From: an uncultured Candidatus Saccharibacteria bacterium
GTDB taxonomy: Bacteria; Patescibacteriota; Minisyncoccia; Phycocordibacterales; JACOZG01
Assembly: GCA_965230925.1 (NCBI GenBank)
Contig: OZ246403.1
Span: 3,367 to 67,366, forward strand
Reading direction: 5' to 3'
DNA: 64,000 nucleotides
Shown here: positions 1 to 64,000 of the stretch, one piece after another
Numbering within the stretch: position 1 is the stretch's first letter
How the letters are laid out: the number at the start of each line of letters is the position of its first letter
The notes under the pieces: generated by a model
The model's input: only the letters and a program-made list of their open reading frames with translations
What the model was told of the DNA's origin: nothing
Databases searched by the model: none
Made by a program: the position numbers and the translations under genes

Positions 1-98
1 GCGCCGAGTGCTCACTCCTTGCGTTTGTTGGTGGAAGATCCGGGTTTTGAAATCTTTACTTTTACCTTCGGCTAACGTTTAATAGGCGAGTTTGGTAC

Positions 99-181
99 GG
101 GCGCGTGGCGGAACTGGTATACGCGTACGCTTCAGAAGCGTATGGCCTCTGGCCTTGAGAGTTCAAGTCTCTCCGCGCCCA
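99..181 (+). tRNA. tRNA-Leu (anticodon CAG), type II tRNA with long variable arm; CCA not encoded
   Basis: Cloverleaf read directly from the sequence. The acceptor stem GGGCGCG (99-105) pairs with CGCGCCC (174-180), followed by discriminator A. The anticodon arm is TACGC / TTCAGAA / GCGTA, with anticodon CAG flanked by U33 and A37. A long variable hairpin GGCC-TCT-GGCC is present. The T-arm is GAGAG / TTCAAGT / CTCTC. Confidence 0.85.
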
Positions 182-228
182 CTTTTTTCTCGGTTTTCTG
201 TGGATAAAGCCAATTTTTTCTGATCTAT

Positions 229-240
229 AAGTGATATAAT
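229..240 (+). promoter_or_regulatory. Extended -10 promoter element (TGaTATAAT) 7 nt upstream of the GTG start of the giant fibre gene; possible leaderless or very short leader transcript
   Basis: TG at 232-233 and TATAAT at 235-240. No Shine-Dalgarno sequence lies between the element and the GTG at 248. Confidence 0.3.
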
Positions 241-247
241 TTTCTAC

Positions 248-3200
248 GTGAGAAAATCACGCCTTTTTCTGTATCTCGTTATCTTTTCTTTTATTTTTTC
301 TAGTATTTTCCCGACCGCTTTGGCCCAAGGCGTACCTACGGTTATCAGCTATCAAGGTCGTCTCGCTGATTCAAGTGGCAACCTTCTCGGTGGTTCCGGT
401 ACTACTTACTATTTCAAGTTTTCGATTTGGGATAATGCCACCGTTGGTTCTGGCTCCCAGCTTTACCCCAGTAGTTCACCAAGCTCGGTTTCTGCCACGG
501 TGCGGCAAGGTGTTTTTACTACGAGCATTGATGTTTCCGGATACAATTTTAATCGAGAAGATGCGGTTTATCTCCAAGTTGAAGCTTCGTCAGATAATTC
601 CACTTTCCAAACCTTAAGCCCACGCCAGCGTGTCACGGCCTCGGCTTTCGCTGAGCTCGCTGGCGCTGTTTCTGGTACCGGTTCTTCATCCTTTGGTACC
701 ACCACACCCATTACCAATTCTCAAGTGACCGTGGAGGCTACAACCACGACGGCTATTCCGCTCGCGCTTCGTGGCGCCTCTGGCCAAACAGCCAATCTTT
801 TTCAAATTCAAAACGCTTCTGCCTCCAATCTCTTTTATGTTAATTCAAGTGGCGCGGTATTTGCTTCTTCTACTTTGCAAGTTGCAGCAACCACTACAAT
901 TTACAGTGACTTGGTTCTTTCTGGGACGACTAAGTTTAATGGCAATACTTACACCTGGCCGAGTTCAATTGGTGCTGGTAATTTTCTTCAAACTGATGCA
1001 AGTGGTAATTTAACCTGGGCCTCGACTGGTGCTTCAGCTGGTGGTTGGACGGATGGGGGAACCACGGTAAGCCCGACGGCGTCTACAGACTTAATTTCAT
1101 TTACTCAGGGTTCTAGTACTATGTTTTCTGTTTTAGAGAACGCTTATTTTGGACGGACCGCTACAAGTACTTTTGATTCTGCTGGAAACTTGAACCTAGC
1201 TTCGACGGGAGAATATTATATTGGTGGAACGAATGTCCTTGATGCTACCACCCTCGGTTCCTCTGTTCTTGCCTCTTCCTTAACTTCTGTTGGCACTCTT
1301 TCTTCTTTAGCTGTTTCCGGTCTCTCCACCCTAACTGGCGGAATTTTCACCAACAACGCAACTTCAACTATCACCAATCTAACCACCGTCAACGCCACCT
1401 CTACCAATGCCACAACAACAAGACTTGCGATTACTGGTCTTGCTACTCCAGCGGGAACTTTTTTGGCTGTTAATCCAAATGGTCAGGTTATTGCCACAAC
1501 TACGCCGAGTGGTTCCGGCTCTGTTTCATCTGTATCCAACGCCAACGGTACTCTCACTATCTCGCCAACTACCGGTGCCGTGGTTGCTTCCCTCAATCTC
1601 GGCAACGCCAACACTTGGACGGCCCTCCAGTCTTTCTCCAGTGCCTCCTCCTCTCTCTTCTCCAACACTGGCACGGCATACTTTGGAGGAACGGCCACCT
1701 CCACATTCAACTCCGCTGGCGCTCTAACCCTCGCTTCAGCTCTCGCTGTAACCTCAGGTGGTACAGGTGCTACAAGTTTAGACAACCTGATTACTCTCGG
1801 CACTCACACCACTGGTAACTATCTTGCCACTCTTACCAATGCTGGCGGTCTTACCGTCGCTAACTCTGGATCAGAAACGGCTGGTGTCACTATTGCGATC
1901 GACACCGCTAATCCCAACACCTGGACCGGCCTCCAACAATTCACCGCCGCTTCCACCACCAGACTTTCGGTTTATGGGCCAAGTTATTTTGGTGGAACGG
2001 CGACGAGTACTTTTGACACCGCTGGTAATCTCAACCTTGCTTCTGGTGCCGCCTACTCAATTAATGGCACTAGCGTCTTAAACGCCAATACTCTTGGCAG
2101 TGGTATTACCGCTTCTTCCCTTACCAGCCTTGGTACACTTTCCAGTCTCTCCGCCTCCGGCCTCTCCACCCTAACCGGCGGAATTCTCGCGAACAACAGC
2201 ACTTCCACCATCACTAACCTCACAATGGTGAACAGCACCAGTACCAATGCCACTACTACCAACCTAGCAATCTCTGGTCTCGCTACTGCCGCCGGCACCT
2301 TCCTCGCCGTTAACCCCAATGGTCAAGTGATTGCGACCACCACTCCCACTTCTGGCATTATCACGATTGAAGAAAACAACAGCACGGTCACCTCAAGTGC
2401 CACCGTCATCGACTTCCTCGGTGCCGACTTTACGGTCACCGGTGCTTCTGGTGAAGGTGATGTCGCCATTGATTACGCCAACTCTGGTATTACCAGAGTT
2501 GGTCAGAATGAAACTGTCACTGGTAGCTGGACTTTATCTGGTCTTACCACCATGGCCCGAGCCTCCTCCTCTCTCTTCTCCAACACTGGCACGGCATACT
2601 TTGGAGGAACGGCGACTAGCACCTTCGACTCCGCTGGTATTCTCACCCTCATCAACAGTGGTCTCCATGTCTTCGACACCAATGCCAGCCACGATCTGAT
2701 CATCACTCCCGGTTCCGACTTAACCGCTGACCGCATTCTGACCATTACGACCGGTGACTCGGCTCGGACACTCACCTTAACCGGTGACACCTCTCTCACT
2801 GGCACCAACAGTGGCGACGTCACCCTCGCTGGTACGCCTGACTACATCACTATCTCTGGCCAAGTGATCACCAGAGGCACCATCGATATCGGCGATGACA
2901 CCAACTTAGCCGCCACCTATCCACTCATTCTCACCGGTGACACTCTTTCTTCTGCTCTAGCTACCACCTCAAGCAATACTTGGGCGGGGACACAAACTTT
3001 CAATGACATCGTGGTTACCGATGCTACCACCACCAGCTTCACCGTGGGCACCGATTACCTCACTGATATCACTGGTGGTGGCCTTACTCTCTCGGCTAAT
3101 GCTCTCACTGTCGATGATGTTACTCCTACCATGCTCCAAAGTGCTGACTTCGGGGATTTCACTTGCAATGGGACTAGCTGCGCTTTGGACTCTGACTCCA

Positions 3201-6200
3201 TTACTCTCGCCACCGACACCACCGGTAACTATGTTGCTACCCTCTCTTCTTCTGGTTCCATCACTGTCGCTAACTCAGGTTCAGAAAATGCTGCTGTTAC
3301 TGCTAATCTCAATATGGGCAACGCCAACACCTGGACGGCCCTTCAGTCCTTCTCCAATGCTTCCTCTTCTCTCTTCTCCAACACGGGTACGGCATACTTT
3401 GGTGGAACGGCTACCTCCAGCTTCTCTTCCACTGGAGCTCTAACCCTCGCTTCAGCCCTCGGCATCGCGAGTGGTGGTACCAACAACACTTCGTTCTCAA
3501 ATAACTCACTTCTTTTTTATAACGGCACTTCCATTGTTTCTACCTCGACGAGTCCGCTCTATGTTGGAGCAATTGTGGCCACTTCAACAACCGCGACAAC
3601 CACAATTTCTACTGGCGGTCTTGCCGTGGCGACCAACAAGTTAGTGGTACAACAAACTTCCGGCAACGTTGGTATTGGTACAGCCTCGCCCACAACGGGT
3701 CTTGATGTCGATGTGGCGAGCGACTTTTCGGGTGACGTGACCGTTTCTGGCGGCAGCACTCTCACCATTTCTTCTACCGGAGCGATTAATCAAACTGGTT
3801 CTGGTCAAGTGACTTTTGCGGGCAATGTGGATGCGACTAACGGCCTTGATGTGACCAATGCCAATTTTACCGTTGGTGGTAATAAACTCACCGTTGCTCC
3901 GGCCACAGGAAATACTGCGGTTGCGGGAACCATCGCCGTGACCGGTGCCGCAGCTGCTTCTTCCACTCTCCAAGTTACTGGAGCCACGCGACTTTATTCC
4001 ACTCTTACCACCGATGGCGCGCTTACGGCTTCCGCGGCTGGTACTGGTTTGAGTGTCACCAATAACGCCTCAGTCGGCGGTACTCTCGCGGTTACAGGCG
4101 CTGCCACTCTCTCAAATAATCTTGCGGTTACTGGCACATTAAGCGCCGCCGCCACCACGCTTTCTGGTAATTTGGCCATGGGCAGCAATCGCATTACCGG
4201 TCTGGCTAATCCTTCTTCCGACAATGATGCGGCCAATAAAACGTATGTTGACTCTATTGCGCAAGGTCTCTCTCTTAAGGACTCGGTGCGGGTGGGGACT
4301 ACGGCTAATATTACGCTCTCGGGTGAGCAGACGATTGACGGTGTGTCAGTGGTGGCGGGTAATCGGGTTTTGGTGAAGAATCAGAGCACCGCTTCGCAAA
4401 ACGGTATTTATACCGCGGCTTCTGGTGCTTGGTCGCGCTCTACCGATGCCGATGAGAGCAGTGAGGTCACGGCAGGTATGTTCACCTTCATTACTGAGGG
4501 TTCAACCAACGCCAATTCCGGTTGGGTGCTTACCACCACGGGAACAATTACTCTCGGTTCTACCTCTCTTTCCTTTACCCAGTTCTCTGGCGCCGGAAGT
4601 ATTATTGCTGGTACTGGTATGACGAAGAGCGGCAACACCCTTGATGTGGCGGGTACTACCGATCGGATTACAGCTAATGCTGACTCGATTGATATTGCTT
4701 CTACCTATGTGGGTCAAGCTTCTATCACGACCACTGGTGCGCTTAGTTCTGGTTCCATTGGTTCGTCTTTCGGTGCGATTGATATTGGGGCCGATGCGCT
4801 TACGGCCGGAGCGATTTCTGGTACCAATGTTTCAGCCTCTGGAAACTTGGCGATTACTGGCACTAGTGCCTTCACGGGTAATGTGACAATGTCTGGAACC
4901 TTGGCTGTGGCTACGACCACTCTTTCTGGAGACATTGTGATGAGTGGCAAGAAAATTACCGGCCTTGCTGATCCAAGCTCAGCTCAAGAGGCCGCCACCA
5001 AGGCTTATGTGGATTCCGTGGCCCAAGGTCTTACGGTTAAGGAAGCCGCTCGAGGCGCTTCCACCGCCAACCTCACTCTCTCGGGAGAGCAAACAGTAGA
5101 CGGCGTAGCTCTCGTGGCGGGTGACCGTATTTTGGTCAAGAATCAAAGTACTGGATCACAAAACGGTATTTATGTTGTTGCTTCTGGTGCTTGGTCACGC
5201 TCAAGTGATGCGAATGAAAACGGTGAGATCGCTTCGGGAATGTACGTCTTCGTCTCGAGCGGCACCACTCAAGCCAATACTGGTTGGTCGCTTACGACCA
5301 CGGGTTCAATTACGATTGACTCCACCTCGCTTGCCTTCACTCAATTCTCTGGTTCTACCGACATTACGGCGGGTGCTGGTCTGACGAAAACGGGTACAAC
5401 CATTGATATTGTTGGTACGGCCAACCGGATTACGGTTGCGGCCGATGCTATCGATATCGCCGCCACTTATGTTGGTCAGAGTTCAATTACCACAACCGGC
5501 GCACTCGTTTCTGGTTCCATCGCCTCCGGTTTCGGCAATATTAATATCGGCGCTTCAACTTTGGCGGCCGGGGAATCCACCTTCGCGACCACCACCTCTT
5601 TTGGTGATGTGGCTATTGGTCGCACGGCTACCACCACGATTAAGGGTAACTCTGCCACCTCCACCTTTAGCGGGGGAATTAGTTTAGCGGCCGGTAATTT
5701 AAATCTCGCAACCGGTGGCAGTTATCTCATCAATAATATCAATATTTTAAACGCTACAACTCTCGGCTCATCAGTGGTTTCTTCTTCTCTAACTGGCGTA
5801 GGGACACTTGCCTCTGGTGCTATCTCGGCCGGCTTCGGCGCTATTGATATCGGTGCCGATACTCTAGCCGCTGGTGCAACCACCCTCACCACTCTATCTG
5901 CCTCCGGCCTCTCCACTCTAACCGGAGGAATTCTCGCCAACAATGCGACAAGTACCATTACTAATCTAACGATGGTGAATGCAACAACAACCTCCGCCAC
6001 CACCACCAACTTCGCCATCTCTGGCCTTGCTACGGCTGCCGGCACTCTCCTTGCTGTTGATCCAAATGGTCGCGTTGTTGCCACCTCCACTCCTCAAGGT
6101 ACTGTTACCTCCGTCTCCAACTCCAACGGCACTCTCACCATCAGTCCCACCACTGGAGCAGTGGTTGCTTCGCTGAACTTAGGTAATGCTAATACTTGGA

Positions 6201-9200
6201 CGGCGCTGCAAACCTTCTCCTCTGGTCTCCTTTCTACCTCAAGTTCTACGATTACCAGTTTGACGATGGTAAACAGTACGAGCACCAGTGCCACCACCAC
6301 CAATCTCGCCATCTCTGGCCTTGCTACTGCGGCCGGCACCTTCCTCGCGGTTAACCCCAATGGCCAGGTGATTGCGACGACCACTCCCACTTCCGGTATC
6401 ATCACGATCGAAGAAAACAACAGCACCGTTACATCAAGCGCTACCGTCATCGACTTCCTCGGTGCTGACTTCACCGTTACCGGTGCTTCTGGTGAAGGAG
6501 ACATTGCCATTGATTATGCCAACTCCGGTATTACGCGAGTCGGTCAGAATGAAACTGTGACCGGTGCTTGGACTTTCTCTGGCCTTTCCTCTTTCGCTCG
6601 AGCCTCCTCCACCCTGTTCTCCAACACTGGCACAGCATATTTCGGTGGGACGGCCACCTCCACATTCGATTCATCTGGCGTTCTCACTCTAGTTAACTCC
6701 GGCCTCCACCTCTTCGATACCAACAGTTCCCACGATCTCATCATCACCCCTGGCTCCGACTTAACCGCTGACCGGATTCTCACCATCACCACTGGTGACT
6801 CGGCCCGCACTCTTACCTTAACCGGCGACACCTCACTCACTGGCACCAACACTGGTGATGTCACTCTTGCTGGTACTCCTGATTACATCACTATCTCTGG
6901 CCAAGTGATCACTAGAAACACCATCGACATTGGCGATGACACCAACCTTGCTGCCACCTATCCTCTCATCTTAACTGGCGATACTCTGTCTTCCGCTCTT
7001 GCCACCACCTCAAGCAATACCTGGGCTGGTACTCAAACCTTCAACGATATCGTGGTTACCGATGCCACCACCACCAGCTTAACTGTCGGTACTGACTATC
7101 TGACCGATATCACGGGCGGAGGTCTTACTCTTTCTGGTAATGCTCTAACCGTTGACGATGTTACTCCCACCATGCTCCAAAGTGCTGACTTTGGCGATTT
7201 CACTTGCAATGGCACCACTTGTAGTTTAGACAATGATACGGTAGCGGAAGCCGAGCTTGATCTCTCGGCTGTTACCCTCAACGACTTCACCAATGATGCT
7301 GGGTTTGTCACCACCAGTGGCGCCAATACTTGGACCAGTCTACAACAATTTGCCCGGGCTTCATCCACCATGCTTTCCGTTTATGGCCCCGCCTATTTCG
7401 GTGCGACGGCGACAAGTAGTTTCGACACGGCGGGCAATCTCAATCTTGCGAGTGGAGCGGCGTATTCTATTGCTGGAGCAAGCGTTTTGAACGCGACGAC
7501 ACTTGGTTCTAATGTTGTAGCATCTTCACTCACTTCTGTCGGTGCTCTCAATGGCGGCTCCATTACTTCTGGTTTCGGAGCAATTGATATTGGAACAGAC
7601 GGATTTACTGGTGGTAATTTAACCTTATCGGCCACCGGCACCGCCATTTCTCTGGGGGTCGGTAGCACCACCCCTTGGGGTCGCTTCTCGGTAGAACTGG
7701 ATACTTATAACCCAGCGATGGTGGTGGCCAATCAAGGGTCATCATCACCTGCTTTTTACATTGGTGGTGTAAATCAGAACGGTAGGATTGGTATTGGAAC
7801 CAAAACACCGAATGACATGCTAGAAGTGAGTGGTAATATTGCTCTAACTGATGATGGCACAGCTAAAACCATTGGGATTTATCAGGGTTCTTTTGGTACT
7901 GATTTAACCGTTAGGGCAAGTGATAGTGGTGATATTACTGCGGGACATTTAAACTTAACTGCCGGTTCAGCTGGTGGTGGCACCGGCGGTAATGTAAACA
8001 TCACCTCTGGTAATGGGTTTGCTGGTTCTGACGGTAGTATCAACTTAAGTGCTCCTACCACCGGTGGAGCAGTAAACATTGTTGGTCAGATTATGAATAT
8101 TGGTTCGGCGGGAGTTAAGATTACCGCTGATGGTGACGGGGCCCTCACGCTTCTTGGTCTTGGTGACGGAAGTGATGAAAACCTAGTAATCAACTTCGAT
8201 GATACTGCGAACGAGATAGATATCACCTCAAGTACTGGGGTCACTCGCGTAGATTACAACTCCTTAATTATTGAATCGGGAGCACTACAAGTTGACACTG
8301 CCGCCACTGGTGTAAACATTGATACTGACGGCGACGGCATGCTCATTCTTCTTGGTACTTCCACCGGCGCTGATGAAGACCTTCGCATTAACCTCGACGA
8401 TACAGCAAACGTGATCGAGTTTACTTCCACCACCGGTGCGACAGAAGCTCGATTTAGCTCTATTGGTTTGTTGTCTACAGCCTCATCTACCATTGGTGCC
8501 GGTGGAGTGACAACAGGTCTTACTGTTAGCGGTACAGCCACGACTACTCTCGATGTGGTGGTGCTTGGTCAAGACATTCAACTTGGTTCCGCTGGTGTTA
8601 AGATGACTGATGACGGCGATGGAGCCATTACTTTCCTCGGTCTTGGTAATGGTAATGACGAGAGTCTTACCCTTAACCTCGATGACACTTCTAATCAAGC
8701 CGTTTGGACCACGGGCACCAGCATTAGTCTCTGGGATCTCCAGAGTATGGGTCTCAATGCTCTTGAGCTTTCGGTTGGTACCACTTCACCTTGGGGTGAT
8801 CTCTCGGTTGAGATGGACACCGACAGCCCATCATTTGTGGTGGCAAACCAAGGTTCTACCACCCCCGCCTTCTTCATTGGTGGCGTAAACGCTAACGGGA
8901 AAATTGGTATTGGTACCGCAAGCCCTAGCGCAATTCTTGATATCACCGGGGATGTTGTTCAGACTTTCACGGGAACTACGGGAGATGCTCATACCATCAC
9001 GGCTTCTTCTCTGACCACAGGTTCAGCTCTGGTGCTTACTGGGCCTTCGGCAACTGATGAGGGTGTAGACGATGCACTTCTTAAGCTCGTGGGTAATGTG
9101 GAAAACGTTGCTAGCGGTGGGGGGCTCTTTAGTAGCACGGCAACCCTAGAAACCAATAGCGGTACGGTAGGTAATAACGTTTATGTGTCCACGGTAAATT

Positions 9201-10894
9201 CCAATGAGGCCGTGACGGGTACGGGTATTTACAACACCCTCCAGTCTACTGTTGTCAATGGGGTGGTTGGCCAGACAAATTATGGTATTTATAATACGGT
9301 ATCAAAAACTGGAAACGATACTGCTGGTGCGACAGAAACCTACGGTATAGCCAGTTTGGCTTCAAATACTGGTTCTAGTGCGGGTACTAAAAATACTTAT
9401 GGCGGTTACTTCTCGGCTACTGGTAGCACTGGTGGCTCAGCGGTTACTTATGGTCTCTATTCTACCGCATCGGGAGGTGATTTAAATTATGCTGGATACT
9501 TCGATGCGGGTGACGTTGCTGTTGTTACAGGTAATTTATATGTGAGTGCTGGTAATTCCATTGTGACATCTGGAAAATTTGGCGTGGGGAGTAGTACCCC
9601 GTACGCCACGATCTCAGTCACCAATACTGGTTCTGGACCTTCTCTCGTGGTTGAAGACTCAACATCACCTGACACCACACCTTTTATCATTACCGCCGCT
9701 GGTGATGTGGGTATTGGCACCACTACTCCTTGGCGTAAGTTCTCAGTTGACGGCACAGTGAGCTTTCTTAACTTGACCAGCAATACTGGTGCTGTTACCG
9801 CTTCTATTTGTCTTGATTCTAATAATCAGGTAACTCGTAACACGCAAAACGAGACCTGTGTTGCTTCTTCACAACGATTTAAACACAATATTGAGTCGCT
9901 CCCAGAAGGATCAGGTTTGGCGGACCTCATGGACTTGAGACCGGTAACCTTTGAGTATAATGATCCTAATTTAGCTGGTATCCGGTATGGTTTTATTGCT
10001 GAAGAAGTTGAGCAAGTGGATGACCTTTTGGTTGGTTACGATAATGACGGTTTGGTCCACAGCGTGCGGCATTTAAGCATGATTCCATTAATGACCCAGG
10101 CCATTCAGGAGTTGAAGGGTCAGGTAGATATTCTTCAGTTGCAAATTGATGGCGGTGGAGTGGCTGGCTTAGCGCTTAATGCTCCACTCCAAACCAGCCA
10201 GCTAACCGTTGGCGAAATTGTGGCGCTTGATGGGCAAAAAATTACTTTCAATAACGACGTGGTGTTGCTCGGGCGACCGTACTTTAACTCTGATACTGGT
10301 GGCTTCGCCGAGATTGCGGAGGGTGATAAGGAGGTCGATGTGACTTTTGACGAAGAATATTCTGAAGATCCTGTAGTAAATGTAACACTCGCGGCGGATG
10401 AGAATGATGAAGAAGAAATTTTTGACGCTGATATTCGTTACTTGGTGACCGAGAAGGGAACTACTGGCTTTACGATTAAGCTCAACAAAAATGCGCCGGA
10501 GAAATTGATGTTTAACTGGATTGCTCTCGCGGTGAAGGACGCGAAAACTTTCCACTCGGAAATGATTGAGGGGCTCACCTTGCCAAGTGATGACAACGAC
10601 AACAATGGTAGTGGTGGTGGTAATAATGAAGAACAGAATGAAAATAATAATGAGGAAAGCCAAAATGATCAGAGTGAGCCCGAGCCGCCTGTTGATGAGA
10701 CAAATGATGAGCCTGTTGATGAGCCGAGCGATGAACCCGAACCCCCGACAGATGAACCAGAACCCCCTGCTGACGAGCCCGCAGATGATGAAGAAGTGAG
10801 CGAGTCGGAACCACCAGCCGAAGAAGTGGAAAATTCTGACGATTCAGGTGATAATGGCGGATCAGAAGAACCAGCTGAACCAGAAAATCCATGA
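248..10894 (+). CDS. Giant secreted Thr/Ser/Gly-rich fibre/adhesin protein (3548 aa). It has an N-terminal signal peptide and many internally repeated beta-rich modules. Phage tail-fibre-like repeats (ITGLA(N/D)PSS..DAA(N/T)K.YVDS) are present. A C-terminal peptidase S74 / endosialidase-type intramolecular chaperone auto-processing domain (about 9815..10150) is followed by an acidic D/E/P-rich tail (about 10570..10894).
   Basis: One continuous 10.6-kb ORF. The signal peptide is MRKSRLFLYLVIFSFIFSSIFPTALAQG. The motif SSQRFKHNIESL...FIAEEVEQVDDLLV...MIPLMTQAIQEL matches the Ser-Lys dyad region of tail-spike chaperone domains. The tail is rich in DEPEPP. The protein is paralogous to 54692..59992. 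Confidence 0.85.
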   Translation: MRKSRLFLYLVIFSFIFSSIFPTALAQGVPTVISYQGRLADSSGNLLGGSGTTYYFKFSIWDNATVGSGSQLYPSSSPSSVSATVRQGVFTTSIDVSGYNFNREDAVYLQVEASSDNSTFQTLSPRQRVTASAFAELAGAVSGTGSSSFGTTTPITNSQVTVEATTTTAIPLALRGASGQTANLFQIQNASASNLFYVNSSGAVFASSTLQVAATTTIYSDLVLSGTTKFNGNTYTWPSSIGAGNFLQTDASGNLTWASTGASAGGWTDGGTTVSPTASTDLISFTQGSSTMFSVLENAYFGRTATSTFDSAGNLNLASTGEYYIGGTNVLDATTLGSSVLASSLTSVGTLSSLAVSGLSTLTGGIFTNNATSTITNLTTVNATSTNATTTRLAITGLATPAGTFLAVNPNGQVIATTTPSGSGSVSSVSNANGTLTISPTTGAVVASLNLGNANTWTALQSFSSASSSLFSNTGTAYFGGTATSTFNSAGALTLASALAVTSGGTGATSLDNLITLGTHTTGNYLATLTNAGGLTVANSGSETAGVTIAIDTANPNTWTGLQQFTAASTTRLSVYGPSYFGGTATSTFDTAGNLNLASGAAYSINGTSVLNANTLGSGITASSLTSLGTLSSLSASGLSTLTGGILANNSTSTITNLTMVNSTSTNATTTNLAISGLATAAGTFLAVNPNGQVIATTTPTSGIITIEENNSTVTSSATVIDFLGADFTVTGASGEGDVAIDYANSGITRVGQNETVTGSWTLSGLTTMARASSSLFSNTGTAYFGGTATSTFDSAGILTLINSGLHVFDTNASHDLIITPGSDLTADRILTITTGDSARTLTLTGDTSLTGTNSGDVTLAGTPDYITISGQVITRGTIDIGDDTNLAATYPLILTGDTLSSALATTSSNTWAGTQTFNDIVVTDATTTSFTVGTDYLTDITGGGLTLSANALTVDDVTPTMLQSADFGDFTCNGTSCALDSDSITLATDTTGNYVATLSSSGSITVANSGSENAAVTANLNMGNANTWTALQSFSNASSSLFSNTGTAYFGGTATSSFSSTGALTLASALGIASGGTNNTSFSNNSLLFYNGTSIVSTSTSPLYVGAIVATSTTATTTISTGGLAVATNKLVVQQTSGNVGIGTASPTTGLDVDVASDFSGDVTVSGGSTLTISSTGAINQTGSGQVTFAGNVDATNGLDVTNANFTVGGNKLTVAPATGNTAVAGTIAVTGAAAASSTLQVTGATRLYSTLTTDGALTASAAGTGLSVTNNASVGGTLAVTGAATLSNNLAVTGTLSAAATTLSGNLAMGSNRITGLANPSSDNDAANKTYVDSIAQGLSLKDSVRVGTTANITLSGEQTIDGVSVVAGNRVLVKNQSTASQNGIYTAASGAWSRSTDADESSEVTAGMFTFITEGSTNANSGWVLTTTGTITLGSTSLSFTQFSGAGSIIAGTGMTKSGNTLDVAGTTDRITANADSIDIASTYVGQASITTTGALSSGSIGSSFGAIDIGADALTAGAISGTNVSASGNLAITGTSAFTGNVTMSGTLAVATTTLSGDIVMSGKKITGLADPSSAQEAATKAYVDSVAQGLTVKEAARGASTANLTLSGEQTVDGVALVAGDRILVKNQSTGSQNGIYVVASGAWSRSSDANENGEIASGMYVFVSSGTTQANTGWSLTTTGSITIDSTSLAFTQFSGSTDITAGAGLTKTGTTIDIVGTANRITVAADAIDIAATYVGQSSITTTGALVSGSIASGFGNINIGASTLAAGESTFATTTSFGDVAIGRTATTTIKGNSATSTFSGGISLAAGNLNLATGGSYLINNINILNATTLGSSVVSSSLTGVGTLASGAISAGFGAIDIGADTLAAGATTLTTLSASGLSTLTGGILANNATSTITNLTMVNATTTSATTTNFAISGLATAAGTLLAVDPNGRVVATSTPQGTVTSVSNSNGTLTISPTTGAVVASLNLGNANTWTALQTFSSGLLSTSSSTITSLTMVNSTSTSATTTNLAISGLATAAGTFLAVNPNGQVIATTTPTSGIITIEENNSTVTSSATVIDFLGADFTVTGASGEGDIAIDYANSGITRVGQNETVTGAWTFSGLSSFARASSTLFSNTGTAYFGGTATSTFDSSGVLTLVNSGLHLFDTNSSHDLIITPGSDLTADRILTITTGDSARTLTLTGDTSLTGTNTGDVTLAGTPDYITISGQVITRNTIDIGDDTNLAATYPLILTGDTLSSALATTSSNTWAGTQTFNDIVVTDATTTSLTVGTDYLTDITGGGLTLSGNALTVDDVTPTMLQSADFGDFTCNGTTCSLDNDTVAEAELDLSAVTLNDFTNDAGFVTTSGANTWTSLQQFARASSTMLSVYGPAYFGATATSSFDTAGNLNLASGAAYSIAGASVLNATTLGSNVVASSLTSVGALNGGSITSGFGAIDIGTDGFTGGNLTLSATGTAISLGVGSTTPWGRFSVELDTYNPAMVVANQGSSSPAFYIGGVNQNGRIGIGTKTPNDMLEVSGNIALTDDGTAKTIGIYQGSFGTDLTVRASDSGDITAGHLNLTAGSAGGGTGGNVNITSGNGFAGSDGSINLSAPTTGGAVNIVGQIMNIGSAGVKITADGDGALTLLGLGDGSDENLVINFDDTANEIDITSSTGVTRVDYNSLIIESGALQVDTAATGVNIDTDGDGMLILLGTSTGADEDLRINLDDTANVIEFTSTTGATEARFSSIGLLSTASSTIGAGGVTTGLTVSGTATTTLDVVVLGQDIQLGSAGVKMTDDGDGAITFLGLGNGNDESLTLNLDDTSNQAVWTTGTSISLWDLQSMGLNALELSVGTTSPWGDLSVEMDTDSPSFVVANQGSTTPAFFIGGVNANGKIGIGTASPSAILDITGDVVQTFTGTTGDAHTITASSLTTGSALVLTGPSATDEGVDDALLKLVGNVENVASGGGLFSSTATLETNSGTVGNNVYVSTVNSNEAVTGTGIYNTLQSTVVNGVVGQTNYGIYNTVSKTGNDTAGATETYGIASLASNTGSSAGTKNTYGGYFSATGSTGGSAVTYGLYSTASGGDLNYAGYFDAGDVAVVTGNLYVSAGNSIVTSGKFGVGSSTPYATISVTNTGSGPSLVVEDSTSPDTTPFIITAAGDVGIGTTTPWRKFSVDGTVSFLNLTSNTGAVTASICLDSNNQVTRNTQNETCVASSQRFKHNIESLPEGSGLADLMDLRPVTFEYNDPNLAGIRYGFIAEEVEQVDDLLVGYDNDGLVHSVRHLSMIPLMTQAIQELKGQVDILQLQIDGGGVAGLALNAPLQTSQLTVGEIVALDGQKITFNNDVVLLGRPYFNSDTGGFAEIAEGDKEVDVTFDEEYSEDPVVNVTLAADENDEEEIFDADIRYLVTEKGTTGFTIKLNKNAPEKLMFNWIALAVKDAKTFHSEMIEGLTLPSDDNDNNGSGGGNNEEQNENNNEESQNDQSEPEPPVDETNDEPVDEPSDEPEPPTDEPEPPADEPADDEEVSESEPPAEEVENSDDSGDNGGSEEPAEPENP
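2200..3200 (+). repeat. About 1-kb intragenic direct repeat, copy 1 (near-identical copy at about 6245..7245)
   Basis: The DNA and protein blocks NPNGQVIATTTPTSGIITIEENNST...FGDFTCNGT(S/T)C are almost identical in both copies. Confidence 0.8.
4110..5625 (+). repeat. Tandem duplication of an about 760-bp (about 253-aa) module, two copies (about 4110..4869 and 4870..5625)
   Basis: Each copy contains ITGLA(N/D)PSS..DAA(N/T)K(T/A)YVDS(I/V)AQGL...VKNQST.SQNGIY..ASGAWSRS.DA...FTQFSG. The two copies are about 75-80% identical. Confidence 0.75.
6245..7245 (+). repeat. About 1-kb intragenic direct repeat, copy 2 (pair of 2200..3200)
   Basis: Same block, about 90% or more nucleotide identity judged by eye, located 4.04 kb downstream of copy 1. 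Confidence 0.8.
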
Positions 10895-11250
10895 AAAAGC
10901 GTTTAATCATTATTATAGTAATCCTTATAATTATCGCTGCAGGGGCCTACTTTCTGAGCGGTTTCTTTAAGGTTGAGGTTAGTTCTGACTCGGTGGCAGC
11001 CACGGCGAATGAGTCTCGCGGTATTGTGGAGCGGGTGAGCAAACTAGTGATTTTGCCTGAGGGTGAGAACCCGGTGGTGGCCACAGTCAATGATCTCCGA
11101 CCGCTCGCGGATAAACCCTTTTTCAAGAACGCGAAAGTGGGTTACAAACTTCTTATTTACGAGAAGGCGGGGCGCGGTGTTCTCTATGATCCAGTAAAAA
11201 ACAGGGTGGTAGAGATGGCCAGCATTAGTCTTGGCAAATTGCCAGAATAG
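10891..11250 (+). CDS. Small membrane-anchored hypothetical protein (119 aa, N-terminal TM helix)
   Basis: The ATGA start overlaps the stop of the giant gene. The N-terminus MKKRLIIIIVILIIIAAGAYF is hydrophobic. No recognisable domain. Confidence 0.5.
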   Translation: MKKRLIIIIVILIIIAAGAYFLSGFFKVEVSSDSVAATANESRGIVERVSKLVILPEGENPVVATVNDLRPLADKPFFKNAKVGYKLLIYEKAGRGVLYDPVKNRVVEMASISLGKLPE

Positions 11251-11266
11251 TTTAAAATATCAAACC

Positions 11267-11725
11267 ATGGAAACAGAAACAATAGAAATTAAAAAGAAGG
11301 GAGGGAATGTGTGGTGGGTCATTTTATTAATCGTCATTTTGGTGCTCCTCGCTGGTTGGTGGTGGAAAACGGACGGTAATTTGTTTTCTTCCTCAGTCTC
11401 CAGTAATTATCAGGCGGTATTCTTGAGCAATAATCAAGTGTATTTTGGTAAATTAAGCGATCAGAATTCGCGCTACCCCAAGCTCACTGATATTTACTAT
11501 TTGCAGGTGCCGCAATCACTCCAACCCGGTCAGTCAAACAACAATATTAATCTCGTGAAGCTCGGCAGTGAGCTACATGGTCCCGCTGATAAAATGGAAA
11601 TTAATCGCGACCACATCCTTTTTGTCGAGGATCTCAAGACAGACTCCCAAGTTGTTCAAGCTATTGAGCAATATAAGAAAAATCAAGCTACCACTCCCGC
11701 TCCTGCTACCCCTGCCGGTAACTAA
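11267..11725 (+). CDS. Hypothetical single-pass membrane protein (alternative start at 11231)
   Basis: The ORF has a TM segment WWVILLIVILVLLAGWWW followed by a soluble domain. No family recognised. Confidence 0.45.
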   Translation: METETIEIKKKGGNVWWVILLIVILVLLAGWWWKTDGNLFSSSVSSNYQAVFLSNNQVYFGKLSDQNSRYPKLTDIYYLQVPQSLQPGQSNNNINLVKLGSELHGPADKMEINRDHILFVEDLKTDSQVVQAIEQYKKNQATTPAPATPAGN

Positions 11726-11744
11726 AATCTAGATTTGAGGCAAA

Positions 11745-11778
11745 ACAAAAACCCCGAGCGTAACCTCGGGGTTTTTGT
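11745..11778 (+). terminator. Rho-independent terminator hairpin (CCCCGAG-cgtaac-CTCGGGG followed by TTTTT)
   Basis: A perfect 7-bp GC-rich stem (11751-11770) is followed by a T-run at 11771-11775. Confidence 0.6.
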
Positions 11779-11787
11779 TACAATTTA

Positions 11788-13104
11788 ATGGCAAAGGTGA
11801 CAAGGAGATTAATAAGTGTTTTTTCAGTCGTTGCGATTCTGGCAATTTTTTCTGTCAGTTTTCGCTTTGGTTTCGCTGAAGAGTTTACTTCTTCCAGTTT
11901 TCGCGTGCTTGATCCGGTGCTGGCGCCGTCTGGTTTTTCGAGTTCAACCAGCTTTCAATTGTTTTCTAGCTTAGCTGAACTCGCCATTGGCACGAGCACT
12001 GCCTCAAGTTTTACCCTTGGTTCTGGTTTCTTGCTTTTCCCACAAGTTGATACGCCCGCTGTCTCGGCCACGGCCGGTGCGCAGCAAGTGGCGCTCTCTT
12101 GGACAGCCTCGACCGGTTACCTCGGTTGGACGGTAAATGGTTACGATGTGGGTCAGGCCACGGTTTCTGGTGGGCCGTATTCTTACACCTCGCTCGGAAA
12201 TGTTTTGAGTTCCACTCGCACTGGTCTTACCGCGAGCGTGCCTTATTACTTTGTGATTCGCCCCCTTGATGTCTTTGGTAATGCTCTTGCCACCTCCACT
12301 GAGGTTACGGCTACACCCACAGCATCTTCGGGTGGTGGCGGAGGTGGTGGGGGCGGCGGTAGCAGTAGCGATACGGAAGTGATTTTAATCGGTCGTGCTT
12401 ACCCGCTTAGCCGTGTAACCGTGCTAAAAGATGGTCAAGTTGCAATCACCACCATTGCGGGTCCGGATGCCAAGTTTAATATTACTGTTGGCGATCTTAA
12501 TGCTGGTAGCTATATCTTTGCTGTGTATGCTGAAGATGAAGCGGGTCGCCGTTCAAGTTTGTTTACTTTTCCGCTCACGCTGACAAATGGTGCTTCAACC
12601 CAAATTAGCGGCATTTTTCTCGCGCCTACGATCGCGGTTGATAAGTCTGAAGTGAAGCAGGGCGATAATATTGCGATCTTTGGTCAGGCTCAAGCGACTT
12701 CAAGTGTGACCATTGCCGTAAATTCACTACAACCTTTCTTTGCTACTACCACCGCTGATGTTGATGGTGTTTATCTTTATAATTTCGACACCGTTGTGTT
12801 GGAGCTCGGCGATCACAGCACCAAGGCTAAGTCGACAGTGGGGAATGAGATTTCTTCTTTCAGCCAAACCGTGGCCTTTAAGGTTGGCGATCAAAACGTG
12901 CTTCCCACGCCCGGCGCTTGCCCGGCGAAGGCTGATCTCAATAATGATTGCCGAGTGAACCTTGTCGACTTCTCCATCGCGGCGTATTGGTATCACCGGC
13001 CGCTCTCGGTTGATTTTGCAGTTAAGGAGAAGGATAAATTAAATGGCGACAATCAGATAAACTTGGTCGACTTTAGTATCATGGCGTATTATTGGACGGG
13101 TTAA
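11788..13104 (+). CDS. Secreted protein with an FN3/Ig-like region, a poly-Gly linker and a C-terminal tandem dockerin-like Ca-binding repeat pair (12931..13095)
   Basis: Signal peptide present. GGGGGGGGGG linker present. Two repeats, ADLNNDCRVNLVDFSIAAYWY and KLNGDNQINLVDFSIMAYYW, fit the dockerin loop pattern D-x-N-x-D-x-x-VN-x-x-D. Confidence 0.55.
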   Translation: MAKVTRRLISVFSVVAILAIFSVSFRFGFAEEFTSSSFRVLDPVLAPSGFSSSTSFQLFSSLAELAIGTSTASSFTLGSGFLLFPQVDTPAVSATAGAQQVALSWTASTGYLGWTVNGYDVGQATVSGGPYSYTSLGNVLSSTRTGLTASVPYYFVIRPLDVFGNALATSTEVTATPTASSGGGGGGGGGGSSSDTEVILIGRAYPLSRVTVLKDGQVAITTIAGPDAKFNITVGDLNAGSYIFAVYAEDEAGRRSSLFTFPLTLTNGASTQISGIFLAPTIAVDKSEVKQGDNIAIFGQAQATSSVTIAVNSLQPFFATTTADVDGVYLYNFDTVVLELGDHSTKAKSTVGNEISSFSQTVAFKVGDQNVLPTPGACPAKADLNNDCRVNLVDFSIAAYWYHRPLSVDFAVKEKDKLNGDNQINLVDFSIMAYYWTG

Positions 13105-13856
13105 ACATGGCAAAACTTTATTTTATTGAAGAAAATGGTTTGGTAAAACTGCTTCTCGATTCGCCTAACGAGAAGGTTAACTCTGTGGCTGGAGAAATTA
13201 CTTTGTCGGCAGGGACGGAGGTGCGCCAAGTACTTGAAGCTAATTCACTTATTAACTTCTGGTTAGACAAACCGGCAGTTAAAGAAAATAAAATAATTTT
13301 TTCTGGCATTATTCCGGGTGGTTATCAGGGTGCCGGTGGGCAAATTTTGAGTTTTTCTTGGCAGCCGCTACCAAATGTGCGCCTCTCTCGGGTGGAAGCC
13401 ACAATTGATGAAGAGCAAGTTCTTCTGCATGACGGTGTGGGTACGCCGGCTAAATTGCTGGTTGAACCACTCGTTTTATCAAGTGTTTCCGCTGCGGCAG
13501 AAGAATTAAATGATGAAATTCCACCGGAAACATTTACTCCGCTTATTTCCTCTGATCCCGCCCTTTTCGACGGACAAAAGTTTTTGGTTTTTCAAACTCA
13601 AGACAAGCAATCTGGTATTGATTACTACGAGGTTAAGGAAGGTCGCGGTGAGTGGTTGCGCGTTGAGAGTCCGTATCTTTTGCCGGATCAAACGGTGGCT
13701 GAGAGAATTTTGGTAAAAGCCGTTGATTTGGCGGGCAATGAACGAGTTGTCACAGCGTTTTCCCCCAGCGTCTCGTATCTTTATTATATCGGTGGCGGTA
13801 TAATTGTTTTGGTCCTATGTCTCATCGCGTGGAAAAAATTGTTTTCTCGTTCTTAA
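13092..13856 (+). CDS. Membrane-anchored (C-terminal TM) protein with an N-terminal cohesin-like domain and an Ig-like (VDxAGN) domain; alternative start at 13107
   Basis: GEITLSAGTEVRQVLEANSLINFWLD...IIFSGIIPGGYQGAGGQILSFSWQ resembles a cohesin beta-sandwich. C-terminal TM segment IGGGIIVLVLCLIAW. Shares the IDYYE...AVDLAGN module with the next gene. Confidence 0.4.
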   Translation: MDGLNMAKLYFIEENGLVKLLLDSPNEKVNSVAGEITLSAGTEVRQVLEANSLINFWLDKPAVKENKIIFSGIIPGGYQGAGGQILSFSWQPLPNVRLSRVEATIDEEQVLLHDGVGTPAKLLVEPLVLSSVSAAAEELNDEIPPETFTPLISSDPALFDGQKFLVFQTQDKQSGIDYYEVKEGRGEWLRVESPYLLPDQTVAERILVKAVDLAGNERVVTAFSPSVSYLYYIGGGIIVLVLCLIAWKKLFSRS

Positions 13857-15532
13857 TTGCGTTAGCTGTTTTTCTTCCGGCGCAACTTTTCGCGGCCACT
13901 CTTTCTGTTTCCCCACCAAGTGGAGCGTATTCTGTGGGGCAACTTTTTTCTGTTCAGGTAAATGCGGGTAGTAGCGATAAGGCGCTAAATGCCATTGCGG
14001 GCACACTCAGCTTCCCGGCCGATACGCTTGAGGCCGTGGCGGTTAATAAAACAAACTCCATCCTTTCTTATTGGGTGACTGAGCCGGTGATTACTAATAC
14101 AACCGGGACGGTTAAGTTTGAGGGCGTGGTGCCAAATCCTGGTTTTATTGGTCCTACTGGCCAAGCTGTTAGTATTACTTTCCGCGGCAAGAAGCCGGGC
14201 AGTGCGCCCATTACTTTTGCCAGTGGTTCTATCCTCGCCAATGATGGCGCGGGGACCGAGATTCTTAGTGGTATGTCGGGCGCCACGTTTACTATTGTGG
14301 GCACTCCGGTGCCTCCACCGCCGGTAATTCCTGCCGTGACACGAGTGCCGGCGGCGCCCAAGGTAACTTCAAGTACTCATCCTGATCCTGAGGTTTGGTA
14401 TGCAAGCAGTGCGCCCGCTTTTGCTTGGTCGCTTGGCGCCGATATTGATGGGGTCAACTTTGTGGGTGATAAGATTGCCGACAATAATCCGGGCACTAAG
14501 TCCGATGGTCTGATCTCGAAGTATCAATACGACGATGTGTCTGATGGACAGTGGTATTTCCATCTCCGTCTGCGCAATGCTGCTGGTTGGGGCGAGATTA
14601 CCCACTTTGGCTTCAAGATCGACACAACGAAGCCGGAACAATTTGAGGCAAGTCTCTTACCGCGTCAGGATGCTGGTGAGACCGAGCTTGGTGTTTTGGT
14701 GGCCGCCAGCGATAAAACCTCCGGAATTGACCACTACGAATTTAGTCTAGACGGCAGTGAGGCGGTAATTTGGGAAGATGATGGTAATCATTTATATCGA
14801 TTTAATGCTTTGCCAGGTAACCGCACCCTTATTGCTCGTGCCGTAGACAAGGCGGGGAATTATTTGGAGAAAGAACTTACGTTTACAGTAGACGGTTTAA
14901 CGCCGCCAGTGCTTGATCCTTTGCCGCCAGAATTGCCATATGGCGACACCTTAGGCATTACCGGTAGCACATACCCTAATCTCGAGGTGTATCTCACGGT
15001 CGCTGGTGAGAGAGGTGAGAAGTATGATTACCGCCTCTCAAGTGATCCGCTTGGTAAATTCTCGCTCGCGGTGGAGCAGAAGTTGAAGGAAGGAGAATAT
15101 CGCGTGAGCGCTTTTGTCATGAACGATCGCGGTTTGAGAAGCGACAATAGCGCGCCGGTAATTGTGAAAGTTAAACTCTCTTCATTTTGGAAGCTGAGCC
15201 TTATCACCACCAATGTGCTGGCGGTTACTATACCCATTCTTGCTCTCCTGCTCCTCCTGTTCTTCTTAATTTGGTATGCTTGGCACAAAATGCGAGCCTT
15301 TAAGAAACGATTACGCAAAGAGACGCGTGAGGCGGAGCAAGCTCTACATCAAGCCTTCGATCTCTTGCGAACTGATTTAGTAGAAGGGGTTGATCGTTTG
15401 GAAACGGCTGGCGATAAACGCGAGTTAACCCGCGATGAAAAAGCTTTGCTCCGCCAATTCCGCAAATCGCTCGACGAAGCCGAAAAATTCGTCCGCAAAG
15501 AAATTATGGACATCGAGAAGGAGGTAGATTAG
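13817..15532 (+). CDS. Secreted, C-terminally membrane-anchored protein with a cohesin-like domain (about 13890..14300), Ig/FN3-like domains, a TM helix and a charged cytoplasmic coiled-coil tail
   Basis: Signal peptide present. LSVSPPSGAYSVGQLFSVQVNAGSSDKALNAIAGTLSFPADTLEAVAV...TVKFEGVVPN...SITFRGKKPGSAPITF fits cohesin. TM segment VLAVTIPILALLLLLFFLIWYAW. The tail is K/R/E-rich and helical. Confidence 0.45.
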   Translation: MSHRVEKIVFSFLIALAVFLPAQLFAATLSVSPPSGAYSVGQLFSVQVNAGSSDKALNAIAGTLSFPADTLEAVAVNKTNSILSYWVTEPVITNTTGTVKFEGVVPNPGFIGPTGQAVSITFRGKKPGSAPITFASGSILANDGAGTEILSGMSGATFTIVGTPVPPPPVIPAVTRVPAAPKVTSSTHPDPEVWYASSAPAFAWSLGADIDGVNFVGDKIADNNPGTKSDGLISKYQYDDVSDGQWYFHLRLRNAAGWGEITHFGFKIDTTKPEQFEASLLPRQDAGETELGVLVAASDKTSGIDHYEFSLDGSEAVIWEDDGNHLYRFNALPGNRTLIARAVDKAGNYLEKELTFTVDGLTPPVLDPLPPELPYGDTLGITGSTYPNLEVYLTVAGERGEKYDYRLSSDPLGKFSLAVEQKLKEGEYRVSAFVMNDRGLRSDNSAPVIVKVKLSSFWKLSLITTNVLAVTIPILALLLLLFFLIWYAWHKMRAFKKRLRKETREAEQALHQAFDLLRTDLVEGVDRLETAGDKRELTRDEKALLRQFRKSLDEAEKFVRKEIMDIEKEVD

Positions 15533-15541
15533 AGTTAGTTA

Positions 15542-16816
15542 ATGCCGAGCTGGAAAGACTATTTTAAGAGTAAGAAAATCACGCTCATGGGGCTGGGGCT
15601 CTTGGGGCGGGGGGTTGGTGACGCTAAGTTTTTGGCCGAAATGGGGGCGGAGTTGATTGTGACTGATTTGAAAACGGCGGAACAACTGGAGACCTCGATC
15701 AAGCAACTTAAGAAATATCCCAATATTAAATTTATTTTGGGTGAGCATCGGCTCGAAGATTTCAAAGACAGAGACTTTGTTTTGCGAGCGGCAAACGTGC
15801 CGCTTGATTCAGTTTATATTGCTGAGGCCCGGAAGAATGGTATCCCAATCAAAATGGATGCCTCGTGGTTCGCGGAACTGATGCCGGGTGGCGTAATGCT
15901 TGTGGGTATTACCGGCACGCGCGGTAAGAGCACCACGACGCAGATGATTTATGAAATTTTGAAAGCCGCGAAGAAGCGAGTTTTCTTGGGTGGCAATGTG
16001 AAGGGCGTGGCGACCTTGCCGCTCTTGAAGAAGGTGAAGTCGGGCGACATTTTAGTGCTTGAACTCGACTCGTGGCAACTCCAAGGCTTCGGCGAGGCAC
16101 AGATGAGTCCGCAAATTGCGGTGTTTACCAACTTTATGCCCGATCACCTCAATTATTATAAAGGTGATATGAAGCAATATCTTGCCGATAAAGAAAATAT
16201 TTTTAAGTATCAGAAACCGGGGGACACTTTGGTTCGCGGCGAAACAGCAAAAAAATTACCGGCAAGTTGGAAGCTAAAAATTCTTGGCGCGCACAATCGA
16301 GTCAATGCCGCGTGTGCAGTAGAGGTGGGAAAAGTTTTGGAAATTCCAGAAAAGATTATTAAAAAAGCAGTTGAGAATTTTTCCGGCGTGCCCGGACGTT
16401 TAGAATTAGTTAGAACCGTTCGCGGGGTTAAGTATTATAATGACACCACAGCTACAAGTCCGGATGCGGTGATTGCGGCGATTGGCGCATTCGCCGCGGC
16501 GAAAAAGATTGTTTTAATCGCTGGTGGCACAGATAAAAATTTCCCTGATGAAAGCGTGGTCAAACTTGGTGAAAATTTGGCAAAAGTGAAAGAAGTTATT
16601 TTATTGCCCGGTACAGGAACAGAAAAACTCAAGAAGCTAATGAAGCTAAAAGCTAATGAAGCTGGAACTCTCGCCGATGCTCTAAAAATGGCTCAAAATA
16701 AGGCTAAATCAGGCGACACCGTTCTCTTAAGTCCAGGTTTTGCCTCTTTTGGTCTCTTTAAGAATGAGTACGACCGCGGAAATCAATTTGATAAGTTTGT
16801 GAAGAAGTTGAAATGA
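15542..16816 (+). CDS. murD: UDP-N-acetylmuramoyl-L-alanine--D-glutamate ligase
   Basis: N-terminal Rossmann segment KITLMGLGLLGRGVG. Mur ligase P-loop GITGTRGKSTTTQMIYEIL. Length and C-terminal domain typical of MurD. Confidence 0.8.
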   Translation: MPSWKDYFKSKKITLMGLGLLGRGVGDAKFLAEMGAELIVTDLKTAEQLETSIKQLKKYPNIKFILGEHRLEDFKDRDFVLRAANVPLDSVYIAEARKNGIPIKMDASWFAELMPGGVMLVGITGTRGKSTTTQMIYEILKAAKKRVFLGGNVKGVATLPLLKKVKSGDILVLELDSWQLQGFGEAQMSPQIAVFTNFMPDHLNYYKGDMKQYLADKENIFKYQKPGDTLVRGETAKKLPASWKLKILGAHNRVNAACAVEVGKVLEIPEKIIKKAVENFSGVPGRLELVRTVRGVKYYNDTTATSPDAVIAAIGAFAAAKKIVLIAGGTDKNFPDESVVKLGENLAKVKEVILLPGTGTEKLKKLMKLKANEAGTLADALKMAQNKAKSGDTVLLSPGFASFGLFKNEYDRGNQFDKFVKKLK

Positions 16817-17283
16817 GAATCTTATTTTGGCGAACATTTTATTTTTTTGTAAATCCTTTTCGCCGTCTGTATTGGTTTGTTGTTCGGCCAAAAACTCGTG
16901 GTGTTAAGTGTGTAATTTTTTGGCAAGACAAGATTCTCTTGGTTCGCTTGGCATATGCCCATAAAAAATGGACAATTCCTGGCGGCGGAGTAAAGCGCCA
17001 TGAGACCCCAGAGCAAGCGGCCAAACGAGAGTTGAGAGAAGAAGTAGGAATCAATTTGTCTGCATTAAATCATTGTGGTTCTTATCAAACCGTTAAGGAG
17101 TATAAACGGGATACAGTAGATTGTTTTTATGCTAATGTGGAATCGCCAGATTTTGTGCTTGATGATTTAGAAATTAGCGAAGCAGGGTGGTTCTCACTTG
17201 ATGATTTACCTGAAAACCGCGTTCCGCGTGTTAATAAAATAATTCCTTTTTGTAAAAAACTTTTACACGATCAAGAAAACTAA
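16813..17283 (+). CDS. NUDIX hydrolase
   Basis: Nudix box GGGVKRHETPEQAAKRELREEVGI (GX5EX7REUXEEXGU). Confidence 0.75.
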   Translation: MRILFWRTFYFFVNPFRRLYWFVVRPKTRGVKCVIFWQDKILLVRLAYAHKKWTIPGGGVKRHETPEQAAKRELREEVGINLSALNHCGSYQTVKEYKRDTVDCFYANVESPDFVLDDLEISEAGWFSLDDLPENRVPRVNKIIPFCKKLLHDQEN

Positions 17284-18098
17284 AGTGAGGGTGGGTAAAT
17301 TGCCACGGTGACGTTTGTGAATTGTTCTTTGCCGCTGTCGCGCACATGACTAGACCAGCGATGATTGCCTTGCTCGTCTAACTCTCCGTAGGTATCACCA
17401 GAATATTTTTTGATTTGATTTACTGGAACCCCTAATTGTTCGAGTCGGTTAGAGATCATTTGCTGAAGATTAATGTGTCCGTCTTCTGGCTTGTCAAGAA
17501 AACAGTTTTCACCCCAGTTAGCCAAAATTTCTTTAATTAGAATTTTGTTTTTCTCGCCATAGACAGGATCATTGGCAGAATAAATAAAGTGTTCCGGGCC
17601 GAGGGTTGGACCAATGAAGACCTGGGTTTCTTTTGGTTCTGTGCCTAAGTGAATTGCAGTAGAGATTGCATTATCGACGACACCTTTTTGTTCACTAGAC
17701 TCAGGCAATACTGATCGTAAACCAGCATGGAAGGCGATAATTGAATTGTCTTGGTTGTTTGGACAATAACAAAACACTGGCGCGCAGTCAGCCGAGCGAA
17801 TAATCGCGGCTTCGCCAGCATGGATTGCAAATCCTTCAGCCTGCGGTACGCCATAGAGTTCAACATCGTTAACATTGCCCCATTTCAAATAATTTTCTCG
17901 GTCAAGATTAATTTGGCCATTGAATAGCTGGGGAACATTTGGTTTATAAATTTTGTCCACCCCAAACTTTTTCACCTTTTCCACTACTGGTGTGAGGGCT
18001 TCTGGTGTGTCAGCCGTGGAGCGAGGCTTAGGGAGGCGATAATTAAGGCCAAAAAGCTCGAGAACGATTGCTTGATTGGTAAATGGCTTTATTGTCAT
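17280..18098 (-). CDS. pgeF: PgeF/YfiH-family (DUF152) purine-nucleoside phosphorylase / peptidoglycan editing factor-like protein. The ORF extends to 18161, but that would overlap murC head-to-head.
   Basis: Motifs SADCAPV and AFHAGLRSV (about 19 aa apart) and FIGPTLGPEHF resemble the YfiH Cys/His triad region. Confidence 0.5.
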   Translation of the reverse strand: MTIKPFTNQAIVLELFGLNYRLPKPRSTADTPEALTPVVEKVKKFGVDKIYKPNVPQLFNGQINLDRENYLKWGNVNDVELYGVPQAEGFAIHAGEAAIIRSADCAPVFCYCPNNQDNSIIAFHAGLRSVLPESSEQKGVVDNAISTAIHLGTEPKETQVFIGPTLGPEHFIYSANDPVYGEKNKILIKEILANWGENCFLDKPEDGHINLQQMISNRLEQLGVPVNQIKKYSGDTYGELDEQGNHRWSSHVRDSGKEQFTNVTVAIYPPSL

Positions 18099-18128
18099 TT
18101 TAGGCAAAACTAGTTTATCATTCTTCCC

Positions 18129-19379
18129 ATGATTGAGCTTGAACGGGCGAAGAAAGTCCATTTTATCGGCATTGGCGGCATTGGTGTCTCGGCTATTGCC
18201 CGGATGATGGTGGGTGAAGGTAATCCGCCAGCTGGCGGAGTGAGCGGTTCTGACCGAGGGCCGTCTCCAGTCACAGAAGGGTTAGAAAAGTTGGGGGTAA
18301 AAATCTTTTTTGAACAAACGGCAGAAAATATTAAACCTGATGTTGATCTGGTAATTTATAGTTTGTCGATTCCTGACACTAATCCTGAACTGGCGCGAGC
18401 GCGAGAGCTTAAGATTCCAACCTTCTCTTATCCCGAGGTTTTGGGCCACATTTCGAAGCAGAAGTTCACCATCGCCGTGTCTGGGACGCATGGAAAAACG
18501 ACCACCACGGCCATGATCGCCGCAATTTTAGTTGCGGCTAAGTTTGATCCCACTGTTGTGGTCGGGAGTCTTCTGAAAGGGAGTGAAAGTAATTTTATTG
18601 CGGGCAAAAGTGAATATTTCGTGGTCGAGGCTTGTGAATACAAAAGGTCTTTCTTGAACTTGTGGCCGAAGATTCTGGTGATCACCAACATCGACAATGA
18701 TCATCTTGATTACTATAAAGACATGAACGATATTCAGTCAGCTTTTGACGAACTTAAGGCAAAAGTTCCGGCTGACGGTAAGGTGATTACGAGTAAAGAA
18801 TATGAACGGGTGCCAGTTGATTTTAAATTACAAGTCCCGGGCGAACATAATGTGAAGAACGCTCAAGCCGCGCTCGCGGTAGCGGCCGCGCTTGGTATTG
18901 AGCGGAGTGTGGCGGTTAAGGCGCTCGAAGGATTTACCGGCACTTGGCGGCGATTTGAGCTCAAAGGTAAAACTCCTGCTGGTACCTTCGTCTACGATGA
19001 TTATGCCCATCATCCTACCGCTATTCGTGCCACGCTCAAAGCGGCACGGGAGCTAGCCGGTGAGCACAAGGTTTTTGTAGTCTTCCAACCCCATCTCTAC
19101 AGCCGGACCAAGCATTCTTTTGATGACTTTGCCCAGAGTTTCAAAGACGCTGATCTTGCAATTATTGCGCCCATTTACGCCGCGCGCGAGCCGGTTGACC
19201 CGACTGTTTCTGGTGAAATGTTGGCACAAGCAGTACAAGAGAAAACGGGCAACGGTCTTTACCTCGCTACCTTAGAAGAAATGCGGGATAAGCTCCTGTC
19301 TGAAACGAGGTCCGGTGACATAATTATGACCATGGGCGCTGGCGACATTTACCACTTAGCAGATGATCTGTTAAAATAA
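18129..19379 (+). CDS. murC: UDP-N-acetylmuramate--L-alanine ligase
   Basis: N-terminus HFIGIGGIGVSAIA. P-loop VSGTHGKTTTTAMIAAIL. Mur ligase C-terminal domain present. Confidence 0.85.
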   Translation: MIELERAKKVHFIGIGGIGVSAIARMMVGEGNPPAGGVSGSDRGPSPVTEGLEKLGVKIFFEQTAENIKPDVDLVIYSLSIPDTNPELARARELKIPTFSYPEVLGHISKQKFTIAVSGTHGKTTTTAMIAAILVAAKFDPTVVVGSLLKGSESNFIAGKSEYFVVEACEYKRSFLNLWPKILVITNIDNDHLDYYKDMNDIQSAFDELKAKVPADGKVITSKEYERVPVDFKLQVPGEHNVKNAQAALAVAAALGIERSVAVKALEGFTGTWRRFELKGKTPAGTFVYDDYAHHPTAIRATLKAARELAGEHKVFVVFQPHLYSRTKHSFDDFAQSFKDADLAIIAPIYAAREPVDPTVSGEMLAQAVQEKTGNGLYLATLEEMRDKLLSETRSGDIIMTMGAGDIYHLADDLLK

Positions 19380-19386
19380 CCGGCTA

Positions 19387-19551
19387 ATGAATCAAGAAGT
19401 TCGTCGGAATAAAAATTGGACCAGCGTTTTCTTCGGCCTTTTGGTTGCCCTTTTGCCACTTTCTGGTCTTCCGGGCTGGATCAAAACGCCGGCCTTGGTG
19501 GTCTGTGGCCTCATTATTGTTCTCATTGCCCTTTCTGGCCAGCGTCGATGA
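19387..19551 (+). CDS. Small (54 aa) two-TM membrane protein ORF whose ATGA stop/start overlaps the next gene
   Basis: MNQEVRRNKNWTSVFFGLLVALLPLSGLPGWIKTPALVVCGLIIVLIALSGQRR. Not in the supplied ORF track because it is under 60 aa. The coupling geometry suggests it may be real. Confidence 0.3.
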   Translation: MNQEVRRNKNWTSVFFGLLVALLPLSGLPGWIKTPALVVCGLIIVLIALSGQRR

Positions 19552-20750
19552 TTAAATTTTCTTTGCTTTTCATTTGCCTAGTGACCTTGTTCTTCCTAGG
19601 CTTTTTTAACCTACCTCAGCATTGGTTTGTGGATAATTACGAGCTTCAAACGGCGGCTGTGGCCAAGATGGTGGCTGCTCCTGTTGTTACAACACCAAAA
19701 GAGCCAGAAGTTGCTCATATCAAGACACCGGAGCCGCTCAAAGCAATTTACATGACCAGTTGGGTGGCGGGTACGAGATCAATTCGCGAGAAGTTGGTAA
19801 AAATTATTGATGAAACCGAGATTAATGCGCTCGTGATTGATATTAAGGATTACACCGGTCAGAATGCGCTAACCGACGGCCGGATGCCAGATATTAAAGA
19901 GTTTATCGAGAGTTTGCATGAGAAAAACGTGTACGTGATTGGTCGGATCGCAGTGTTTCAAGATCCGCTTTTTGTGAAAGAGCGTCCGGATCTCGCGGTG
20001 AAGCGAGCTAGCGATGGTGAGGTTTGGAAGGATCGCAAGGGGATTAGCTGGCTCGACGCGGCGGCTAAAGAGGCTTGGGAACGAGCGGCGGACTTGGCGC
20101 GCGAGAGTTATGCGCTTGGCTTTGACGAAATTAATTTTGATTACATTCGCTTCCCATCCGACGGCAATATGGAAGATATTGCCTATCCATTTTATGATAA
20201 AACGACTACGACAAAGCCAGAAGTGTTGCGCCAATTTTTTGCTTATCTCGATAAAGAATTGAGTGATATTCCGTTGCCAATTTCTGCCGATCTCTTCGGC
20301 CTCACCACGAGCGCCAAGGATGATCTCGGTATTGGCCAAATTTTAGAAGACGCGGCGCCGTATTTCGATTACATCGCGCCGATGGTTTACCCGTCGCATT
20401 TCGCCGCTGGCTTCGAAGGACTTAAGAATCCAGCCGCGAACCCGTATGAAGTGATTAAATATTCAATGGACGAGGCCGTGAAAAAGCTCAATCCGCCTGA
20501 TCCTTTACCAGCCGCCTCCGCTACTGCTACGTCGAGCCAAGCCACCACTACGCTGCAAGTTAAGCCGAAACCAAAATATAACCCGCTTAAACTTCGCCCT
20601 TGGCTTCAAGACTTCGATCTCGGTGCCGACTACACCGCCGACATGGTCCGCGCCCAAATCCAAGCCACCTACGACGCTGGTCTCACCAGCTGGATGCTTT
20701 GGGATCCTTCAAATAAATATACAAAAGAAGCGCTAGAGCCTGCTTTGTAA
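19548..20750 (+). CDS. Putative glycoside hydrolase-like TIM-barrel protein (GHL / DUF4015-like) with an N-terminal membrane anchor. The track ORF starts at 19416 but the likely start is 19548.
   Basis: Hydrophobic N-terminus MIKFSLLFICLVTLFFLGFF. Motifs KAIYMTSW, NALVIDIKDYTGQ, IGRIAVFQD and EINFDYIRFP resemble the GHL10/DUF4015 family. Confidence 0.45.
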   Translation: MIKFSLLFICLVTLFFLGFFNLPQHWFVDNYELQTAAVAKMVAAPVVTTPKEPEVAHIKTPEPLKAIYMTSWVAGTRSIREKLVKIIDETEINALVIDIKDYTGQNALTDGRMPDIKEFIESLHEKNVYVIGRIAVFQDPLFVKERPDLAVKRASDGEVWKDRKGISWLDAAAKEAWERAADLARESYALGFDEINFDYIRFPSDGNMEDIAYPFYDKTTTTKPEVLRQFFAYLDKELSDIPLPISADLFGLTTSAKDDLGIGQILEDAAPYFDYIAPMVYPSHFAAGFEGLKNPAANPYEVIKYSMDEAVKKLNPPDPLPAASATATSSQATTTLQVKPKPKYNPLKLRPWLQDFDLGADYTADMVRAQIQATYDAGLTSWMLWDPSNKYTKEALEPAL

Positions 20751-20766
20751 AAGCCCACAACAAGGT

Positions 20767-20772
20767 TATAAT
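20767..20772 (+). promoter_or_regulatory. Consensus -10 hexamer TATAAT ending 8 nt before the ATG at 20781, giving a predicted leaderless mRNA
   Basis: Sequence GGTTATAATCCTTGATAATGG. The predicted transcription start coincides with the A of the ATG. Confidence 0.3.
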
Positions 20773-20780
20773 CCTTGATA

Positions 20781-22430
20781 ATGGAAAATAAGCCCAAGGA
20801 TCGGATTTATTTTGGCGAAACGGACTTTCGCGGGAAGAAGACGCCATTTGGGATTAAGCTCGAGGATCGGATGCGCCACGTGTATGTGATCGGAAAGACG
20901 GGTATGGGTAAATCAACCGTGCTCGAGAACATGGCCATTCAAGATATTCAGAACGGCCACGGCATGGCCTTCATGGATCCACACGGAGGTACGGCGGAGA
21001 AGCTCTTGGAATATGTACCCAAGGAGCGGATTAAAGATGTGGTGTACTTTGCTCCCTTTGATCTCGATAATCCAATCTCCTTTAATGTGATGGAGAACGT
21101 GGGAATTGATCAGCGTCACCTTGTGGTCTCTGGTTTGATGAGTGCGTTTAAGAAGATTTGGGTTGACGCTTGGAGCGCTCGGATGGAATATATTCTCCAG
21201 AACACCTTGCTGGCGCTTTTGGAGTATCCCAACTCAACCTTGCTTGGGGTTAACAGAATGTTGTCTGACAAGGAGTATCGCAAGAAGGTGGTGGACAACG
21301 TCACCGACCCCGGCGTGAGATCCTTTTGGGTAGACGAGTTTGCCAAGTATACCGAGCGGATGGCGGCTGAAGCCGTGCCAGCGATTCAAAACAAGATTGG
21401 TCAGTTTACTTCCAACCCACTGATTCGCAATATTGTTGGCCAGTCTCGGTCATCATTTGATTTCCGCAACATCATGGACGAGGGGAAGATCTTGATCATT
21501 AACCTCTCGAAGGGACGGATGGGCGAGGGTAATGCCAATCTTATCGGCTCAATGCTCATTACCAAAATTTATCTCACGGCGATGTCGCGGGCGAATTTAT
21601 CTTCGGCGGAAATTCGGAAGATGCCACCGTTTTATTTCTTCGTTGATGAATTCCAGAGCTTTGCCAATGAGAGCTTTGCCAACATTCTTTCTGAGGCGCG
21701 GAAATATAAGCTCTCGCTTCACATTGCGCATCAATACATTGAGCAAATGAGCGAGGAGGTGCGCGCAGCCGTGTTTGGTAACGTTGGTTCCATTCTCACG
21801 TTTCGTGTTGGTCCCTTCGACGCTGAGGTGCTCGAGAAAATATTTTTTCCTACGTTTACCAAAGAGGACTTAGTGAATCTCGGACGCTTTCAGCTCTACT
21901 TAACTCTAATGATCGATGGTATCGGCTCGCCGCCGTTCTCGGCCACTGGTTTGCCACCAATTGCCGCGATGGGAGAAAATTATGTTCAGGAAATTATCGA
22001 GTTGGGTCGCAAAACTTATGCTAAACCGCGCGAGCAGGTAGAGAAAGAAATTGCCGATTGGCACGAGGAGGGAAAGGTTGCGAGTATTGCCACACCACCA
22101 CGGATGGCTACTGCGCCACGACCAGCTTCTCCTAGACCGCCGCTACAGACTTCGGAGCCTCCTCGATCGGCTAGAACGACCGTTGCGCCGGAAAAAATCG
22201 TTTCGTTGAGCGCTTTGCGCCAGAAGGCAGAAACAGCTAAGGCTAAAGATGTTCGGCCCAAGAATCGCGACGAGTTAAAGAAGTCACTTAAGGATATTTT
22301 GGGTAAAATTGATGAGGAAAAGAAAAAAAGTGAGCCGACACAAACGCCAAAACAATCAGTAACACAGCCAGCCCAACCTTCTGCTAATGAAATTCCGCGT
22401 GACCAACTCGAGAAGATGTTGAAGGTATGA
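20781..22430 (+). CDS. TraD/VirD4-like (DUF87 / T4SS DNA-transfer family) AAA+ ATPase with a Pro/Ala-rich C-terminal tail (alternative TTG start at 20775)
   Basis: Walker A VIGKTGMGKST. Walker B-like FYFFVDEFQSF. The overall pattern is typical of type IV coupling-protein-like ATPases. No other T4SS genes are in the window. Confidence 0.5.
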   Translation: MENKPKDRIYFGETDFRGKKTPFGIKLEDRMRHVYVIGKTGMGKSTVLENMAIQDIQNGHGMAFMDPHGGTAEKLLEYVPKERIKDVVYFAPFDLDNPISFNVMENVGIDQRHLVVSGLMSAFKKIWVDAWSARMEYILQNTLLALLEYPNSTLLGVNRMLSDKEYRKKVVDNVTDPGVRSFWVDEFAKYTERMAAEAVPAIQNKIGQFTSNPLIRNIVGQSRSSFDFRNIMDEGKILIINLSKGRMGEGNANLIGSMLITKIYLTAMSRANLSSAEIRKMPPFYFFVDEFQSFANESFANILSEARKYKLSLHIAHQYIEQMSEEVRAAVFGNVGSILTFRVGPFDAEVLEKIFFPTFTKEDLVNLGRFQLYLTLMIDGIGSPPFSATGLPPIAAMGENYVQEIIELGRKTYAKPREQVEKEIADWHEEGKVASIATPPRMATAPRPASPRPPLQTSEPPRSARTTVAPEKIVSLSALRQKAETAKAKDVRPKNRDELKKSLKDILGKIDEEKKKSEPTQTPKQSVTQPAQPSANEIPRDQLEKMLKV

Positions 22431-22966
22431 GAATTCTTATTTTTTCTCTCGCGTATTTGCCCTTTGTGGGTGGGGCTGAAGTAGCGATCAAGGATATTAC
22501 CGATCGTTTACCTGAACATGAGTTTGAAATGATTACGGCCAATTTAGACGGGAGGCAAAAGAAGACAGAAAAAATTGGGAATGTTTTGGTGCGAAGAATC
22601 GGGTCAGGAAAATTTTCAAAATATTTTTATCAGTGGCAGGCGGCAATTTTGGCACGTAAATTGCATCAAGAAAAACCGTACGATTTAACTTGGGCCATGA
22701 TGGCGAATCAAGCGGGGATGGCGGCGGCGGGTTTTAAAAAACATTTTCCTAATGTTCCGTTTTTGCTCACCTTGCAAGAAGGGGATGATTTTTCGAGCTT
22801 TGGTTATGCTACACGTTTGCTTGGTCCAAGGTTGTGGCGCGTGTTTCAAAGGGCCGATTATTGCCAGGCCATTTCCCAATATTTGGCTAAATGGGGCCGT
22901 GAAATGGGGTTCAGGGGTGAAATTGCCGTGATTCCAAATGGGGTTAATCTTCCCAAGTCTATATGA
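22427..22966 (+). CDS. GT4 glycosyltransferase, N-terminal (Glyco_trans_4-like) half only
   Basis: MRILIFSLAYLPFVGGAEVAIKDI... ends with the linker motif IPNGVNLPKSI and then a stop. The reading frame differs from the next ORF. Confidence 0.55.
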   Translation: MRILIFSLAYLPFVGGAEVAIKDITDRLPEHEFEMITANLDGRQKKTEKIGNVLVRRIGSGKFSKYFYQWQAAILARKLHQEKPYDLTWAMMANQAGMAAAGFKKHFPNVPFLLTLQEGDDFSSFGYATRLLGPRLWRVFQRADYCQAISQYLAKWGREMGFRGEIAVIPNGVNLPKSI

Positions 22967-23508
22967 TAACCATTATTCACACCGGGCGGTTGGTGGCAAA
23001 AAATGGCATATGCGATTTAATCCAGGCGCTCACTTATTTGCCGAGTGAAGTAAAACTGCAATTGCTCGGAGGTGGTGAGGAAGAAATGATGTTAAAAAAT
23101 TTGGCAAAGAAACTTGGTGTTGCCGCGCGAGTTGAATTTCTAGGTCACGTGCCACCCGAACGGGTAGCAGAGTATTTGCATCGCGCCGATATTTTTTGCC
23201 GTCCTTCACTTTCCGAAGGATTGGGGATTTCTTTTCTTGAAGCGATGGGGGCGGGTTTACCCACGATTGGTACAGCGGTTGGGGGAATTCCTGATTTTCT
23301 CAAACACCTAGAAACCGGTTGGATTTGCGAGGTAAAAAATCCCAAAAGTATCGCCGATCAGGTTAAGTTTATTATTGATCCAGTGAATCAAGCTAAAGTT
23401 CAAGAAATTGTGGCCCGTGCTCGGAAGCTTGTAGAAGAAAAGTACAATTGGGACACGGTGGCGAGGGAGATAAATGTAATTTTTAAAAAAACTCAGAATT
23501 TGCTTTAA
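22963..23508 (+). CDS. GT4 glycosyltransferase, C-terminal (Glycos_transf_1) half only
   Basis: IIHTGRLVAKNGI...LQLLGGGEEE...FCRPSLSEGLGISFLEAMGAGLPTIGTAVGGIPDFL carries the E-x7-E-like motif. The start overlaps the previous stop (ATGA). Confidence 0.55.
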   Translation: MITIIHTGRLVAKNGICDLIQALTYLPSEVKLQLLGGGEEEMMLKNLAKKLGVAARVEFLGHVPPERVAEYLHRADIFCRPSLSEGLGISFLEAMGAGLPTIGTAVGGIPDFLKHLETGWICEVKNPKSIADQVKFIIDPVNQAKVQEIVARARKLVEEKYNWDTVAREINVIFKKTQNLL

Positions 23509-23510
23509 AA

Positions 23511-24371
23511 ATGAAAACCTTTTTAGTTACCGGCGGCGCCGGATTCATAGGTTCCCATTTAATTGAGTCGCTTGTGGCAGAAGGAAACAACCGTGTTTTT
23601 TCCCTAGACAACTATTTTACCGGCAAAAAGGAAAATCATGTGCCTGGTGCCGAATACATTGAAGGAGATACTAAGAATATTCAAGAACTGGTTAAAGTAA
23701 AACCCGACATTGTTTTTCATCTTGGTGAATATTCTCGAGTGGAGAAGAGTTTTGAGGATATGCGGTTGGTGTGGAATTACAATAAGGATGGAACCTTTGC
23801 AGTGCTTGAGTTTTGCCGAAACTGTGGGGCAAAACTAGTTTACGCTGGCTCGAGTACTAAGTTTGGTGATGGGGGTCTTGGTCGTGATCAGAGTCCGTAC
23901 GCATGGACAAAAGCAAGTAATTCCGAGCTTATTAAGAATTATCATCAGTGGTTCGGCCTTTCTTATGCTATCGCATATTTTTATAATGTGTACGGTCCCA
24001 GAGAAATTACTGAAGGTGCTTATGCCACGGTTATCGGGATCTTTAAAAGACAGCACAAAAGTCAGAAACCACTTACCGTGGTTGAACCAGGCACTCAATT
24101 ACGCAACTTTACCCACGTGAAAGACATAGTGAGTGGGCTAATAAAGATTGGTGAGACGGGTGAGGGGGATAACTATGGACTCGGCGCCAAGGATGCTTAT
24201 CAGATTCTTGAGGTGGCAAAAATGTTTAATTCAGATATTGTAATGTTACAACCGCGCTCAGGGAACCGTTTAACCGCCGAGCTTGACGTGAGCCGATCAG
24301 AGAAAGAGCTTGGTTGGCAGGCCACAGAAAGCTTGAAAGAACATATCCAGGAATTTATTAAAAAATCATGA
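23511..24371 (+). CDS. NAD-dependent epimerase/dehydratase family (SDR) protein
   Basis: Rossmann motif VTGGAGFIGSHL. YxxxK region YAWTKAS. Confidence 0.65.
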   Translation: MKTFLVTGGAGFIGSHLIESLVAEGNNRVFSLDNYFTGKKENHVPGAEYIEGDTKNIQELVKVKPDIVFHLGEYSRVEKSFEDMRLVWNYNKDGTFAVLEFCRNCGAKLVYAGSSTKFGDGGLGRDQSPYAWTKASNSELIKNYHQWFGLSYAIAYFYNVYGPREITEGAYATVIGIFKRQHKSQKPLTVVEPGTQLRNFTHVKDIVSGLIKIGETGEGDNYGLGAKDAYQILEVAKMFNSDIVMLQPRSGNRLTAELDVSRSEKELGWQATESLKEHIQEFIKKS

Positions 24372-25354
24372 AAATCGTTATCGCTACTGGTATCTACCCG
24401 CCAGAAATTGGTGGTCCAGCGCAATATGCGTTTAACCTCGAGCAAGAATTTCGACGACTTGGTCATGAGGTTTTTGTTATAAAATTTGCCGATGTGAGAC
24501 ATCTTCCTACGTTTATTCGTCATTTGGTGTATTTCAAGAAGGTTTTTGTTGCTTTGCGAAAAGCCGACTGGTGCCTCACGCTCGATACTTTTAGTGTGGC
24601 CTTGCCAGCGGTGACTGCGGGTAAATTATTGCGAAAAAAAGTAATTATTCGCACCGGGGGAGATTTCTTGTGGGAAAATTATGTTGAGCGGACGGGAGAC
24701 TTGGCTTTATTGCGTAATTTTTATCAAACAACAAGAAAACGTTGGAACCGCAAAGAAAAAATAGTTTTTAGTGTAACCAAGTTTGTTTTACAAAAAGCTT
24801 CTCTGGTTGTTTTCAGTACAGATTGGCAAAGACAGATCTGGCGCGAACCTTATCAGCTTAATCTCGAGAAAACGGTGATTGTGGAGAATTTTTATGGACC
24901 CAAATCTTCAGAAACCGTTGTTTTAGGAAAAAGTTTTTTGGTGGCCGGACGTAATTTGAAGTTAAAAAACCTAGAAATTATTAAAAATCTGAAGTTTGGT
25001 TTTGAAATTGGTCAGTGGTCGCCGGAACAACTGGACGAAAAAATTAAAAACTGTTATGCCTTGGTCGTGCCGTCAATCTCGGATATTAGTCCTAATATTG
25101 TGTTGCGGGCTATTATTTATAATAAACCTTTTATTTTAACTAAAGAGAACGGTGTTCTAGATCGATTAGGTGAAATTGGGGTTTATGTTGACCCGCTTAA
25201 CCCAGAGGATGTCAGAGAAAAACTAGAATGGTTGAGTGAGAAGACTAATTATGAGAGCCAAGTTCAGAAAATTAAAAATTTCACCCTCCAACATTCTTGG
25301 TCGAATATGGCTCAAGAATTTTTAACTCTTGCAGAAAAATATGAAAATTCTTAG
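24368..25354 (+). CDS. Glycosyltransferase (GT4-like)
   Basis: N-terminal motif IATGIYPPEIGGPAQYAFNL is typical of GT4 N-terminal domains. The C-terminal domain is more weakly conserved. Confidence 0.5.
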   Translation: MKIVIATGIYPPEIGGPAQYAFNLEQEFRRLGHEVFVIKFADVRHLPTFIRHLVYFKKVFVALRKADWCLTLDTFSVALPAVTAGKLLRKKVIIRTGGDFLWENYVERTGDLALLRNFYQTTRKRWNRKEKIVFSVTKFVLQKASLVVFSTDWQRQIWREPYQLNLEKTVIVENFYGPKSSETVVLGKSFLVAGRNLKLKNLEIIKNLKFGFEIGQWSPEQLDEKIKNCYALVVPSISDISPNIVLRAIIYNKPFILTKENGVLDRLGEIGVYVDPLNPEDVREKLEWLSEKTNYESQVQKIKNFTLQHSWSNMAQEFLTLAEKYENS

Positions 25355-26294
25355 TGTTGGTTCCGATCGTAATTTGTTCAAACCTGGGAGTGCCGTTCGC
25401 GAGCGGGTGAGTGGTTACGCGGAAGCAACTGATGGGTACTTGGTTCTTGTTCCAGGACCAGGGAATTTTTCCCCGACGCAAATTAGTTCTAAATTAAGAG
25501 TAGTTTCTCTGGGTAGAGTCGCCGCACTTTTTTGGAATCCGAGAGAACACTTTGATCTCGTGACGGCACAAGACCCGTTCGAAAATGGCTTAAATGCTTG
25601 GTTTTTGGCTAAAAGGTTAAAAGCTCAACTCGAGTTGCAAATTCACACCGATCTTTTCAGTCCCTATTTCACTAAGTTTTCTTTTTTGAACAAAATCAGG
25701 GTTATTTTGGCGAGATTTTTATTGCCTAGAGCAAATCAAATTCGCGTGGTGTCTGAGCGAATTAAAACCAGCCTCATCGAAAAATTAAAAACTGACCCAA
25801 ATAAAATTACTGTTAGACCAATTTTTGTTGATACAGAAAAAATCAAAAACGCACCCATCAAAACAGATTTGCATAAAAAGTATCCCCAGTTTGATAAAAT
25901 TATTCTCATGGCGTCGCGACTGACGAAAGAGAAAAATATCGACCTGGCTATTGAAGCGATGCCAGCAGTTTTGGAAAAACTGCCACATATTGGTTTAATT
26001 ATTGTCGGTTCTGGCCCAGAAGAGAAAAGACTAAAAGCTAAAAGCCAGAGGCTAAAAGCCAATATTATTTTCGAACCTTGGTCAGAAGATTTGCCTTCGT
26101 ATTACAAGACCACAGACCTTTTTCTCAGCACGTCTTGGTATGAGGGTTATGGTATGACTTTAGTGGAAGCACAAGCCGCTGGTTGCCCGGTGGTTTCTAC
26201 TGACGTTGGTGTTGCAAAGGAGATTGGAGTAAAGATTATTCCTGGGACAGACCCGATTTTGGCGGCAAAAATAATTACCGAAACCCTTCCATGA
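25341..26294 (+). CDS. GT4 family glycosyltransferase (alternative start at 25329)
   Basis: ILMASRLTKEKNIDLAIEAM...LIIVGSGPEE...FLSTSWYEGYGMTLVEAQAAGCPVVSTDVG. Confidence 0.65.
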   Translation: MKILSVGSDRNLFKPGSAVRERVSGYAEATDGYLVLVPGPGNFSPTQISSKLRVVSLGRVAALFWNPREHFDLVTAQDPFENGLNAWFLAKRLKAQLELQIHTDLFSPYFTKFSFLNKIRVILARFLLPRANQIRVVSERIKTSLIEKLKTDPNKITVRPIFVDTEKIKNAPIKTDLHKKYPQFDKIILMASRLTKEKNIDLAIEAMPAVLEKLPHIGLIIVGSGPEEKRLKAKSQRLKANIIFEPWSEDLPSYYKTTDLFLSTSWYEGYGMTLVEAQAAGCPVVSTDVGVAKEIGVKIIPGTDPILAAKIITETLP

Positions 26295-27334
26295 AATTGT
26301 TAATTATTACCCAGAAAGTTGATCGTAATGATCCTGTTTTGGGTTTTTTCCATCGTTGGATAGAAGAGTTTTCTAAACACTGTGAGAGTGTTGTTGTAAT
26401 TTGTTTAGAAAGAGGTGAGTTTGATTTGCCTAAAAACGTGAAAGTTCTTTCTCTCGGTAAAGAAGAGGGGAAGTCTCGTCTCAAATATCTTTGGCGATTT
26501 TATAAATATCTTTGGCTCGAGCACAAAAATTACGACAAGGTCTTTGTGCACATGAATCCCGTCTATGTGGTGCTGGCTGGTTGGTGGTGGAGATTGTTGA
26601 AGAAAAAAATTGTGTTGTGGTATACCCACAAACAAATTGGTTTGAAATTGTGGGCGGCGATTTTCTTTGTAAACAAGATTGCCACCGCTTCCGAGGAGGG
26701 TTTTGCCATCGCAACACCTAAACGTCGAATTTTGGGGCACGGTGTTGATGTTCAGCAGTTTTCTGTCCCCAAAGAAAAACAACCAGAGATAGGGATATTT
26801 CATATTGGTAGAATAACTAAAATAAAAAATTGCGAGACTCTTATTATGGCAGCCTCTCTTCTCCTGAAGGATTTTTTTTCATTTCATGTAACTTTTGTTG
26901 GGGTGCCGATCACTGCGGATGATGTGGCATATCAGGAAAAGTTACGCGGCCTTATTTGTTCCCGAGGACTCAGGAACCATATTTTTTTTATGGGTGGTGT
27001 TACGTATCGTCAACTACCGCAGATTTTTGCTAAGGCAACGATTACAGTAAACATGGCCCCGACGGGGGGGTTGGATAAGGCGGTTTTAGAATCAATGGCA
27101 GCTGCTGTTCCCGTATTTTCTTCTAATGCTGCTTTTACTCCGTATTTTAGTAAGTTTAGTTCAGTGCTTTCTTTTCGTTTTGGTGACTATAAACAATTAG
27201 CCGAAAAAATTCGTTTATTGCTTACAGAGGGAAATCTCGAAGATCTCGGTTTTTATTTGAGAGAGCGGGTAGTAACAACCAGTGATATAGGAGCTCTTGT
27301 GCGGAAAATTATTTCTTTGTATAAACATGACTAA
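26291..27334 (+). CDS. GT4 family glycosyltransferase
   Basis: IGRITKIKNCETLI...FFMGGV...NMAPTGGLDKAVLESMAAAVPVFSSN. Confidence 0.6.
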   Translation: MKLLIITQKVDRNDPVLGFFHRWIEEFSKHCESVVVICLERGEFDLPKNVKVLSLGKEEGKSRLKYLWRFYKYLWLEHKNYDKVFVHMNPVYVVLAGWWWRLLKKKIVLWYTHKQIGLKLWAAIFFVNKIATASEEGFAIATPKRRILGHGVDVQQFSVPKEKQPEIGIFHIGRITKIKNCETLIMAASLLLKDFFSFHVTFVGVPITADDVAYQEKLRGLICSRGLRNHIFFMGGVTYRQLPQIFAKATITVNMAPTGGLDKAVLESMAAAVPVFSSNAAFTPYFSKFSSVLSFRFGDYKQLAEKIRLLLTEGNLEDLGFYLRERVVTTSDIGALVRKIISLYKHD

Positions 27335-28358
27335 TGTTTTTTTATTTAAAAGTAAGCCAGAGGTAAGACACCTCAAGTTTCTGAGCGAACATTTTGGGGA
27401 AAACAAAACCAACAAATTGTTCGAGGGTACTATTGATGTTTCTTTTTTTAACTTTGTTTCCGAAGACCAGGCTGATTTTATTCTTCTTCCCCACAATTTT
27501 TTTGACGTTAAAGAGGATCAGCGGTACCTAAAGGGATTGGTTGAGTGTTCCGGACGTTTGAACAAGAAAATTCTCGTCTTTGCTTATGGGGATTCTCACG
27601 AGATTATTTCTCTACCGAACACAATTATTTTTAGAACTTCTCAATATCGAACAGCTCTTCAGAAAAACGAAATTATTGTTCCGCCGCTTATCTATGATTT
27701 AGGACAAGATCTTTTGTTTCGGTCCAAAAAAAAGAGCGATGTCCCTACTGTTGGTTTTGTGGGTTGGGCCGACTTTATAAATTTTTTTCAACGAATCAAA
27801 TATTATCTAAAAATTTCTTTAAACAGCCTTCAATCACTTTTGGTTCCTAGACGGCGAGCATACAAACAGGGCATTTTTTTTAGAAGGAAGGCCATTGATG
27901 TTTTTAAGAAAAGCAAAACAGTGAAAACTAACTTTATTTTAAGAACATCCTATTCTGCGCACAAAAAAACGATTAGTATTTCTCCTGAACGGGCACGAAG
28001 AGAGTATGTTGAAAACATTTTAGGATCGGACGTCACTTTGTCCCCCAAGGGAGATGGCAATTACTCAGCCAGGTTTTTTGAGGTTTTATCACTAGGAAGA
28101 ATTCCGTTATTGGTAGATACGGAAACCGTGCTGCCTCTTGAAAACAGTATTAATTACGCTGATTTTATTATCCGGGTTGATTATCGGGCGCTTAATACTA
28201 TAGACCAAGCAGTTTATGATTGGTATGCTGATATGAGCAATGAAGTGTTTACCGCGAAGCAGAAATTGGCACAAGATGTTTACCAAAAGTATTTATCCCC
28301 CAACAATTTTATGAAGTATGTTTTTTCTCATCATCCCTTATGCGTGAAAAACAAGTAG
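27327..28358 (+). CDS. Exostosin-like (GT47 family) glycosyltransferase domain protein (track ORF starts at 27297)
   Basis: LSPKGDGNYSARFFEVLSLGRIPLLVDTETVLPLENSINYADFIIRVDYRAL matches the exostosin C-terminal signature (P.G.G....R..E.L..G.IPV...D...LP....I.....F...V). Confidence 0.5.
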   Translation: MTNVFLFKSKPEVRHLKFLSEHFGENKTNKLFEGTIDVSFFNFVSEDQADFILLPHNFFDVKEDQRYLKGLVECSGRLNKKILVFAYGDSHEIISLPNTIIFRTSQYRTALQKNEIIVPPLIYDLGQDLLFRSKKKSDVPTVGFVGWADFINFFQRIKYYLKISLNSLQSLLVPRRRAYKQGIFFRRKAIDVFKKSKTVKTNFILRTSYSAHKKTISISPERARREYVENILGSDVTLSPKGDGNYSARFFEVLSLGRIPLLVDTETVLPLENSINYADFIIRVDYRALNTIDQAVYDWYADMSNEVFTAKQKLAQDVYQKYLSPNNFMKYVFSHHPLCVKNK

Positions 28359-28963
28359 ACAGGGTGGCGTATCGATCAGATCACTATCTTCATCCTGACC
28401 GGTGGGCTAGTTATTATTTTCAAATTAAAGAGTTGTTAGACCTTAAACCAAAAAGTGTTTTAGAAATTGGAGTTGGTGATAAGGTTTTTGGTTCATATTT
28501 AAAAAACAATACTGATATATACTATAAAACGCTTGATATTGCAGCAGATTTAGAGCCGGATTTTTTAGGAAGCGTTGACCATATTCCACTTACGGATTTT
28601 TCTTATGAAGTGGTTTGCGCTTTTGAAGTTCTCGAACACCTTCCCTTTTCTCAATTTACCGTTTGTTTGGAAGAACTGAAAAGAGTTTCTCAAAAGTATG
28701 TTCTCCTCAGCCTTCCTCATTTTGGGCCGGCGGTGAAGTTTAAGATAAAGATCCCCCTGCTTTCGGAGAAGAGTTTTTCATTCAAGCTTCCCTTTCCGCG
28801 GAAGCATGAATTCAATGGGCAACATTATTGGGAAATCGGGACTCGTGGTTGTTCCCGGAAAACAGTCAGAAATCATATTGCTGTACACTTTCGAATCATT
28901 AAAGAGTTTGTTCCTTTTGACAATCAGTACCACCGGTTTTATGTTTTAGAAAAAAATGTATAA
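28340..28963 (+). CDS. Class I SAM-dependent methyltransferase
   Basis: Motif I VLEIGVGDKVFGSYL. Post-I acidic residue. VVCAFEVLEHLP. Confidence 0.6.
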   Translation: MREKQVDRVAYRSDHYLHPDRWASYYFQIKELLDLKPKSVLEIGVGDKVFGSYLKNNTDIYYKTLDIAADLEPDFLGSVDHIPLTDFSYEVVCAFEVLEHLPFSQFTVCLEELKRVSQKYVLLSLPHFGPAVKFKIKIPLLSEKSFSFKLPFPRKHEFNGQHYWEIGTRGCSRKTVRNHIAVHFRIIKEFVPFDNQYHRFYVLEKNV

Positions 28964-30101
28964 AAAATTAGTCTACATATCACACTGGAGATTTCCATCT
29001 GAAAAAACGATGTCCCCATTAATAATGAGAACGTGCCAGGAGTTTTCAGACCAGGGGTTTGAGGTAGAGCTGTGGACACCAAAGCGATCAAACAAAAAGC
29101 TCATCAAGTCTGATGCTTTTATTTACCACGAAACAAAAAAAAATTTCAAAATTGTAACCTTACCGGCCATTGATCTCATGGAGTCAATTGGTGGCAAGAT
29201 AAGCTTTTTCATTTTACTTACAACTTTTAATTTATCCGTTTTTTTTAAATCTTTATTTAATCGGAAACGCGTTTTCTATTCTCATGATCTTCGGGACGTT
29301 CTACTTCTGAGCCTACTTAAGATGGTTTTTTTTGTGGAAATACACGATTTTTATGAGAGTAAGATTAATTTTATGAATAAATTAGTTCTTAAGCGGGCAA
29401 CCGGAATAATTTCCACGAATTCTTTAAAAGCCAACAAGATCATTAAAAAGTATGATATTTCGCCTGATAATATTTTAAGACAGCCAAACGCTGTTGATGT
29501 AAAATTATTTGATCTAAACATCAGCAAGTTTGATGCAAGGAAAAGGTTGGGTTTACCAGAAAATGTTAATATCATCCTTTATACTGGTAGCTTGTTTTAC
29601 TGGAAGGGCGTGGACACTCTTTTGAGCAGTGCTAATTATTTGTCCACGAACACGCACATATATTTTGTTGGCGGGACAGATGATGATATTGAAAAATTTA
29701 AAACTGAAGCACAAAAGTTTAATAATGTTATAGTTGTTGGACGCAAGCCACATAAAGAGATTCCCTTGTGGCAAAAAGCCGCTGATGTGTTAGTTTTACC
29801 GAACACAGCTAGGTTTGAAGAGTCAAGAGTGGAGACTTCCCCAGTTAAACTTTTTGAATATTTGGCCTCGTCTAGACCCGTGATAGTTTCTGATATACCC
29901 TCAGTGAGAGATATTGTGTCGGATAAGGAGGTGGTTTTTTTTGCTCCAGATGATCCCGTTGATTTGGCTAAAAAAATTAACGAAATATTGGAGAAAGGGT
30001 ATTTTGAACAAAAAACGATTCAAGCTAAAAAGCTGGCTAACAAAAACAGTTGGGAGTCAAGAGTTGGTTTAATTTGTCAAATGATCAGGAAGATGTCCTA
30101 G
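28956..30101 (+). CDS. GT4 family glycosyltransferase
   Basis: ILYTGSLFYWKGVDTLL...YFVGGTDDD...VLVLPNTARFEESRVETSPVKLFEYLASSRPVIVSD. Confidence 0.65.
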   Translation: MYKKLVYISHWRFPSEKTMSPLIMRTCQEFSDQGFEVELWTPKRSNKKLIKSDAFIYHETKKNFKIVTLPAIDLMESIGGKISFFILLTTFNLSVFFKSLFNRKRVFYSHDLRDVLLLSLLKMVFFVEIHDFYESKINFMNKLVLKRATGIISTNSLKANKIIKKYDISPDNILRQPNAVDVKLFDLNISKFDARKRLGLPENVNIILYTGSLFYWKGVDTLLSSANYLSTNTHIYFVGGTDDDIEKFKTEAQKFNNVIVVGRKPHKEIPLWQKAADVLVLPNTARFEESRVETSPVKLFEYLASSRPVIVSDIPSVRDIVSDKEVVFFAPDDPVDLAKKINEILEKGYFEQKTIQAKKLANKNSWESRVGLICQMIRKMS

Positions 30102-30115
30102 AGAAAAAACACACT

Positions 30116-31468
30116 ATGATAATAAGAAAAATAGGAAAGGGCTTGGTTTGGAATACTGTTAGCAATATTATAGGAAAAGCCATCGTTTTTATTAATGTTT
30201 TTATAATTCTAAATTATTTATCGGTTTACCAATATGGTGTGTCCGAACTGGTTTTTTCGGTTGTCACTGTCATGAGCCTCGCATTTTTTCCAGGGCTGAC
30301 TTCAGCTGTGACCTCTGATTTGGGTGTGGAACGATCGAGGAACAACCTTGGTGTTGTGAAGAATATTTTTGTTCAACACTCGTTGTTTGTCGGTGTGGTC
30401 GGAGTTTTATTGTGGGCCATTTTATTTTTTTTATCTCCCCTTGTTTCTTGGTTGGTTGGCAATGATTCGATAGGTTATTTTTTGAAAATCGCGTCTTTTT
30501 TGTTTTTAACATCACCAATTAGAACAGCAACCCTCATGCTTACAAGCGTGGAGATGCAGCTTATTAAACAGTCGGTATTTTCGATTATTGAAGAAACCTC
30601 AAAACTTTTGCTAATTTTGTTTCTGGTTGTTTTTTTAGATTTAAGAATTGATGGAATACTATACGCGGCTGTTTTTTCTCAGGTTTTTGCGATAGCTGTA
30701 TTTTTTCCTGTAACCGTTAAAAATTATAGTATTTTTAGTCACACCGCTACAGAACAAGACAGACGTTTTTGGGGTTTATTGCAAGGGCATCGTAAGTGGA
30801 GTGTCTTCGGTTCTTATGTGGGGTCTCTTGTTCAGGTAATCCAGATTTGGTCTATACGCTTAATTTTAGGTACTGAGGCCGTTGGTTTGTTTGCTTTCGC
30901 TTCCGGCGTGTATAGTCACGCCACATCTTTTATGGTTTTTTCTTCCGTTCTTACTTCCGTGTTTCCATATTATGTTTCAAAAACTGAAAAATTTATTCAA
31001 TTGGTACGCGCGGCAATCAAGGCTCAAGGAGTGCTCTCACTCTTTGTCATGGTTTTATCCATGGCCTTGATTCCAGTATTAGTTTTGATTTTTCCGAAAT
31101 ACAAAGAGGCAGAAATGTTAACCATCGGTCTGTTGCTTGGTCTTATCCCAAACGCCGTCTCTATGGTTCTTACCCCAATATTTTCAACACTAAAGCTGCA
31201 GTTTCAATTGTTCAAGTCAACCCTCATTAAGGTTGTTTTAAGTTTTTTTATAATTCCAGTAAGCCTTTATTTTTACGGGGCCATGGGTATTGCAACGTCT
31301 TTTGTTTTGGTGACCACTTTTTCTTGTTTTGAGAGATACTTTAGACTGAAAAATAGTTTACCGGGTTTTTTGTTTTCTGGTTTAGATTTTTTTAAGATTG
31401 ATAATACCGAACGCCAGCAAATGGGTATTCTTTATCGCGCAGCAATTCGTCGCATAGCCAAACTCTAA
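30116..31468 (+). CDS. Polysaccharide biosynthesis protein / Wzx-type (MOP superfamily) oligosaccharide flippase, about 12 TM (track ORF starts at 30050)
   Basis: Hydrophobic throughout. N-terminus IIRKIGKGLVWNTVSNIIGKAI is typical of Wzx/RfbX. Confidence 0.6.
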   Translation: MIIRKIGKGLVWNTVSNIIGKAIVFINVFIILNYLSVYQYGVSELVFSVVTVMSLAFFPGLTSAVTSDLGVERSRNNLGVVKNIFVQHSLFVGVVGVLLWAILFFLSPLVSWLVGNDSIGYFLKIASFLFLTSPIRTATLMLTSVEMQLIKQSVFSIIEETSKLLLILFLVVFLDLRIDGILYAAVFSQVFAIAVFFPVTVKNYSIFSHTATEQDRRFWGLLQGHRKWSVFGSYVGSLVQVIQIWSIRLILGTEAVGLFAFASGVYSHATSFMVFSSVLTSVFPYYVSKTEKFIQLVRAAIKAQGVLSLFVMVLSMALIPVLVLIFPKYKEAEMLTIGLLLGLIPNAVSMVLTPIFSTLKLQFQLFKSTLIKVVLSFFIIPVSLYFYGAMGIATSFVLVTTFSCFERYFRLKNSLPGFLFSGLDFFKIDNTERQQMGILYRAAIRRIAKL

Positions 31469-31501
31469 TTTTTTTGTTATGATACGCAGGTTCAAATAAT
31501 C

Positions 31502-32458
31502 ATGAAAAATTTTGTAAAAAAAATAGTAATTCGTTTGTTTTTTAGACCATTTTTTAAGATGAGAGCATCCTCGTTTGTTTATAATTACTTGAACAAAGAG
31601 GCTGTCGGTAATTATTTTAAACACAAACAGGAACTTAACAACACTGAGCGTCGTGTTGTAAACGATCTTTTACGGGACGGTATCGCGGTATCATCTTTAA
31701 AAGAGTTGTTTCCAGATAAAGAGTTGTTTTCCGTCCTGAGATCTTACGCTGACAGAATTCGGCCGCAGGGAAAAAAGAGAGAGGGAAAACCTTTTTTGGT
31801 TGCTTTGTGGGACGACAATGTTTCCCTTTCTTGGGAAAATCCTTTTACCCCGCTTTCGTTGTCCCAGGCTGTTTTAAACGTTGTGAGTGCTTATTTTTCT
31901 TTGTCAGCAAAGTTTTTTTATTATTATCTCGACGTAACATTACCAGTTGGCCAAAAGGCGACCCCTTTGAGGTCACAGAACTGGCATCGTGATCCTGAAG
32001 ACAGAAGAATGTGTAAAATGTTTGTTTATTTAAACGATGTAGATGAAAATTCCGGGCCATTTATCTATATTAAGGGATCACAGATGGGGGGGAGATATGG
32101 CAATTTTTTCCCCCAAAATCCCCCAAAGGGATCTTATCCAACCGAAGAACAGGTTTCGGTCGCTATACCGCAGAACGAAAAATTTGTTGGAACCGGAAGA
32201 GCAGGAACAGTAATTTTTGCTGACACCGCTGGACTACACCGAGGTGGTTATGCGATTTCTGGTGAAAGGTGGATGTTTACTGCTGATTATTCTTCACCTG
32301 CAGCACTTAGAAACCCGCTAAACGTGCTTCCTTCCGACTCTTTTGTTCCAGAAGAGCTCAGTCGTGACGGGCATTATGCTTTGATTCATAGTAAGAAATT
32401 TTTAGCTCGCGTAATAAACAAAATCGAGAACTTTTCTTTGAAGTATGGCCTTTATTAA
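31502..32458 (+). CDS. PhyH-like Fe(II)/2-oxoglutarate-dependent dioxygenase family protein (tentative)
   Basis: NWHRDPED...VYLNDVDENSGPFIYIKGSQ and AGTVIFADTAGLHRGG resemble the HxD...H facial triad region of phytanoyl-CoA dioxygenase-like enzymes. Confidence 0.35.
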   Translation: MKNFVKKIVIRLFFRPFFKMRASSFVYNYLNKEAVGNYFKHKQELNNTERRVVNDLLRDGIAVSSLKELFPDKELFSVLRSYADRIRPQGKKREGKPFLVALWDDNVSLSWENPFTPLSLSQAVLNVVSAYFSLSAKFFYYYLDVTLPVGQKATPLRSQNWHRDPEDRRMCKMFVYLNDVDENSGPFIYIKGSQMGGRYGNFFPQNPPKGSYPTEEQVSVAIPQNEKFVGTGRAGTVIFADTAGLHRGGYAISGERWMFTADYSSPAALRNPLNVLPSDSFVPEELSRDGHYALIHSKKFLARVINKIENFSLKYGLY

Positions 32459-33320
32459 AAGTCTCGGAGTTTTGATTGAGTGTTCTTTGTTGATTTTTTC
32501 AAAGAAACATCTCTCTTTGAAAAGAAAGTTTTCTTTGTTGCTTTGTTATTTCTCTATTGTCATAAAAAGAAAACTTAGAAGAAGATTCGGTGCTTTTTTT
32601 AATTATTCCAAACAAAGAATACTGGGATTTGACGTGTTGCTAGATAATTTTAGGGAAGATTTTTATTGGATTTTTAAAGAAATTTTTATCGAGGAAAATT
32701 ATTATTTTAAGTCCGACAGAGAAGACCCTTTTATAATTGATTGCGGGGGAAATATTGGTATCAGTGTTCTTTATTTTAAAACGATCTACCCCAAATCAAA
32801 GATTATTACTTTTGAGCCAAACCCCAGTAATCTTAAGTTGCTTAATGAAAACTTGAAAAAAAACGCAATTGTTGGTGTTAAGGTTTATGATCTTGCCCTG
32901 GGCGCACGTGACGGATCGGTAGATTTTTTCACACATGGCCCTGGAACTACCATGTACGAAGAGTTTTCAATAAAACAAAAAAAGGTTAATCTGGACGAGG
33001 CTGGTTTGAAGGTAAAGGCAAAGATTGTGCGGCTGTCCCCTTATGTGTCTCAAAGGGTTGATTATTTGAAGTTGGACGTGGAGGGGGCTGAGAGCGATAT
33101 TTTGTGTGAATTGAAAGACTCGGGGTCCCTTTCTAAGGTTGATAGAATTGGTATGGAGTATCACCAGTTTTCTTCGAGCACCAACAAGTTGTCAGTTGTT
33201 GCCAACGTGTTGGAAGAAGGAAACTTTTTCTTTTTTTGTGCAAGCGGTGCCCGTAACCTTTCCGAGCCAGTAAAAAGTAATTACAAAACTTTTATGATTT
33301 TTGCTTCTAGAAACAGATGA
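32445..33320 (+). CDS. FkbM family methyltransferase (Methyltransf_21), paralog 1
   Basis: IIDCGGNIGISVLYF...ITFEPNP.N...YLKLDVEGAESDIL. Confidence 0.6.
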   Translation: MAFIKSLGVLIECSLLIFSKKHLSLKRKFSLLLCYFSIVIKRKLRRRFGAFFNYSKQRILGFDVLLDNFREDFYWIFKEIFIEENYYFKSDREDPFIIDCGGNIGISVLYFKTIYPKSKIITFEPNPSNLKLLNENLKKNAIVGVKVYDLALGARDGSVDFFTHGPGTTMYEEFSIKQKKVNLDEAGLKVKAKIVRLSPYVSQRVDYLKLDVEGAESDILCELKDSGSLSKVDRIGMEYHQFSSSTNKLSVVANVLEEGNFFFFCASGARNLSEPVKSNYKTFMIFASRNR

Positions 33321-34159
33321 CCTCCCCTTTTTTAATTTTAAGTCAGTTTTTCACCGTAATCAAGAAAAGACACCTGTCGATTCCTAAACGTTTTTCTTTG
33401 CTTAGCTTGTATTTGAAGATTTTGATTGAGAGATTTATTAGGGGGAGGGTTCCGGGGTTCTTTTCAGAAAGTTCCACCAACTTTTTGTTTTCAAGGATTA
33501 ATTTTTGCCGGTTTGATGATTTTTTTTGGACTTTTATTTCTGTTTTTATTGACGAGGAGTATTATTTTAAAACGAACAAAAAATCCCCACAAATCATAGA
33601 TTGTGGAGGTAATATAGGTCTCGTGGTTCTTTATTTTAAGTGGATTTACCCCCTTTCTCGTGTGACCGTGTTTGAGCCAATAGAAGAAAATACAAAATGT
33701 TTAGAAAAAAACACCAGCTCTCTTTCTGGTGTCAGGCTAATTAATGCTGCTGTTTCTGGTAATGATGGGTACGTTGATATTTATGGTGTTGGGAGGGCGG
33801 CAACAATTGACCCAAACTTTATAAAACTAAAAGGACAGATAAAACAAAACGACAGAACAAAGAGGGTCAGTGTAGTAACGGAAAAGTTGTCAAAATATAT
33901 TGACAGCGAGGTTGATTACTTGAAAATTGACATTGAGGGTGCGGAGGGTGAGGTGATTGAAGAGCTGGCCGCCAGTGACAAGTTAAAAATGGTTGATCGT
34001 GTTGGTATGGAATACCATCATTATTCTTTGTCAGAAAATCGTCTTTCAGAAATAATAAAACATCTTGAGCTGGCCGATTTTAATGTTTCCTTTTCAGGGA
34101 ACGGCTCACTGCCAAGCTGGAGGTATTATAATTTCATGTTATATGCCAAGAGAAATTAA
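33317..34159 (+). CDS. FkbM family methyltransferase (Methyltransf_21), paralog 2 (tandem duplicate)
   Basis: IIDCGGNIGLVVLYF...VFEPIEEN...YLKIDIEGAEGEVI. Collinear with the previous gene. Confidence 0.6.
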   Translation: MTSPFLILSQFFTVIKKRHLSIPKRFSLLSLYLKILIERFIRGRVPGFFSESSTNFLFSRINFCRFDDFFWTFISVFIDEEYYFKTNKKSPQIIDCGGNIGLVVLYFKWIYPLSRVTVFEPIEENTKCLEKNTSSLSGVRLINAAVSGNDGYVDIYGVGRAATIDPNFIKLKGQIKQNDRTKRVSVVTEKLSKYIDSEVDYLKIDIEGAEGEVIEELAASDKLKMVDRVGMEYHHYSLSENRLSEIIKHLELADFNVSFSGNGSLPSWRYYNFMLYAKRN

Positions 34160-35528
34160 GACAATTTTCATTACGGTGTCAAAAGACATTATTCGTCGGA
34201 ACATTCTGGATACCGATTTTTGGCAATTTTTTGTTAACGCAAACGTTAATAACAAAATTGTATTGCTTGTTGATAAGGGGCGTGAAGGTTATTACCGAGA
34301 GCGTTTTAATGGAACTAATGTTGTGGTAGAGGGATACGAACGCCAACCTCACCAGGGTTGGCGAAAACTTTTGTTTTTTCTTGCTCGAACTGGCATTCGT
34401 TCAAAAAGTAACACCTTTCATAGATGGCATGCTTATAAGAGGGGGAGGGCCTCGCTTGCGGTGACATTGTTGAAAAGCCTAGTTTCCAACACTTTTGTTC
34501 GGTGCGGTTGGTATAAAAAACTAATTAGATTGCTGATTCTAAAAACGCGGTCACCTCGAACAATTGAAAAAATATTTGAAACACATAAACCAAGTGTTGT
34601 TTTTACCCCATCTCTCATTGATGCCGACTTCGATGCCCCTTTTGCTGTTGAAGCAAAAAAAAGAAGAATATCAGTTGTGGGAATGGTCAGGAGTTGGGAT
34701 AACCTCAATCATCACGGGTTACTTACGGTTGTGCCAAATCATTTTGTCTTTCAAAACAAATGGCTCAAGTACGCGAGCAGGTATTTCCAGGCGGTTGAAA
34801 TTGAAAAAATTGAGACCACCATTATCGGTCTTCCTCACTATGATAGATACAAAAACCCCGGAGCAGTTTTGAAAGATCGAACATCTTTTTTTGAAAGTGT
34901 GGGTTTAGATCCAGATAAAAGACTAATCTTTTTGGGGGGTTCCGAATATTATTACAGTGAGGATTCTCTTGTGCGATGGTTGAACGAAATGATTGAGTCG
35001 AAGCAATTGAAACAGCCAGCCCAAGTTATGTTTAGGATGCACCCAAGCTCTATTTTTAAGGTTGAAGATTTTAGGCTGGAAAATTTACCCCACATTGTTC
35101 TAGACACTGCAACAACGCAAAAAGATGGTAGTCCGATTTTTACGGACACGGAGAAGTTTGTTAATTTGTTGTACTATTCTGATGTAACAATTAACATCGG
35201 GTCAACCCTTTCTATTGACGCTTCCGCTTTTGATCGTCCGGCTATTGCTATTGATTTTGATGACCCAGCAAAAAATTTGTCATATTGGGAATCAGTAAAG
35301 CGTTTTAACGATTATTTTGACCATCAAGTACGTTTGTTGCAGACAGGGGGAGTGAGCACTCCAGGTTCGCTGGGGCAACTAATACAATCAATTAACAATT
35401 ATTTTGAAAACCCGTTGCGTGACAATGAAGGAAGAAAGAAAGTTCTCGAAGAGTTTGCCGCCCCTTTCGATGGTAAGGCGGGGGAACGGCTAGCGTCCAC
35501 CTTCGATTCAACCTTAAATCAAACTTGA
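34143..35528 (+). CDS. CDP-glycerol glycerophosphotransferase-like (TagB/TagF family) protein (tentative; track ORF starts at 34065)
   Basis: The C-terminal motif VNLLYYSDVTINIGSTLSIDASAFDRPAIAIDFDD resembles Glyphos_transf (ITDYSS..fDf....kP). Confidence 0.35.
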   Translation: MPREIKTIFITVSKDIIRRNILDTDFWQFFVNANVNNKIVLLVDKGREGYYRERFNGTNVVVEGYERQPHQGWRKLLFFLARTGIRSKSNTFHRWHAYKRGRASLAVTLLKSLVSNTFVRCGWYKKLIRLLILKTRSPRTIEKIFETHKPSVVFTPSLIDADFDAPFAVEAKKRRISVVGMVRSWDNLNHHGLLTVVPNHFVFQNKWLKYASRYFQAVEIEKIETTIIGLPHYDRYKNPGAVLKDRTSFFESVGLDPDKRLIFLGGSEYYYSEDSLVRWLNEMIESKQLKQPAQVMFRMHPSSIFKVEDFRLENLPHIVLDTATTQKDGSPIFTDTEKFVNLLYYSDVTINIGSTLSIDASAFDRPAIAIDFDDPAKNLSYWESVKRFNDYFDHQVRLLQTGGVSTPGSLGQLIQSINNYFENPLRDNEGRKKVLEEFAAPFDGKAGERLASTFDSTLNQT

Positions 35529-35543
35529 CCAGAGTCTACTTAT

Positions 35544-36686
35544 GTGCTAGTGTGTAGGGGCACTAGCTCGGTGCTGGTGTGTTTTTCCGCGATGGGTCGC
35601 GGTGGATTGTCCTTTGAGAATTTGGAGGTGTTTGTGGCCAAGATTGTTTTGGTGGCTCGTGATGCCGCACCATCAGGTTGTTTCAGTCGTCTAGAACCCG
35701 TCCTTAGAGAACGTGGGTTTGAGGTAGAGCTTTTTGTGGGAGCGGGTAAGCCGCTTGTTCAATCTGTTAAACGGATTGAACAAGCCACCTCTGTTTCTAC
35801 GATTGTTCTTCTGGGCATGTCATCCTCAGCTGAACTGGCTGAACCAGAGCTTGTTGCTGGGCGTTCTGCTTTGGAAGCCGGCATACGTTACGGTTTCTAT
35901 GGAGACGTGCCGCGGTGTTGGGCACGAGCCCGTCCCGGAGCTTGGTTCGAGGAGCTGGCCAGTAGCACGTCATTTTATCTTGGTATTACTGATAATGATG
36001 CTGAGGGTGCTCGGGAGGTGTTTACCTCTGCTCTCTGTGTTGGCACTGGTAATCCGCTCCGCGAGGACATGGCCTTCCCACGTCTAACGCGAGAAGATGT
36101 GCGGAAAAAACTCGGAGTCAGTGACGAACATAAGTTGATCTTAGCCTCTGGCGATAAATTTGCCGCTGGGAACATGGTTACGTGGGCGACACTGATAGGA
36201 ACGATCCTTCGTTTCAAGGAGCAGGAAATTCAGCTCCTGTTAACTCTCCATCCTGGAGATCGCACGGACCTGAAGCTTTACGACGAACTTGTTGAGTTAA
36301 GTTCTGTGCCAACGAGGATTATCCCGAGAGATGTCTTAACTGGTTCGGAAATGATCCCGGGCGTCGATCTGGTGGTAGACTTTGGTGGTTCGATAGGGAT
36401 TGAGGCGGCGTACTCTCGTGTTCCGGTGATCAGTTTGGAGTTCGAGGTTTTGTTTATTAGCCTTGAGCGTAAGAATGGTAACCGTCTGCGCGAGGCGGTG
36501 GAAGCAGGTGCTGCAATGGGTGTTGACCCTGCTGGTTTGGAGGAAGCTATCCGCCTTCTCCTCGGTCCTGAAGGAGTCGCAAATATGAAAAAGCGACAGG
36601 AGACCTCTTATCCAAAACCGATTGAGAGGGGCGTAGCCCTCAAGAGGATCGCTGACGCCATCACACGAATTGCGCAGGTGGAATAG
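35544..36686 (+). CDS. Hypothetical GT-B-fold-like protein (possible glycosyltransferase or UDP-sugar 2-epimerase-like) in the higher-GC island (alternative start 35592)
   Basis: KIVLVARDAAPSG ... DLVVDFGGSIGIEAAYSRVPVISLE is reminiscent of GT-B C-terminal nucleotide-sugar-binding folds. No firm family. Confidence 0.25.
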   Translation: MLVCRGTSSVLVCFSAMGRGGLSFENLEVFVAKIVLVARDAAPSGCFSRLEPVLRERGFEVELFVGAGKPLVQSVKRIEQATSVSTIVLLGMSSSAELAEPELVAGRSALEAGIRYGFYGDVPRCWARARPGAWFEELASSTSFYLGITDNDAEGAREVFTSALCVGTGNPLREDMAFPRLTREDVRKKLGVSDEHKLILASGDKFAAGNMVTWATLIGTILRFKEQEIQLLLTLHPGDRTDLKLYDELVELSSVPTRIIPRDVLTGSEMIPGVDLVVDFGGSIGIEAAYSRVPVISLEFEVLFISLERKNGNRLREAVEAGAAMGVDPAGLEEAIRLLLGPEGVANMKKRQETSYPKPIERGVALKRIADAITRIAQVE

Positions 36687-36715
36687 TTCAAAGTCAGTCG
36701 TTTCGGTATATTCTA

Positions 36716-36746
36716 GAGGCCCGATCTTTCGGGCCTCTTTATTTTT
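36716..36746 (+). terminator. Rho-independent terminator (GAGGCCCGA-tcttt-CGGGCCTC followed by TTTATTTTT)
   Basis: An 8-9-bp GC-rich stem followed by a T-rich run. Confidence 0.6.
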
Positions 36747-37176
36747 GATTTGAAAGGGGAACTTTTATGAGAATTAAACGCGCTGTGCCAGATGAGCTGT
36801 CTTGGTGGGGGACGCCGGCTGAGACCCATAGCCATTCTCCTTGGCGTAGAACGTGTTCGGTGCCGCCGTGCATTAATTTTGCTTTAAGTTCGTTCGGATC
36901 ATCATTCCCGTTCGATTGTTTAACGTGCCGTGGTTCTATTAATTCTCCTCCACACCTGAAAGTTACTTCACCCTCTAAACAAAACCAAAGATCAGCTTCT
37001 CTCATGTGTACCTCAGCCTCGTTGTTTTCAGTTTGATGGTTTTCTATAATTTTTATTGGCAAATTATTTTCTTTTGCAAAGGTGCGGAACGGTTCAAGAC
37101 TTTTTTTGCCAGGAGTTGATGTTACCGCCAGAGTCTCTTCGACTTGTTTTTTTGTGATATGGACGACCGTGTTCAT
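36739..37176 (-). CDS. Cupin-domain protein (ORF extends to 37221)
   Basis: EVHMREADLWFCLEGEVTFRCGGE...LRQGEWLWVSAGVPHQ fits a cupin beta-barrel. Confidence 0.4.
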   Translation of the reverse strand: MNTVVHITKKQVEETLAVTSTPGKKSLEPFRTFAKENNLPIKIIENHQTENNEAEVHMREADLWFCLEGEVTFRCGGELIEPRHVKQSNGNDDPNELKAKLMHGGTEHVLRQGEWLWVSAGVPHQDSSSGTARLILIKVPLSNQK

Positions 37177-37309
37177 AATATTTATTTTAGCAGTCCGCAG
37201 GAGGCGACGCACTCTGGACAAAAAATTAAAGAGGTGTTATGTTGGTCGTCTGCCCGGAGTGTTCTGGGTAAGCGTTTTTCGCGAACGGGTCGTGAGAGTA
37301 ACTTGAAAA

Positions 37310-38338
37310 TTGAGGAGAGATCACTTGGATCAACGAAACATAATCGTTGTTTGTCTAATGCTTGCTACGGCCCTTTTTATTGGCTGTCACGGTGTGATTC
37401 AGAGATGGATGTTTCGAGATAAAAGATTCTCGCAACGCGAAGTCTTAATCTGGCAGAATGTGGTGGCGGCGGGTATCTTTCTCGCGGTGGCGCTTTCCAC
37501 TGACTTTGGTGTTGACCCCCTTGCCCAGCATAACCTGGTCTTTTGGGGGGCAATCTCGCTTACCACAATTGCTAACATTGGCATCCAATCAGCCAACGCT
37601 TACGCACGCGGGTTGGCTGAAGTTTCGTTAACTTCGCCGATTCAGGCGCTAACACCGGCTTTGGTAACTGTTGCAGCCTTGTTGTTGAAGGAGTTGCCGT
37701 CAGCGGTTGGTGTAGTGGGTATTCTGATGATCAGTTTTGGAATCTTTGTTCACCTGAACGAGAGTGCCGAACACTGGCGCGACTACTTGCGGCCATTTAA
37801 GTTGTGGCGGCTGCCACCCAATTACCCACAATTGGGGTCGGAGGAAAAACGTTGGGCGCGCAATAATCGTCGAGCACTTATTCTATCGTACGTCTCGGCC
37901 GTTCTTGGGACAGTTGGCTTACTTGGTGACAGTGTTTCCTCGCGTACTGGTAATGTTGCCATCGGTTTTACGGTACACCTCGCGGTTTTGGCTCTTGTTT
38001 TTGCGGTTGTTTTGCCGCGGAACCATCAGCTGTCGTTAGAAGTGACCAAGCCAGTTGGTTGGCGTTATTGGTTACCGGTTGTCGCGGCCGGAGCAGTGTT
38101 TGCCTTGGTTGTACTTTTACCTCTGATTGCTTTTCGGTTTGCACCCGTGGCGTATGTTGGCTCACTAAAGCGTTTGGGTATTTTGGCCACGGTCATTCTT
38201 GGTTGGTTGTTCTTAGGCGAAGTCAAGGCAAAGCGTCGTTTGATACCAGCAACCATTGTGGTTATTGGGGCTATGTTGCTGTTCTTTGACCCGGCTTCTA
38301 GGAAGATTGTTGAGGCTGCGGCAGAGACGTTCAAGTGA
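37310..38338 (+). CDS. EamA/DMT-superfamily membrane transporter (about 10 TM)
   Basis: Polytopic and hydrophobic with an internal two-domain repeat of TM bundles. Could be a nucleotide-sugar or metabolite transporter. Confidence 0.4.
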   Translation: MRRDHLDQRNIIVVCLMLATALFIGCHGVIQRWMFRDKRFSQREVLIWQNVVAAGIFLAVALSTDFGVDPLAQHNLVFWGAISLTTIANIGIQSANAYARGLAEVSLTSPIQALTPALVTVAALLLKELPSAVGVVGILMISFGIFVHLNESAEHWRDYLRPFKLWRLPPNYPQLGSEEKRWARNNRRALILSYVSAVLGTVGLLGDSVSSRTGNVAIGFTVHLAVLALVFAVVLPRNHQLSLEVTKPVGWRYWLPVVAAGAVFALVVLLPLIAFRFAPVAYVGSLKRLGILATVILGWLFLGEVKAKRRLIPATIVVIGAMLLFFDPASRKIVEAAAETFK

Positions 38339-38426
38339 AATTGGTTCGGAGGTTTTAACCCACAGGGCTTGCTGTAAGCGAGCCCTTTTTGTTGCTCGTA
38401 AACGGAGAATTTGTTATTTTGATGAT

Positions 38427-39110
38427 ATGCAAAACAAATTTACCGCGGTTGTTCCTGCGCGCGGGGGCAGCCGTCGACTAAAGGATAAACACACTATTCC
38501 ATATGCTGGGAGCAATCTTTTAATCCACAAGATTCGTCAGCTAAAGAGGGTTGAGTCAATTGATAGTATTGTGGTTTCATCAGACTCAGACACGATGCTT
38601 GAAATGGCCAAAAATGAAGGGGTGCTGACTCACAAAAGATCTCCAGAATACTGTGATGAAGAAACAAAAAGTTTCGGTGAGGTGGTCAAGCATGTTTGTG
38701 AGAGTGTGGTGGGAGAAAACATTGTTTGGGCGCAGTGCACTTCACCCTTGGTGGTGCCGTCCCAATATAAAGATACAATTAGTGTTTATTTGGATAATTT
38801 AGGCAAACATGATTCTCTTGCTTCGGTTGAGGCGTTCAGAAGGCATCTTTGGGATGACAACGGCCCGGTTAATTACGAAAGAGGTAAGATGCATCCGCCA
38901 TCACAGAAGTTGCCTCAAATGTATTTCGTAACGGGGGTTTTTATTGCTCCTCGTAAAAAAATGATTGAGTGGTATCACAACATTGGCCCCAATCCCTATA
39001 AATACATTTTACCGAGGACAAGTTGCGTTGACATTGATGATGAGCTAGACTTTGATTTGGCTAAGCTCTGGCACGATAGGGCGTGTGATTGTTTGGTGAA
39101 AGGAAAATAA
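38427..39110 (+). CDS. Acylneuraminate (nonulosonic acid) cytidylyltransferase family protein (CTP_transf_3; NeuA/PseF/KdsB-like)
   Basis: N-terminus AVVPARGGSRRLKDKHTIPYAGSNLLIHKI is the hallmark of CMP-sugar synthetases of this family. Confidence 0.6.
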   Translation: MQNKFTAVVPARGGSRRLKDKHTIPYAGSNLLIHKIRQLKRVESIDSIVVSSDSDTMLEMAKNEGVLTHKRSPEYCDEETKSFGEVVKHVCESVVGENIVWAQCTSPLVVPSQYKDTISVYLDNLGKHDSLASVEAFRRHLWDDNGPVNYERGKMHPPSQKLPQMYFVTGVFIAPRKKMIEWYHNIGPNPYKYILPRTSCVDIDDELDFDLAKLWHDRACDCLVKGK

Positions 39111-39112
39111 AT

Positions 39113-39775
39113 ATGGCAATAAAAGTCGTGTCCTTTGATTTTGATGGGGTTTTTGTTCTTGATTCGGATGCTGTGTTCAAGAAAGAAGCTTGGGGAATTG
39201 TCTTTGAAGGTTACGGAGAAGGCCGTTATCGACCCCTTCTTGATGAGGGTAATCGGCGGTATGGCTCAGGTAAGCCGGGGGGGCGAGTAGAAATCATGGC
39301 ATATGTTTTTGCTGGATTGGGTAAACCTGAAATGGAAATACCGGGCCTTGTTGAAGAAGCAGCCAAGGTGTTCGACAATCATGTTCAGGCCAGAATTTTA
39401 GAGGCTGGCTTAGTGTCGGGGACACGAGAAGCCCTTGAAGAGTTAAGACGTCGAGGCCTTTCTTTATATCTTAATTCTGGAACTGCCACTAGGGCTCTCG
39501 AGCTTAGTGCCCGCAACCTTAACATCTCCCAGTTCTTTGGTGGTATTTTTGGAAGCACAAGGGGCAAGACAGACAATCTTCGGACAATGTCCGAACGGGA
39601 GTCTGTTGGGCCACAAGAAATTTTAGTGGTTGGAGATGGTGATTCTGATAGGGTTGCTGCCGAAGAGTTCGGAGCGCCTTTTCTGGGGGTAGCCAATCGT
39701 TGGAATAAGTGGGCGAATACAAAAAAAGAATTCCCTCTCATTGACCACTTGTCCCAAGTTTGTCAATTTGTTTAA
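39113..39775 (+). CDS. HAD-superfamily hydrolase/phosphatase
   Basis: Motif I VVSFDFDGVFV (DxDG). C-terminal motif GDGDSD. Confidence 0.6.
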   Translation: MAIKVVSFDFDGVFVLDSDAVFKKEAWGIVFEGYGEGRYRPLLDEGNRRYGSGKPGGRVEIMAYVFAGLGKPEMEIPGLVEEAAKVFDNHVQARILEAGLVSGTREALEELRRRGLSLYLNSGTATRALELSARNLNISQFFGGIFGSTRGKTDNLRTMSERESVGPQEILVVGDGDSDRVAAEEFGAPFLGVANRWNKWANTKKEFPLIDHLSQVCQFV

Positions 39776-39835
39776 TCTTGAGGAGTGGTCAACCGTTGTG
39801 GCCGCTCCTTTTTGTTTGTGGTAGGATAAAGTCCT

Positions 39836-40933
39836 ATGAGTATTTCTTTAACCACCAACATTAAAAGATTGTTTAGTTTATTGCCAGCCAAAGTAAAAAT
39901 TCAAGATTTTTATGTTGGCGAAGGACGACCCGTTTTTGTGGTTGCGGAGATAGGCAACAACCATAATGGAGATTTTAATTTAGCTCTCAAAACAATTTTG
40001 GCGGCAAAAGAGTCTGGTGCCAATGCGGTTAAATTTCAAAGGCGAACGGTAGACGAGGTCTTCACTAAAGAAATGCGAGATATGCCTTATAATAATCCGC
40101 GATCATTGGCGCCCACCTACGGGGAGCACAGAGAAAAGCTGGAATTTTCTCCTCAGCAGTTGGTTGGTCTTAAGGATTATGCCGAAGATCTTGGCTTGGT
40201 GTTCTTCGTAACTCCCTTTGACCAAAAAAGCGCGGATTTTTTAGAGTCAATTGATGTGCATGCGTATAAGATCTCCTCTTTTGATGTTACCAACTTGCCG
40301 CTCCTAGAACACGTTGCCAAGAAGAACAAACCAATTTTGTTGTCAACCGGCATGTCGACCATCGAGGAAATCGACCAAGCAATCGAATGCATATTGTCCT
40401 ACAATAATCGTTTAATTGTGAATCATTGCACCTCTATTTATCCAACGCCAGATGATAAGATTGATCTCCAGATAGTTCAAACACTAACCGAGCGTTATCG
40501 ACCTCTTCCGGTTGGCTACTCTGGCCACGAGCCTGATATTTTGCCAACTATTATGTCGGTTGGGTTGGGGGCAAAAACAGTGGAGCGTCATTTTACTTTA
40601 GATAAGAACATGCGCGGATCCGACCATCACATGTCTATTGAACCTTCAGAATTTAAAAAAATGGTTGACCGAATTCGCCGGGCTGAGGTTTTTTTGGGTT
40701 CTTCTAAGAAACAAATACACGAACAAGAAGTGCCTATAAGAGAAAAGCACGCCAAAAGCATTGTGACAAAAAGAGAAATTAAAAAAGGAGAAACCATTAC
40801 AAAGGACGCAGTTTCTTTCAAAAGCCCTGGTTATGGTTTTAAACCAGCCCTTCTTCACCGTGTTGTTGGTCGGAAGGCGAACCAAGACTTGCCTGTTGAT
40901 ACGGTGATCCTAGAGAAGTTTTTGGGTTCTTAG
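39836..40933 (+). CDS. neuB: N-acetylneuraminate (nonulosonic acid) synthase, NeuB/PseI/LegI family with a C-terminal SAF domain
   Basis: VAEIGNNHNGDFNLALKTILAAKESGANAVKFQ. HCTSIYPTP. C-terminal SAF domain KREIKKGETITKDAVSFKSPGYG. Confidence 0.7.
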   Translation: MSISLTTNIKRLFSLLPAKVKIQDFYVGEGRPVFVVAEIGNNHNGDFNLALKTILAAKESGANAVKFQRRTVDEVFTKEMRDMPYNNPRSLAPTYGEHREKLEFSPQQLVGLKDYAEDLGLVFFVTPFDQKSADFLESIDVHAYKISSFDVTNLPLLEHVAKKNKPILLSTGMSTIEEIDQAIECILSYNNRLIVNHCTSIYPTPDDKIDLQIVQTLTERYRPLPVGYSGHEPDILPTIMSVGLGAKTVERHFTLDKNMRGSDHHMSIEPSEFKKMVDRIRRAEVFLGSSKKQIHEQEVPIREKHAKSIVTKREIKKGETITKDAVSFKSPGYGFKPALLHRVVGRKANQDLPVDTVILEKFLGS

Positions 40934-42314
40934 GTTTTTTCCATTTTTCTATTAAAAAAACCAAACCATATCCCCCGAACACAAAAATAATAGGAGTTGC
41001 TTTGTAGCGGTGTCGCCCGTGATCACTAAAACCAACTGAGATTGTTCCGAGCCAATAAATAACCACTAGGGTTGCTAAGAAAAAGGCCACAAACCTTCTG
41101 GGGTTGTTTTTTTTACTCGCCGTGATAATCCCCACCAGCATTAAAATTGTTATCGTGATCCAAAGGAGTCTTCCCGCAACTGGAACTGTAGCTAAAAATC
41201 CCATTAGGTTCCAAACCCTAGTCATTAGTTCTATAGGACCATCTTTTAGGAGAACTAAGGAAGGAGAAAAAGATAGTTCTATGTTTTTTATTATCCCGTA
41301 GTGTCTCAGATAGGTCGTATATAAGTCTTGAGTGAAAAATGTCATGGTGTTTATAAACAAAACCCCAACCCCTTCTGCTGGGTTTTCCAAAACGATCTTC
41401 CAGCCCTCTTGAACCAAGAGTTTGCCCAGCCCCGGGTCGGTTGTTATGACATCCTCGTCCACGGTGTATTTCTGAGAAAAATCTAGCCTGAGTTGTTTTT
41501 GAACCTCGTGGATAGGTTGGCCAGTCTTGAGACTGATTATAGATGGGGCCAAACTCGAATAAACGTTTCTTATTCCCGTTGTCGCGATTGAGGCGGAGCC
41601 AAAACGGACGTGGTTTCTTACCAACCAGGGTGAGACGACCATGAAAAAAGTAAAAGTAAACACAAGGAAAGTCATACCAAGTCCGGGGTGAACCATCTTC
41701 TTTTTGAACGATTTGACGACAAAAAAACATAACATCACTATGCAGATAAGCACAGAAATATAATAAGTTTCTGGTCTGGTTAATGAGGATAGACCAAGAA
41801 GCAAACCAGCCAAAGCGACGTTTTTCCATGTTGGCTCTTGAAAAACTCTAGTTAAGAGGAAAATTCCAGCTGCACCAAGGAATGTTGCGATGGTGTCTGT
41901 AAGTAAGGTTGTGCTCAGGTAAATTGAAAGTGGTTCAAAAGCCATCAAAAAAGCAGCAAAATTGGCCGCCCGGTAATTGTTTGAAAGGGCAAATCCAATT
42001 TTCCACACAAAGAGAACCGTTAGAGATGCAAGGGTTACTTGTAATAAGAGGAGCGGTACGATTGAACCACTTAGTCCAACCGAGATTGCGATAAGAAAGG
42101 GGTAAAATGGGGGAAAGCGACTTCCTGGGATAAAAGGCGCAGCTGTTTCTTGAGAAAAGCCGTGTCCAGAAAGTAGGTTTATTCCTGTTTGGTAAAATCC
42201 CCACGAGTCAGACAAAAAGAAACCCTCAGAACCAGAGCCGTTGTAAATTGCGAGTAGTAGCAGCAATCTTATTAACAGGGCCAGGCAAACAATTAAGACC
42301 ACGCGTTTTATCAT
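40839..42314 (-). CDS. ArnT/PMT-like GT-C (GT39/GT83-type) polytopic membrane glycosyltransferase. Its 3' end overlaps neuB convergently by about 95 nt.
   Basis: About 12 TM. The N-terminus MIKRVVLIVCLALLIRLLLLLAIYNGSGSEGFFLSDSWGFY is typical of ArnT/PMT_2 family proteins. Confidence 0.5.
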   Translation of the reverse strand: MIKRVVLIVCLALLIRLLLLLAIYNGSGSEGFFLSDSWGFYQTGINLLSGHGFSQETAAPFIPGSRFPPFYPFLIAISVGLSGSIVPLLLLQVTLASLTVLFVWKIGFALSNNYRAANFAAFLMAFEPLSIYLSTTLLTDTIATFLGAAGIFLLTRVFQEPTWKNVALAGLLLGLSSLTRPETYYISVLICIVMLCFFVVKSFKKKMVHPGLGMTFLVFTFTFFMVVSPWLVRNHVRFGSASIATTGIRNVYSSLAPSIISLKTGQPIHEVQKQLRLDFSQKYTVDEDVITTDPGLGKLLVQEGWKIVLENPAEGVGVLFINTMTFFTQDLYTTYLRHYGIIKNIELSFSPSLVLLKDGPIELMTRVWNLMGFLATVPVAGRLLWITITILMLVGIITASKKNNPRRFVAFFLATLVVIYWLGTISVGFSDHGRHRYKATPIIFVFGGYGLVFLIEKWKKPKNPKTSLGSPYQQASLGSPSDQQHGEEGLV

Positions 42315-42364
42315 ATTCAGATTTTAACCCAACACGGCCGGCGGGAAGGATTGATTTTTTTTCG

Positions 42365-43315
42365 ATGGCATGCTTTATTATTGTTATGTTGTCAGTGGTT
42401 GTTCCGTTTTATAACGAAGAAAAAACGGTCGGTGAATTGCACCGGGGTATTTTTTCTGCCTTAAGTAATATGGGGGTGGGTTTCGAAATAATCTTTATTG
42501 ATGATGGTTCTACAGATGACACTTGGGTGGAGATCAAAAAGTTAAACAAGGTGATAGCCGTTCGTCTAAAGAGGAATTTTGGTCAGACGGTTGCTTTGAG
42601 CCATGGTTTGGCGCGAGTAAAAAATGAAATTGTTGTGACTATGGATAGCGATCTTGAAAATTTACCCGAAGATATTCCCCGTTTAGTGGCTAAACTAAAG
42701 GAAGGCTACGATGTGGTTTGTGGTTGGAGAAAAAACAGGTGGTCTCAAGAGTTTTTCACAAGAAAGCTACCGTCTTATTTTGCCAACCTTTTTATCTCTG
42801 TGGTGAGCGGTGTTAATTTACACGATCATGGTTGCGGGTTGAGGGCCTACAAAAGAAAGGTTTTTGAGGATGTCAGTTTCAATGGAGACATGCACAGAAT
42901 GTTGGCAATATATCTAGGAATAAACGGATCAAAAATAGTTGAAATTCCGGTTTCCTTTGTTCCTAGAAAACACGGGGTTTCGAAGTATGGTCTTTCTCGT
43001 ACTTTCAAGGTGATCTTGGACATAGTAGCTTTCTTTTTCTTTAAAAAGTTTTCTAACCGACCAATGCATTTCTTTGGATATTTCGGTTTTATAAGCATTG
43101 GTTTGGGGTTTTTGGCCTTTCTGTATTCATTATACTTAAAATTTTTTGAAGCAACCCAATTGAACCGCACCCCTCTTCCTGAGCTGGTTGCCATTCTTGT
43201 CGTTGTTGGGTTCCAGTTTGTGCTAATGGGGCTTGTGGCAGAATTAATTACTAGGTCTGGGCCCAAAAGTGGTAAAATAAACCAGGATGAAGTTGGAGAA
43301 GAAATCCACAATTGA
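42365..43315 (+). CDS. GT2 glycosyltransferase, polyprenyl-phosphate sugar synthase type (ArnC/DPM1-like) with C-terminal TM helices (track ORF starts at 42248)
   Basis: LSVVVPFYNEE...FEIIFIDDGSTDDT...MDSDLEN(P): D..DD..D and DxD motifs. Two C-terminal TM helices as in ArnC/GtrB. Confidence 0.65.
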   Translation: MACFIIVMLSVVVPFYNEEKTVGELHRGIFSALSNMGVGFEIIFIDDGSTDDTWVEIKKLNKVIAVRLKRNFGQTVALSHGLARVKNEIVVTMDSDLENLPEDIPRLVAKLKEGYDVVCGWRKNRWSQEFFTRKLPSYFANLFISVVSGVNLHDHGCGLRAYKRKVFEDVSFNGDMHRMLAIYLGINGSKIVEIPVSFVPRKHGVSKYGLSRTFKVILDIVAFFFFKKFSNRPMHFFGYFGFISIGLGFLAFLYSLYLKFFEATQLNRTPLPELVAILVVVGFQFVLMGLVAELITRSGPKSGKINQDEVGEEIHN

Positions 43316-43529
43316 TCTCTTGAAAAAAATTCCTCTGGTGAATTTTTTTTGGGAAAAAAGCTTTTTCCATTACCTGTGGACGGGTGGAGTTTTTACGGTT
43401 TTAAATATCTTTTTAGTTTGGTTACTAATTGATTTTTTGAAGGTTCCAACCATAGTTTCCACAACCGTTGTAATCGGGGGCTTGTTTGTATTAAGATACG
43501 TTTTTTATCGGTGGTTAAAAATTTTGTAA
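43287..43529 (+). CDS. GtrA-family small membrane protein (putative lipid-linked sugar translocase subunit)
   Basis: 80 aa. HYLWTGGVFTVLNIFLVWLLIDFLKVPTIVSTTVVIGGLFVLRYVFYRW matches GtrA-like proteins. Immediately downstream of the GT2 gene. Confidence 0.55.
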   Translation: MKLEKKSTIDLLKKIPLVNFFWEKSFFHYLWTGGVFTVLNIFLVWLLIDFLKVPTIVSTTVVIGGLFVLRYVFYRWLKIL

Positions 43530-43631
43530 AACCACTAAATACTTAGGAGCAGTGTTTGAAGTGACGATATTGACTATTTGTCTTAGGTGCTATAGTGTTT
43601 TTTTGAACAGCAAACAGCTCGTGGAGTTGTT

Positions 43632-44162
43632 TTGACAAAATGGTTGTTTTTTCCGAAAGGAGGGTTTGTGGACCTTGTTTCAGGTGTTCTGGTCTATTTT
43701 CTAACCAAGCTACTGTTTCAGCACTCATTTTCTTTACCAGAACTCGCGATTAGTATCTGTTTTGCGTTTGGGCCTGACCTTGATCTTGTCCCCTTCTTCT
43801 TGTTGCGCCGAAGGATGAAGCTTGTGAGCCATTGGATTATTCACTTTCCGCTCCCGTACATTCTGTTTGGTGGGCTGGTGGTCTGGGGGATAACGCGAGA
43901 GTGGTTCTTTCTTCTAAACTTTGTTTTTGCGAGCTTGGCACATTTTATCCACGATACGGCAAGTGTGCCTGGGATTAGGTGGCTGTGGCCGCTGTCTCGA
44001 CAGGCTTATGCCGTTGGCTGTAGCGGTGTGGTTCTGGTGAGTGAGGATGAGAGGCGCCGTTTCTACGATAAAATGGGTGATGGGGCACAACAACGAAGTT
44101 TTTTGGACGAGATCAAAATACGAGTGGGTCGGTGGCGACCGACATGGATGCGGCGTGGGTGA
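43632..44162 (+). CDS. Hypothetical membrane protein (possibly a DUF457/YdjM-like membrane-bound metal-dependent hydrolase)
   Basis: Several TM segments. The LAHFIHD motif is weak evidence. Confidence 0.3.
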   Translation: MTKWLFFPKGGFVDLVSGVLVYFLTKLLFQHSFSLPELAISICFAFGPDLDLVPFFLLRRRMKLVSHWIIHFPLPYILFGGLVVWGITREWFFLLNFVFASLAHFIHDTASVPGIRWLWPLSRQAYAVGCSGVVLVSEDERRRFYDKMGDGAQQRSFLDEIKIRVGRWRPTWMRRG

Positions 44163-44258
44163 TTTCGGGAAAAAGAAAGGTAATGCAACACGCGGAGAGT
44201 GATCCTTTCCGCGTGTTTTTTCTTGCTGTTTTTTTAAAAATTTGTTTTACTTTGTTTT

Positions 44259-44867
44259 GTGGGATTGATTTCTTTTTTAAAAAAACTTCCGGTTGATGTT
44301 GGACAGGCTGAAAGAAAACACGATTCTGCAGGCAAGCTAATCGCCTTTTCTTTTATTAATAGCGCGAAAAAAGGGGGGCGGGCGCTTGATATTGGTTGTC
44401 GAGATGGTTACTGGGCAGAAAAACTTAAGACAAAAGGCTACGACGTTTCCGCCATTGACCTTGAACCTCAGTATGAGTCGGCACTTACTCATGATGTAGA
44501 AAAGGGGCTACCCTTTGGTGAAAGGAGTTTTGATGTTGTGTGGTGTACCGAGGTAATAGAGCATTTATACCAGCCTGGGAGTCTCTTAGAAGAAATTCGG
44601 AGAGTGTTGCGGCCCGGTGGGATTGCTGTTTTAACTACCCCTAATTCAGGCTGGTGGTTTTATAAAATAGTTAAGCTTTGGGGTTGGACGCCAAAGAAAC
44701 TACAAAATCCCGATCACAAGCAGTTTTTTACTGAGAAGTATCTAAAGAAAATGGCCCCAGAATATTCTTGTTTTGGCTATTTTCCGTACATTTTATTTTT
44801 TCGGAAGATTAAAAGACTTGTTGGTTTTCTTTCGCCCACATTTGTTTTAATTTATGTTCACTTATAG
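44259..44867 (+). CDS. Class I SAM-dependent methyltransferase
   Basis: ALDIGCRDGYWAEKL (motif I). VVWCTEVIEHL. VLRPGGIAVLTTPN. Confidence 0.6.
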   Translation: MGLISFLKKLPVDVGQAERKHDSAGKLIAFSFINSAKKGGRALDIGCRDGYWAEKLKTKGYDVSAIDLEPQYESALTHDVEKGLPFGERSFDVVWCTEVIEHLYQPGSLLEEIRRVLRPGGIAVLTTPNSGWWFYKIVKLWGWTPKKLQNPDHKQFFTEKYLKKMAPEYSCFGYFPYILFFRKIKRLVGFLSPTFVLIYVHL

Positions 44868-44900
44868 ACTAAACTCGGGTTACTTGTTAATGTCTCAAAC

Positions 44901-47093
44901 ATGAAAAACGTTTTACGCTCTTTAACCCTAGGGATAATTTTTGTCGTACCGTTTGTACCCCTGATGGTTACCGAGTCTTTATTTTTTCCTTTTATTACCG
45001 GTAAGAACTTTGGGTTTCGGATTATTGTAGAAATCCTTGTTGTTTTGTGGCTTATTCTTGCCTTGCGAGATCAGGCTTATCGGCCACGACGTTCAGGAAT
45101 TCTTTGGGCGGCTATTGCTACGGTGGGCTTTTTAATCCTTGCCACTATTTTTGGTCTTAATCCTTACCGCAGTTTCTGGTCTAACTTTGAGCGCATGGAG
45201 GGCCTTATTACCCACCTCCATCTTTTTGCCTACTTCTTGATTTTGATTTCAGTACTTAAAACAGAAAAGCTGTGGTCCTGGTTTGCCCATTCTTCTTTGG
45301 TGGCAAATCTAATGGTGGGTGTTTATGCTTCATATCAACTTGCTGACAAATTGCTTATTAATCAAGGTGGTGCGCGCGTGGATGCTACTTTTGGTAATGC
45401 CACTTACCTTGCGGTTTATGAGATTTTCCACATTTTTTTACTTGTTTTCTTAATTTTGCGACCGAGATTAAAATCTACCATAACCGGCGTATGGTGGCTT
45501 CGGGTTGGATATTTAGCCCTGCTTGTTCTAGACCTTATTTTACTTTACAAGACCGCCACCCGCGGAGCCGTGCTCGGTCTTATTGGAGGGGTATTTCTTT
45601 CCGGTCTTCTCATTGGGGTTTTCGAGCGTGATAATCGTTGGATTAAGAAAATGGGTTTGGGGTTTGTGGCCGCAGTAATTGTTCTCGTCGGAGTCTTTTT
45701 GGCCTGGCGTGATACTGACTTTGTTCGCGAAAGTCCGGTATTGAGACGTTTCGCCACTATTTCATTGAATGATTCTAACGCCCGTCTTCTCATTTGGAAT
45801 ATGAGTTGGGAGGGCTTCAAAGAGCGGCCAATTCTTGGGTGGGGACCAGAGAATTATCCTCTTGTTTTCAATAAATATTATGATCCGCGAATGTACAACC
45901 AAGAACAATGGTTTGACCGTTCACACAACGTAATTTTTGATTGGTTAATTACCGCTGGCATCCTCGGTCTTCTGGCCTATCTTTCACTTTATCTTACTGC
46001 GCTTTATTGCTTGTGGCGACGGGCAAGTCCTTTTAGTGTTACCGAAAGATCGTTGTTCACCGGTCTCCTTGCTGCCTATTTCTTCCATAATATTTTTGTT
46101 TTCGATAACCTGATTAGTTATTTACTTTTCTTTGCTCTTTTGGCCTATTTCCATGTTCGAAGCGTCGAGAATGTGGGTAGTTCTGTGTGGATCAAGAAAA
46201 ATTTTTCATATCCCACACAAACCATTGCGTCGGTTGCGGTGGGGATTGTTGTTCTTTTCTGTCTCTATTCTTTTAATCTTAAGCCCATTCTTGCCGGACA
46301 AACCCTCATTCAAACACTAAGCACTCAAGACGCTAATCAGAAAATTACTTTACTCGAGAAGGTGTTTACCTACAACACCTTTGTTTCTACTGAAGCAAGT
46401 GAGCAAGCGGTTTCTGTGGCTTCCCAGGCCGCAGGGTTCAAAGACCTGCCGGGGGAAATAAAACAAAAATTTGCCACTCTTGCTTTGCAAGAAATTGATA
46501 ACTCTATCAATCGTGATCCAGAAAATGCTCGGTACCATTTGTTCCGGGGTTCGCTTTTAACCCGCTTTGGTCAGTTTGAAGATGCAGAAAAGAGTCTCCT
46601 GAAGGCAAAGGAACTTTCACCCAAGAAACAAACATTGATTTTTGAACTTGGTAATTTGTACTTAGCAAAAGGGGATAACCCCAAGGCTATTGCTATTTTC
46701 AAAGAAGCCTTTGAGCTAGAACCTCGCTTTGAAGAGGCGAGACGTGCATACGCTATTGCTGCAATTCTAACGGGCGACAATAAGCTTGCTGACGAAATTA
46801 TTTCCGGAAGTACAAACCCAAATTTTACCGTTGACGATCGCTTTATTAACGCTTATGCCGCGACTAAGCAGTTTTCTAAACTTTTAACTTTGTGGCAAAA
46901 GAAGGTGGAAAATGAGCCAGAAAACGCGCTGTCTCGAACCTCGCTAGCCATGGCTTATTGGGCCAACAATCAGCGCACTAACGCTATCACTGAGTTCCGT
47001 AAGGCCGCTGAGCTGGATCCGAAGTTGCAAATAGAAGTTGATAAAACGATTAAGGTGATTCAGGACGGTGTTCGCTTCGACCAAGTTAAATAA
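44901..47093 (+). CDS. O-antigen ligase (Wzy_C) family polytopic membrane protein with C-terminal TPR repeats
   Basis: N-terminal region with about 10-12 TM and a Wzy_C-like large periplasmic loop. C-terminal FRGSLLTRFGQFEDAEKSLLKAKEL / GNLYLAKGDNPKAIAIFKEAFELEP TPR units. Confidence 0.55.
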   Translation: MKNVLRSLTLGIIFVVPFVPLMVTESLFFPFITGKNFGFRIIVEILVVLWLILALRDQAYRPRRSGILWAAIATVGFLILATIFGLNPYRSFWSNFERMEGLITHLHLFAYFLILISVLKTEKLWSWFAHSSLVANLMVGVYASYQLADKLLINQGGARVDATFGNATYLAVYEIFHIFLLVFLILRPRLKSTITGVWWLRVGYLALLVLDLILLYKTATRGAVLGLIGGVFLSGLLIGVFERDNRWIKKMGLGFVAAVIVLVGVFLAWRDTDFVRESPVLRRFATISLNDSNARLLIWNMSWEGFKERPILGWGPENYPLVFNKYYDPRMYNQEQWFDRSHNVIFDWLITAGILGLLAYLSLYLTALYCLWRRASPFSVTERSLFTGLLAAYFFHNIFVFDNLISYLLFFALLAYFHVRSVENVGSSVWIKKNFSYPTQTIASVAVGIVVLFCLYSFNLKPILAGQTLIQTLSTQDANQKITLLEKVFTYNTFVSTEASEQAVSVASQAAGFKDLPGEIKQKFATLALQEIDNSINRDPENARYHLFRGSLLTRFGQFEDAEKSLLKAKELSPKKQTLIFELGNLYLAKGDNPKAIAIFKEAFELEPRFEEARRAYAIAAILTGDNKLADEIISGSTNPNFTVDDRFINAYAATKQFSKLLTLWQKKVENEPENALSRTSLAMAYWANNQRTNAITEFRKAAELDPKLQIEVDKTIKVIQDGVRFDQVK

Positions 47094-47123
47094 ACTTATC
47101 CACCGCCTGCCGGTGAGGTAGGC

Positions 47124-47248
47124 TTGACTTCTGTTGGTCATTCTGCTAAGATGCTCGGCGTGAGTGCTGTAGGCCTTTGGCTTAGGTACTAACAAATAAA
47201 TGTCTTACGTAAGTCCCGCCCTTGTGGCGGGATTTGCGTTTTTTTGAC
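47124..47248 (+). ncRNA. Candidate small RNA transcription unit with a sigma70-like promoter and an intrinsic terminator (unknown function)
   Basis: TTGACT-17nt-TAAGAT at about 47124-47152. The terminator CCCGCC-cttgtg-GCGGG plus T-run sits at 47215-47248. No ORF lies in between. Confidence 0.3.
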
Positions 47249-47523
47249 TAAAGTGGCTATAATGAGCACGGTTGTGCCTTTCCGTGGCTAGCGGCCGCAC
47301 TCATATAAAGACATTTAGTATGGAGTTAGCACTCCGCTAGCCGCGACTTGGCATAACTTTTATTTTCATGCGTTACACTTGGACTTCCGTTGCTATCCTC
47401 TTTATTTGGATCTGTGCCTCGATTCTTATGGTTTCAAGCCGTTTGCCGAGCCCGGAGGGTTTTTTTGCGCTTCTTATGATGCTTACAGTCGCTCTGGCCT
47501 ATATCGGCTTCCGGTCAAAATAA

Positions 47524-49095
47524 GTGAAGACTTTTCTTCAAGTAAAACGATTTTTCACCCGGCTAGCGCAGATTACTCGGCTTATTTTTCACCTCAGCTT
47601 TCGATCGAGAGATCCGCGACCGGTTCGTTTGCGACTCTTTTTCGAACAAACGGGTGGCGCTTTCCTTAAACTCGGCCAGATTCTTTCTCTTCGTTACGAC
47701 CTTTTACCTGAAGCCTATACCGATCAGCTTCTCCACCTTCTCTCGCGGGTTAAAACTTTGCCGATCGAAAAAATGAAACCGGTTTTCCGAGCAGAGACGG
47801 GACATGAACCAGAAGAATTATTTGCCGAATTTGAAGAAACGCCAATTGCTTCAGCTTCCATTTCTCAAGTCTATCGAGCAAGGTTGAAAAGTGGTGAAGT
47901 TGTGGCAGTGAAGATTCAGCGGCCAGGAATTGAAGAAGTGTTTGAAACCGACATTGTTCTCGCTTCGTTTTTGGCCCGAGTAATGAGTGTTTTTAGCTTT
48001 TTTCGCGCTTGGCAATTGAGAGAGCTTATTCAGGATTTTGCAGAGTGGACGCGGCGGGAACTCGACTTTCGCTTTGAGACTAAGAATGGCGCAGCCCTTC
48101 GCGAGTACAGTACAGCGAGTGTTCGCACCGTAATTCCTCGAGTTTACGAAGAATGGACGACAAAGCGCTTGATGGTGAGTGAGTTTTTGGAAGATATTTT
48201 CTCCGTTGATACCGTGATGCGCGCCGTGCAAGAAAATCCCGCTTACCGCGACAAGCTGCTTGCCGAACACCAAATTGATCTCAAAGAGATGTCCTATTAT
48301 TTTATTGCTGACATGATGCGGCAGTATCTCGTTGACGGTTTCTTCCACGCTGATCCTCATCCGGCCAACATTTTCTTTTTACCAAACAATAAACTTGGTT
48401 ACTTTGATTTTGGAATTATGGGTGAAGCGGGGGAAGAGAGAGTTTATCTTTTACGAATCGTTTATGGCATTCTCAAGCGTGACTTAACTTATGCCAGCCA
48501 AAACTTTTTGGGTTTCAGTAAGAGTCTTTTCCGTCGTGAGGCTGAGCTTTTCAAAGATCGAGACAAAGAAGCGTATGAGAAATATCAAAAAGTGATTGAG
48601 AAAGTTGAGGAGATTATGGTTGATAACCTGCGACTTGATCTCGAAGAGCTCTTAGCGCCTTGGTACGACGCCGCAAACAAAGGCAATGAAAATCGTACCA
48701 ACGAGGAAACGATGGCCTATGTGTTTACCCGCATGATGATGCGCACGCGCAAGTACGGCATTAGTTTGCCAAATGCGGCGGCGATCTTCTTCCGCACTTT
48801 GGTGATTACTGGTATGGTTGCGTTGCGCCTGGAGCCGTCTTTTGATATTCTCCAAGGATTACAGCGATTCTTTGACGATTATCCACTCTACGAAGCGGAA
48901 GAAAAGATTAAAGAAAGAGTTGCCGCTCCGGTGCCAAAAGAGGAAATTGATCCACTTTCTCATCTTTCTTTCGAGCAGTTCTTGGAATTAAAAGAAGAGG
49001 AAGAAGATCGTTTACTGATGGCCAAAGAACGGCTTGGTGACCTCATTATGAGTTACGCCGAGAAGTATGAAGAAATTCGCAAACTATTACACTAA
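47524..49095 (+). CDS. ubiB: UbiB/ABC1 (AarF-domain) atypical protein kinase family protein; GTG start
   Basis: FLKLGQILSLRYDLLPEAY...ASASISQVYRARLKSGEVVAVKIQRPGIEE are the canonical ABC1/UbiB motifs. Confidence 0.75.
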   Translation: MKTFLQVKRFFTRLAQITRLIFHLSFRSRDPRPVRLRLFFEQTGGAFLKLGQILSLRYDLLPEAYTDQLLHLLSRVKTLPIEKMKPVFRAETGHEPEELFAEFEETPIASASISQVYRARLKSGEVVAVKIQRPGIEEVFETDIVLASFLARVMSVFSFFRAWQLRELIQDFAEWTRRELDFRFETKNGAALREYSTASVRTVIPRVYEEWTTKRLMVSEFLEDIFSVDTVMRAVQENPAYRDKLLAEHQIDLKEMSYYFIADMMRQYLVDGFFHADPHPANIFFLPNNKLGYFDFGIMGEAGEERVYLLRIVYGILKRDLTYASQNFLGFSKSLFRREAELFKDRDKEAYEKYQKVIEKVEEIMVDNLRLDLEELLAPWYDAANKGNENRTNEETMAYVFTRMMMRTRKYGISLPNAAAIFFRTLVITGMVALRLEPSFDILQGLQRFFDDYPLYEAEEKIKERVAAPVPKEEIDPLSHLSFEQFLELKEEEEDRLLMAKERLGDLIMSYAEKYEEIRKLLH

Positions 49096-49104
49096 ATAAT
49101 TATT

Positions 49105-49272
49105 ATGAAATATCCTTGGACCGCACTTTCGCTCATCATCATCTGGATCGCTACCACCTACATTGTGGTGAAGCAATCGAATTTGGAAGTGAATCGAATT
49201 TTATTGATCACGCTCATCGGCACGATCATCATTGCCTTCATCGGATTCCGCACTCCAACGATGGGGAAGTAA
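49105..49272 (+). CDS. Small (55 aa) two-TM hypothetical membrane protein
   Basis: MKYPWTALSLIIIWIATTYIVVKQSNLEVNRILLITLIGTIIIAFIGFRTPTMGK. Missing from the ORF track only because it is under 60 aa. Confidence 0.25.
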   Translation: MKYPWTALSLIIIWIATTYIVVKQSNLEVNRILLITLIGTIIIAFIGFRTPTMGK

Positions 49273-49592
49273 TTTTTTGCACAAACAAAAATAAAAGTTA
49301 TCCACATTTTGAGAGAAAAGTTCTTGTGAGGAAAATTTATTTGCGCGATAATTATAAGCGACGATGATAGCAACCAAATATTTTCGGTCGATTGTTATCG
49401 TCACGACTTTTTGGAAATAATTTTTCTGTAAATAAAAAAATGGCAAAAAAGAAAAAGAAAGCCGCAAAGAAGACTTCTAAGAAGAAGACTTCAAAGCGAA
49501 AGAAGCGATAGTTCGCCGCGGTGAATTAGAAAAAACAGCTCGTCAGAAATGACGGGTTGTTTTTGTCTTAAAATCTGTCACAATACAAGCCC

Positions 49593-52067
49593 ATGTCTTT
49601 TTTATCCAAACTCCTTGGTGGTGAGAGTGATCCGGCGCGCGATTACGCGCCATTGGTGGCTCAAATTAACGCTCTAGAGCCCGAACTTCAGAAATTGAGC
49701 AATGATGAACTAAAGGCGAAAACGGCTGATTTTAAGGCGCGCTTAGCATCCGGTGCTACGCTCGATGACCTTTTGCCGGAGGCCTTTGCCGCGGTGCGCG
49801 AAGCGGCTCGACGCACGCTTGGTCAGCGTCACTACGATGTGCAACTCATCGGTGGCGCGATTTTACATAAGGGAACGATTGCTGAAATGAAAACCGGTGA
49901 AGGTAAAACACTCGTGGCGACCTTGCCCGTGTATCTCAATGCGCTCACCGGCCAGGGCGTGCACGTGATTACTGTTAACGATTATCTCTCGAGTCGCGAC
50001 GGCGCGTGGATGGGTCAAGTCTACGATGCGCTTGGTCTCACGCTTGGTATCATCAATCACGAAACGTCGTACCTCTATGATCCGAGTCATAAAGAGCTGG
50101 ATGCTGAGCGCGATACTACCGGTAGTTTCAAAGTAGTTCATGAATTTTTGCGTCCTGTCTCGCGTCGCGAGGCGTATGCCGCCGATATTACCTATGGTAC
50201 CAATAATGAATTTGGTTTCGACTATCTGCGCGACAATTTGGCGCAGACTAAGGATCGCGTGGTGCAAAGATTCGAACATAATTTTGCTATCGTTGACGAA
50301 GTTGACTCGATTCTTATTGATGAAGCGCGCACGCCGCTGATTATCTCCGCGCCGGTGGCCGAGAGCGAGAGTTTGTACGTTACTTTTACGCAAATTGCAG
50401 CTCAACTTGAGCCGGAAGTGGATTACGAAGTGGATGAGAAAACGCGTCAGGTGGCGGTGAAGGAATCGGGGATTGAGAAGGCGGAGAAATTGATGGGGAT
50501 TGAGAACTTTTATACCGAAGGTGGGGTGAAGTATGCCTTCCATCTCGAGACTGCTCTGCGGGCCAAGGCGCATTATCTCCGCGATCGCGAATATGTGGTC
50601 AAGGGTGGCGAGGTGATCATTGTTGATGAGTTTACGGGGCGCTTGCAGCCCGGCCGACGCTGGAGTGAAGGCTTGCATCAAGCGGTGGAGGCTAAGGAAG
50701 CCGTGCGCGTGCGCGAGGAAAGTAAGACCTTCGCCAGCATTACCTATCAAAATTATTTTAAATTATACAAAAAGTTAAGCGGCATGACGGGTACGGCGCT
50801 GACCTCGAAGGAAGAATTCCAGAAAGTGTATGGTCTCGATACCATTGCGGTACCTACACATCGCGCCAGTGCTCGGGCAGATAAAAATGATCTGATTTTC
50901 CAGACCGAAAACGGCAAGATGAAGGCCGTGGCTCGCGAGATTAAGAAAATTCACGACACTGGTCAACCAGTGCTCGTGGGTACCGTTTCGATTGAGAAAA
51001 ATGAGCTTGTTTCTGCTCACCTTAAGTCGGCCGGCGTGCCTCACGAGGTCTTGAACGCCAAGAATCATGAGCAAGAAGGCGCGATTATTGCCGGCGCCGG
51101 GAAGAAGGGTAGTGTGGTGGTGGCGACGAACATGGCGGGTCGCGGTGTGGATATTAAGCTCGGTGGACCGCTCTCCACGCCAGAGGAAGCGGAAGAAATT
51201 AAGAAGCTCGGCGGGCTCTTCGTCCTCGGTACCGAGCGTCACGATGCGCGGCGGATTGATAATCAGTTGCGTGGTCGTGCTGGTCGGCAGGGTGATCCGG
51301 GTGCTACCCAATTTTTCATCTCGCTTGAAGATAGTTTGGCGCGGATTTTCGCTTCCGATCGCATTAAGGGGATGATGGGACGTTTTGGCATTCCGGAAGA
51401 TGAGGCGATTGAGAACCGGCTGGTGACGCGCGCCATCGAGAGCGCGCAAGCGAAGATCGAAGGTCTTAATCTAGATTCCCGTCGCTACTTACTTGAGTAC
51501 GACAGTGTCTTGAATCAACATCGCACCACGATTTATGCCCGCCGCCGGCAAATTCTTTTCGGCGACGACGCCGCGATTGAGCAACTTATTACCGATGCGG
51601 TGGCAAACGCGAAGCTTACGCCAGAAGACCAAGCTGATTTTGATACGAAGCTTGCTAGTAAACGTGAGAAATTTGGTCCGGAATTTCTTAATCTTGTGCG
51701 TCGCTTGGCTCTTCAAGCCGTCGATCACCTCTGGGTAGATCACCTTGAGTCAATGGATTATCTCAAGCAGAGTGTGCGCCTGCGCGCTTACGGTCAGCGC
51801 GATCCGTTTATTGAATATAAAAAAGAAGGTCTCGCGATGTTCCGCATGCTCGAGCTGCATTGGGCGCGTGGCCTTCTCGGCGCCATCGCCTCGCTCGGCG
51901 ACCAAGCCGCGCCCGCTCCCGCGCCACGACTTCAGACCACCACCCAAGCGATCAACGTTATTACTTCTAAAAATCAAGCCAAAAACGAACCCACCGTCGG
52001 CCGCAACGACCCCTGTCCTTGTGGTTCCGGTAAGAAGTTTAAAAAGTGTCATGGGGCTAATGCATGA
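49593..52067 (+). CDS. secA: Preprotein translocase ATPase SecA
   Basis: [14 protein letters not shown] Walker A. DEAD-like motor. C-terminal zinc finger [14 protein letters not shown]. Confidence 0.95.
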
Positions 52068-52615
52068 GAGAAATCGAAATCAAATTGAGAGTAGATAATT
52101 TGGAAGAAGTTGCAAGTTTGCTCTTGGCGCGTGGTTGCGAACTTTCTTCACCTTTTCATCAGCATGACGTCACTTATACCAAGGGTGGAAGCACGGCTGA
52201 GTGGCAGGCATCGAAGGAGGGGCACACCGTGATGCGAATTAGACGTCTCGCGAACGGGACGCTCCTCGCTTATAAAGAGCAAAAACTTGGCGAAATGGAC
52301 AATATTGAACACGAAACCGAAGTTGGAGACGCTGATACCGCTCATCAAATTCTTCTCGCCCTAGGTTTTGTCCCTGGGGTAGAAGTGAAAAAGCTTCGCC
52401 GGAAAGGGAAATTGGGAGAATATGAAATTTGTTTAGACGAAGTTGAGGGACTGGGAACCTTTATCGAACTTGAGAAGCTTGCTCCAGAAGAGGTTGATGC
52501 TGAATTGGTGCGAGAGGAACTTTTTGCCACCTTAGAATCCCTTGGCCTTTCTCGCGACCGTGAAGAAAAACGTGGCTACGATACTCAGGTTTTTCAAAAA
52601 TTACAGGGAAAATGA
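52064..52615 (+). CDS. CYTH-domain protein (class IV adenylate cyclase / triphosphatase fold, CyaB-like)
   Basis: The N-terminus EIEIKLRV with downstream acidic E-x-E motifs is typical of CYTH. Confidence 0.6.
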
Positions 52616-52619
52616 AACT

Positions 52620-52841
52620 ATGACCGAAAAAATTAAACTCGGAACTTACGAACACTTTAAAGGTAAGCAGTATAGGGTGATTGGTGTAGCTAAAAACAGT
52701 GAGAATATCGAAGAAGAATTTGTGGTATATCAGGCGCTGTATGGTGAAAAGATGTTGTGGATTCGCCCTGTCGCAATGTTTTTAGAAAACGTTGATAAGC
52801 CGGAATACAAAGGTCCGCGATTCAAATATGTCGGAGAATAA
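52620..52841 (+). CDS. DUF1653 family protein (track ORF starts at 52542)
   Basis: GTYEHFKGKQYRVIGVAKNSENIEEEFVVYQALYGE...WIRPVAMF matches DUF1653. Confidence 0.55.
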   Translation: MTEKIKLGTYEHFKGKQYRVIGVAKNSENIEEEFVVYQALYGEKMLWIRPVAMFLENVDKPEYKGPRFKYVGE

Positions 52842-54606
52842 AGAAAATTTAACTTGGGACCTCTCGCCACTTTTTGCTGGTGACGATGATCCGAAGATTG
52901 AGGAAGCGAAGGCGGCAGCTAAAGCCGCGACGGAAGCGTTTGTGAAGAAGTGGAAAGACAGGGAAGATTATTTAAGCGACCCGGCAATTTTAAAAGAAGC
53001 GCTTGATGAATACGAGAATTGGCAGAGAAATCATGGCTACGCTTCGGCTGTGGGCTTCTATTTTTTTCTCCGACACTCTACCGACCAAAATAATTCTAGT
53101 CTAAAGGCCAAGAATCAACTTAGCCATGACCTTGCGGTTAATTTGGCCAATAAGATCCAGTTTTTCTTGCTGCGAATAGCTAAAATCCCTGAAGGTGAGC
53201 AATCAAAATTCCTAAATTATTCTGATCTAGGGCCGTATAAACATCTTTTGGAGCGCCTCTTTGCTGAAGCCAAGCACACCTTATCGGAAGCAGAAGAAAA
53301 GATTTTAAACCTCAAGGGTGATCCTGCTCACGGTGCCTGGAAGCGTATGACCGAGAGTTTCCTCGCTAAGGAGGAGCGTGATGGTAAAAATTTGGCAGAA
53401 CTAATGAGTTTAGTTGATAGTGAGGACTCGGCGGCGAGAGATCAAGCCGCCGCGTTCCTTAATGATATTTTTCTTAAACATCTAGACACCGGCGAGGCCG
53501 AGCTTAATGCCATTTTGCAAAACAAGAAAGTTGATGATGACCTCAGAGGCTTTACTAGGCCTGATGCTTCTCGTCATCTCTCGGACGACATGGATTCGGA
53601 GGTGGTTGACGCTATGCTTGAAGCGGTGTCTTCGCGTTTTGACCTTTCTGCCCGGTATTACGAGCTTAAGGCCAAACTTTTTGCCGTACCGCGCCTGAAA
53701 TACCATGAAAGAAATATTTCTTATGGCAAACTCAATCAGAAATATCCTTTTGCTGAAAGTGTTGCTTTGGTGGGGCGAGTTTTGGAACGGCTTGATCCCA
53801 AATTTAACCATATTTTCCAACGTTTTTTGGCCAAGCGCCAACTCGATGTTTACCCTAAGAAGGGGAAAGACGATGGCGCGTATTGTGCTTACGAACTCTT
53901 AATTAATCCAACCTATATTTTACTCAACCACACCGAGAGGTTTAGGGACGTGAAGACTCTAGCTCATGAAGTCGGTCATGGCATTAATCATGAGCTCAAC
54001 CGTGAGACGGCAAATGCTTTAAACTTCGGCACGCCCTTGTCTACGGCTGAGGTGGCGAGCACCTTCATGGAAGATTTTGTGCTTGAGGAGTTAATTGCAA
54101 CTGCGGATGAAGAAATGCGTCTCGCCATCATGATGATGAGGTTAAATAGTGAGGTTTCCACAATTTTTCGCCAGGTTGCTTGCTATCGTTTCGAGCAAGA
54201 GCTACATCGCGAAACACGGGCGCAAGGTTATTTGCCCAAAGAGAAAATTGGCGAAGTTTTCCAGAAACACATGAGAAGTTACATGGGTGAAGCGGTGGAG
54301 CAATCGTCAGGAGCCGAGAACTGGTGGTTGTATTGGAGTCATATTCGAAATTTTTTCTATGTTTATAGTTACGCGAGCGGTTTATTAATTTCAAAAGCCA
54401 TGCAAAAAGCGGTGCGGATCGACAAGAAATTTATCGAGAAAGTGAAAGAATTTCTCTCCGCTGGACTTTCTGATTCACCCAAGAATTTGTTTGCGAAAAT
54501 GGGGATTGATATTACTAAACCGGAGTTCTGGCGGGAGGGGTTAATGGAGATAGAAATGCTTCTTGACGAGACCGAAAAGCTGGCCCGCAAACTTAAGAAG
54601 ATTTAA
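52828..54606 (+). CDS. pepF: Oligoendopeptidase F (M3B metallopeptidase)
   Basis: HExxH zinc site LAHEVGHGINHEL. PepF-like N-terminus WDLSPLF. Length about 590 aa. Confidence 0.75.
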   Translation: MSENKENLTWDLSPLFAGDDDPKIEEAKAAAKAATEAFVKKWKDREDYLSDPAILKEALDEYENWQRNHGYASAVGFYFFLRHSTDQNNSSLKAKNQLSHDLAVNLANKIQFFLLRIAKIPEGEQSKFLNYSDLGPYKHLLERLFAEAKHTLSEAEEKILNLKGDPAHGAWKRMTESFLAKEERDGKNLAELMSLVDSEDSAARDQAAAFLNDIFLKHLDTGEAELNAILQNKKVDDDLRGFTRPDASRHLSDDMDSEVVDAMLEAVSSRFDLSARYYELKAKLFAVPRLKYHERNISYGKLNQKYPFAESVALVGRVLERLDPKFNHIFQRFLAKRQLDVYPKKGKDDGAYCAYELLINPTYILLNHTERFRDVKTLAHEVGHGINHELNRETANALNFGTPLSTAEVASTFMEDFVLEELIATADEEMRLAIMMMRLNSEVSTIFRQVACYRFEQELHRETRAQGYLPKEKIGEVFQKHMRSYMGEAVEQSSGAENWWLYWSHIRNFFYVYSYASGLLISKAMQKAVRIDKKFIEKVKEFLSAGLSDSPKNLFAKMGIDITKPEFWREGLMEIEMLLDETEKLARKLKKI

Positions 54607-54661
54607 CTCGAACTTATCCCCATTTGTTAGGATTTTTTCTCGGTAAAAGAGCTTAGTTTTT

Positions 54662-54670
54662 TGCTATAAT
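54662..54670 (+). promoter_or_regulatory. Extended -10 element TGcTATAAT 21 nt upstream of the ATG of the second giant fibre gene
   Basis: Sequence TTGCTATAAT at 54661-54670. Confidence 0.3.
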
Positions 54671-54691
54671 TTAGGTCACAACTGAATATTG

Positions 54692-57600
54692 ATGAAGAGG
54701 TTTTTAGCCAAGAATATTTTTCTGTGTTTGGCAATCTGCGTCTTCGCTCTCGTGCTTACTCTTTTTCCGAGCAGGCAACTTTTTGCTGCTCCAAATTTAC
54801 AAATTAATTATCAAGGCAAGCTTACAGACTCAAGCGATGTGGCTGTTGCTGACGGTAATTACAGCATCGTTTTCCGCCTTTATACCGTAGCGAGCGGCGG
54901 ATCAAATATTTGGAGTGAGACTCAAACTGTGGCCGTAACCAACGGTCTTTTCAGTGTAATGCTTGGCACAACCACCAGTCTTGCGGCAATCGACTTCAAT
55001 CAAACCCTTTATCTTGGGGTAAATGTGGCCGCCGATGGCGAAATGACTCCACGAAAAGTTTTTGGCACGGTGCCAGCCGCTTTCGCTTCCACTTTTGTCA
55101 GCGGCTCAACCTCCACCCCATCATCTTTTGGCACCACCACGCCCATTGCTAATACTCAAGTAACCATTGAGGCCACCTCAACGACCGCGATTCCGTTAAA
55201 TATTAGAGCAAACGCTAGTCAATCAGCGAACTTGTTCCAAATTCAAAACGCCTCAGCATCCAATCTTCTTTATGTTAATTCTTCTGGTGGTTTGTTCGCC
55301 TCTTCCACCCTTCAAGTTACTGGCAATAGCACCTTTTATTCCTCAATCACTGGAACAAGTTTGACCCTTAGCGCCACCGGCACCGCCGCCTCCCTTGGTG
55401 TGGGTACTACCACTCCTTGGGGGCGCTTCTCAGTGGAGCTAGATACTTATAATCCCGCTTTTGTGGTTTCTAACCAAGGTTCTTCAACGCCAACGCTTTA
55501 CATCGGTGGTGTAAACCAGAATGGCAATATCGGCATTGGCACCACGACACCAAGCGAGAAGCTCGCCCTCTATGATGGTAATTTCCTCCAATCACCAGGT
55601 AATCCGCGTCTTGTTGGAACAATAACGAGCAGCAATACCAACATGAACGATGTGGCTGTGCAGGGAAAATATGCCTACGCAATTAGCGGCACAAGCCGGC
55701 TCTATGTTTACGATGTGTCTAATTCTGCGTCCCCGGCGCTTGTTGGTTCTTCCGCCGCTTTGGCTGGAGATGCTGTGGTTGTGGCTGGGCGTTATGCGTA
55801 TACAGTCGATGCATCGGGGGGCACTTTTAGAATCTTTGATGTTTATAATCCAAGTAACCCCGTTCTTGTTTCTTCTCTTTCTACTGGTGCTTTTTCTTCA
55901 CCGCGGGATCTTGTGGTTTCTGGTTCCTATGCTTATGTTGGGGCTTCTGGTGGACTTATGATTATCAACGTAGGGAACCCCGGAAAACCAGTTACTGTTG
56001 CTACGGCCGCCGCCGGTGCCGACATTGATAATGTGAGAATCCAGGGTAATTATGTTTACCTTTACGATGATGGTTCTGGGGGAACAAACATTATTGATGT
56101 TTCTAACCCAACTAATCCATCGTACATTACTCAGATCGGCACAGCTTCAACCCACGATGTTTCAGGGCGTTATTTTTATGTCGCGGACGATGTTAGCCAG
56201 CAATTCCAGATTTATGATATCTCTAATCCCGCTTCTGCTTCTTTGGTTGGTTCGATAAGTAGTGCCGTAAGTTCAACAGCGCACAACGGAGAACTCATTG
56301 TGGCTGGTCGTTACGTTTACCTTGCTGACCCTGGTAATGACACGATAAAAGTTTTTGACGTGGCTTCCTCCACGGCCCCGGTTCTTGTTGGCTCAACCAG
56401 CGTCACTGGAACTGATTCCCTATCTCTCGCGGTGGCGGGGCGCCATCTCTATGTTCTCAACGACAACTCCGCTGCCAATACCAGCCTTTCCATTTTTGAT
56501 ATTTCCGGTGTTGAAGCCGCTTCGCTTACGGCGCACTCTCTTGAAGCGGGTCGTCTGCAAGTTCGAGAATCGGCCGCCATTCAAGGTTCACTTTCTGTTA
56601 GCACTTCGCTACAAGTTGGAACCGGCGGCATCTTCAGTGCCGGACCAATTGCTGTTAGTGTGGCCTCTTCTACCGAGGGTAGCCCCGTTTCGGCCTCCTT
56701 CCAGGGTCGAGTTTCAATAGGCACTTCAACCCCGTCTTCAATTTTAACTATTTGGGGGCAAAGTACTGGCTCGACCCCTAATCTCATTATTGCCAATAGC
56801 GCTTCCACCACTCTGTTCACGGTTTTAGACAGTGGTAATGTCGGCATCGGCACTACCTCTCCTTACGCTAAGCTGTCGGTGTTAGGAGAAACAGTGTCGA
56901 CTTATTTTACCGCCACCTCTACTACGGCAACATCTACCTTCGCTGGCGGTTTAAGTGTGGGTACTAATTCTAGTGTTGCCAATTTTACTTTGTCTAATGC
57001 AATTGACAATAGTTTTCCTGTCGCTTTTATCTACCGCAGTGATTCTGGGCAAGATGTTGGCATTGACGAGGAACTTGGGGCGATTTATTTCGATAGTAAT
57101 GATGGTGGAGTAAGTTCCGTTGACGCTTCTGTCGTTCTAAAAAGTTTTGCTTCTGGTGGCCACACCACAACCAGAAAAGGTGGGTATTTCACTATTTCAA
57201 CCAAGCCATACGGAGCGTCAAATAATGCTTCTGCTGCTACCGAGAGGTTTAGAATTACTGATACTGGCAGTGTTGGTATCGGCACTACCTCTCCTTACGC
57301 TAAACTTTCAGTGGTTGGTCCGGTCGTTGCCGAATATTTTCATGCTACTTCTACTACCGCCACCTCCACTTTCAGTGGGGCTATCGCCTTGCCTGCCACC
57401 ACGGCTGCTGGCGCCGGAGTCGTTACTGTTGCTGGGACAAGGTTTTTGCATAATTACGGTACGGGTAGTGTGTTTTTGGGCTCCGAGGCCGGGAATCTTA
57501 CTAGTAGCGGTTTTGGGCAAAACGTTGGTGTTGGTTACCAGTCCCTAACCCAAGTAACTACAGGATATCAAAACACTGCCGTTGGCTATGATTCCATGTC

Positions 57601-59992
57601 TGGAATTTCTACCCATCAGGGGAATACGGCAATTGGTACCGGATCAATGAGTGGTTATACCGGGTCTGGTAGTGTTGCCGTTGGCTTGTCGGCCCTCTCC
57701 TCTGCTTCTGGTAACAACAACATAGCGATTGGTTCTACTTCGCTTAATTCTAATTCGGGGACTAATAATATTGGTCTCGGTACTAGTATTTTTACTACCA
57801 ACACAGGCTCCTACAATATTGGTTTGGGAGAAAACGTGTTGGACACTAATTCCGGCTCTAGAAACATTGCCATCGATGGCCTTGTTACTGGTTTTGGAAA
57901 CAGTGGTTCTTATAACCTTGCTCTTGGTGAGGGCTCTCTTAGCACTTCTGCTACACAGTCAGGTTCCTTCAATATCGCCTTGGGGGCAAACGCACTAAAC
58001 GCAAACACAAGTGGCGCGAGCTCTACGGCCATTGGTTACTACGCCCTTGGGGCCAACACCACGGGTGCCTCCAGTACGGCTGTGGGTATTAATGCCGGTC
58101 GAATCAACACCACCGGTAGCAAACTTACCTTTCTCGGCGCAAACTCGGGCTATACCGGTTCTTCTGACGGTCTCACCAATGCCACGGCTATTGGCTTCAA
58201 CGCGCAAGTTACGCGGAGTAATAGTGTAATTCTTGGTGGCACCGGCTCCGATCAGGTTAATGTTGGTATCGGCACCACTTCTCCTTACGCTCGACTCTCG
58301 GTGGTTGGGGAAACTGTTTCTAGTTATTTTACAGCCACATCAACGAGCAACAATTCTTCCTTTGCTGGTAATGTCGGCGTCGGTACCACCTCACCTTATG
58401 CCAATTTGTCAGTTTCTACTTCTGATACTACCGATGATATCGCGGTTATTTACGGTTCCTCCCTTACCACTGGCTCTGCTCTTGTGCTCAACGGTCCCTC
58501 CGATGCCACGGCGGGGGTTACCGATTCTTTGTTTAAGGTGAGCGGGGATGTTGGCACCACTACCAGCACTGGACTTATAAGTTCCAACGCCATATTCGAC
58601 AACAACTCCAACTATTCTACTTCAATTAACATTTTTGCTTCTACTACGAACACCATGTCCGGTGCAACCAACGTCGGGTCGGGCGCCTACGGTATTTATA
58701 ATTCCATAAATTCTACGGCCACAGACTACCCAAGTCTCGCCGTTATTAGACAGTACGGCATATTTAGTTCTAGTACCAAGTATGTTGATGATGATTCTGT
58801 TAATTTTAATAATTACGCTGTTTATGGTACAGCCACTAACCTAAACGAAAGTGGTGGCAATCCTTATGCTTATGGCGGTTACTTTACCGCTCTCAACGAT
58901 ACGGGCGGCACTGAATCTCGGGCATATGGTGTTTATGCTGATGGCTCTGGTGGGGACACAAATTACGGTCTTTATGCCGTGGCTTCCGGTGCCGGTAGCA
59001 ATAATTATGCTATCTATGCTACTGCCTCCGACGCTACCAACAATTATGCTGGCTATTTCAATGCCGGAAATGTTTATGTAAATAGTGGCAACCTTGGAGT
59101 CGGCACTAGTTCACCGTGGCGGAAGTTGTCGGTAGACGGGACGGTTGGCTTTGCTAATTTAACCACCAATGTGGGTGCAGCAGCCGCTTCTCTTTGCCTG
59201 TCTTCTACTAATGAGGTTACCCGAAACACAGAGAACGAAACTTGCCTTACTTCTTCAGAGCGCTATAAACACAACATTGAGTCTTTGGCGGCCGGGTCCG
59301 CTCTAGAGACCTTGCTTCAGTTGCGTCCTGTTACTTTTGAATACAACAATGCTCCCGGAACAAGATATGGTCTCATTGCCGAAGAGGTTGAAGATGTTGA
59401 TGACTTGCTTGTCAGTTACGACGATGAGGGTTTGGCTCATGGTGTTCGCTATGTGACCATGGTCCCTCTCCTTACTCAAGCAATCCAAGAACTTTCAGCT
59501 CGTTTGGATGAGAATATTGCTGGGGGTCAGATTAATCCAGTAATTATGAGTAGTAACTTTGACCCAGACAACCTGGTTGCCCTACGTCAGGCTGCTGGGA
59601 ATTGGAGCCTTGATGAGAATGGTTTGTTGTTTGTGAAAGAGGTTCATGCGGAGAAGTTGTGTCTTGGTGACGTGTGTGTAGATGAGAGTGATTTGCGTTC
59701 GCTCTTGCGCAAGAATGATTTACTCGATGAAGATAACGAGAATCATGGTGGTAACAACGAAGAGGAGGAACCTGAACAGAATGAAGATATTGATGATGAA
59801 GAAAATGATGAGGAGGAACCAACAGAAAACGAAGAAGAAAATCAAGATGAACCAGAAGTGATCGAAGAACCAGAGGTAACAGAAGAACCGGCCGATGATC
59901 CGCCGGCAGAAGATGAGACTCCGAGCGAACCAGATCCGGAGCCTGAACCAGAACCTGAGCCCGAGTTGCCGGAAGGAGACGGTGGGGTATAA
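54692..59992 (+). CDS. Giant secreted fibre/adhesin protein 2 (about 1766 aa). It shares an N-terminal domain with 248..10894. It contains LVIVD-type beta-propeller repeats (about 55600..56520) and phage tail-fibre-like Gly/Asn-rich repeats (about 57420..58230). A C-terminal peptidase S74 intramolecular chaperone domain (about 59200..59500) is followed by an acidic E/D/P-rich tail.
   Basis: Signal peptide present. NYQGKLTDSS...FGTTTPIANTQVTIEATSTTAIPL...ANLFQIQNASASNLLYVNSSG is shared with giant 1. SSERYKHNIESL...LIAEEVEDVDDLLV...MVPLLTQAIQEL forms the chaperone domain. PEPEPEPEPE tail. Confidence 0.85.
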   Translation: MKRFLAKNIFLCLAICVFALVLTLFPSRQLFAAPNLQINYQGKLTDSSDVAVADGNYSIVFRLYTVASGGSNIWSETQTVAVTNGLFSVMLGTTTSLAAIDFNQTLYLGVNVAADGEMTPRKVFGTVPAAFASTFVSGSTSTPSSFGTTTPIANTQVTIEATSTTAIPLNIRANASQSANLFQIQNASASNLLYVNSSGGLFASSTLQVTGNSTFYSSITGTSLTLSATGTAASLGVGTTTPWGRFSVELDTYNPAFVVSNQGSSTPTLYIGGVNQNGNIGIGTTTPSEKLALYDGNFLQSPGNPRLVGTITSSNTNMNDVAVQGKYAYAISGTSRLYVYDVSNSASPALVGSSAALAGDAVVVAGRYAYTVDASGGTFRIFDVYNPSNPVLVSSLSTGAFSSPRDLVVSGSYAYVGASGGLMIINVGNPGKPVTVATAAAGADIDNVRIQGNYVYLYDDGSGGTNIIDVSNPTNPSYITQIGTASTHDVSGRYFYVADDVSQQFQIYDISNPASASLVGSISSAVSSTAHNGELIVAGRYVYLADPGNDTIKVFDVASSTAPVLVGSTSVTGTDSLSLAVAGRHLYVLNDNSAANTSLSIFDISGVEAASLTAHSLEAGRLQVRESAAIQGSLSVSTSLQVGTGGIFSAGPIAVSVASSTEGSPVSASFQGRVSIGTSTPSSILTIWGQSTGSTPNLIIANSASTTLFTVLDSGNVGIGTTSPYAKLSVLGETVSTYFTATSTTATSTFAGGLSVGTNSSVANFTLSNAIDNSFPVAFIYRSDSGQDVGIDEELGAIYFDSNDGGVSSVDASVVLKSFASGGHTTTRKGGYFTISTKPYGASNNASAATERFRITDTGSVGIGTTSPYAKLSVVGPVVAEYFHATSTTATSTFSGAIALPATTAAGAGVVTVAGTRFLHNYGTGSVFLGSEAGNLTSSGFGQNVGVGYQSLTQVTTGYQNTAVGYDSMSGISTHQGNTAIGTGSMSGYTGSGSVAVGLSALSSASGNNNIAIGSTSLNSNSGTNNIGLGTSIFTTNTGSYNIGLGENVLDTNSGSRNIAIDGLVTGFGNSGSYNLALGEGSLSTSATQSGSFNIALGANALNANTSGASSTAIGYYALGANTTGASSTAVGINAGRINTTGSKLTFLGANSGYTGSSDGLTNATAIGFNAQVTRSNSVILGGTGSDQVNVGIGTTSPYARLSVVGETVSSYFTATSTSNNSSFAGNVGVGTTSPYANLSVSTSDTTDDIAVIYGSSLTTGSALVLNGPSDATAGVTDSLFKVSGDVGTTTSTGLISSNAIFDNNSNYSTSINIFASTTNTMSGATNVGSGAYGIYNSINSTATDYPSLAVIRQYGIFSSSTKYVDDDSVNFNNYAVYGTATNLNESGGNPYAYGGYFTALNDTGGTESRAYGVYADGSGGDTNYGLYAVASGAGSNNYAIYATASDATNNYAGYFNAGNVYVNSGNLGVGTSSPWRKLSVDGTVGFANLTTNVGAAAASLCLSSTNEVTRNTENETCLTSSERYKHNIESLAAGSALETLLQLRPVTFEYNNAPGTRYGLIAEEVEDVDDLLVSYDDEGLAHGVRYVTMVPLLTQAIQELSARLDENIAGGQINPVIMSSNFDPDNLVALRQAAGNWSLDENGLLFVKEVHAEKLCLGDVCVDESDLRSLLRKNDLLDEDNENHGGNNEEEEPEQNEDIDDEENDEEEPTENEEENQDEPEVIEEPEVTEEPADDPPAEDETPSEPDPEPEPEPEPELPEGDGGV

Positions 59993-60022
59993 TATCAGCA
60001 GTAATAAATTATTCAAATAACT

Positions 60023-61117
60023 ATGAATGATATGAACATAAAACAATTACCAGCCTTGTTTGTTACGGCGGGCTTACTAATTTTGGTTATTTTTTCGGTC
60101 GGAAGAGCTTCTAGTCCTATCCCAGAAGATTCCCCCTATGGGGCGGCCGTTTCTGAAATAAACGCATCCAATAAAGACGTGCTTTCTCCGGCCAATTATT
60201 CATACTTACCGCCGGGCACAAACAATCAAACTTTGCGTCACAATGGTCGTGGATGGGTCAGTTCTAGTAATCTTTCTAATGACGGTAGAAATGTTTCTTT
60301 GACAGGGAACTTGTTTCTTCCTAATACGACCACTGATGGCGAGGGAACGGATCTTTCCGGTGTAATCAAGGTGGGTGGTAGCCGGTTTCTTCATTCTTAC
60401 GGATCAGAAAACACTTTTTTGGGTATAAATGCTGGAAATTTTGGCATGGTTGGTGGCGGAAATACCGCCATTGGAACCAATGTTTTGTCCCAAAACAATT
60501 TTGGTGGTAGTAATACGGCGGTCGGGGCCCTTTCTTTGAGTGAAACTTCGGGCGGGGACAGGAACTCAGCCTTTGGATATCGCGCCTTGAAAAAAACTGG
60601 TGGTTTAGCCAATTCTGCGTTTGGTGCTTATGTCATGGAATCAAATGTGACCGGTAGCGAAAACACCGCCATGGGTGAACGTGCTTTGTATTTAAATGTT
60701 AACGGCAGTGGAAACACCGCTGTAGGTAAAAGGTCCTTGAATGTAAATTTGGGGGATATGAATACTGCCGTCGGTCATCATTCTGGGCTATCCAATAATG
60801 GGGGAAGTAAAAATACTTTTTTGGGCTATGGAGCAGGGGCTAGCTCTGCTTCTAACCTAATAAACGCCACAGCAATTGGTTACAACGCTCAGGTTGAGCA
60901 GAACAACACTCTTGTGTTGGGTGGAACCAGTGAAGATGCGGTGAAGGTTGGTATCGGCACCGCTGTACCTAGAGCCGAACTTGATGTGGTGGGAGAAGTA
61001 AGGATTTCTAGTGTTAGTGGTGATGGAACAGGGAAGTTGCTTTGTGTGAAGCCGGAGGGAACAATCGGCACATGTTCTAATGCTCCAGACACAAGCGGTT
61101 CCTGCTCCTGTAATTAG
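60023..61117 (+). CDS. Shorter paralogous surface protein (364 aa) with an N-terminal anchor or signal and tail-fibre-like Gly/Asn repeats; no chaperone domain
   Basis: VGGSRFLHSYGSENTFLGINAGN...ATAIGYNAQVEQNNTLVLGGTSEDAVKVGIGT parallels VAGTRFLHNYGTGSVFLGSEAGN...ATAIGFNAQVTRSNSVILGGTGSDQVNVGIGT in giant 2. Confidence 0.6.
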   Translation: MNDMNIKQLPALFVTAGLLILVIFSVGRASSPIPEDSPYGAAVSEINASNKDVLSPANYSYLPPGTNNQTLRHNGRGWVSSSNLSNDGRNVSLTGNLFLPNTTTDGEGTDLSGVIKVGGSRFLHSYGSENTFLGINAGNFGMVGGGNTAIGTNVLSQNNFGGSNTAVGALSLSETSGGDRNSAFGYRALKKTGGLANSAFGAYVMESNVTGSENTAMGERALYLNVNGSGNTAVGKRSLNVNLGDMNTAVGHHSGLSNNGGSKNTFLGYGAGASSASNLINATAIGYNAQVEQNNTLVLGGTSEDAVKVGIGTAVPRAELDVVGEVRISSVSGDGTGKLLCVKPEGTIGTCSNAPDTSGSCSCN

Positions 61118-61142
61118 ATTCGTTTTTTAACCCAAAAATAAA

Positions 61143-63509
61143 ATGATGGAAAACAAGCAAATGTTACCAGGCGTAGATGCACCACAAGGCAAAGTTCTTT
61201 TTCTCTTTATTTTGCTTTTCGTTCTCATTCTTGGTACCGGTTTTCTGTTTTCTTCGAAAGGCGGTCAAACTGAAGTGGTGGCGGAGGTGGCGGCAGCCAA
61301 CTTGTCTTTAAATAAGACAGTAGAAGAGGAAAGGGAGTTTTCGGACGAAGAAAAAACCTTAATTGAAATAAGTGGTCAACTTGGAGCAGAAGTTAAGAAA
61401 ACACAGGAGCTTTCAGCGGGTTCTCCTGATAAGAAGGCGGGGGAGAGAGTTGTTGCTGACATGGAGGCAAAGCGTAGAACCCTAATAGACAGTTTGGCGG
61501 ACAATCTTTCACCAGAAGCCATGTTTGCCGTGGCAGACAAAGAAGTGGATGAGGAGGAAATAATTTCTGGCCGGCTTAGCGTGACCTACTTTGATGATTT
61601 TGATAATAATGGTGAAAGTAAGTACGTCTACAAGCTAAAACAAGCCGGGAAGGATCCAATAGAATTAGCCACCATTGTTCCTCTAAAGGCTGAAGCTGGG
61701 TCAACGGTAAGATTGGAAGGATACTATTTCGGAGATCGTTTTTTTGTTGACCCTCGTCTTGATGATCCGATCATTTCTCAACCGATAACCAATCTTGGGG
61801 CCACAGGGGCGCAAAAAACCCTTGCCATCTTGGTAAACTTCGAAGACACGGGACCAGTACCATTCCCCGCAGAAAATGCTCAGGGACTTATTTTCGGGGG
61901 TCAATTTGCTCAGTTTTTTCAAGAACAGTCTTATGGTCGCATTAGCTTCGATGGAAGTGTGGTTGGTTGGTTAACTTTGCCTCGCGCCAGTGATTGCGAG
62001 TGGCCAACCTTTGGTGATGGCGGTGAACTAGATAATATGGTTCTCGCGGCTGTTCCAAACATCGGTGTTTATAACCGAATTATTATTTTGTCTGATCATA
62101 ACTGTGTGAACTCCGGTTTTTCAACCATTGGTAAGGATTTCATTCAATTGGGTAATCAGGAATACCACTTTTCCGTGGCTCAAATTGGGCATCTTACTAC
62201 TTATGACCAGCCCTCTGTTTGGGGTACGCAACCTTTTCCTTGGACCAACTTGGACTACTTACTAAGCCATGAGATGGGTCACAGCCTCGGTCTTTACCAC
62301 GCTAACGGATTAGATTGCCATGAGAGCGCTCTTTACGGTGAGAATTGTGAAAATGTTGAGTATGGCAATCTTTATGATGTTATGGGGGTGGAGGGTTATT
62401 CACTCCACTTCAGTAGTTTTTATAAAGAACGGTTGGGTTGGATCAAGCCGTCGGAGATTTTGACTGTTGACAGGTCTGGTAATTACAAAATAAACAACCT
62501 TGAATCTCTGGCTGGTTACAAGGCGGCAAAACTGAAGGTCCAGGGCCACAATCGCTACCCTTTTTACCTTGAGGCAAGAAGGCCGACCGGGTTTAATGCT
62601 AATCTGGGTGACTCTTCTTTCGTCGGCACTCAATCAGGCTTATTTGTTACTAAGATTATTTCCGACTCAAATCTGTATGAGAATTTTCCCAACTCAATTT
62701 TGGCGTACTTATTAGACCTAAGCCCCACCAGCGCAAGTTGGAATCAAGACATTGAGAACCCCGTTCTAAATAGTTCAATTGGCTTGGTAGATAAGGCCGA
62801 AGGTTTCAAAGTTGGCCCCGTCAGACAGGTTGTTGGAAATCAGGTTATCTTTTCCGTTAGTGTGGGTAATCCGGTTTGCGTTAGAAACAAAGCTTCTTTG
62901 GATGATTTTACTTTCGTTAATAATTTTGCGGCAGGTTCTGAGGGCTTCCTTGAGTTTTCGTTTAGAAACAGAGACTCTTTCTTGTGTGGTGAAGGAGAGT
63001 TCGGGGTAGATGTTGATTACCCTGTTGGCTGGTCAATCTCTAATCTTGATTCCAAGGTTGTTTTGGGTGCTGACCAACTTTCCTTCCAAGAGCCAATCTT
63101 TCAGGTACCGCCAGACACCGTTCCTGGTACTTACAACTTTATTATTAGGGTAACCAATCTTTCGAATAGTTTGGTAAGCACTCTTAATGTTCCCGTTACG
63201 GTTTATACAGCTCCCCAGGCCATGTCCCTCTCTCCAGAGTCTGCTCCAAGTGGTACAACGGTGTTTTTGAACGGTGTTGGTATACCAGAGACTGGTGCTT
63301 ATGTGGTTTTCGAAAACGATCAGGTTTACGCTGGAACCATTGCCCCGGCAATGAGCGATTCCCAGTTAAAAGTTGTGGTTCCGGAAAACGGTTTCGGAGG
63401 TGAATGTCAGTGTGAGATACCTCTACCATCGGGAGAATATACTGTCAAATTCTCTGCTAGTGGCGTTTGGAGCAATCAAATTCCTTTTACTGTAGAGGAA
63501 GGTGATTAA
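61143..63509 (+). CDS. Secreted zinc metalloprotease with a metzincin-type HExxHxxGxxH motif and a C-terminal IPT/TIG-like beta-sandwich domain
   Basis: N-terminal hydrophobic segment. LSHEMGHSLGLYHANG. C-terminal SPESAPSGTTVFLNGVGIPETGAYVVFENDQVYAG resembles IPT/TIG. Confidence 0.55.
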   Translation: MMENKQMLPGVDAPQGKVLFLFILLFVLILGTGFLFSSKGGQTEVVAEVAAANLSLNKTVEEEREFSDEEKTLIEISGQLGAEVKKTQELSAGSPDKKAGERVVADMEAKRRTLIDSLADNLSPEAMFAVADKEVDEEEIISGRLSVTYFDDFDNNGESKYVYKLKQAGKDPIELATIVPLKAEAGSTVRLEGYYFGDRFFVDPRLDDPIISQPITNLGATGAQKTLAILVNFEDTGPVPFPAENAQGLIFGGQFAQFFQEQSYGRISFDGSVVGWLTLPRASDCEWPTFGDGGELDNMVLAAVPNIGVYNRIIILSDHNCVNSGFSTIGKDFIQLGNQEYHFSVAQIGHLTTYDQPSVWGTQPFPWTNLDYLLSHEMGHSLGLYHANGLDCHESALYGENCENVEYGNLYDVMGVEGYSLHFSSFYKERLGWIKPSEILTVDRSGNYKINNLESLAGYKAAKLKVQGHNRYPFYLEARRPTGFNANLGDSSFVGTQSGLFVTKIISDSNLYENFPNSILAYLLDLSPTSASWNQDIENPVLNSSIGLVDKAEGFKVGPVRQVVGNQVIFSVSVGNPVCVRNKASLDDFTFVNNFAAGSEGFLEFSFRNRDSFLCGEGEFGVDVDYPVGWSISNLDSKVVLGADQLSFQEPIFQVPPDTVPGTYNFIIRVTNLSNSLVSTLNVPVTVYTAPQAMSLSPESAPSGTTVFLNGVGIPETGAYVVFENDQVYAGTIAPAMSDSQLKVVVPENGFGGECQCEIPLPSGEYTVKFSASGVWSNQIPFTVEEGD

Positions 63510-63740
63510 AAAGACATACGGCTTAAAATAAGGCTTTGTCCTTTATAAACTACCCTCTGGCGGCTCACCATCGGGGGTAGTTTCCTTGCCATTTGGGAGG
63601 GATTCTGGTAGTTATTAAGTCCAGGTTCTGATCCTTTTACTCGTCCATATGCCTGTAAGGCTTTTGGCGGGGGCAATAGTTCCTTGAAAACGACTCTTTT
63701 GAGTTTTCGTATCTTCGTTTGTATTTAGCTAAAACAAGTT

Positions 63741-64000
63741 ATGAATATCAAAAGAGCGCTCAGCTTGGGCTCCGCCAGCTGGCGGATTGCCCTGGTGCTA
63801 CAAGTCCTTACCATAGGGCTTCTTTTTGGTATTAGTCGCGTAGATTTGGTTTATGCAGAAGATCCGAATATAGCAATTAGTGATGAGTTCACCGGTTCGG
63901 TGGCCAATAATCAAGGTGGAAATGATGAAGGCCACTTCACTACCCAGAGCGATAACGACTCTTCTTTTGGTAATGAGGGTTCGTTTACGACCGGTGCCGG
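63741..64000 (+). CDS. 5' part of a secreted hypothetical protein (runs off the window)
   Basis: ATG at 63741. Signal-like MNIKRALSLGSASWRIALVLQVLTIGLLFGI. Open to the window end. Confidence 0.35.
   Translation, partial: MNIKRALSLGSASWRIALVLQVLTIGLLFGISRVDLVYAEDPNIAISDEFTGSVANNQGGNDEGHFTTQSDNDSSFGNEGSFTTGA

Follow-up and report, generated by a model that had tools for sequence, protein, structure and literature searches.

The window (the whole 64-kb stretch of DNA analyzed here) carries two giant open reading frames, ORF1 and its paralogue ORF2, both of which the first-pass annotation had located correctly; the ATG at 54692 taken as the start of ORF2 is also its start in the public gene call (Table 1). 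Ser and Thr together make up 28% of ORF1 and 24% of ORF2. The two proteins are related at both ends: aa 1 to 222 align at 40% identity (E = 2e-33), bearing out the earlier claim that they have N-terminal domains in common, and ORF1 2835 to 3327 aligns with ORF2 1186 to 1632 at 42% identity (E = 9e-87). A match to MoeA_C in the Pfam scan of ORF1 was dismissed as a chance match to a repeat. The gene setting is cellular, with Mur ligases, SecA, PepF, glycosyltransferases, and NeuB among the Pfam assignments of the 40 window ORFs, and ORF1 and ORF2 flank a large surface-glycan island with possible O-glycosylation. Their nearest relatives are found in Parcubacteria (Patescibacteria), the best genome match being 47% identical, in Vogelbacteria (species-representative genomes, GTDB). 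The window's own genome is not one of these GTDB representatives; its contig measures 716 kb, in keeping with an affiliation to the candidate phyla radiation (CPR).

Table 1. Features of ORF1, ORF2, and a neighboring gene, in window coordinates
Feature	Position (nt)	Strand	Remarks
ORF1, giant, predicted secreted fiber protein	248..10894	+	3548 aa; GTG start
ORF1 predicted Sec signal peptide	248..325	+	MRKSR, hydrophobic core, ALA/QG; by inspection
N-terminal β-sandwich domain, common to ORF1 and ORF2	341..637	+	aa ~32-130; AF2
Second conserved N-terminal module	683..892	+	SSFGTTTPI...NLFQIQN...ASSTLQV; ~80% ORF1/ORF2 identity
ORF1 internal repeat, copy A	2225..3172	+	aa 660-975; 90-98% identical to copy B
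Phage tail-fiber/virion-protein-like module, copy 1	4166..4867	+	RITGLANPSS...
Phage tail-fiber/virion-protein-like module, copy 2	4928..5617	+	KITGLADPSSAQEAATKAYVDS...
ORF1 internal repeat, copy B	6266..7207	+	aa 2007-2320
Cys3188...Cys3204 loop of ORF1, directly before the predicted cleavage site	9809..9859	+	invariant in 11/11 aligned modules
ORF1 Peptidase_S74 intramolecular chaperone	9866..10147	+	aa 3207-3300; Ser3207 at 9866-9868, Lys3212 at 9881-9883
ORF1 post-chaperone domain 3, putative distant H-type lectin relative	10250..10567	+	aa ~3335-3440
ORF1 acidic Pro-rich tail	10586..10891	+	102 aa; D/E 40%, P 17%, no K/R
ORF2, paralogous fiber protein	54692..59992	+	1766 aa counted from ATG
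ORF2 LVIVD repeat (β-propeller) region	55586..56563	+	approximate boundaries; E = 6e-28, 5 stretches
ORF2 Peptidase_S74 domain	59252..59509	+	Ser1522 at 59252-59254, Lys1527 at 59267-59269 (numbered from nt 54689)
ORF2 Cys hairpin motif after chaperone	59660..59677	+	KLCLGDVCV; recurrent in CPR homologues
ORF2 acidic Pro-rich tail	59726..59989	+	88 aa; D/E 51%, P 17%, no K/R
Third, small fiber-like gene	60023..61117	+	34% identity to ORF2 aa 894-1208; lacks an S74 domain

On inspection of their sequences, both proteins appear to begin with a Sec signal peptide, whose core in ORF1 reaches a Kyte-Doolittle hydropathy maximum of 2.05 (19-residue window). The N-terminal β-sandwich that comes after it, about 100 aa long, was predicted with AF2 at a pLDDT of >90. 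This domain is near-universal in Parcubacteria, with 432 or more homologues there, and is present too in short proteins of 330 to 360 aa. Searching with a family profile showed that it also begins S74 proteins of Acidobacteriota and Verrucomicrobiota; a jackhmmer search seeded with the ORF1 domain alone had returned no match in the fetched loci, whereas the family profile did match. Further along, ORF1 contains two copies of an ITGLADPSS..QEAATKAYVDS module (aa ~1307 to 1540 and 1561 to 1790). PHROGs of phage tail-fiber and virion proteins match this module with E values of 1e-57 to 3e-84, and tblastn matched it to 369 phage records, in agreement with the tail-fiber-like modules recognized at the outset. 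A GIGTxxPxxxLxV loop motif occurs five times in ORF1 and six times in ORF2, and in the form GNVGIGTxxPxxKLxV it can be aligned to Bdellovibrio Bd2133 (PDB 8ond). The search for LVIVD repeats that the first-pass annotation had recommended located them in ORF2.

Toward the C terminus, a Peptidase_S74 domain (PF13884) was found in both proteins, as had been proposed, at 38.3 bits in ORF1 (aa 3207 to 3258; E = 1.7e-9) and 42.7 bits in ORF2 (aa 1522 to 1571; E = 6.9e-11), both above the Pfam cutoff of 22 bits. The catalytic Ser of ORF1 had been assigned to an S-x-x-R-x-K motif with a Lys five residues downstream and to nt 9869; motif and spacing hold, but nt 9869 belongs to Ser3208, and the residue that fits is Ser3207, encoded by nt 9866 to 9868. 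Both Ser and Lys are invariant in an alignment of 11 modules and are kept in 21/21 CPR and 76/76 non-CPR modules (97/97), including every examined module that has a long post-chaperone extension. An AF2 model of the ORF1 domain, computed as a monomer only, has a pLDDT of 85 to 97 over aa 3209 to 3299 and adopts the chaperone fold with a C-terminal helix, in line with the chaperone that had been anticipated for this end of the protein. The top Foldseek matches to it were the ICA domain of MyRF (7dc3; E = 7e-6, probability 1.0) and an endosialidase chaperone (3gw6; 0.99), with 3gud also among the matches. Given the predicted cleavage, the Cys3188...Cys3204 loop would become the C-terminal tip of the mature ORF1 fiber.

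The S74 domain is not the extreme C terminus of either protein, as about 250 aa (ORF1) and about 160 aa (ORF2) lie beyond the chaperone helix. At least 80 aa follow S74 in 17 of 19 CPR proteins compared to 0 of 58 non-CPR proteins; on these counts the extension appears to be CPR specific, and it looks new, being undescribed in the literature searched. Both proteins end in an acidic, Pro-rich tail, which had been noticed previously. The earlier description did not include a folded domain of about 110 to 140 aa that lies between the ORF1 chaperone and its tail. This domain 3 gives a near full-length but subthreshold match to the H-type lectin profile (PF09458, Helix pomatia agglutinin type), scoring 18.5 bits where 24 are required (E = 0.0022) over aa 3363 to 3426, covering profile positions 2 to 66 of 67. 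The same profile matches 12 of 18 domain 3 family members (best E = 1.2e-5), all of them below the gathering threshold. We regard this as a distant resemblance only, and sugar binding by domain 3 as putative. H-type lectins bind sugars and are typically trimeric. AF2 modeling of the region, from a shallow alignment, had low confidence (pLDDT of 30 to 49), and a PDB sequence-profile search with it gave only chance matches to EST3. An exhaustive HMMER search found the cassette of domain 3 plus tail in at least 1657 protein clusters, overturning the rarity suggested by a single match in a word-indexed search. In ORF2, S74 is followed by a Cys hairpin and not by a lectin domain.

In most members of the family, the lectin-like domain follows a non-S74 domain that begins D-[LY]-A-E-x-Y and is absent from both ORF1 and ORF2. 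That domain weakly resembles Peptidase_G2 (PDB E = 0.33; Pfam best E = 7.5e-4, below threshold), aligning with the auto-chaperone of the phi29 gp12 pre-neck appendage (PF11962; PDB 3GQH) from its first, post-cleavage residue, an Asp. A Pfam scan of 10 full proteins carrying the cassette returned no Peptidase_G2 at E ≤ 1e-3, and the weak matches emerged only when sequence slices and a profile were used. The domain is possibly a G2-type chaperone, which we offer as a lead rather than a finding.

A comparable layout has been published for the mosaic adhesive trimer (MAT) fibers of Bdellovibrio bacteriovorus, which comprise a signal peptide, a conserved N-terminal β domain, a trimeric fiber, and a self-cleaving S74 domain (Caulton 2024, PMC10769870). 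Self-cleavage of MAT S74 was shown experimentally and is blocked by S782A (PMC10769870). The MAT S74 subgroup (e.g., Bd3182) is likewise encoded by the cell rather than by a phage. Like MAT proteins, ORF1 and ORF2 have a predicted signal peptide with a β-rich domain immediately after it (a likeness by description rather than by compared homology), a long mosaic shaft with GxGxxxPxxxL-type loops and similarity to phage fibers, an S74 chaperone/protease with a Ser...Lys motif near the C terminus, and several paralogues with swapped parts per genome. Unlike MAT proteins, they belong to Patescibacteria, a group absent from the tables of PMC10769870; ORF1 is about three times longer; and S74 stops short of the C terminus, with 160 to 250 residues beyond it that comprise a lectin-like domain or Cys hairpin and then the acidic tail. 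Because the MAT family is published and cellular proteins ending in S74 are very common (at least 508 loci in species-representative genomes), the initial claim that this architecture is not a described protein family was overstated.

Two further systems bear on the chaperone itself. With the chaperones of phage endosialidases, T5 pb1, and tailspikes (PF13884; PDB 3GW6 and 4UW8), the ORF1 and ORF2 modules have in common the HMM match, the S-x4-K dyad, a GxIAEEV motif, and, in the predicted fold of ORF1, a long C-terminal helix. In contrast to those phage proteins, ORF1 and ORF2 are cellular and predicted to be secreted, have a conserved Cys-Cys loop directly before the cleavage Ser, and continue well past the chaperone. 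The best structural match to the ORF1 chaperone, the ICA domain of MyRF/MrfA (PDB 7DC3), is internal, and its cleavage detaches the trimeric N-terminal portion from the part that anchors it at the C terminus; this release through the ICA is described in PMC3828593. MyRF differs in being a eukaryotic membrane-bound transcription factor with a transmembrane anchor C-terminal to the ICA.

We propose that ORF1 and ORF2 are exported by Sec to form surface fibers, probably trimeric, of a Parcubacteria-type bacterium, built on the MAT plan and equipped with a self-cleaving S74 domain and a lineage-specific cassette, a reading that we consider fairly likely. The conserved N-terminal β-sandwich would probably sit at the cell surface, with a long, mosaic, Ser/Thr-rich shaft beyond it that contains putatively phage-derived tail-fiber modules, GIGTxxPxxxLxV loops, and, in ORF2, the LVIVD propeller. 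The S74 chaperone could then nucleate folding of the trimer and cut itself off at Ser3207 (ORF1) or Ser1522 (ORF2). The pieces predicted to be excised are long compared to those of known S74 proteins, at 342 aa (37 kDa) for ORF1, close to the loss of about 40 kDa estimated at first, and 246 aa (27 kDa) for ORF2. They would bear the H-type-lectin-like domain and acidic Pro-rich tail in ORF1 and the Cys hairpin and acidic Pro-rich tail in ORF2, and the post-chaperone cassette would be a lineage-specific element recurring in Patescibacteria. A role for the fibers in attachment to host or partner cells is plausible, making ORF1 and ORF2 candidate adhesins. Host-attachment candidates published for Patescibacteria comprise type IV pili and unnamed adhesins. 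The proposal implies that Parcubacteria carry MAT-like, phage-derived fibers, a type of recognition device that until now has been studied in predators, and that well over a thousand clusters of giant surface proteins bear the conserved post-chaperone add-on; the precisely predictable cleavage site would offer a direct handle on fiber maturation.

The strong PHROG and phage tblastn matches of the central modules and S74 are what would be expected if ORF1 and ORF2 were tail fibers of a prophage, tailocin, or contractile injection system. We reject this origin as extremely improbable because the Pfam scan of 40 ORFs across 64 kb found no capsid, tail, baseplate, terminase, or sheath gene, in keeping with the cellular, nonprophage setting originally described. 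The apparent signal peptides on both proteins and the 3548-aa length of ORF1 also argue against it, as does the result of a search of IMG/VR viral contigs, in which no relative of the post-S74 domain was found. The proteins could alternatively be structural components of the surface, either fibrils associated with an S-layer or a glycosylated coat, rather than host-cell adhesins. The spread of the N-terminal domain across nearly all Parcubacteria and into proteins of only 330 to 360 aa is consistent with such a coat, as are the neighboring island for glycans and possibly O-glycosylation, and the Ser/Thr content of 24 to 28%. Recognition is instead suggested by the mosaic, rapidly shuffled tips, the modules of phage receptor-binding type, the LVIVD propeller, and the MAT precedent. 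The two roles are compatible with each other, and we think it unlikely that the proteins are structural in place of being adhesins.

The fate of the C-terminal piece admits other readings than release of the chaperone after folding. S74 might serve as an internal trimerization module that does not cleave, or the cut piece might stay attached, so that in ORF1 the lectin-like domain would form a distal sugar-binding tip, with the acidic tail as a flexible terminus. The chaperone is indeed followed by a conserved folded domain that resembles H-type lectins, and the strong conservation of this domain over 1657 clusters would be odd in a disposable piece. However, the Ser/Lys dyad is invariant in all modules examined, those with long extensions included, ORF2 lacks a lectin domain at this position, and in most family members the domain before the lectin-like one weakly resembles the self-cleaving G2 chaperone; we judge a noncleaving S74, or a cut piece that stays attached, improbable and favor the self-cleaving fiber.

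Cleavage could also serve more than disposal of the chaperone. We speculate, with low confidence, that the post-chaperone cassette acts as a transient C-terminal tether or a sorting module, which keeps the end exported last at the envelope during assembly of the three chains, until self-cleavage frees the tip as in MyRF. Extended to the lineage, a self-cleaving chaperone (S74 or G2-like), an H-lectin-like domain, and an acidic tail would together make up a Patescibacteria-wide maturation cassette that serves as a sorting device or as an envelope tether released by cleavage, and not as a disposable folding aid, a generalization that we likewise hold to be doubtful. If true, it would be a bacterial counterpart of MyRF release and would define how episymbionts assemble and deploy host-contact fibers. 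Against a tether, the predicted released fragments of ORF1 and ORF2 contain no transmembrane segment, LPXTG, or other known anchor (19-residue Kyte-Doolittle maximum of ~1.0), the G2 assignment is weak, and envelope binding is an assumption. In its favor, the top fold match of the ORF1 chaperone, the MyRF ICA, is itself an internal domain with an anchoring region behind it. Among the sampled proteins only those of CPR have the cassette, which is found downstream of two kinds of putative self-cleaving chaperone, and the tails are entirely free of Lys and Arg.

Both giant reading frames reported in the first-pass annotation, ORF1 and ORF2, are present in the window, the latter beginning at the start of the public gene call. 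They encode Ser/Thr-rich proteins (S+T content of 28% in ORF1 and 24% in ORF2) whose N-termini, judged by inspection only, look like signal peptides: the n-region is basic, and a hydrophobic core (Kyte-Doolittle maxima of 2.0 and 2.6, respectively) precedes an AxA-type cleavage site. Their proposed paralogy is confirmed by BLASTP at both ends: residues 1-222 share 40% identity (E = 2e-33), and ORF1 residues 2835-3327 share 42% identity with ORF2 residues 1186-1632 (E = 9e-87). The central regions are unlike each other, and ORF2 carries LVIVD repeats (Pfam, E = 6e-28). As noted previously, there are tail-fiber-like modules: the ITGLADPSS..QEAATKAYVDS module occurs twice in ORF1 and matches tail-fiber and virion PHROGs (E down to 3e-84), 369 phage records (identity up to 58%) and a solved capsid decoration protein (PDB 9nx3; E = 5e-9). 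A shaft motif, GNVGIGTxxPxxKLxV, is found five times in ORF1 and six times in ORF2 and can be aligned to Bd2133 in the PDB.

Window coordinates of the fiber genes and surrounding features
Feature	Position	Details
ORF1	248-10894	GTG start; 3,548 aa
Internal duplication of ORF1	2225-3172 and 6266-7207	~315 aa
ORF antisense to ORF1	10202-10663	minus strand; 153 aa
Proteins with Ig-like domains	11788-15532	three or four genes
VirD4/TraG-like coupling ATPase	20775-22430	
Surface-glycan island	22427-47093	~25 kb
ORF2	54689/54692-59992	public gene call: ATG 54692; 1,766 aa
ORF2-like gene	60023-61117	364 aa
Secreted protein	61143-63509	788 aa

Each fiber protein has a Peptidase_S74 match above the Pfam threshold, at aa 3207-3258 of ORF1 (E = 1.7e-9) and at aa 1522-1571 of ORF2 (E = 6.9e-11). 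An AlphaFold2 model of ORF1 aa 3130-3450 reached a pLDDT of 85-97 over aa 3209-3299 and shows a long terminal helix; its best Foldseek match in the PDB was the intramolecular chaperone domain of MyRF (7dc3; E = 7e-6, probability 1.0), with further matches to the endosialidase chaperone 3gw6 (probability 0.99) and to 3gud. The assignment to S74, which had been staked on finding an HMM or structural match, therefore stands. In an alignment of 11 modules, two from the window and nine from metagenomic relatives, the Ser, the Lys, a GxIAE motif and one Cys pair (C3188 and C3204), which flanks the loop directly before the cleavage Ser, are invariant. Among all S74 modules of 80 genome loci, the Ser/Lys pair is retained in every copy, both from the candidate phyla radiation (CPR; 21/21) and from elsewhere (76/76). 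Read directly, the ORF1 codons are TCT at 9866 (S3207), TCA at 9869 (S3208) and AAA at 9881 (K3212); because S3207 is the Ser that matches S-x-x-R-x-K and at which the Pfam model begins, the catalytic Ser is placed at nt 9866, one codon before the nt 9869 originally proposed.

While the observation of two giant S74 fibers was thus borne out, its interpretation holds only in part: the domains and the cellular setting stand, but the kind of protein, thought to be undescribed, is already known. Bdellovibrio encodes 21 mosaic adhesive trimer (MAT) fibers, which comprise a signal peptide, an invariant ~130-aa β-rich N-terminal domain presumed to sit on the outside of the predator, a trimeric mosaic shaft resembling phage fibers and a variable tip; 13 of them have a terminal S74 domain with an SDxxxK motif, and self-cleavage of Bd3182 at S782 is abolished by S782A (Caulton et al. 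2024, PMC10769870). The window fibers follow the same plan (putative signal peptide, predicted N-terminal β domain, phage-like shaft, S74), and one peptide pattern run against species-representative genomes recovered at least 508 confirmed loci for S74-ending cellular proteins in many phyla. However, the chaperone is the end of the polypeptide in known S74 proteins, whereas in the window fibers further residues follow, including the acidic low-complexity tails described earlier (102 aa with 40% D/E in ORF1 and 88 aa with 51% D/E in ORF2, each with 17% P and zero Lys/Arg).

As far as could be established, this post-chaperone cassette is undescribed, widespread and specific to Patescibacteria. 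Counting complete ORFs of the 80 genome loci only, the chaperone is followed by a median of 35 residues in 58 non-CPR proteins (at least 80 in 0/58) and of 199 in 19 CPR proteins (at least 80 in 17/19). Each CPR extension has one of three elements, (i) a small Cys hairpin, KxLCxxxxC[VIL][TD]xx[QE][LF] (KLCLGDVCVDESDL in ORF2), (ii) a TGDYYC...GxC motif or (iii) a folded domain, as in ORF1, and then a Pro/Glu/Ser/Thr-rich tail. An exhaustive HMMER search with ORF1 aa 3296-3450 returned 1,657 clusters at E ≤ 1e-3 and 936 at E ≤ 1e-10. Member proteins are as long as 5,555 aa, and the domain is always placed ~100 residues before their C-terminus. Tails of the best 150 members have a median of 97 aa and consist of 20% Pro and 15% D/E, with K/R practically absent. 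Members with names are labeled "Patescibacteria group," and no relatives were found in IMG/VR viral contigs. The ORF1 domain, for which the AlphaFold2 model was unreliable, may be a distant relative of H-type lectins: it matches PF09458 below threshold (positions 2-66 of 67, E = 0.0022), as do 12/18 family members (best E = 1.2e-5).

In 92/107 representatives (those with enough upstream sequence), the domain preceding the cassette is not S74; this conserved, ~180-aa domain starts D-[LY]-A-E-x-Y. Its sole PDB match was the phi29 gp12 auto-chaperone, whose first post-cleavage residue is where the alignment starts (E = 0.33), and its commonest Pfam signal was Peptidase_G2 (4/14 slices, best E = 7.5e-4), faintly suggesting a G2-like chaperone. 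If so, the cassette would habitually stand behind one or other type of self-cleaving chaperone. Giant proteins of two Peribacteria loci (L055 and L074) have such a domain (D-Y-A-E-W-F...GQVP..V...GD.LT.S...G.A.KA) 600-690 aa after the S74 match, and would therefore each carry two different putative self-cleaving chaperones in series.

We propose as the most likely sequence that both products are exported by Sec, that the C-terminal chaperone nucleates trimer folding and that self-cleavage follows before S3207 (ORF1) or S1522 (ORF2). This would leave a mature fiber of 314 kDa or 150 kDa per chain, respectively, ending in a disulfide-capable Cys loop and retained on the cell through its conserved N-terminal domains, and would set free an acidic fragment of 37 kDa or 27 kDa (pI about 4). 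The present data show the domain content, the dyad, the fold, the genomic context and the distribution; trimerization, cleavage, display and host binding are what we infer from the S74 and MAT literature. Alternatively, the cassette may serve as a tether that lasts only until cleavage frees it, as in MyRF, or the true fiber tip may be the lectin-like domain, with S74 not cleaving at all or the piece remaining bound. The fibers may also form a structural, glycosylated coat.

The two giant genes are separated by a surface-glycan island encoding about eight GT4/GT1 glycosyltransferases, an epimerase, PMT_2, GT2, a Wzx-like flippase, two FkbM methyltransferases, a 730-aa Wzy_C+TPR protein and a nonulosonic-acid pathway (NeuB, CMP-sugar cytidylyltransferase and HAD hydrolase). 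Its core (24-34 kb) has a GC content of 37-40%, compared to 45-52% elsewhere. Since PglL-type O-oligosaccharyltransferases carry a Wzy_C domain and the fibers are Ser/Thr-rich, these may be O-glycosylated. The 40 window ORFs scanned for context, including MurD, MurC, NUDIX, a DUF4015 glycosidase, a VirD4-like ATPase, SecA, oligopeptidase F, an ABC1 kinase and a CYTH protein, contained no phage structural gene, in agreement with the cellular setting first described; derivation from a prophage or tailocin is effectively ruled out.

The N-terminal domain is confidently modeled as a β-sandwich. Its profile matches the N-termini of S74-ending Acidobacteriota and Verrucomicrobiota proteins (E = 7e-9 and 2e-9) and, when broadened, a dozen further loci. 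Because its named relatives are all Parcubacteria/Paceibacterota and the closest S74 modules are from CPR lineages (in species-representative genomes, Vogelbacteria at 47% identity, then Taylor-, Nomura-, Zambryski- and Uhrbacteria and MAGs labeled Saccharibacteria), the host is a CPR bacterium, as had been guessed. The N-terminal module of the fibers also starts a family of short (330-360 aa) Parcubacteria proteins (P0112, P0177, P0150 and P0099) ending ...NENLWVCSGGSC...FEFDEGQ, which suggests that a single common base domain carries many different distal parts.

The duplicated segments of ORF1 lie 4,041 nt apart at 90-98% protein identity; the duplication looks recent and points to a shaft that is still being expanded by recombination, or possibly to misassembly of a gene rich in repeats. 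GC skew is negative over most of ORF1 (window 1-8000; -0.03 to -0.22) and positive nearly everywhere else in the window, probably reflecting codon usage of Thr/Ser/Ala-rich repeats and not replication. The ORF antisense to the lectin-like domain and acidic-tail region is most likely spurious. Adjoining ORF2 downstream, the 364-aa gene shares 34% identity with ORF2 aa 894-1208 (YadA-head-like NTAxG repeats and a GIGT loop), with an N-terminal hydrophobic segment, a Cys-rich end (CSNAPDTSGSCSCN) and no S74. The 788-aa secreted protein had no Pfam match and contains a metzincin-type zinc-metalloprotease motif, HEMGHSLGLYH. Downstream of ORF1, secreted or membrane proteins carry Big_6/Big_13 Ig-like domains; by eye only, one of 438 aa has two terminal dockerin-like repeats (DLNNDCRVNLVDFS... 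and LNGDNQINLVDFS...) and one of 571 aa starts with a cohesin-like segment. An essential type IV secretion system has been reported for Patescibacteria, in light of which the VirD4/TraG-like coupling ATPase is of interest.

Follow-up and report, generated by a model that had tools for sequence, protein, structure and literature searches.

Old, diverged in-frame repeat modules in the gene for a likely giant secreted fibre of Patescibacteria

Introduction

The window analysed in this study, a 64,000-nucleotide stretch of bacterial DNA, carries a giant ORF in which an initial annotation had marked kilobase-scale direct repeats (2200 to 7245). By eye, these repeats had been read as near-identical, and they were proposed to act as substrates for RecA-mediated deletion or expansion, giving length and antigenic variation of the encoded fibre, and as sites of assembly collapse. 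The question raised by this locus is whether its repeats are hot spots of this kind or the ordinary building blocks of a large modular protein.

Results

Layout of the giant ORF

The features of the giant ORF and of a paralogous gene in the window are listed in Table 1. The product is rich in threonine (16%), serine (12%), glycine (12%) and alanine (11%). Comparison of its internal copies gave dN/dS values of 0.05 to 0.2, which shows that the ORF is a translated gene under selection. The predicted signal peptide, as read by eye, has a positively charged n-region, a hydrophobic core of 16 residues and an A-x-A site. From the N- to the C-terminus, the protein comprises the predicted signal peptide, an Ig-like N-domain, a shaft of approximately 2,200 aa, a region with GIGTxxP motifs, the Peptidase_S74 domain and an acidic tail. 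The shaft draws on no fewer than five families of modules, with seven YFGG modules, four STIT modules, two copies each of block A and module B, and smaller modules; these would have originated by in-frame duplication and shuffling, with some junctions falling inside modules. The encoded protein is likely to be a giant Sec-secreted surface fibre of Patescibacteria with the build of a phage tail fibre, the flagged repeats being building blocks of a modular shaft that arose by old in-frame duplications and shuffles.

Table 1. Positions of the features discussed, counted from the first nucleotide of the window.
Feature	Position	Strand	Basis or remark
Giant ORF, secreted fibre protein	248..10894	+	3,548 aa; GTG start
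Predicted Sec signal peptide, MRKSR-LFLYLVIFSFIFSSIF-PTALA / QG	248..325	+	By-eye reading of sequence
Conserved N-terminal domain (aa 28-231): Ig-like beta-sandwich, then short beta segment	329..940	+	Homology, AF2 model
YFGG 45-aa module, 7 copies	1076-1204; 1604-1738; 1910-2044; 2522-2656; 3320-3454; 6563-6697; 7319-7453	+	Module search
STIT 86-aa module, 4 copies	1250-1507; 2090-2347; 5759-6094 (with insertion); 6098-6388 (partial)	+	Module search
53-nt exact tract, copy 1, in YFGG module at aa 453	1643..1695	+	Longest exact repeat in gene
53-nt exact tract, copy 2, in YFGG module of block A copy 1	2561..2613	+	Logan assembly break point
Block A copy 1 (aa 652-976)	2203..3178	+	Self-BLASTN, pairwise alignment
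Block A copy 2 (aa 1999-2323)	6244..7219	+	Ungapped against copy 1, offset 4041 nt
Module B copy 1 (aa 1290-1545), with phage virion surface domain	4115..4882	+	Module HMM
Module B copy 2 (aa 1544-1800), tandem to copy 1	4877..5647	+	Self-BLASTN, pairwise alignment
C-terminal region with TPWG and DGDG modules	7643..9781	+	Module search, motif scan
TPWG 73-aa module, 3 copies	7643-7861; 8759-8977; 9569-9781	+	Carry V/I-G-I-G-T-x-x-P-x-x-x-L motif
DGDG 67-aa module, 3 copies	8072-8272; 8279-8470; 8555-8755	+	Module search
Peptidase_S74 intramolecular chaperone domain (aa 3207-3258)	9866..10021	+	Pfam PF13884
Acidic Pro/Glu/Asp-rich low-complexity tail, after S74	10586..10891	+	Translation
24-nt tandem repeat inside acidic tail	10687-10734	+	Tandem Repeats Finder
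Paralog of the giant ORF, S74 fibre gene with a product of 1,767 aa	54689..59992	+	Sequence comparison

Domain content and genome context

The N-domain had 236 matches at 50 to 66% identity, the named ones being almost all from Patescibacteria/Parcubacteria lineages; the organism is a member of the Patescibacteria (CPR), probably of the Parcubacteria/Paceibacteria. At E≤1e-3 the N-domain family comprised 1,663 cluster representatives (50% clustering), in proteins that ranged from fewer than 200 to more than 5,000 aa, and the domain nearly always started at residue 30 to 50. One homolog carries the source annotation "putative serine-rich adhesin for platelets-like". The AF2 model of the domain had a pLDDT of 84, and its comparison with the PDB gave no match better than E = 0.019. 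In the fibre, the N-domain may act as a cell-proximal anchor.

The Peptidase_S74 domain was identified by its match to PF13884 (E = 1.7e-9; 38.3 bits against a gathering cut-off of 22), and the C-terminal piece alone gave E = 9e-11. Its Ser-Lys motif, A-S3207-S-Q-R-F-K3212, aligned with A-S-D-E-R-L-K of the phage tail fibre 8jov; the corresponding motif of the paralog is S-S-E-R-Y-K. As in characterised relatives, this chaperone would drive trimerisation and then remove itself. In phage proteins the S74 domain is known from a terminal position; the extension of approximately 290 residues found here, acidic tail included, departs from that arrangement and counts against the reading as a fibre of this build. 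No Pfam adhesin repeat families were detected in the giant ORF product.

Phage-like domains were also found in the shaft. Module B copy 1 matched a capsid decoration protein (PDB 9nx3, E = 1.2e-10), and the module was 65% identical to a virion protein of cyanophage PSS2, was matched by 376 phage records and hit head-decoration and tail-fibre families in PHROGs. These matches, together with the S74 domain, favour an alternative in which the ORF encodes the tail fibre of a prophage instead of a cellular surface protein. The established domain content and genome context make this highly improbable, however. The ORF begins with a predicted signal peptide, and nearly all of the 1,663 N-domain representatives carry the domain right after a leader of signal-peptide length. 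A tRNA-Leu gene lies just upstream, the neighbours include Ig-domain proteins and Mur ligases, and no PHROGs phage structural family was matched by the neighbouring genes. Likewise, a megablast search of 50,697 phage records returned no match. The paralog, 44 kb away, adjoins SecA and an M3 peptidase gene, and the window also carries glycosyltransferases (a glycosylation cluster).

Divergence between repeat copies

Self-BLASTN confirmed that long repeats lie at the positions first reported, inside one giant fibre-type ORF; the repeat pairs were far above chance, and all offsets were divisible by 3. The same self-comparison revealed copies that were much more diverged than the by-eye reading had suggested, with DNA identities of 68 to 83%. 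The repeats also extend past the flagged interval, to 1076-7453 for the YFGG modules, 7643-9781 for the TPWG modules and 8072-8755 for the DGDG modules.

The 1-kb block, block A, had been described as recurring almost verbatim. Its copies were 82.4% identical in nucleotide sequence and 94.2% identical in amino acid sequence (2203-3178 compared to 6244-7219), with a self-BLASTN match of 83.2% over 956 nt (2222-3174 and 6263-7215, E = 0). Codon position 3 accounted for 142 of the 172 differences, with C<->T changes in both directions, and the pair had a dS of approximately 0.95 to 0.97, a dN of 0.046 and a dN/dS of 0.05. There were three exact runs of 23 to 29 nt, the longest being 29 nt. This pattern is consistent with synonymous sites having reached a dS of approximately 1 while purifying selection kept the protein at 94% identity. 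The left junction of copy 2 is chimeric, half of a YFGG module being fused to half of a STIT module. Modelling of a single block A chain with AF2 gave no usable fold (pLDDT 57). A diversity-generating retroelement target (TR/VR) was considered and rejected, since the substitutions in block A were symmetric and not adenine-specific (47 C>T, 46 T>C and all other types present).

The excess of nucleotide over amino acid change in block A, with its concentration at third positions, could also be explained by codon scrambling that was selected to stabilise the gene against recombination, and not simply by age; at 29 nt, the longest exact stretch comes close to the approximately 27 nt estimated for random placement of mismatches. 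However, a dN/dS of 0.05 with a dS of about 1 is expected of an old duplicate under ordinary purifying selection, and other module pairs were equally saturated, with more protein change. Selection for scrambled codons is considered a very improbable cause.

The approximately 760-bp module, module B, was present in tandem as first described, although not as near-identical copies. Self-BLASTN matched 4154-4791 to 4916-5553 at 67.9% over 641 nt (E = 1e-57), and in this core the amino acid sequences were 65% identical, dN/dS was 0.14 and the longest stretch without a mismatch measured 17 nt. Across the whole 256-codon comparison, identity was 59% at the amino acid level and 64% at the nucleotide level (dN/dS 0.16). 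The tandem was absent from the output of Tandem Repeats Finder because the copies are only approximately 68% alike.

Similarly, the 250-300-bp modules recur, but at 61 to 76% identity. The self-BLASTN matches were 1144-1506 with 1984-2346 (68%), 1305-1639 with 5892-6220 (71%) and 2142-2346 with 5889-6093 (76%). Pairwise nucleotide identities were 61 to 74% among the STIT copies, with a pS of 0.54 to 0.80, and 52 to 87% among the YFGG copies. In every module pair the pS fell between 0.54 and 0.80, so that synonymous sites were near or at saturation.

Repeat anatomy and divergence pattern are thus established by direct comparison. The longest exact repeats within the gene were 53, 29, 23 and 23 nt. 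The copies did not fit the class of contingency or antigenic-variation repeats, with identities of at least 95% and long exact tracts: identities here were 82% (block A), 68% (module B) and 52 to 87% (YFGG), and the longest runs were 29, 17 and 53 nt, respectively.

A 53-nt exact tract shared by two YFGG modules

Only one exact repeat in the gene exceeds 30 nt; this 53-nt tract was missing from the initial annotation. The two YFGG modules that carry it had no differences over the 53 positions inside the tract and differed at 41 of 82 positions outside it (permutation p of approximately 1e-5). The partner YFGG module in block A copy 2 differed at 8 of 53 positions over the same stretch. This local identity suggests that the tract was probably homogenised recently by short-tract intragenic gene conversion. 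It is the one exception to the present copies being poor substrates for homologous recombination.

Reproducibility between assemblies

The organism was present in five sequencing runs (SRR12822863, SRR12816583, SRR12816581, SRR12822861 and SRR12808459). Four Logan assemblies, built from different sets of reads, encoded an identical 2,769-aa product of 2585-10891, and the two contigs compared as DNA (SRR12822863 and SRR12816583) matched the window without a single mismatch along 8,811 nt from 2584. Copy number was therefore reproduced from 2584 onward, which establishes reproducibility between assemblies over that part of the gene. The comparison concerns consensus assemblies, which probably sample the same population as the window, and minor structural variants may be present beside them. 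It covers the gene from 2584 onward, downstream of the 5' part (248-2583) with the 918-nt loop that separates the 53-nt copies. Between 2585 and the stop codon, no length or copy-number variants were seen among the four consensus contigs.

The concern that the repeats are sites of assembly collapse was borne out in part, in that contigs of relatives and Logan contigs do break at exact repeats. All four Logan contigs begin at 2584, that is 2614 minus 30, at the edge of the 53-nt repeat; these assemblies use k=31. Within this gene, short-read contigs of relatives stop at exact repeats, and one of them (L002) ends with a 55-mer of which a second copy lies 750 nt upstream. These breaks, together with a check of copy number that begins downstream of the 918-nt loop, are the arguments for an assembly artefact, whether through false duplication of a block or through collapse of copies. 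Against this, 17 to 32% of positions differ between copies, the differences being for the most part synonymous and the reading frame always kept, a pattern that mis-assembly cannot produce. Furthermore, the k=31 assemblies resolved the gene identically from 2584, and the 53-mer is the only exact repeat of at least 30 nt, one that reads of at least 100 nt would span. An artefact of this kind is very unlikely.

The paralog and family members

The paralog has a common N-domain (44% identity) and a C-terminal cassette of approximately 560 aa in common with the giant ORF, and differs in its shaft, which carries LVIVD repeats. In two orthologs, L001 and L002, the order of modules after the N-domain differs from that in the window gene, and a family member with both ends in common (L004) is 5,439 aa long. 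The modules of L001 and L002 were approximately 75% identical to each block A copy of the window, whereas the window copies were 94% identical to each other, so the block A duplication appears to be lineage-specific, yet old. Judged from these comparisons, module turnover in the gene family takes place over evolutionary time.

The proposal of length variation thus stands at the level of the family, where module number and order differ, and not within the four Logan assemblies. Several observations favour active RecA-mediated deletion or expansion that would make the length or the antigens of the fibre vary within the population. Since every offset keeps the reading frame, a recombinant could still be translated; the block A pair contains three exact runs of 23 to 29 nt; the 53-nt tract resembles gene conversion; length and the order of modules vary strongly across the family; and another giant gene of Patescibacteria (L006) contains a 1,878-bp unit repeated approximately 3.6 times at 99 to 100% identity. 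However, RecA-dependent recombination drops steeply with divergence and needs approximately 20 to 30 nt or more of perfect identity, and the block A and tandem pairs were just 82% and 68% identical. Near-saturated synonymous sites indicate a long coexistence of the copies, none of them being lost or homogenised, and the four assemblies from different runs agreed in their product from 2585 to the stop codon, two of them being identical in DNA. Ongoing recombination of this kind is unlikely, if less so than an artefact of assembly. Because the present copies share only short exact stretches, they assemble unambiguously and are poor substrates for homologous recombination; the repeats are ordinary building blocks, not recombination or assembly hot spots.

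Discussion

The closest described system is the S74 subgroup of the mosaic adhesive trimer (MAT) fibres of Bdellovibrio bacteriovorus (Caulton et al. 2024, PMC10769870). Like the window fibre, these are cellular and not viral proteins, and their parts follow one another in the same order: a signal peptide (predicted in the window fibre), a conserved beta-rich domain right behind it that may be homologous between the two, a long mosaic fibre and an S74 chaperone/protease with a Ser...Lys motif. Loop motifs of the form V/I-G-x-G-x-x-x-P-x-x-x-L, repeated close to the tip, may be a further common trait, and both systems have several genomic paralogs with swapped middle or tip parts. In MAT fibres, the domain behind the signal peptide is approximately 130 aa long and is homologous among members (PMC10769870). 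In contrast to the MAT fibres, which belong to Bdellovibrionota and for which examples of approximately 900 to 1,000 aa are quoted (PMC10769870), the window fibre comes from Patescibacteria, is far longer at 3,548 aa, has the motif S-S-x-x-x-K in place of S-D-x-x-x-K, and continues past its S74 domain for approximately 290 residues, acidic tail included. No Bdellovibrio names were among the named top N-domain matches; the PDB holds only the tips of MAT fibres. The strict published pattern for the capping loop on the beta-helix, V-G-G/N-pi-x-x-P-x-x-x-L, had no match in the giant ORF product. A pattern one residue longer, V/I-G-I-G-T-x-x-P-x-x-x-L, occurred four times in this product and five times in the paralog, and the GIGTxxP motif aligned weakly (E = 0.09) with three motifs of the Bdellovibrio MAT fibre Bd2133 (PDB 8ond).

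Phage tail fibres and tailspikes, such as the K1F endosialidase and the T5 L-shaped tail fibre pb1 (PF13884), have in common with the window fibre the S74 Ser-Lys motif and a modular, repeat-rich shaft, and module B reaches 65% identity with surface proteins of phage virions. The window gene differs in its cellular context, its predicted Sec signal peptide and the lack of phage genes nearby. Giant adhesins of the RTX/Bap and serine-rich repeat types are also very large secreted proteins made of repeat modules. In the window fibre, however, the modules are heterogeneous and shuffled and do not form a uniform, near-identical tandem array, and the S74 terminus suggests a phage-type fibre that is trimeric. 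Such a fibre would be trimeric and self-cleaving, displayed at the cell surface, and might attach to a host cell or substrate.

No description of a family of S74-terminated fibres in Patescibacteria was found in the literature searched. We tentatively suggest, as a possibility that falls somewhat short of even odds, that the window fibre belongs to a large family of Sec-secreted, S74-terminated, phage-tail-fibre-like proteins of Patescibacteria, with a common Ig-like anchor and with shafts and tips that evolve by module duplication, shuffling and exchange with phage virion domains. These would be the host-recognition (receptor-binding) fibres of episymbionts, a counterpart of the MAT fibres of Bdellovibrio. 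If this is true, the turnover of shaft modules would be a means of changing the reach and specificity of the fibre.

Repeat structure of the giant gene

The whole of the interval flagged as repetitive (2200-7245) was enclosed by a single ORF with a GTG start. When this giant gene was compared with itself, repeats were confirmed within the one reading frame at about every position listed in the initial annotation; they are real and lie far above chance. The smaller recurring modules were also recovered, as pairs of 68-76% identity. The location of the 1-kb repeat (block A) was correct, but its two copies were not almost verbatim: they aligned without gaps at 82.4% DNA identity and 94.2% protein identity, and their longest exact run was 29 nt. 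The tandem 760-bp module (module B) was also correctly placed, but the similarity of its copies was far lower than had been implied and it was not reported by Tandem Repeats Finder.

Every repeat offset was divisible by three. In block A, 142 of the 172 differences fell at third codon positions, and Nei-Gojobori analysis gave a dN/dS of 0.05 (dN = 0.046, dS = 0.97). The 636-nt core of the module B pair had a protein identity of 65%, a dN/dS of 0.14 and a longest exact run of 17 nt; over the full 256 codons the corresponding values were 59% for protein identity and 0.16 for dN/dS. Synonymous saturation was reached or near in the remaining module pairs (pS 0.54-0.80), for which dN/dS was 0.1-0.4 where computable. 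Judged from these sequence comparisons, the repeats appear to be old duplicates that have been maintained through purifying selection on the protein. Being old, diverged and stable, the flagged repeats are themselves of small significance, and the proposal that they are present-day hot spots for RecA was not upheld.

The possibility that the block A copies are the template and variable repeats of a DGR was rejected on the substitution spectrum, since the changes were symmetric C<->T with no adenine specificity. Four ORFs of 100-140 codons were observed on the strand opposite the giant gene, and two of them repeat with the same spacing as block A. Biased codon composition is their most likely origin, and they are probably not genes.

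Module families were defined by profile searches built from the copies, and the resulting map (Table) extended the repetitive architecture to about nt 1076 to 9781, far past the flagged interval. Block A was found to be a composite of the latter half of a STIT module, one YFGG module and other sub-modules. Where its second copy begins on the left, half a YFGG module was joined to half a STIT module, a chimeric junction that is the trace expected from duplication with break points within modules. The giant protein contained only six cysteines, in three close pairs, the first two of which stand at the right-hand edge of the two block A copies. These pairs are likely to form small disulfide loops, and six paired cysteines would be consistent with an extracellular protein.

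Table. Positions of repeats, modules and other features (window nt unless residues are specified; the five repeat pairs are from gene self-comparison)
Feature	Position	Size	Copies	Identity	E value
Giant gene (+)	248-10894	3,548 codons			
Repeat pair	2222-3174 vs 6263-7215	956 nt	2	83.2%	0
Repeat pair	4154-4791 vs 4916-5553	641 nt	2	67.9%	1e-57
Repeat pair	1144-1506 vs 1984-2346	366 nt	2	68%	1e-31
Repeat pair	1305-1639 vs 5892-6220	336 nt	2	71%	6e-42
Repeat pair	2142-2346 vs 5889-6093	207 nt	2	76%	5e-37
Block A, gapless alignment	2203-3178 vs 6244-7219		2		
Longest exact repeat	1643-1695 = 2561-2613	53 nt	2		
YFGG module	first residues 277, 453, 555, 759, 1025, 2106, 2358	45 aa	7		
STIT module	first residues 335, 615, 1838, about 1982 (partial)	86 aa	4		
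Block A	residues 652-976, 1999-2323	about 325 aa	2		
Module B	residues 1290-1545, 1544-1800	257 aa	2		
TPWG module	first residues 2466, 2838, 3108	73 aa	3		
DGDG module	first residues 2609, 2678, 2770	67 aa	3		
Cysteine pairs	C973/C978 (nt 3164-3181), C2320/C2325 (nt 7205-7222), C3188/C3204 (nt 9809-9859)		3		
N-domain	residues 28-231 (nt 329-940)				
V/I-G-I-G-T-x-x-P-x-x-x-L motif	residues 1141, 2514, 2886, 3154		4		
Peptidase_S74	aa 3207-3258				1.7e-9
Tandem repeat in acidic tail	10687-10734	24 nt	2	83% matches	
Antisense ORFs (-)	1483-1803, 2503-2823, 5722-6510, 6544-6864	100-140 codons	4		
Downstream ORFs	10891-15532		5		
VirD4/TraG-like ATPase	20775-22430				
Glycosylation cluster	23500-47100				
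Paralog	54689-59992	1,767 aa			

A short tract of probable recent exchange

The longest exact repeat in the giant gene was 53 nt, followed by repeats of 29, 23 and 23 nt. The 53-nt tract sits in two YFGG modules, which showed 0/53 differences inside the tract and 41/82 outside it; over the same stretch the second of these modules differed from its true partner, in block A copy 2, at 8/53 positions. In a codon-wise permutation of the tract pair the p value was about 1e-5, which was still small allowing for 15 pairs. We read this pattern as a probable case of recent short-tract gene conversion. No other indication that the repeats exchange sequence by homology was seen. The two 53-mers bound a 918-nt loop.

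Reliability of the assembly

The organism was detected in five sequencing runs by exact look-ups. An exact look-up of the full 3,548-aa product, with either V or M as first residue, returned no record; the product of 2585-10891 (2,769 aa) was found exactly on four contigs of Logan, a collection of read-set assemblies. At the DNA level, Logan contigs from SRR12822863 and SRR12816583 had 0 mismatches to the window, over 18,667 nt in one comparison and 8,811 nt each in another. All of the Logan contigs begin at 2584, which is the start of the first 31-mer to extend beyond the 53-nt repeat (2614 minus 30). The Logan graph uses k = 31, and because no second exact repeat attains 31 nt a break is expected at this position only.

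Since different read sets agree, the second copy of block A and the module B tandem have been reproduced, and repeats with 68-83% identity are unable to collapse in assembly. The gene model can be trusted from 2584 on at least; the 5' 2.3 kb and the copy number of the 918-nt loop lie outside the Logan confirmation. Doubt about copy number is confined to that loop, and the 53-nt repeat can be spanned by reads of at least 100 nt.

The warning of assembly collapse therefore did not apply to these blocks, but it holds for the gene family in general. The contigs of the two closest relatives found, CAYICB010000015.1 (L001) and CAYHYA010000023.1 (L002), both terminate within the orthologous gene, and the last 55 nt of L002 are an exact duplicate of a stretch 750 nt upstream (L002:3922-3976). 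Many matches to the N-domain were tagged partial or were on 1-5 kb contigs. Both L001 and L002 are 4,780 bp long despite their differing sequences, an apparent coincidence.

Module turnover in relatives and in a paralog

The N-domains of L001 and L002 were 77% and 62% identical, respectively, to that of the giant gene. The types of module after them were the same, but their order was not. Pieces of block A in these relatives were about 75% identical to either window copy, compared with 94% between the window copies, and the block A duplication is therefore placed after the split from L001 and L002. Genome and metagenome scans revealed no close relative with an intact block A; sub-modules alone were held in common. 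Among the proteins scanned, YFGG and STIT were confined to the window, L001 and L002, and TPWG-type modules were widespread (1-9 copies).

A longer family member (L004, 5,439 aa) had the N-domain and post-S74 region of the giant gene and internal repeats that were 69-88% identical. A 4,148-aa ORF from Ca. Nomurabacteria HK-STAS-PATE-30 (JACKGI010000002.1, L006) had only a block A sub-module in common with the giant gene; it carried a 1,878-bp unit in about 3.6 copies of 99-100% nucleotide identity (L006:9743-16585). That array is a truly near-identical kilobase tandem of the kind that had been imagined in the giant gene.

Among relatives, module order, length and copy number varied. These differences indicate that repeat birth and reshuffling are real in the family over evolutionary time, so that deletion and expansion stand as long-term module turnover but not as the work of current recombination hot spots. 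The window is the aged end of the family's repeat spectrum.

The window also encodes a paralog, an S74 fibre gene whose product matched the giant protein in the N-domain (44% identity) and in a C-terminal cassette of about 560 residues (38%). Its shaft differs, being made of LVIVD repeats (beta-propeller-type), and the two genes look like a pair produced by shaft swap.

Protein domains and genomic context

The assignment of the gene as a fibre was supported. By inspection, a textbook signal peptide was recognised at the start of the protein (MRKSR-LFLYLVIFSFIFSSIF-PTALA, with Q as the next residue). The conserved N-domain was modelled with a pLDDT of 84 overall and about 95 over its first ~107 residues, a confident beta-sandwich, and a fold search against the PDB returned generic Ig-like sandwiches only (best E = 0.019). 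Residues ~150-200 of the model weakly resembled the triple beta-helix of the streptococcal phage tail-fibre protein HylP (rmsd 2.2 A, 55 columns, E about 0.08). The model hints that the trimeric fibre may begin directly after the N-domain sandwich. The N-domain family comprised 1,663 cluster representatives at E<=1e-3, in which the domain almost always starts at residue 30-50; the best 150 of these 1,663 were 191 to 3,653 aa long.

The module B core was homologous to the phage capsid decoration protein PDB 9nx3 (E = 1e-10) and reached 65% identity with a virion protein of cyanophage PSS2; 376 phage records matched, their annotations being tail fibre, minor tail or decoration proteins, as did PHROGs families. 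The V/I-G-I-G-T motif (Table) was found in the shaft and C-terminal region. The Peptidase_S74 match was over the cut-off, and its Ser...Lys motif ASSQRFK aligned with ASDERLK of the phage tail fibre 8jov. About 290 residues follow this domain and end in an acidic Pro/Glu/Asp tail, in which a short tandem repeat was observed. Pfam searches of nine sub-pieces (E<=1) gave the S74 domain and chance-level matches only, and an NCBIfam search gave nothing. An AF2 model of block A from a 33-row alignment was unusable (pLDDT 57, pTM 0.25).

A prophage origin of the giant gene was rejected in view of its genomic context. The window content is cellular (SecA, Mur ligases, a NUDIX hydrolase, a VirD4-like ATPase and a large glycosylation cluster), with a tRNA-Leu gene directly upstream of the giant gene. 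No phage structural families (PHROGs) were matched among the neighbouring genes, and neither megablast of 1-11000 against a phage collection nor tblastn of block A against phages gave a match. Named homologs were nearly all from Patescibacteria (Vogelbacteria, Niyogibacteria, Taylorbacteria, Giovannonibacteria, Paceibacterota and Parcubacteria).

Over 1-12000, scans for promoters and terminators gave background level only. Directly 3' of the giant gene are five ORFs of small or medium size whose starts overlap or abut. Bacterial Ig-like domains (Big_6, Big_13/OmpL47-type) occur in two of them, and no family could be assigned to any; the five may encode surface proteins that are accessory to the fibre or expressed with it. 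At a distance of 10 kb downstream the window encodes a VirD4/TraG-like type IV secretion coupling ATPase, and beyond it lies a long cluster of glycosyltransferase, polysaccharide and O-antigen-ligase genes. The cluster may be an acquired island, because G+C falls to 0.37-0.40 at 24-34 kb from about 0.45-0.50 elsewhere, and it is a matter of speculation that it could glycosylate Thr/Ser-rich fibres.

Proposed mechanism and significance

By analogy with known fibres, the giant protein would most likely be exported by Sec and held at the envelope by its N-domain. Homotrimer folding would proceed from the C-terminus with the S74 chaperone as nucleus, after which the chaperone would cleave at Ser3207 and depart with the acidic tail. 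A trimeric shaft would be built from the repeated modules as consecutive segments, and their number would determine how long it is. In episymbiotic Patescibacteria the obvious role of such a fibre would be attachment to a host cell or surface.

Phage tail fibres follow the same logic, with a C-terminal chaperone and a trimeric shaft. So do the mosaic adhesive trimer (MAT) fibres of Bdellovibrio bacteriovorus (PMC10769870). In these a signal peptide precedes a conserved N-domain of ~130 aa, the fibre itself is a trimeric mosaic with capping loops, and the S74 domain bears the motif SDxxxK. The GIGTxxP motif can be aligned, weakly, to its counterpart in the MAT fibre Bd2133 (PDB 8ond). The giant protein appears to be a surface fibre of modular build that carries an S74 domain and resembles MAT and phage tail fibres, which is a known kind of structure. 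A literature search of limited scope, which is no proof of novelty, found no paper that connects Patescibacteria with S74 fibres or giant genes.

For the ultrasmall episymbiotic Patescibacteria, attachment to a host cell is essential to their lifestyle, and to our knowledge only a small number of the molecules that mediate it have been identified. According to a perspective (PMC11665869), a Saccharibacteria species cannot do without several of its predicted adhesins. The two fibres are a paralogous pair of tail-fibre type with the same ends and swapped shafts, and they belong to a very large family, recognised by its N-domain, in which the named proteins are from Patescibacteria; this makes them concrete candidates for host-recognition structures. 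The giant gene provides a worked example of how such a fibre grows, by duplication and then by drift at synonymous sites while the protein stays strongly constrained, with a short tract of conversion now and then.

Follow-up and report, generated by a model that had tools for sequence, protein, structure and literature searches.

A nonulosonic-acid biosynthesis module in the surface-glycan locus of a patescibacterial genome

Judging from the encoded proteins, genes for a CMP-activated, sialic-acid-like sugar sit within the surface-glycan locus of a tiny bacterium of the candidate phyla radiation (CPR). In our view these genes probably constitute a nonulosonic-acid biosynthesis and transfer module that is resident in a Wzx/Wzy-type glycan locus of this Patescibacteria (CPR, Paceibacterota-like) genome, with the phosphorylated steps proposed below, and the abrupt change in base composition beside it is the end of an AT-rich block. 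Throughout, the window denotes the whole stretch of DNA that was analysed, 64 kb of a contig of ~716 kb; these 64 kb also served as the compositional background.

Gene content of the module

All six gene assignments of the preliminary description (NeuB with SAF, CTP_transf_3, HAD phosphatase, EamA, cupin and an unassigned GT-B-like protein) were confirmed by Pfam or, for the GT-B-like protein, by AlphaFold and Foldseek (Table 1). The family-level function that it had put forward, a module of nonulosonic-acid synthase, cytidylyltransferase and phosphatase in a glycan locus, was likewise borne out by Pfam, NCBIfam and PDB matches. Its boundaries (35544-40933) were drawn too narrowly, omitting a linked transferase gene (34143-35528) in the AT-rich block just upstream; this gene belongs to the conserved transferase-CTP-HAD-NeuB functional unit, which spans the GC boundary.

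Table 1. Features of the nonulosonic-acid module and its neighbours (positions in the window)
Feature	Position	Strand	Basis
FkbM-family methyltransferases, tandem pair (291 + 280 aa)	32445..34159	+	Pfam Methyltransf_21 1.5e-11 and 8e-12
TagB/TagF- and BFO_1060-like GT-B transferase, 461 aa; proposed CMP-nonulosonate transferase	34143..35528	+	NCBIfam, Pfam
Patescibacteria-specific GT-B-fold protein, 350 aa (380 aa with GTG at 35544)	35634..36686	+	AlphaFold model
Metal-binding cupin, 145 aa, distantly YhcH/NanQ (DUF386)-like	36739..37176	-	Pfam Cupin_2 27.0 bits, cut-off 27.2
EamA/DMT membrane transporter, 337 aa, ~10 TM	37325..38338	+	Pfam EamA 6e-12, two repeats; hydropathy profile
CTP_transf_3 cytidylyltransferase, 227 aa; predicted CMP-nonulosonate synthetase	38427..39110	+	Pfam CTP_transf_3 9.5e-14
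HAD-IA phosphatase, 220 aa; proposed nonulosonate-9-phosphate phosphatase	39113..39775	+	Pfam Hydrolase 1e-11, HAD_2 3e-9
NeuB-family nonulosonic acid synthase with C-terminal SAF, 365 aa, D134/S314 class	39836..40933	+	Pfam PF03102
GT-C PMT_2 (neighbouring separate module)	40839-42314	-	Pfam PMT_2 9e-11
ArnC-like GT2 (neighbouring separate module)	42386-43315	+	Pfam Glycos_transf_2 1e-32; NCBIfam NF007986 172 bits
GtrA-like membrane ORF, 80 aa (neighbouring separate module)	43287-43529	+	GtrA_DPMS_TM E 3.8e-4

The synthase matched Pfam NeuB with 268 bits (9e-80) and SAF at 2e-7, and it retains the metal- and PEP-binding residues (E38, K66, Q68, K145, S148, H231, E250, H252 and D263). Its best NCBIfam model was NeuB_NnaB (TIGR03569; 332 bits, below the cut-off of 399.65), PseI scored 270 bits (below its cut-off of 340), and the nearest solved structures were SpsE of the Leg pathway, PseI and NmNeuB, all at ~1e-48 to 1e-54. 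For the cytidylyltransferase the best NCBIfam model was PseF (67 bits, cut-off 205.7) and the best PDB matches were the CMP-Neu5Ac synthetases 1eyr and 1qwj.

Base composition and conservation of the locus

In the preliminary description the 5.4-kb stretch was read as a horizontally acquired island of higher GC, which had brought a sialic-acid-type pathway from another lineage. The rise in GC is real: the step at 35.3-35.5 kb is sharp (+0.10) and the largest in the window when 2 kb are compared with the adjoining 2 kb. However, the region itself, at a GC of 0.467, lies at background (0.4536 in the whole window, 0.4835 in 1-24 kb, 0.4537 in 41-64 kb and 0.47 outside the glycan block). Among windows of its size it ranks at the 59th percentile (36th with the glycan block excluded), and per-gene GC3 did not differ between its genes and core (housekeeping) genes (p=0.37). 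What stands out in composition is the AT-rich block of glycosyltransferase genes at 24001-35543 (GC 0.385), where GC3 did differ from that of core genes (p=0.002). The step at ~35.4 kb is the end of this AT-rich, variable block, not the edge of an acquired island. Within the region only the 350-aa protein (0.52) and EamA (0.50) are GC-rich, which could be counted in favour of acquisition, but the NeuB gene has a GC of 0.42, and the GC3 of NeuB, HAD and cupin (0.38-0.41) resembles that of flanking genes. In the ORFs and Pfam matches of the window we saw neither an integrase or transposase nor a tRNA or direct-repeat boundary, and the functional unit straddles the supposed edge.

Conservation among relatives argues in the same direction. 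In CPR relatives (Paceibacterota and allies) the same module occupies the corresponding place in the chromosome, with Wzy_C/TPR and SecA genes downstream of it, and NeuB holds this position in L104, L021, L022 and L107. In L108 the order is identical (an unassigned 359-aa protein, cupin on the minus strand, EamA, CTP, HAD, NeuB, PMT_2 on the minus strand, GT2, methyltransferase and Wzy_C/TPR), the neighbouring PMT_2/ArnC-like GT2 module (40839..43529) included. Protein identities to the window across this shared order are 56-80%, with 60% for EamA and 80% for the cytidylyltransferase, which at the same position in L104 is 64% identical. The same genes are GC-enriched in L108 as in the window, indicating either an effect of protein composition or a long-standing arrangement. 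Identities were comparable for SecA (58-67%) and NeuB (53-73%), the named NeuB homologues at 52-75% identity were Patescibacteria without exception, and in a neighbour-joining (NJ) tree the synthase fell into a CPR-only clade with bootstrap values of 89-100% (200/200 for the inner and 178/200 for the wider clade), the nearest sequence outside that clade lying at a distance of 0.96.

What remains on the side of acquisition is that the 350-aa protein, EamA and the cupin are absent from most relatives' loci, and that SecA and the variants of the module give conflicting signals among relatives. Between L021 and L022, pairwise identity is 77% for SecA, 66% for NeuB and 31% for the transferase; because these values are incongruent, cassette variants were likely exchanged among relatives. 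GC and codon usage stand at background, the outcome that the preliminary description had itself named as speaking against its proposal, and the same genes occupy the same site in relatives. Therefore, the module is not an imported island; that reading is largely refuted, and we hold it to be improbable.

A proposed phosphorylated route and its alternatives

Most likely the module follows a phosphorylated, eukaryote- or Bacteroides-like route, and its product may be Kdn. We favour this route because the synthase carries an E134D-type change and has lost Arg314, and because a phosphatase, of one of two HAD types, lies beside NeuB in 7 of the 12 loci of its clade. In the alignment, E134 and R314 of NmNeuB correspond to D150 and S330 of the window's NeuB. 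Just these two positions distinguish eukaryotic NanS (E134D, and Val in place of R314) from bacterial NeuB (PMC8208679), and both are altered in the window's NeuB, to Asp and to Ser rather than Val. Among the NeuB sequences that we tabulated, E/R-type enzymes form a separate class (7 E/R versus 45 D/non-R).

The phosphatase had only weak, phosphoglycolate-phosphatase-like matches in NCBIfam and did not specifically resemble the Kdn-9-P phosphatase model or any sialate phosphatase of the PDB; all four HAD motifs (FDFDG, NSGT, RGK and GDGDSD) are legible in its sequence. Among HAD-IA enzymes, mutases are also possible. HAD-IA homologues lie immediately upstream of NeuB in L108, L104, L021, L004 and L024, and no adjacent phosphatase was seen in 5 of the 12 clade loci. 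The NeuB proteins most closely related to that of the window, in L020 and L103, are accompanied by a KdsC-type phosphatase whose best match is the Kdn-9-P phosphatase model NF058599 (82 and 74 bits), and in the Bacteroidia locus L018 a D/S-type NeuB accompanies a Kdn-9-P phosphatase at equivalog level (252 bits, cut-off 180). Over all D134-type NeuB loci, and for the phosphatase types that are detectable, the association was not significant (8/29 versus 1/8, Fisher p=0.65).

On the proposed route, the NeuB-family synthase would condense PEP with a 6-phospho-hexose, most parsimoniously Man-6-P to give Kdn-9-P, or alternatively ManNAc-6-P to give Neu5Ac-9-P. The adjacent HAD phosphatase would then remove the 9-phosphate, the NanQ-like cupin might speed up the interconversion of open and pyranose forms, and the CTP_transf_3 enzyme would make the CMP-sugar, which the TagB/BFO_1060-like GT-B enzyme, from the gene immediately upstream of the region, would add to the glycan. 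The two FkbM methyltransferases, whose genes are found next to those for the transferase, CTP or NeuB in L104, L021, L108, L020, L103 and L106, may modify the sugar or the glycan.

The classical, non-phosphorylated route has to be weighed against this proposal. There, NeuB would condense PEP with free ManNAc or a 2,4-diacetamido-2,4,6-trideoxyhexose made elsewhere in the genome to yield Neu5Ac, legionaminic or pseudaminic acid, the HAD protein would be an unrelated housekeeping phosphatase or mutase, and the WecB-like 350-aa protein, as a divergent NeuC/LegG, could supply ManNAc. The NCBIfam and structural matches given above (NeuB_NnaB, SpsE, PseI, NmNeuB and PseF) and the presence of a Pse cluster in other CPR genomes (L106) are consistent with it, yet every equivalog cut-off was missed, the synthase falls outside the E/R class, and Arg314, cited in PMC8208679 (after Joseph et al. 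2013) as reported to be essential in NmNeuB, is Ser here. Because L106 holds a true PseI beside a NeuB of the window's clade, that clade appears to be functionally distinct from PseI. The 350-aa protein matched no Pfam family, and its 97 named homologues are all from Patescibacteria except for one on a 2.6-kb contig labelled Binatia. AF2 modelled it with a GT-B fold (pLDDT 96), for which the top Foldseek matches were UDP-GlcNAc 2-epimerases mixed with GT4 enzymes (E ~1e-11), and hhalign related it to E. coli WecB at 94% probability, with WecB H213 retained as the invariant H206-P207. However, at the catalytic positions Ser takes the place of D95 and Arg that of E131, and E117 is deleted, so that the model indicates a WecB-like fold that lacks the catalytic residues of the epimerase; the family is also found in a heptose-type locus without NeuB. 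Within the 64 kb window, ORF and Pfam annotation revealed no NeuC, PseBCHG, LegBCHG, aminotransferase or acetyltransferase genes, nor any of the 4,6-dehydratase, N-acetyltransferase and aminotransferase genes typical of Pse/Leg pathways, and that two different HAD families fill the phosphatase position also speaks against this route. We therefore regard the classical route as unlikely.

A third reading takes the synthase to be of KDO-8-P or DAHP type and the cluster to produce CMP-Kdo for a core resembling that of lipopolysaccharide; it has next to no probability. Weak matches of the synthase to DAHP synthase models (20-30 bits) and of the cytidylyltransferase to KdsB models (19-38 bits) might suggest it, but the NeuB and PseI scores of 270-332 bits, the Pfam NeuB match with SAF domain and PDB matches that are all sialate, Pse or Leg synthases stand against it, and KdsA gave no match in NCBIfam. 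KDO-8-P synthase identity was rejected on these grounds.

Comparison with known systems

The phosphorylated route preferred here has its nearest counterparts in the CMP-Kdn pathway of Bacteroides thetaiotaomicron (BT1714 Kdn-9-P synthase, BT1713 Kdn-9-P phosphatase and a CMP-Kdn synthetase) and the Kdn pathway of Prymnesium parvum (PMC6200933). As there, a NeuB-family synthase, a HAD phosphatase and a CTP_transf_3 synthetase are encoded together and a ManNAc-forming enzyme is absent; the KdsC-type phosphatases of L020 and L103 best match the BT1713 family model, and the Bacteroidia locus with the equivalog-level BT1713 homologue has a D134/S314 NeuB, like the window. In contrast, the window encodes a capped HAD-IA phosphatase rather than one of the cap-less KdsC/YrbI type, its NeuB is only ~35% identical to the Bacteroidia Kdn-type enzyme (no closer than to NmNeuB) and its substrate is predicted, and the window adds a NanQ-like cupin, EamA and the WecB-like GT-B protein. 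The predicted route also parallels vertebrate NANS/NANP/CMAS, in which a 6-phospho-sugar and PEP give a 9-phospho product that is dephosphorylated by a HAD enzyme (NANP, presumably of the HAD-IA type) and then activated with CMP. Both synthases have Asp for E134 and have lost R314 (Val in eukaryotes, Ser in the window; positions as given in PMC8208679), whereas the window has no GNE-type epimerase/kinase and its NeuB belongs to a bacterial CPR clade. With NeuC-NeuB-NeuA of E. coli K1 and N. meningitidis the window shares the NeuB fold, metal/PEP ligands, SAF and a CTP_transf_3 CMP-synthetase whose nearest structures are CMP-Neu5Ac synthetases; it differs in its sub-cut-off TIGR03569 score, in not keeping Arg314 and Glu134, in lacking a catalytically competent NeuC and in having a phosphatase.

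For the transfer step, the general O-glycosylation system of Tannerella forsythia is instructive, with its NulO genes and the transferases Tanf_01245, TFUB4_00887 and BFO_1060, the last an orthologue of the Pse/Leg transferases of this species (PMC5420450). In both systems a TagB-like GT-B gene stands beside nonulosonate biosynthesis genes: the window's transferase matched the NCBIfam BFO_1060 family glycosyltransferase model (E 1.3e-9; 37.6 bits, far below the cut-off of 200), its family conserves an R-x-HP motif (the HP motif being shared with Tannerella), 5 of 11 members match Pfam Glyphos_transf (best 2e-9), and its gene adjoins CTP_transf_3 or NeuB in nine relatives. A homologue also occurs in a locus without NeuB (L109). 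Additionally, the Wzy_C-domain protein of the window locus is a possible O-oligosaccharyltransferase. The Tannerella enzymes, however, move Pse/Leg derivatives from full Pse/Leg pathways, which are absent in the window.

The cupin invites comparison with E. coli NanQ (YhcH), a DUF386 N-acetylneuraminate anomerase (PMC8141875). Its AF2 model (pLDDT 95.7) is a small metal-binding beta-barrel whose top Foldseek PDB matches are YjgK (9jrr), HP1029 (4tsd) and YhcH (1s4c), hhalign matches its AE[VL]H and PG.PH motifs to those of NanQ (49% probability, E 1.7e-4), residues E55, H57, D62 and H124 are invariant, and both genes have a sialic-acid context. The link to DUF386 is weak, with Pfam at E 0.008 over the full length (16.6 bits, below the cut-off of 26.5) and a TM of 0.55, and fold matches also include the sugar isomerases D-lyxose isomerase and PMI; moreover, NanQ belongs to catabolic nan operons, whereas the cupin lies in a biosynthetic locus, on the opposite strand. 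In other relatives a different cupin family adjoins NeuB. Lastly, the earlier remark that fibre proteins of the window carry the chaperone domain first described in endosialidases is correct, Peptidase_S74 being present in its giant proteins, and, as was said then, coincidental.

Base composition and ancestry of the nonulosonate region

The true compositional outlier of the window is not the nonulosonate region (35544-40933), which had been described as a higher-GC island, but the AT-rich block that precedes it (24001-35543). All six gene assignments made for the region in the preliminary description were borne out, and the capacity for a CMP-activated sialic-like sugar that had been read from them is supported at family level. 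The GC step likewise exists, and between adjoining 2-kb windows no larger one occurs anywhere in the window than the +0.10 reached at 35.3-35.5 kb; the region itself, however, lies at background in GC and GC3. With the 64 kb window only as compositional background, sliding-window GC and codon usage revealed no deviation of the region: its GC of 0.467 compares with 0.4536 for the window, 0.4835 for 1-24 kb and 0.4537 for 41-64 kb, which places it at the 59th percentile among same-size windows and at the 36th when the glycan block is excluded. Mean GC3 was 0.43 in the six region genes versus 0.46 in ten housekeeping-type genes (p=0.37), and the synonymous codon usage of the region falls between that of the core genes and that of the AT block. 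Within the region GC is uneven, only the genes of the 350-aa protein (0.52) and EamA (0.50) being rich, partly via GC1/GC2 and thus amino-acid composition, and NeuB standing at 0.42. The AT block has a GC of 0.385, and its eleven genes at 24.4-35.5 kb, encoding glycosyltransferases, methyltransferases and a flippase, have a mean GC3 of 0.36, differing from the housekeeping-type genes (p=0.002) as well as from the region genes. With the region at background GC, it is therefore the AT-rich glycosyltransferase block that needs explanation; low GC is common in variable surface-polysaccharide genes.

For comparison, we read about ten NeuB loci whose synthases are 52-75% identical to that of the window (L004, L020-L024 and L103-L107) and, likewise, L108, a locus located via the 350-aa protein. 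A metagenome scan with the NeuB alignment relied on very generic peptide patterns; L023 and L024 were the only clade members it yielded, the others being mostly 36-46% identical loci of other phyla, taken as outgroup only. The gene order of L108 is identical to that of the window, at identities of 56-80%, with FkbM, transferase, two extra genes, a 359-aa protein, cupin (-), EamA, CTP_transf_3, HAD, NeuB, PMT_2 (-), GT2, small ORF, methyltransferase and Wzy_C/TPR in succession; its GC-richer genes are the same as those in the window. FkbM, transferase, CTP_transf_3, HAD and NeuB are contiguous in L104, followed by Wzy_C/TPR and SecA, and in L021, L022 and L107 NeuB precedes Wzy_C/TPR by a few kb, MurB being present in some cases and absent in others, and SecA comes next. 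Identity to the window is comparable for SecA (58-67%) and NeuB (53-73%). In a neighbour-joining tree of 62 NeuB homologues (200 bootstraps), the window NeuB and seven relatives formed a clade in 200/200 bootstraps, and a wider 13-member NeuB group of the candidate phyla radiation (CPR, that is, Patescibacteria) was recovered in 178/200, the nearest outsider lying at a distance of 0.96; the clade is CPR-only, without the cross-phylum discordance for which a phylogeny had been proposed as a check. Neither synteny, nor the SecA and NeuB identities, nor the 62-NeuB tree gave any sign of import from another phylum, and integrase and transposase were absent among the Pfam matches of the window. The named close homologues are all Patescibacteria/CPR (Paceibacterota, Adlerbacteria, Buchananbacteria, Colwellbacteria, Niyogibacteria and Harrisonbacteria), apart from one 2.6-kb contig labelled Binatia, and the exact NeuB, SecA, cupin and 380-aa proteins of the window also occur on one NCBI contig and in Logan assemblies.

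The reading as a genomic island, with horizontal acquisition deduced from the GC shift, is thus not supported, given the background composition, the same-site relatives and the CPR-only NeuB clade, and inheritance of the module inside its lineage is the likely reading. A GC step inside a glycan locus had been misread as an acquired island, the neighbouring AT-rich variable block being the unusual part. On a finer scale, L021 and L022 are 77% identical in SecA, 66% in NeuB and 31% in the transferase, and their accessory genes differ; because NeuB and transferase disagree here with SecA, these identities are evidence that module variants may be exchanged among relatives. Glycan loci typically have cassettes replaced at a fixed site, and the GC step does not show such exchange.

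The window is a stretch of cellular genome, and its glycan locus contains GT4 glycosyltransferases, an NAD-dependent epimerase, a GT47-like enzyme, methyltransferases (two of FkbM type among these), a Wzx flippase, the six region genes, a GT-C/GT2/GtrA-like trio and a Wzy_C+TPR protein. At its start, two overlapping ORFs (22427-22966 and 22963-23508) represent the halves of one GT4 glycosyltransferase, Glyco_transf_4 N-terminal (179 aa) and Glycos_transf_1 C-terminal (181 aa), either as a frameshifted pseudogene or as a truly split gene. The 318-aa ORF, of which 36-37% identical homologues occur in the L021 and L107 glycan loci, may encode a sugar-modifying oxygenase. As had been remarked earlier, the chaperone domain of endosialidases is present in both giant fibre-protein ORFs; since Peptidase_S74 is a general fibre-folding module, its link to sialic acid is nominal only.

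Features of the window, with coordinates and supporting matches
Feature	Position	Strand	Remarks
tRNA-Leu	99-182		sole tRNA of the window
Giant ORF, 3548 aa	248-10894		Peptidase_S74 'chaperone of endosialidase' near C-terminus, E 1.7e-9
MurD + MurC	15.5-19.4 kb
VirD4/TraG-like coupling ATPase	20775-22430		T4SS-DNA_transf, TrwB_AAD_bind; directly upstream of glycan locus
Surface-glycan locus	about 22.4-47.1 kb
318-aa ORF	31502-32458		weak PhyH (dioxygenase) match, E 0.002
350-aa protein	35634-36686, or from 35544 with upstream GTG		no Pfam family
Cupin	36739-37176	-
EamA	37325-38338
CTP_transf_3 (PF02348)	38427-39110		52.2 bits vs gathering score 22.6
HAD	39113-39775		Pfam Hydrolase and HAD_2 over cut-offs
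NeuB+SAF	39836-40933		PF03102 268 bits, full-length; PF08666 SAF 31.9 bits
GT-C PMT_2, ArnC-like GT2, GtrA-like 80-aa ORF	40839-43529	PMT_2 -	GT2: NF007986 172 bits; 80-aa ORF: GtrA_DPMS_TM E 3.8e-4
Wzy_C (O-antigen ligase-like) + C-terminal TPR repeats, 730 aa	44901-47093
SecA	49.6-52.1 kb
Giant ORF, 1767 aa, LVIVD repeats	54689-59992		Peptidase_S74 near C-terminus, E 6.9e-11

The synthase, the phosphatase and a proposed phosphorylated route

The NeuB TIM-barrel and the C-terminal SAF/antifreeze-like domain are both present, and the metal and PEP residues of NmNeuB, the enzyme of N. meningitidis (E25, K53, Q55, K129, S132, H215, E234, H236 and D247), are all kept, their equivalents (E38, K66, Q68, K145, S148, H231, E250, H252 and D263) being invariant in a 40-sequence clade alignment when this is matched to 1xuu. 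The scores against the equivalogs NeuB_NnaB TIGR03569 (332 bits) and PseI TIGR03586 (270 bits) are under the cut-offs of 399.65 and 340.25, and the solved structures of SpsE, PseI and NmNeuB are all equally distant from the protein; the HMM discrimination that had been proposed for the synthase identified it as NeuB-like and clearly not KdsA. Pse genes were absent from the 64 kb window, as were NeuC and the genes for Pse or Leg precursors. Arg314 of NmNeuB lies in the SAF domain and contacts the substrate. In the window NeuB, R314 corresponds to S330, a position anchored by the R314A (4ipi) and R314K (4ipj) mutant chains in the alignment, and E134 to D150; D150 is invariant in the clade, whose members have S, I or G at position 330. 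Among 61 homologues the two positions covary, 45 having D with non-Arg and seven E with R, the latter group including a bona fide PseI. In a large published survey, the eukaryotic NanS enzymes, users of ManNAc-6-P, stand out by two striking changes, E134D and Val in place of R314, and the bacterial enzyme is noted to require Arg314 (PMC8208679). Judged by this published description, the window NeuB has both marks of phospho-sugar-using synthases, E134D and loss of Arg314, and differs in the replacing residue.

The phosphatase gene encodes the four HAD motifs in translation, namely FDFDG, NSGT, RGK and GDGDSD (DxD, S/T, K, DD). A phosphatase adjoins NeuB in the window and in 7/12 clade loci and comes in two HAD types: the window, L108, L104, L021, L004 and L024 have a capped HAD-IA enzyme, and L020 and L103 have a KdsC-type enzyme, for which the best model was NF058599, the family of the B. 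thetaiotaomicron Kdn-9-P phosphatase (BT1713 type), with 82 and 74 bits under a cut-off of 180 bits. This retention of the function while the protein family is swapped argues that dephosphorylation is a pathway step. The window HAD did not match NF058599, and model and PDB searches returned no specific similarity to known sialate phosphatases. In L018, a Bacteroidia locus, an equivalog-level Kdn-9-P phosphatase (252 bits) stands beside a D/S-type NeuB, and L029, another compared locus, also exceeds the NF058599 cut-off (236 bits). Across all fetched loci the association of D134-type NeuB with a neighbouring phosphatase was not significant (8/29 vs 1/8, p=0.65), so that the phosphatase argument applies to the CPR clade only.

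Because of D150/S330, the swapped phosphatases, the L018 pairing and the lack of NeuC, Pse and Leg genes in the window, we lean, by a modest preference, towards a phosphorylated route as the predicted pathway. The closest systems are the Kdn pathway of Bacteroides and Prymnesium and the vertebrate NANS/NANP/CMAS route, in which, as in the window, a synthase is combined with a phosphatase and a CMP-synthetase; with classical NeuCBA only the fold is common, Arg314, Glu134, a score over the cut-off and NeuC being missing here. In B. thetaiotaomicron and Prymnesium, the established Kdn route leads from Man-6-P and PEP via Kdn-9-P and Kdn to CMP-Kdn (PMC6200933). Kdn would be the most parsimonious product for the window as well, an assignment that we regard as possible rather than probable, with Neu5Ac-9-P as the alternative. 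Our literature search found no paper on nonulosonic or sialic acid synthesis in CPR/Patescibacteria; nonulosonate synthases have a documented wide distribution among environmental bacteria (PMC8208679), and their presence here is thus unsurprising. The NeuB traits of the CPR clade together with the adjacent phosphatase lead to a testable prediction for these episymbiotic, metabolically reduced bacteria, namely that Kdn-type sugars are made from central-metabolism hexose phosphates.

Activation, transfer and accessory proteins

For the cytidylyltransferase, the nearest solved relatives were CMP-Neu5Ac synthetases (top PDB matches). The HMM discrimination proposed for this protein succeeded for the CTP_transf_3 family but not beyond it, since the equivalog cut-offs were missed for PseF (67 bits vs 205.7) and for the KdsB models (19-38 vs 155-281). 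Upstream of the region, a 461-aa GT-B protein (34143-35528) is a candidate CMP-nonulosonate transferase for the glycan. Its match to NCBIfam BFO_1060 (NF046086) is weak (37.6 bits, E 1.3e-9, cut-off 200), the L107 homologue reaching 57 bits, and Pfam Glyphos_transf (TagB/TagF) is matched by 5/11 members of the family. The R-x-HP motif is conserved, and the gene adjoins CTP_transf_3 or NeuB in nine loci. A PDB sequence search with the transferase found nothing, and the family profile found marginal epimerase matches only (E 0.04). BFO_1060 is orthologous to the T. forsythia transferases of Pse/Leg derivatives, which are genetically proven and combine an HP motif with a domain of TagB type (PMC5420450). 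Among known systems, the upstream GT-B gene most resembles the Tannerella NulO transferase. Since this gene lies in the AT-rich block, the functional unit would straddle the GC boundary.

The cupin was modelled by AlphaFold with a pLDDT of 95.7, and its top PDB matches were the DUF386 proteins YjgK, HP1029 and YhcH, DUF386 structures ranking 1-4 and 6 in the fold search at a TM of only 0.52-0.57. Pfam DUF386 (PF04074) aligned over the full length with 16.6 bits (E 0.008, cut-off 26.5), and hhalign gave 49% probability against E. coli NanQ, in an alignment that paired the metal motifs. YhcH/NanQ acts on Neu5Ac as a zinc-dependent anomerase (PMC8141875), and the window cupin would, by analogy, equilibrate the synthase product for CMP activation. 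Alternatively it could be a sugar isomerase, lyxose isomerase and PMI also being among the fold matches; a PDB sequence search returned one non-significant cupin match (E 0.68). The cupins beside NeuB in L020, L022 and L105 were considered as counterparts and rejected as a different family (tblastn none; hhalign 30%).

The 350-aa protein (AlphaFold pLDDT 96) has a GT-B fold whose top matches were UDP-GlcNAc 2-epimerases mixed with GT4 enzymes (Foldseek 1f6d, 5enz and 9cm8; E about 1e-11, TM 0.6-0.69), and a PDB sequence search found none. Against E. coli WecB, hhalign gave 94% probability, and TIGR00236 scored 16 bits vs 210. The WecB residues D95, E117 and E131, which we take to be the catalytic acid/base residues, correspond to Ser63, a deleted segment and Arg, respectively, and the equivalent of His213 is kept in an invariant His-Pro. 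Its family lacks a Pfam model, is essentially Patescibacteria-only, and occurs in L109, a heptose-type locus, without NeuB. With the epimerase residues absent and the family present in this locus that lacks NeuB, it was rejected as the missing NeuC/LegG, and within the glycan locus the protein probably serves as a glycosyltransferase or as an enzyme handling nucleotide sugars.

Beside NeuB, PMT_2, GT2 and the overlapping 80-aa GtrA-like ORF recur in the same arrangement in L108 and look like a separate three-component polyprenyl-phosphate-sugar module of GtrABC/ArnCT type. A role of EamA as flippase of the GT2/GT-C system was considered and is weakened by the GtrA-like ORF beside GT2. The 3' end of PMT_2 (-) overlaps that of NeuB by 95 nt (40839-40933) and by 6 nt in L108; the C-terminal tail of the window PMT_2 is therefore extended, its coding sequence running antisense to NeuB. 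In every relative inspected (L104, L107, L021, L022 and L108), the Wzy_C/TPR protein is conserved immediately upstream of SecA. Wzy_C domains occur also in PglL-type O-oligosaccharyltransferases, and this protein could link the glycan to proteins.

Taken jointly, these elements would suggest, tentatively and with more doubt than confidence, that many CPR of the Paceibacterota type (~0.7 Mb) make Kdn or a sialic-like sugar via a eukaryote-like phosphorylated route, with an E134D NeuB without Arg314, an interchangeable 9-phosphate phosphatase, a NanQ/DUF386-like metallo-anomerase recruited to biosynthesis and a TagB-like transferase family attaching the sugar; S-layer or giant fibre proteins could serve as acceptors, via the conserved Wzy_C/TPR protein beside SecA. 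The TagB-like transferase, the DUF386-like cupin and the Patescibacteria-specific WecB-fold family without epimerase residues are candidates for new activities in the assembly of sialic-like glycans.

Variants of the cluster in relatives

In L020 (11462-15654), L103 (9079-13339), L106 (9080-14677) and L023, genes for a short-chain dehydrogenase, an aldehyde dehydrogenase and a full-length transketolase come after the clade NeuB, accompanied by a second type of CTP_transf_3, and this set may provide the nonulosonate with an unusual precursor or an acyl group. L106 (Candidatus Buchananbacteria, GCA_013359225.1) also carries a complete-looking pseudaminic acid cluster (495-9077) with DegT, CTP_transf_3, PseI (474 bits, over the cut-off) and GNAT, the NeuB of the window's clade lying 4 kb downstream; given this coexistence, the two synthase types are presumably non-redundant. 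Between called genes in L021 (6937-7080), just upstream of HAD and NeuB, a 48-aa stretch is 73% identical to the window cytidylyltransferase, and since a full CTP_transf_3 gene is absent from this locus, it is probably a decayed copy. Finally, P0024 (621 aa), whose NeuB is 65% identical to that of the window, is a natural NeuB+SAF-CTP_transf_3 fusion, in support of a functional coupling between both enzymes.
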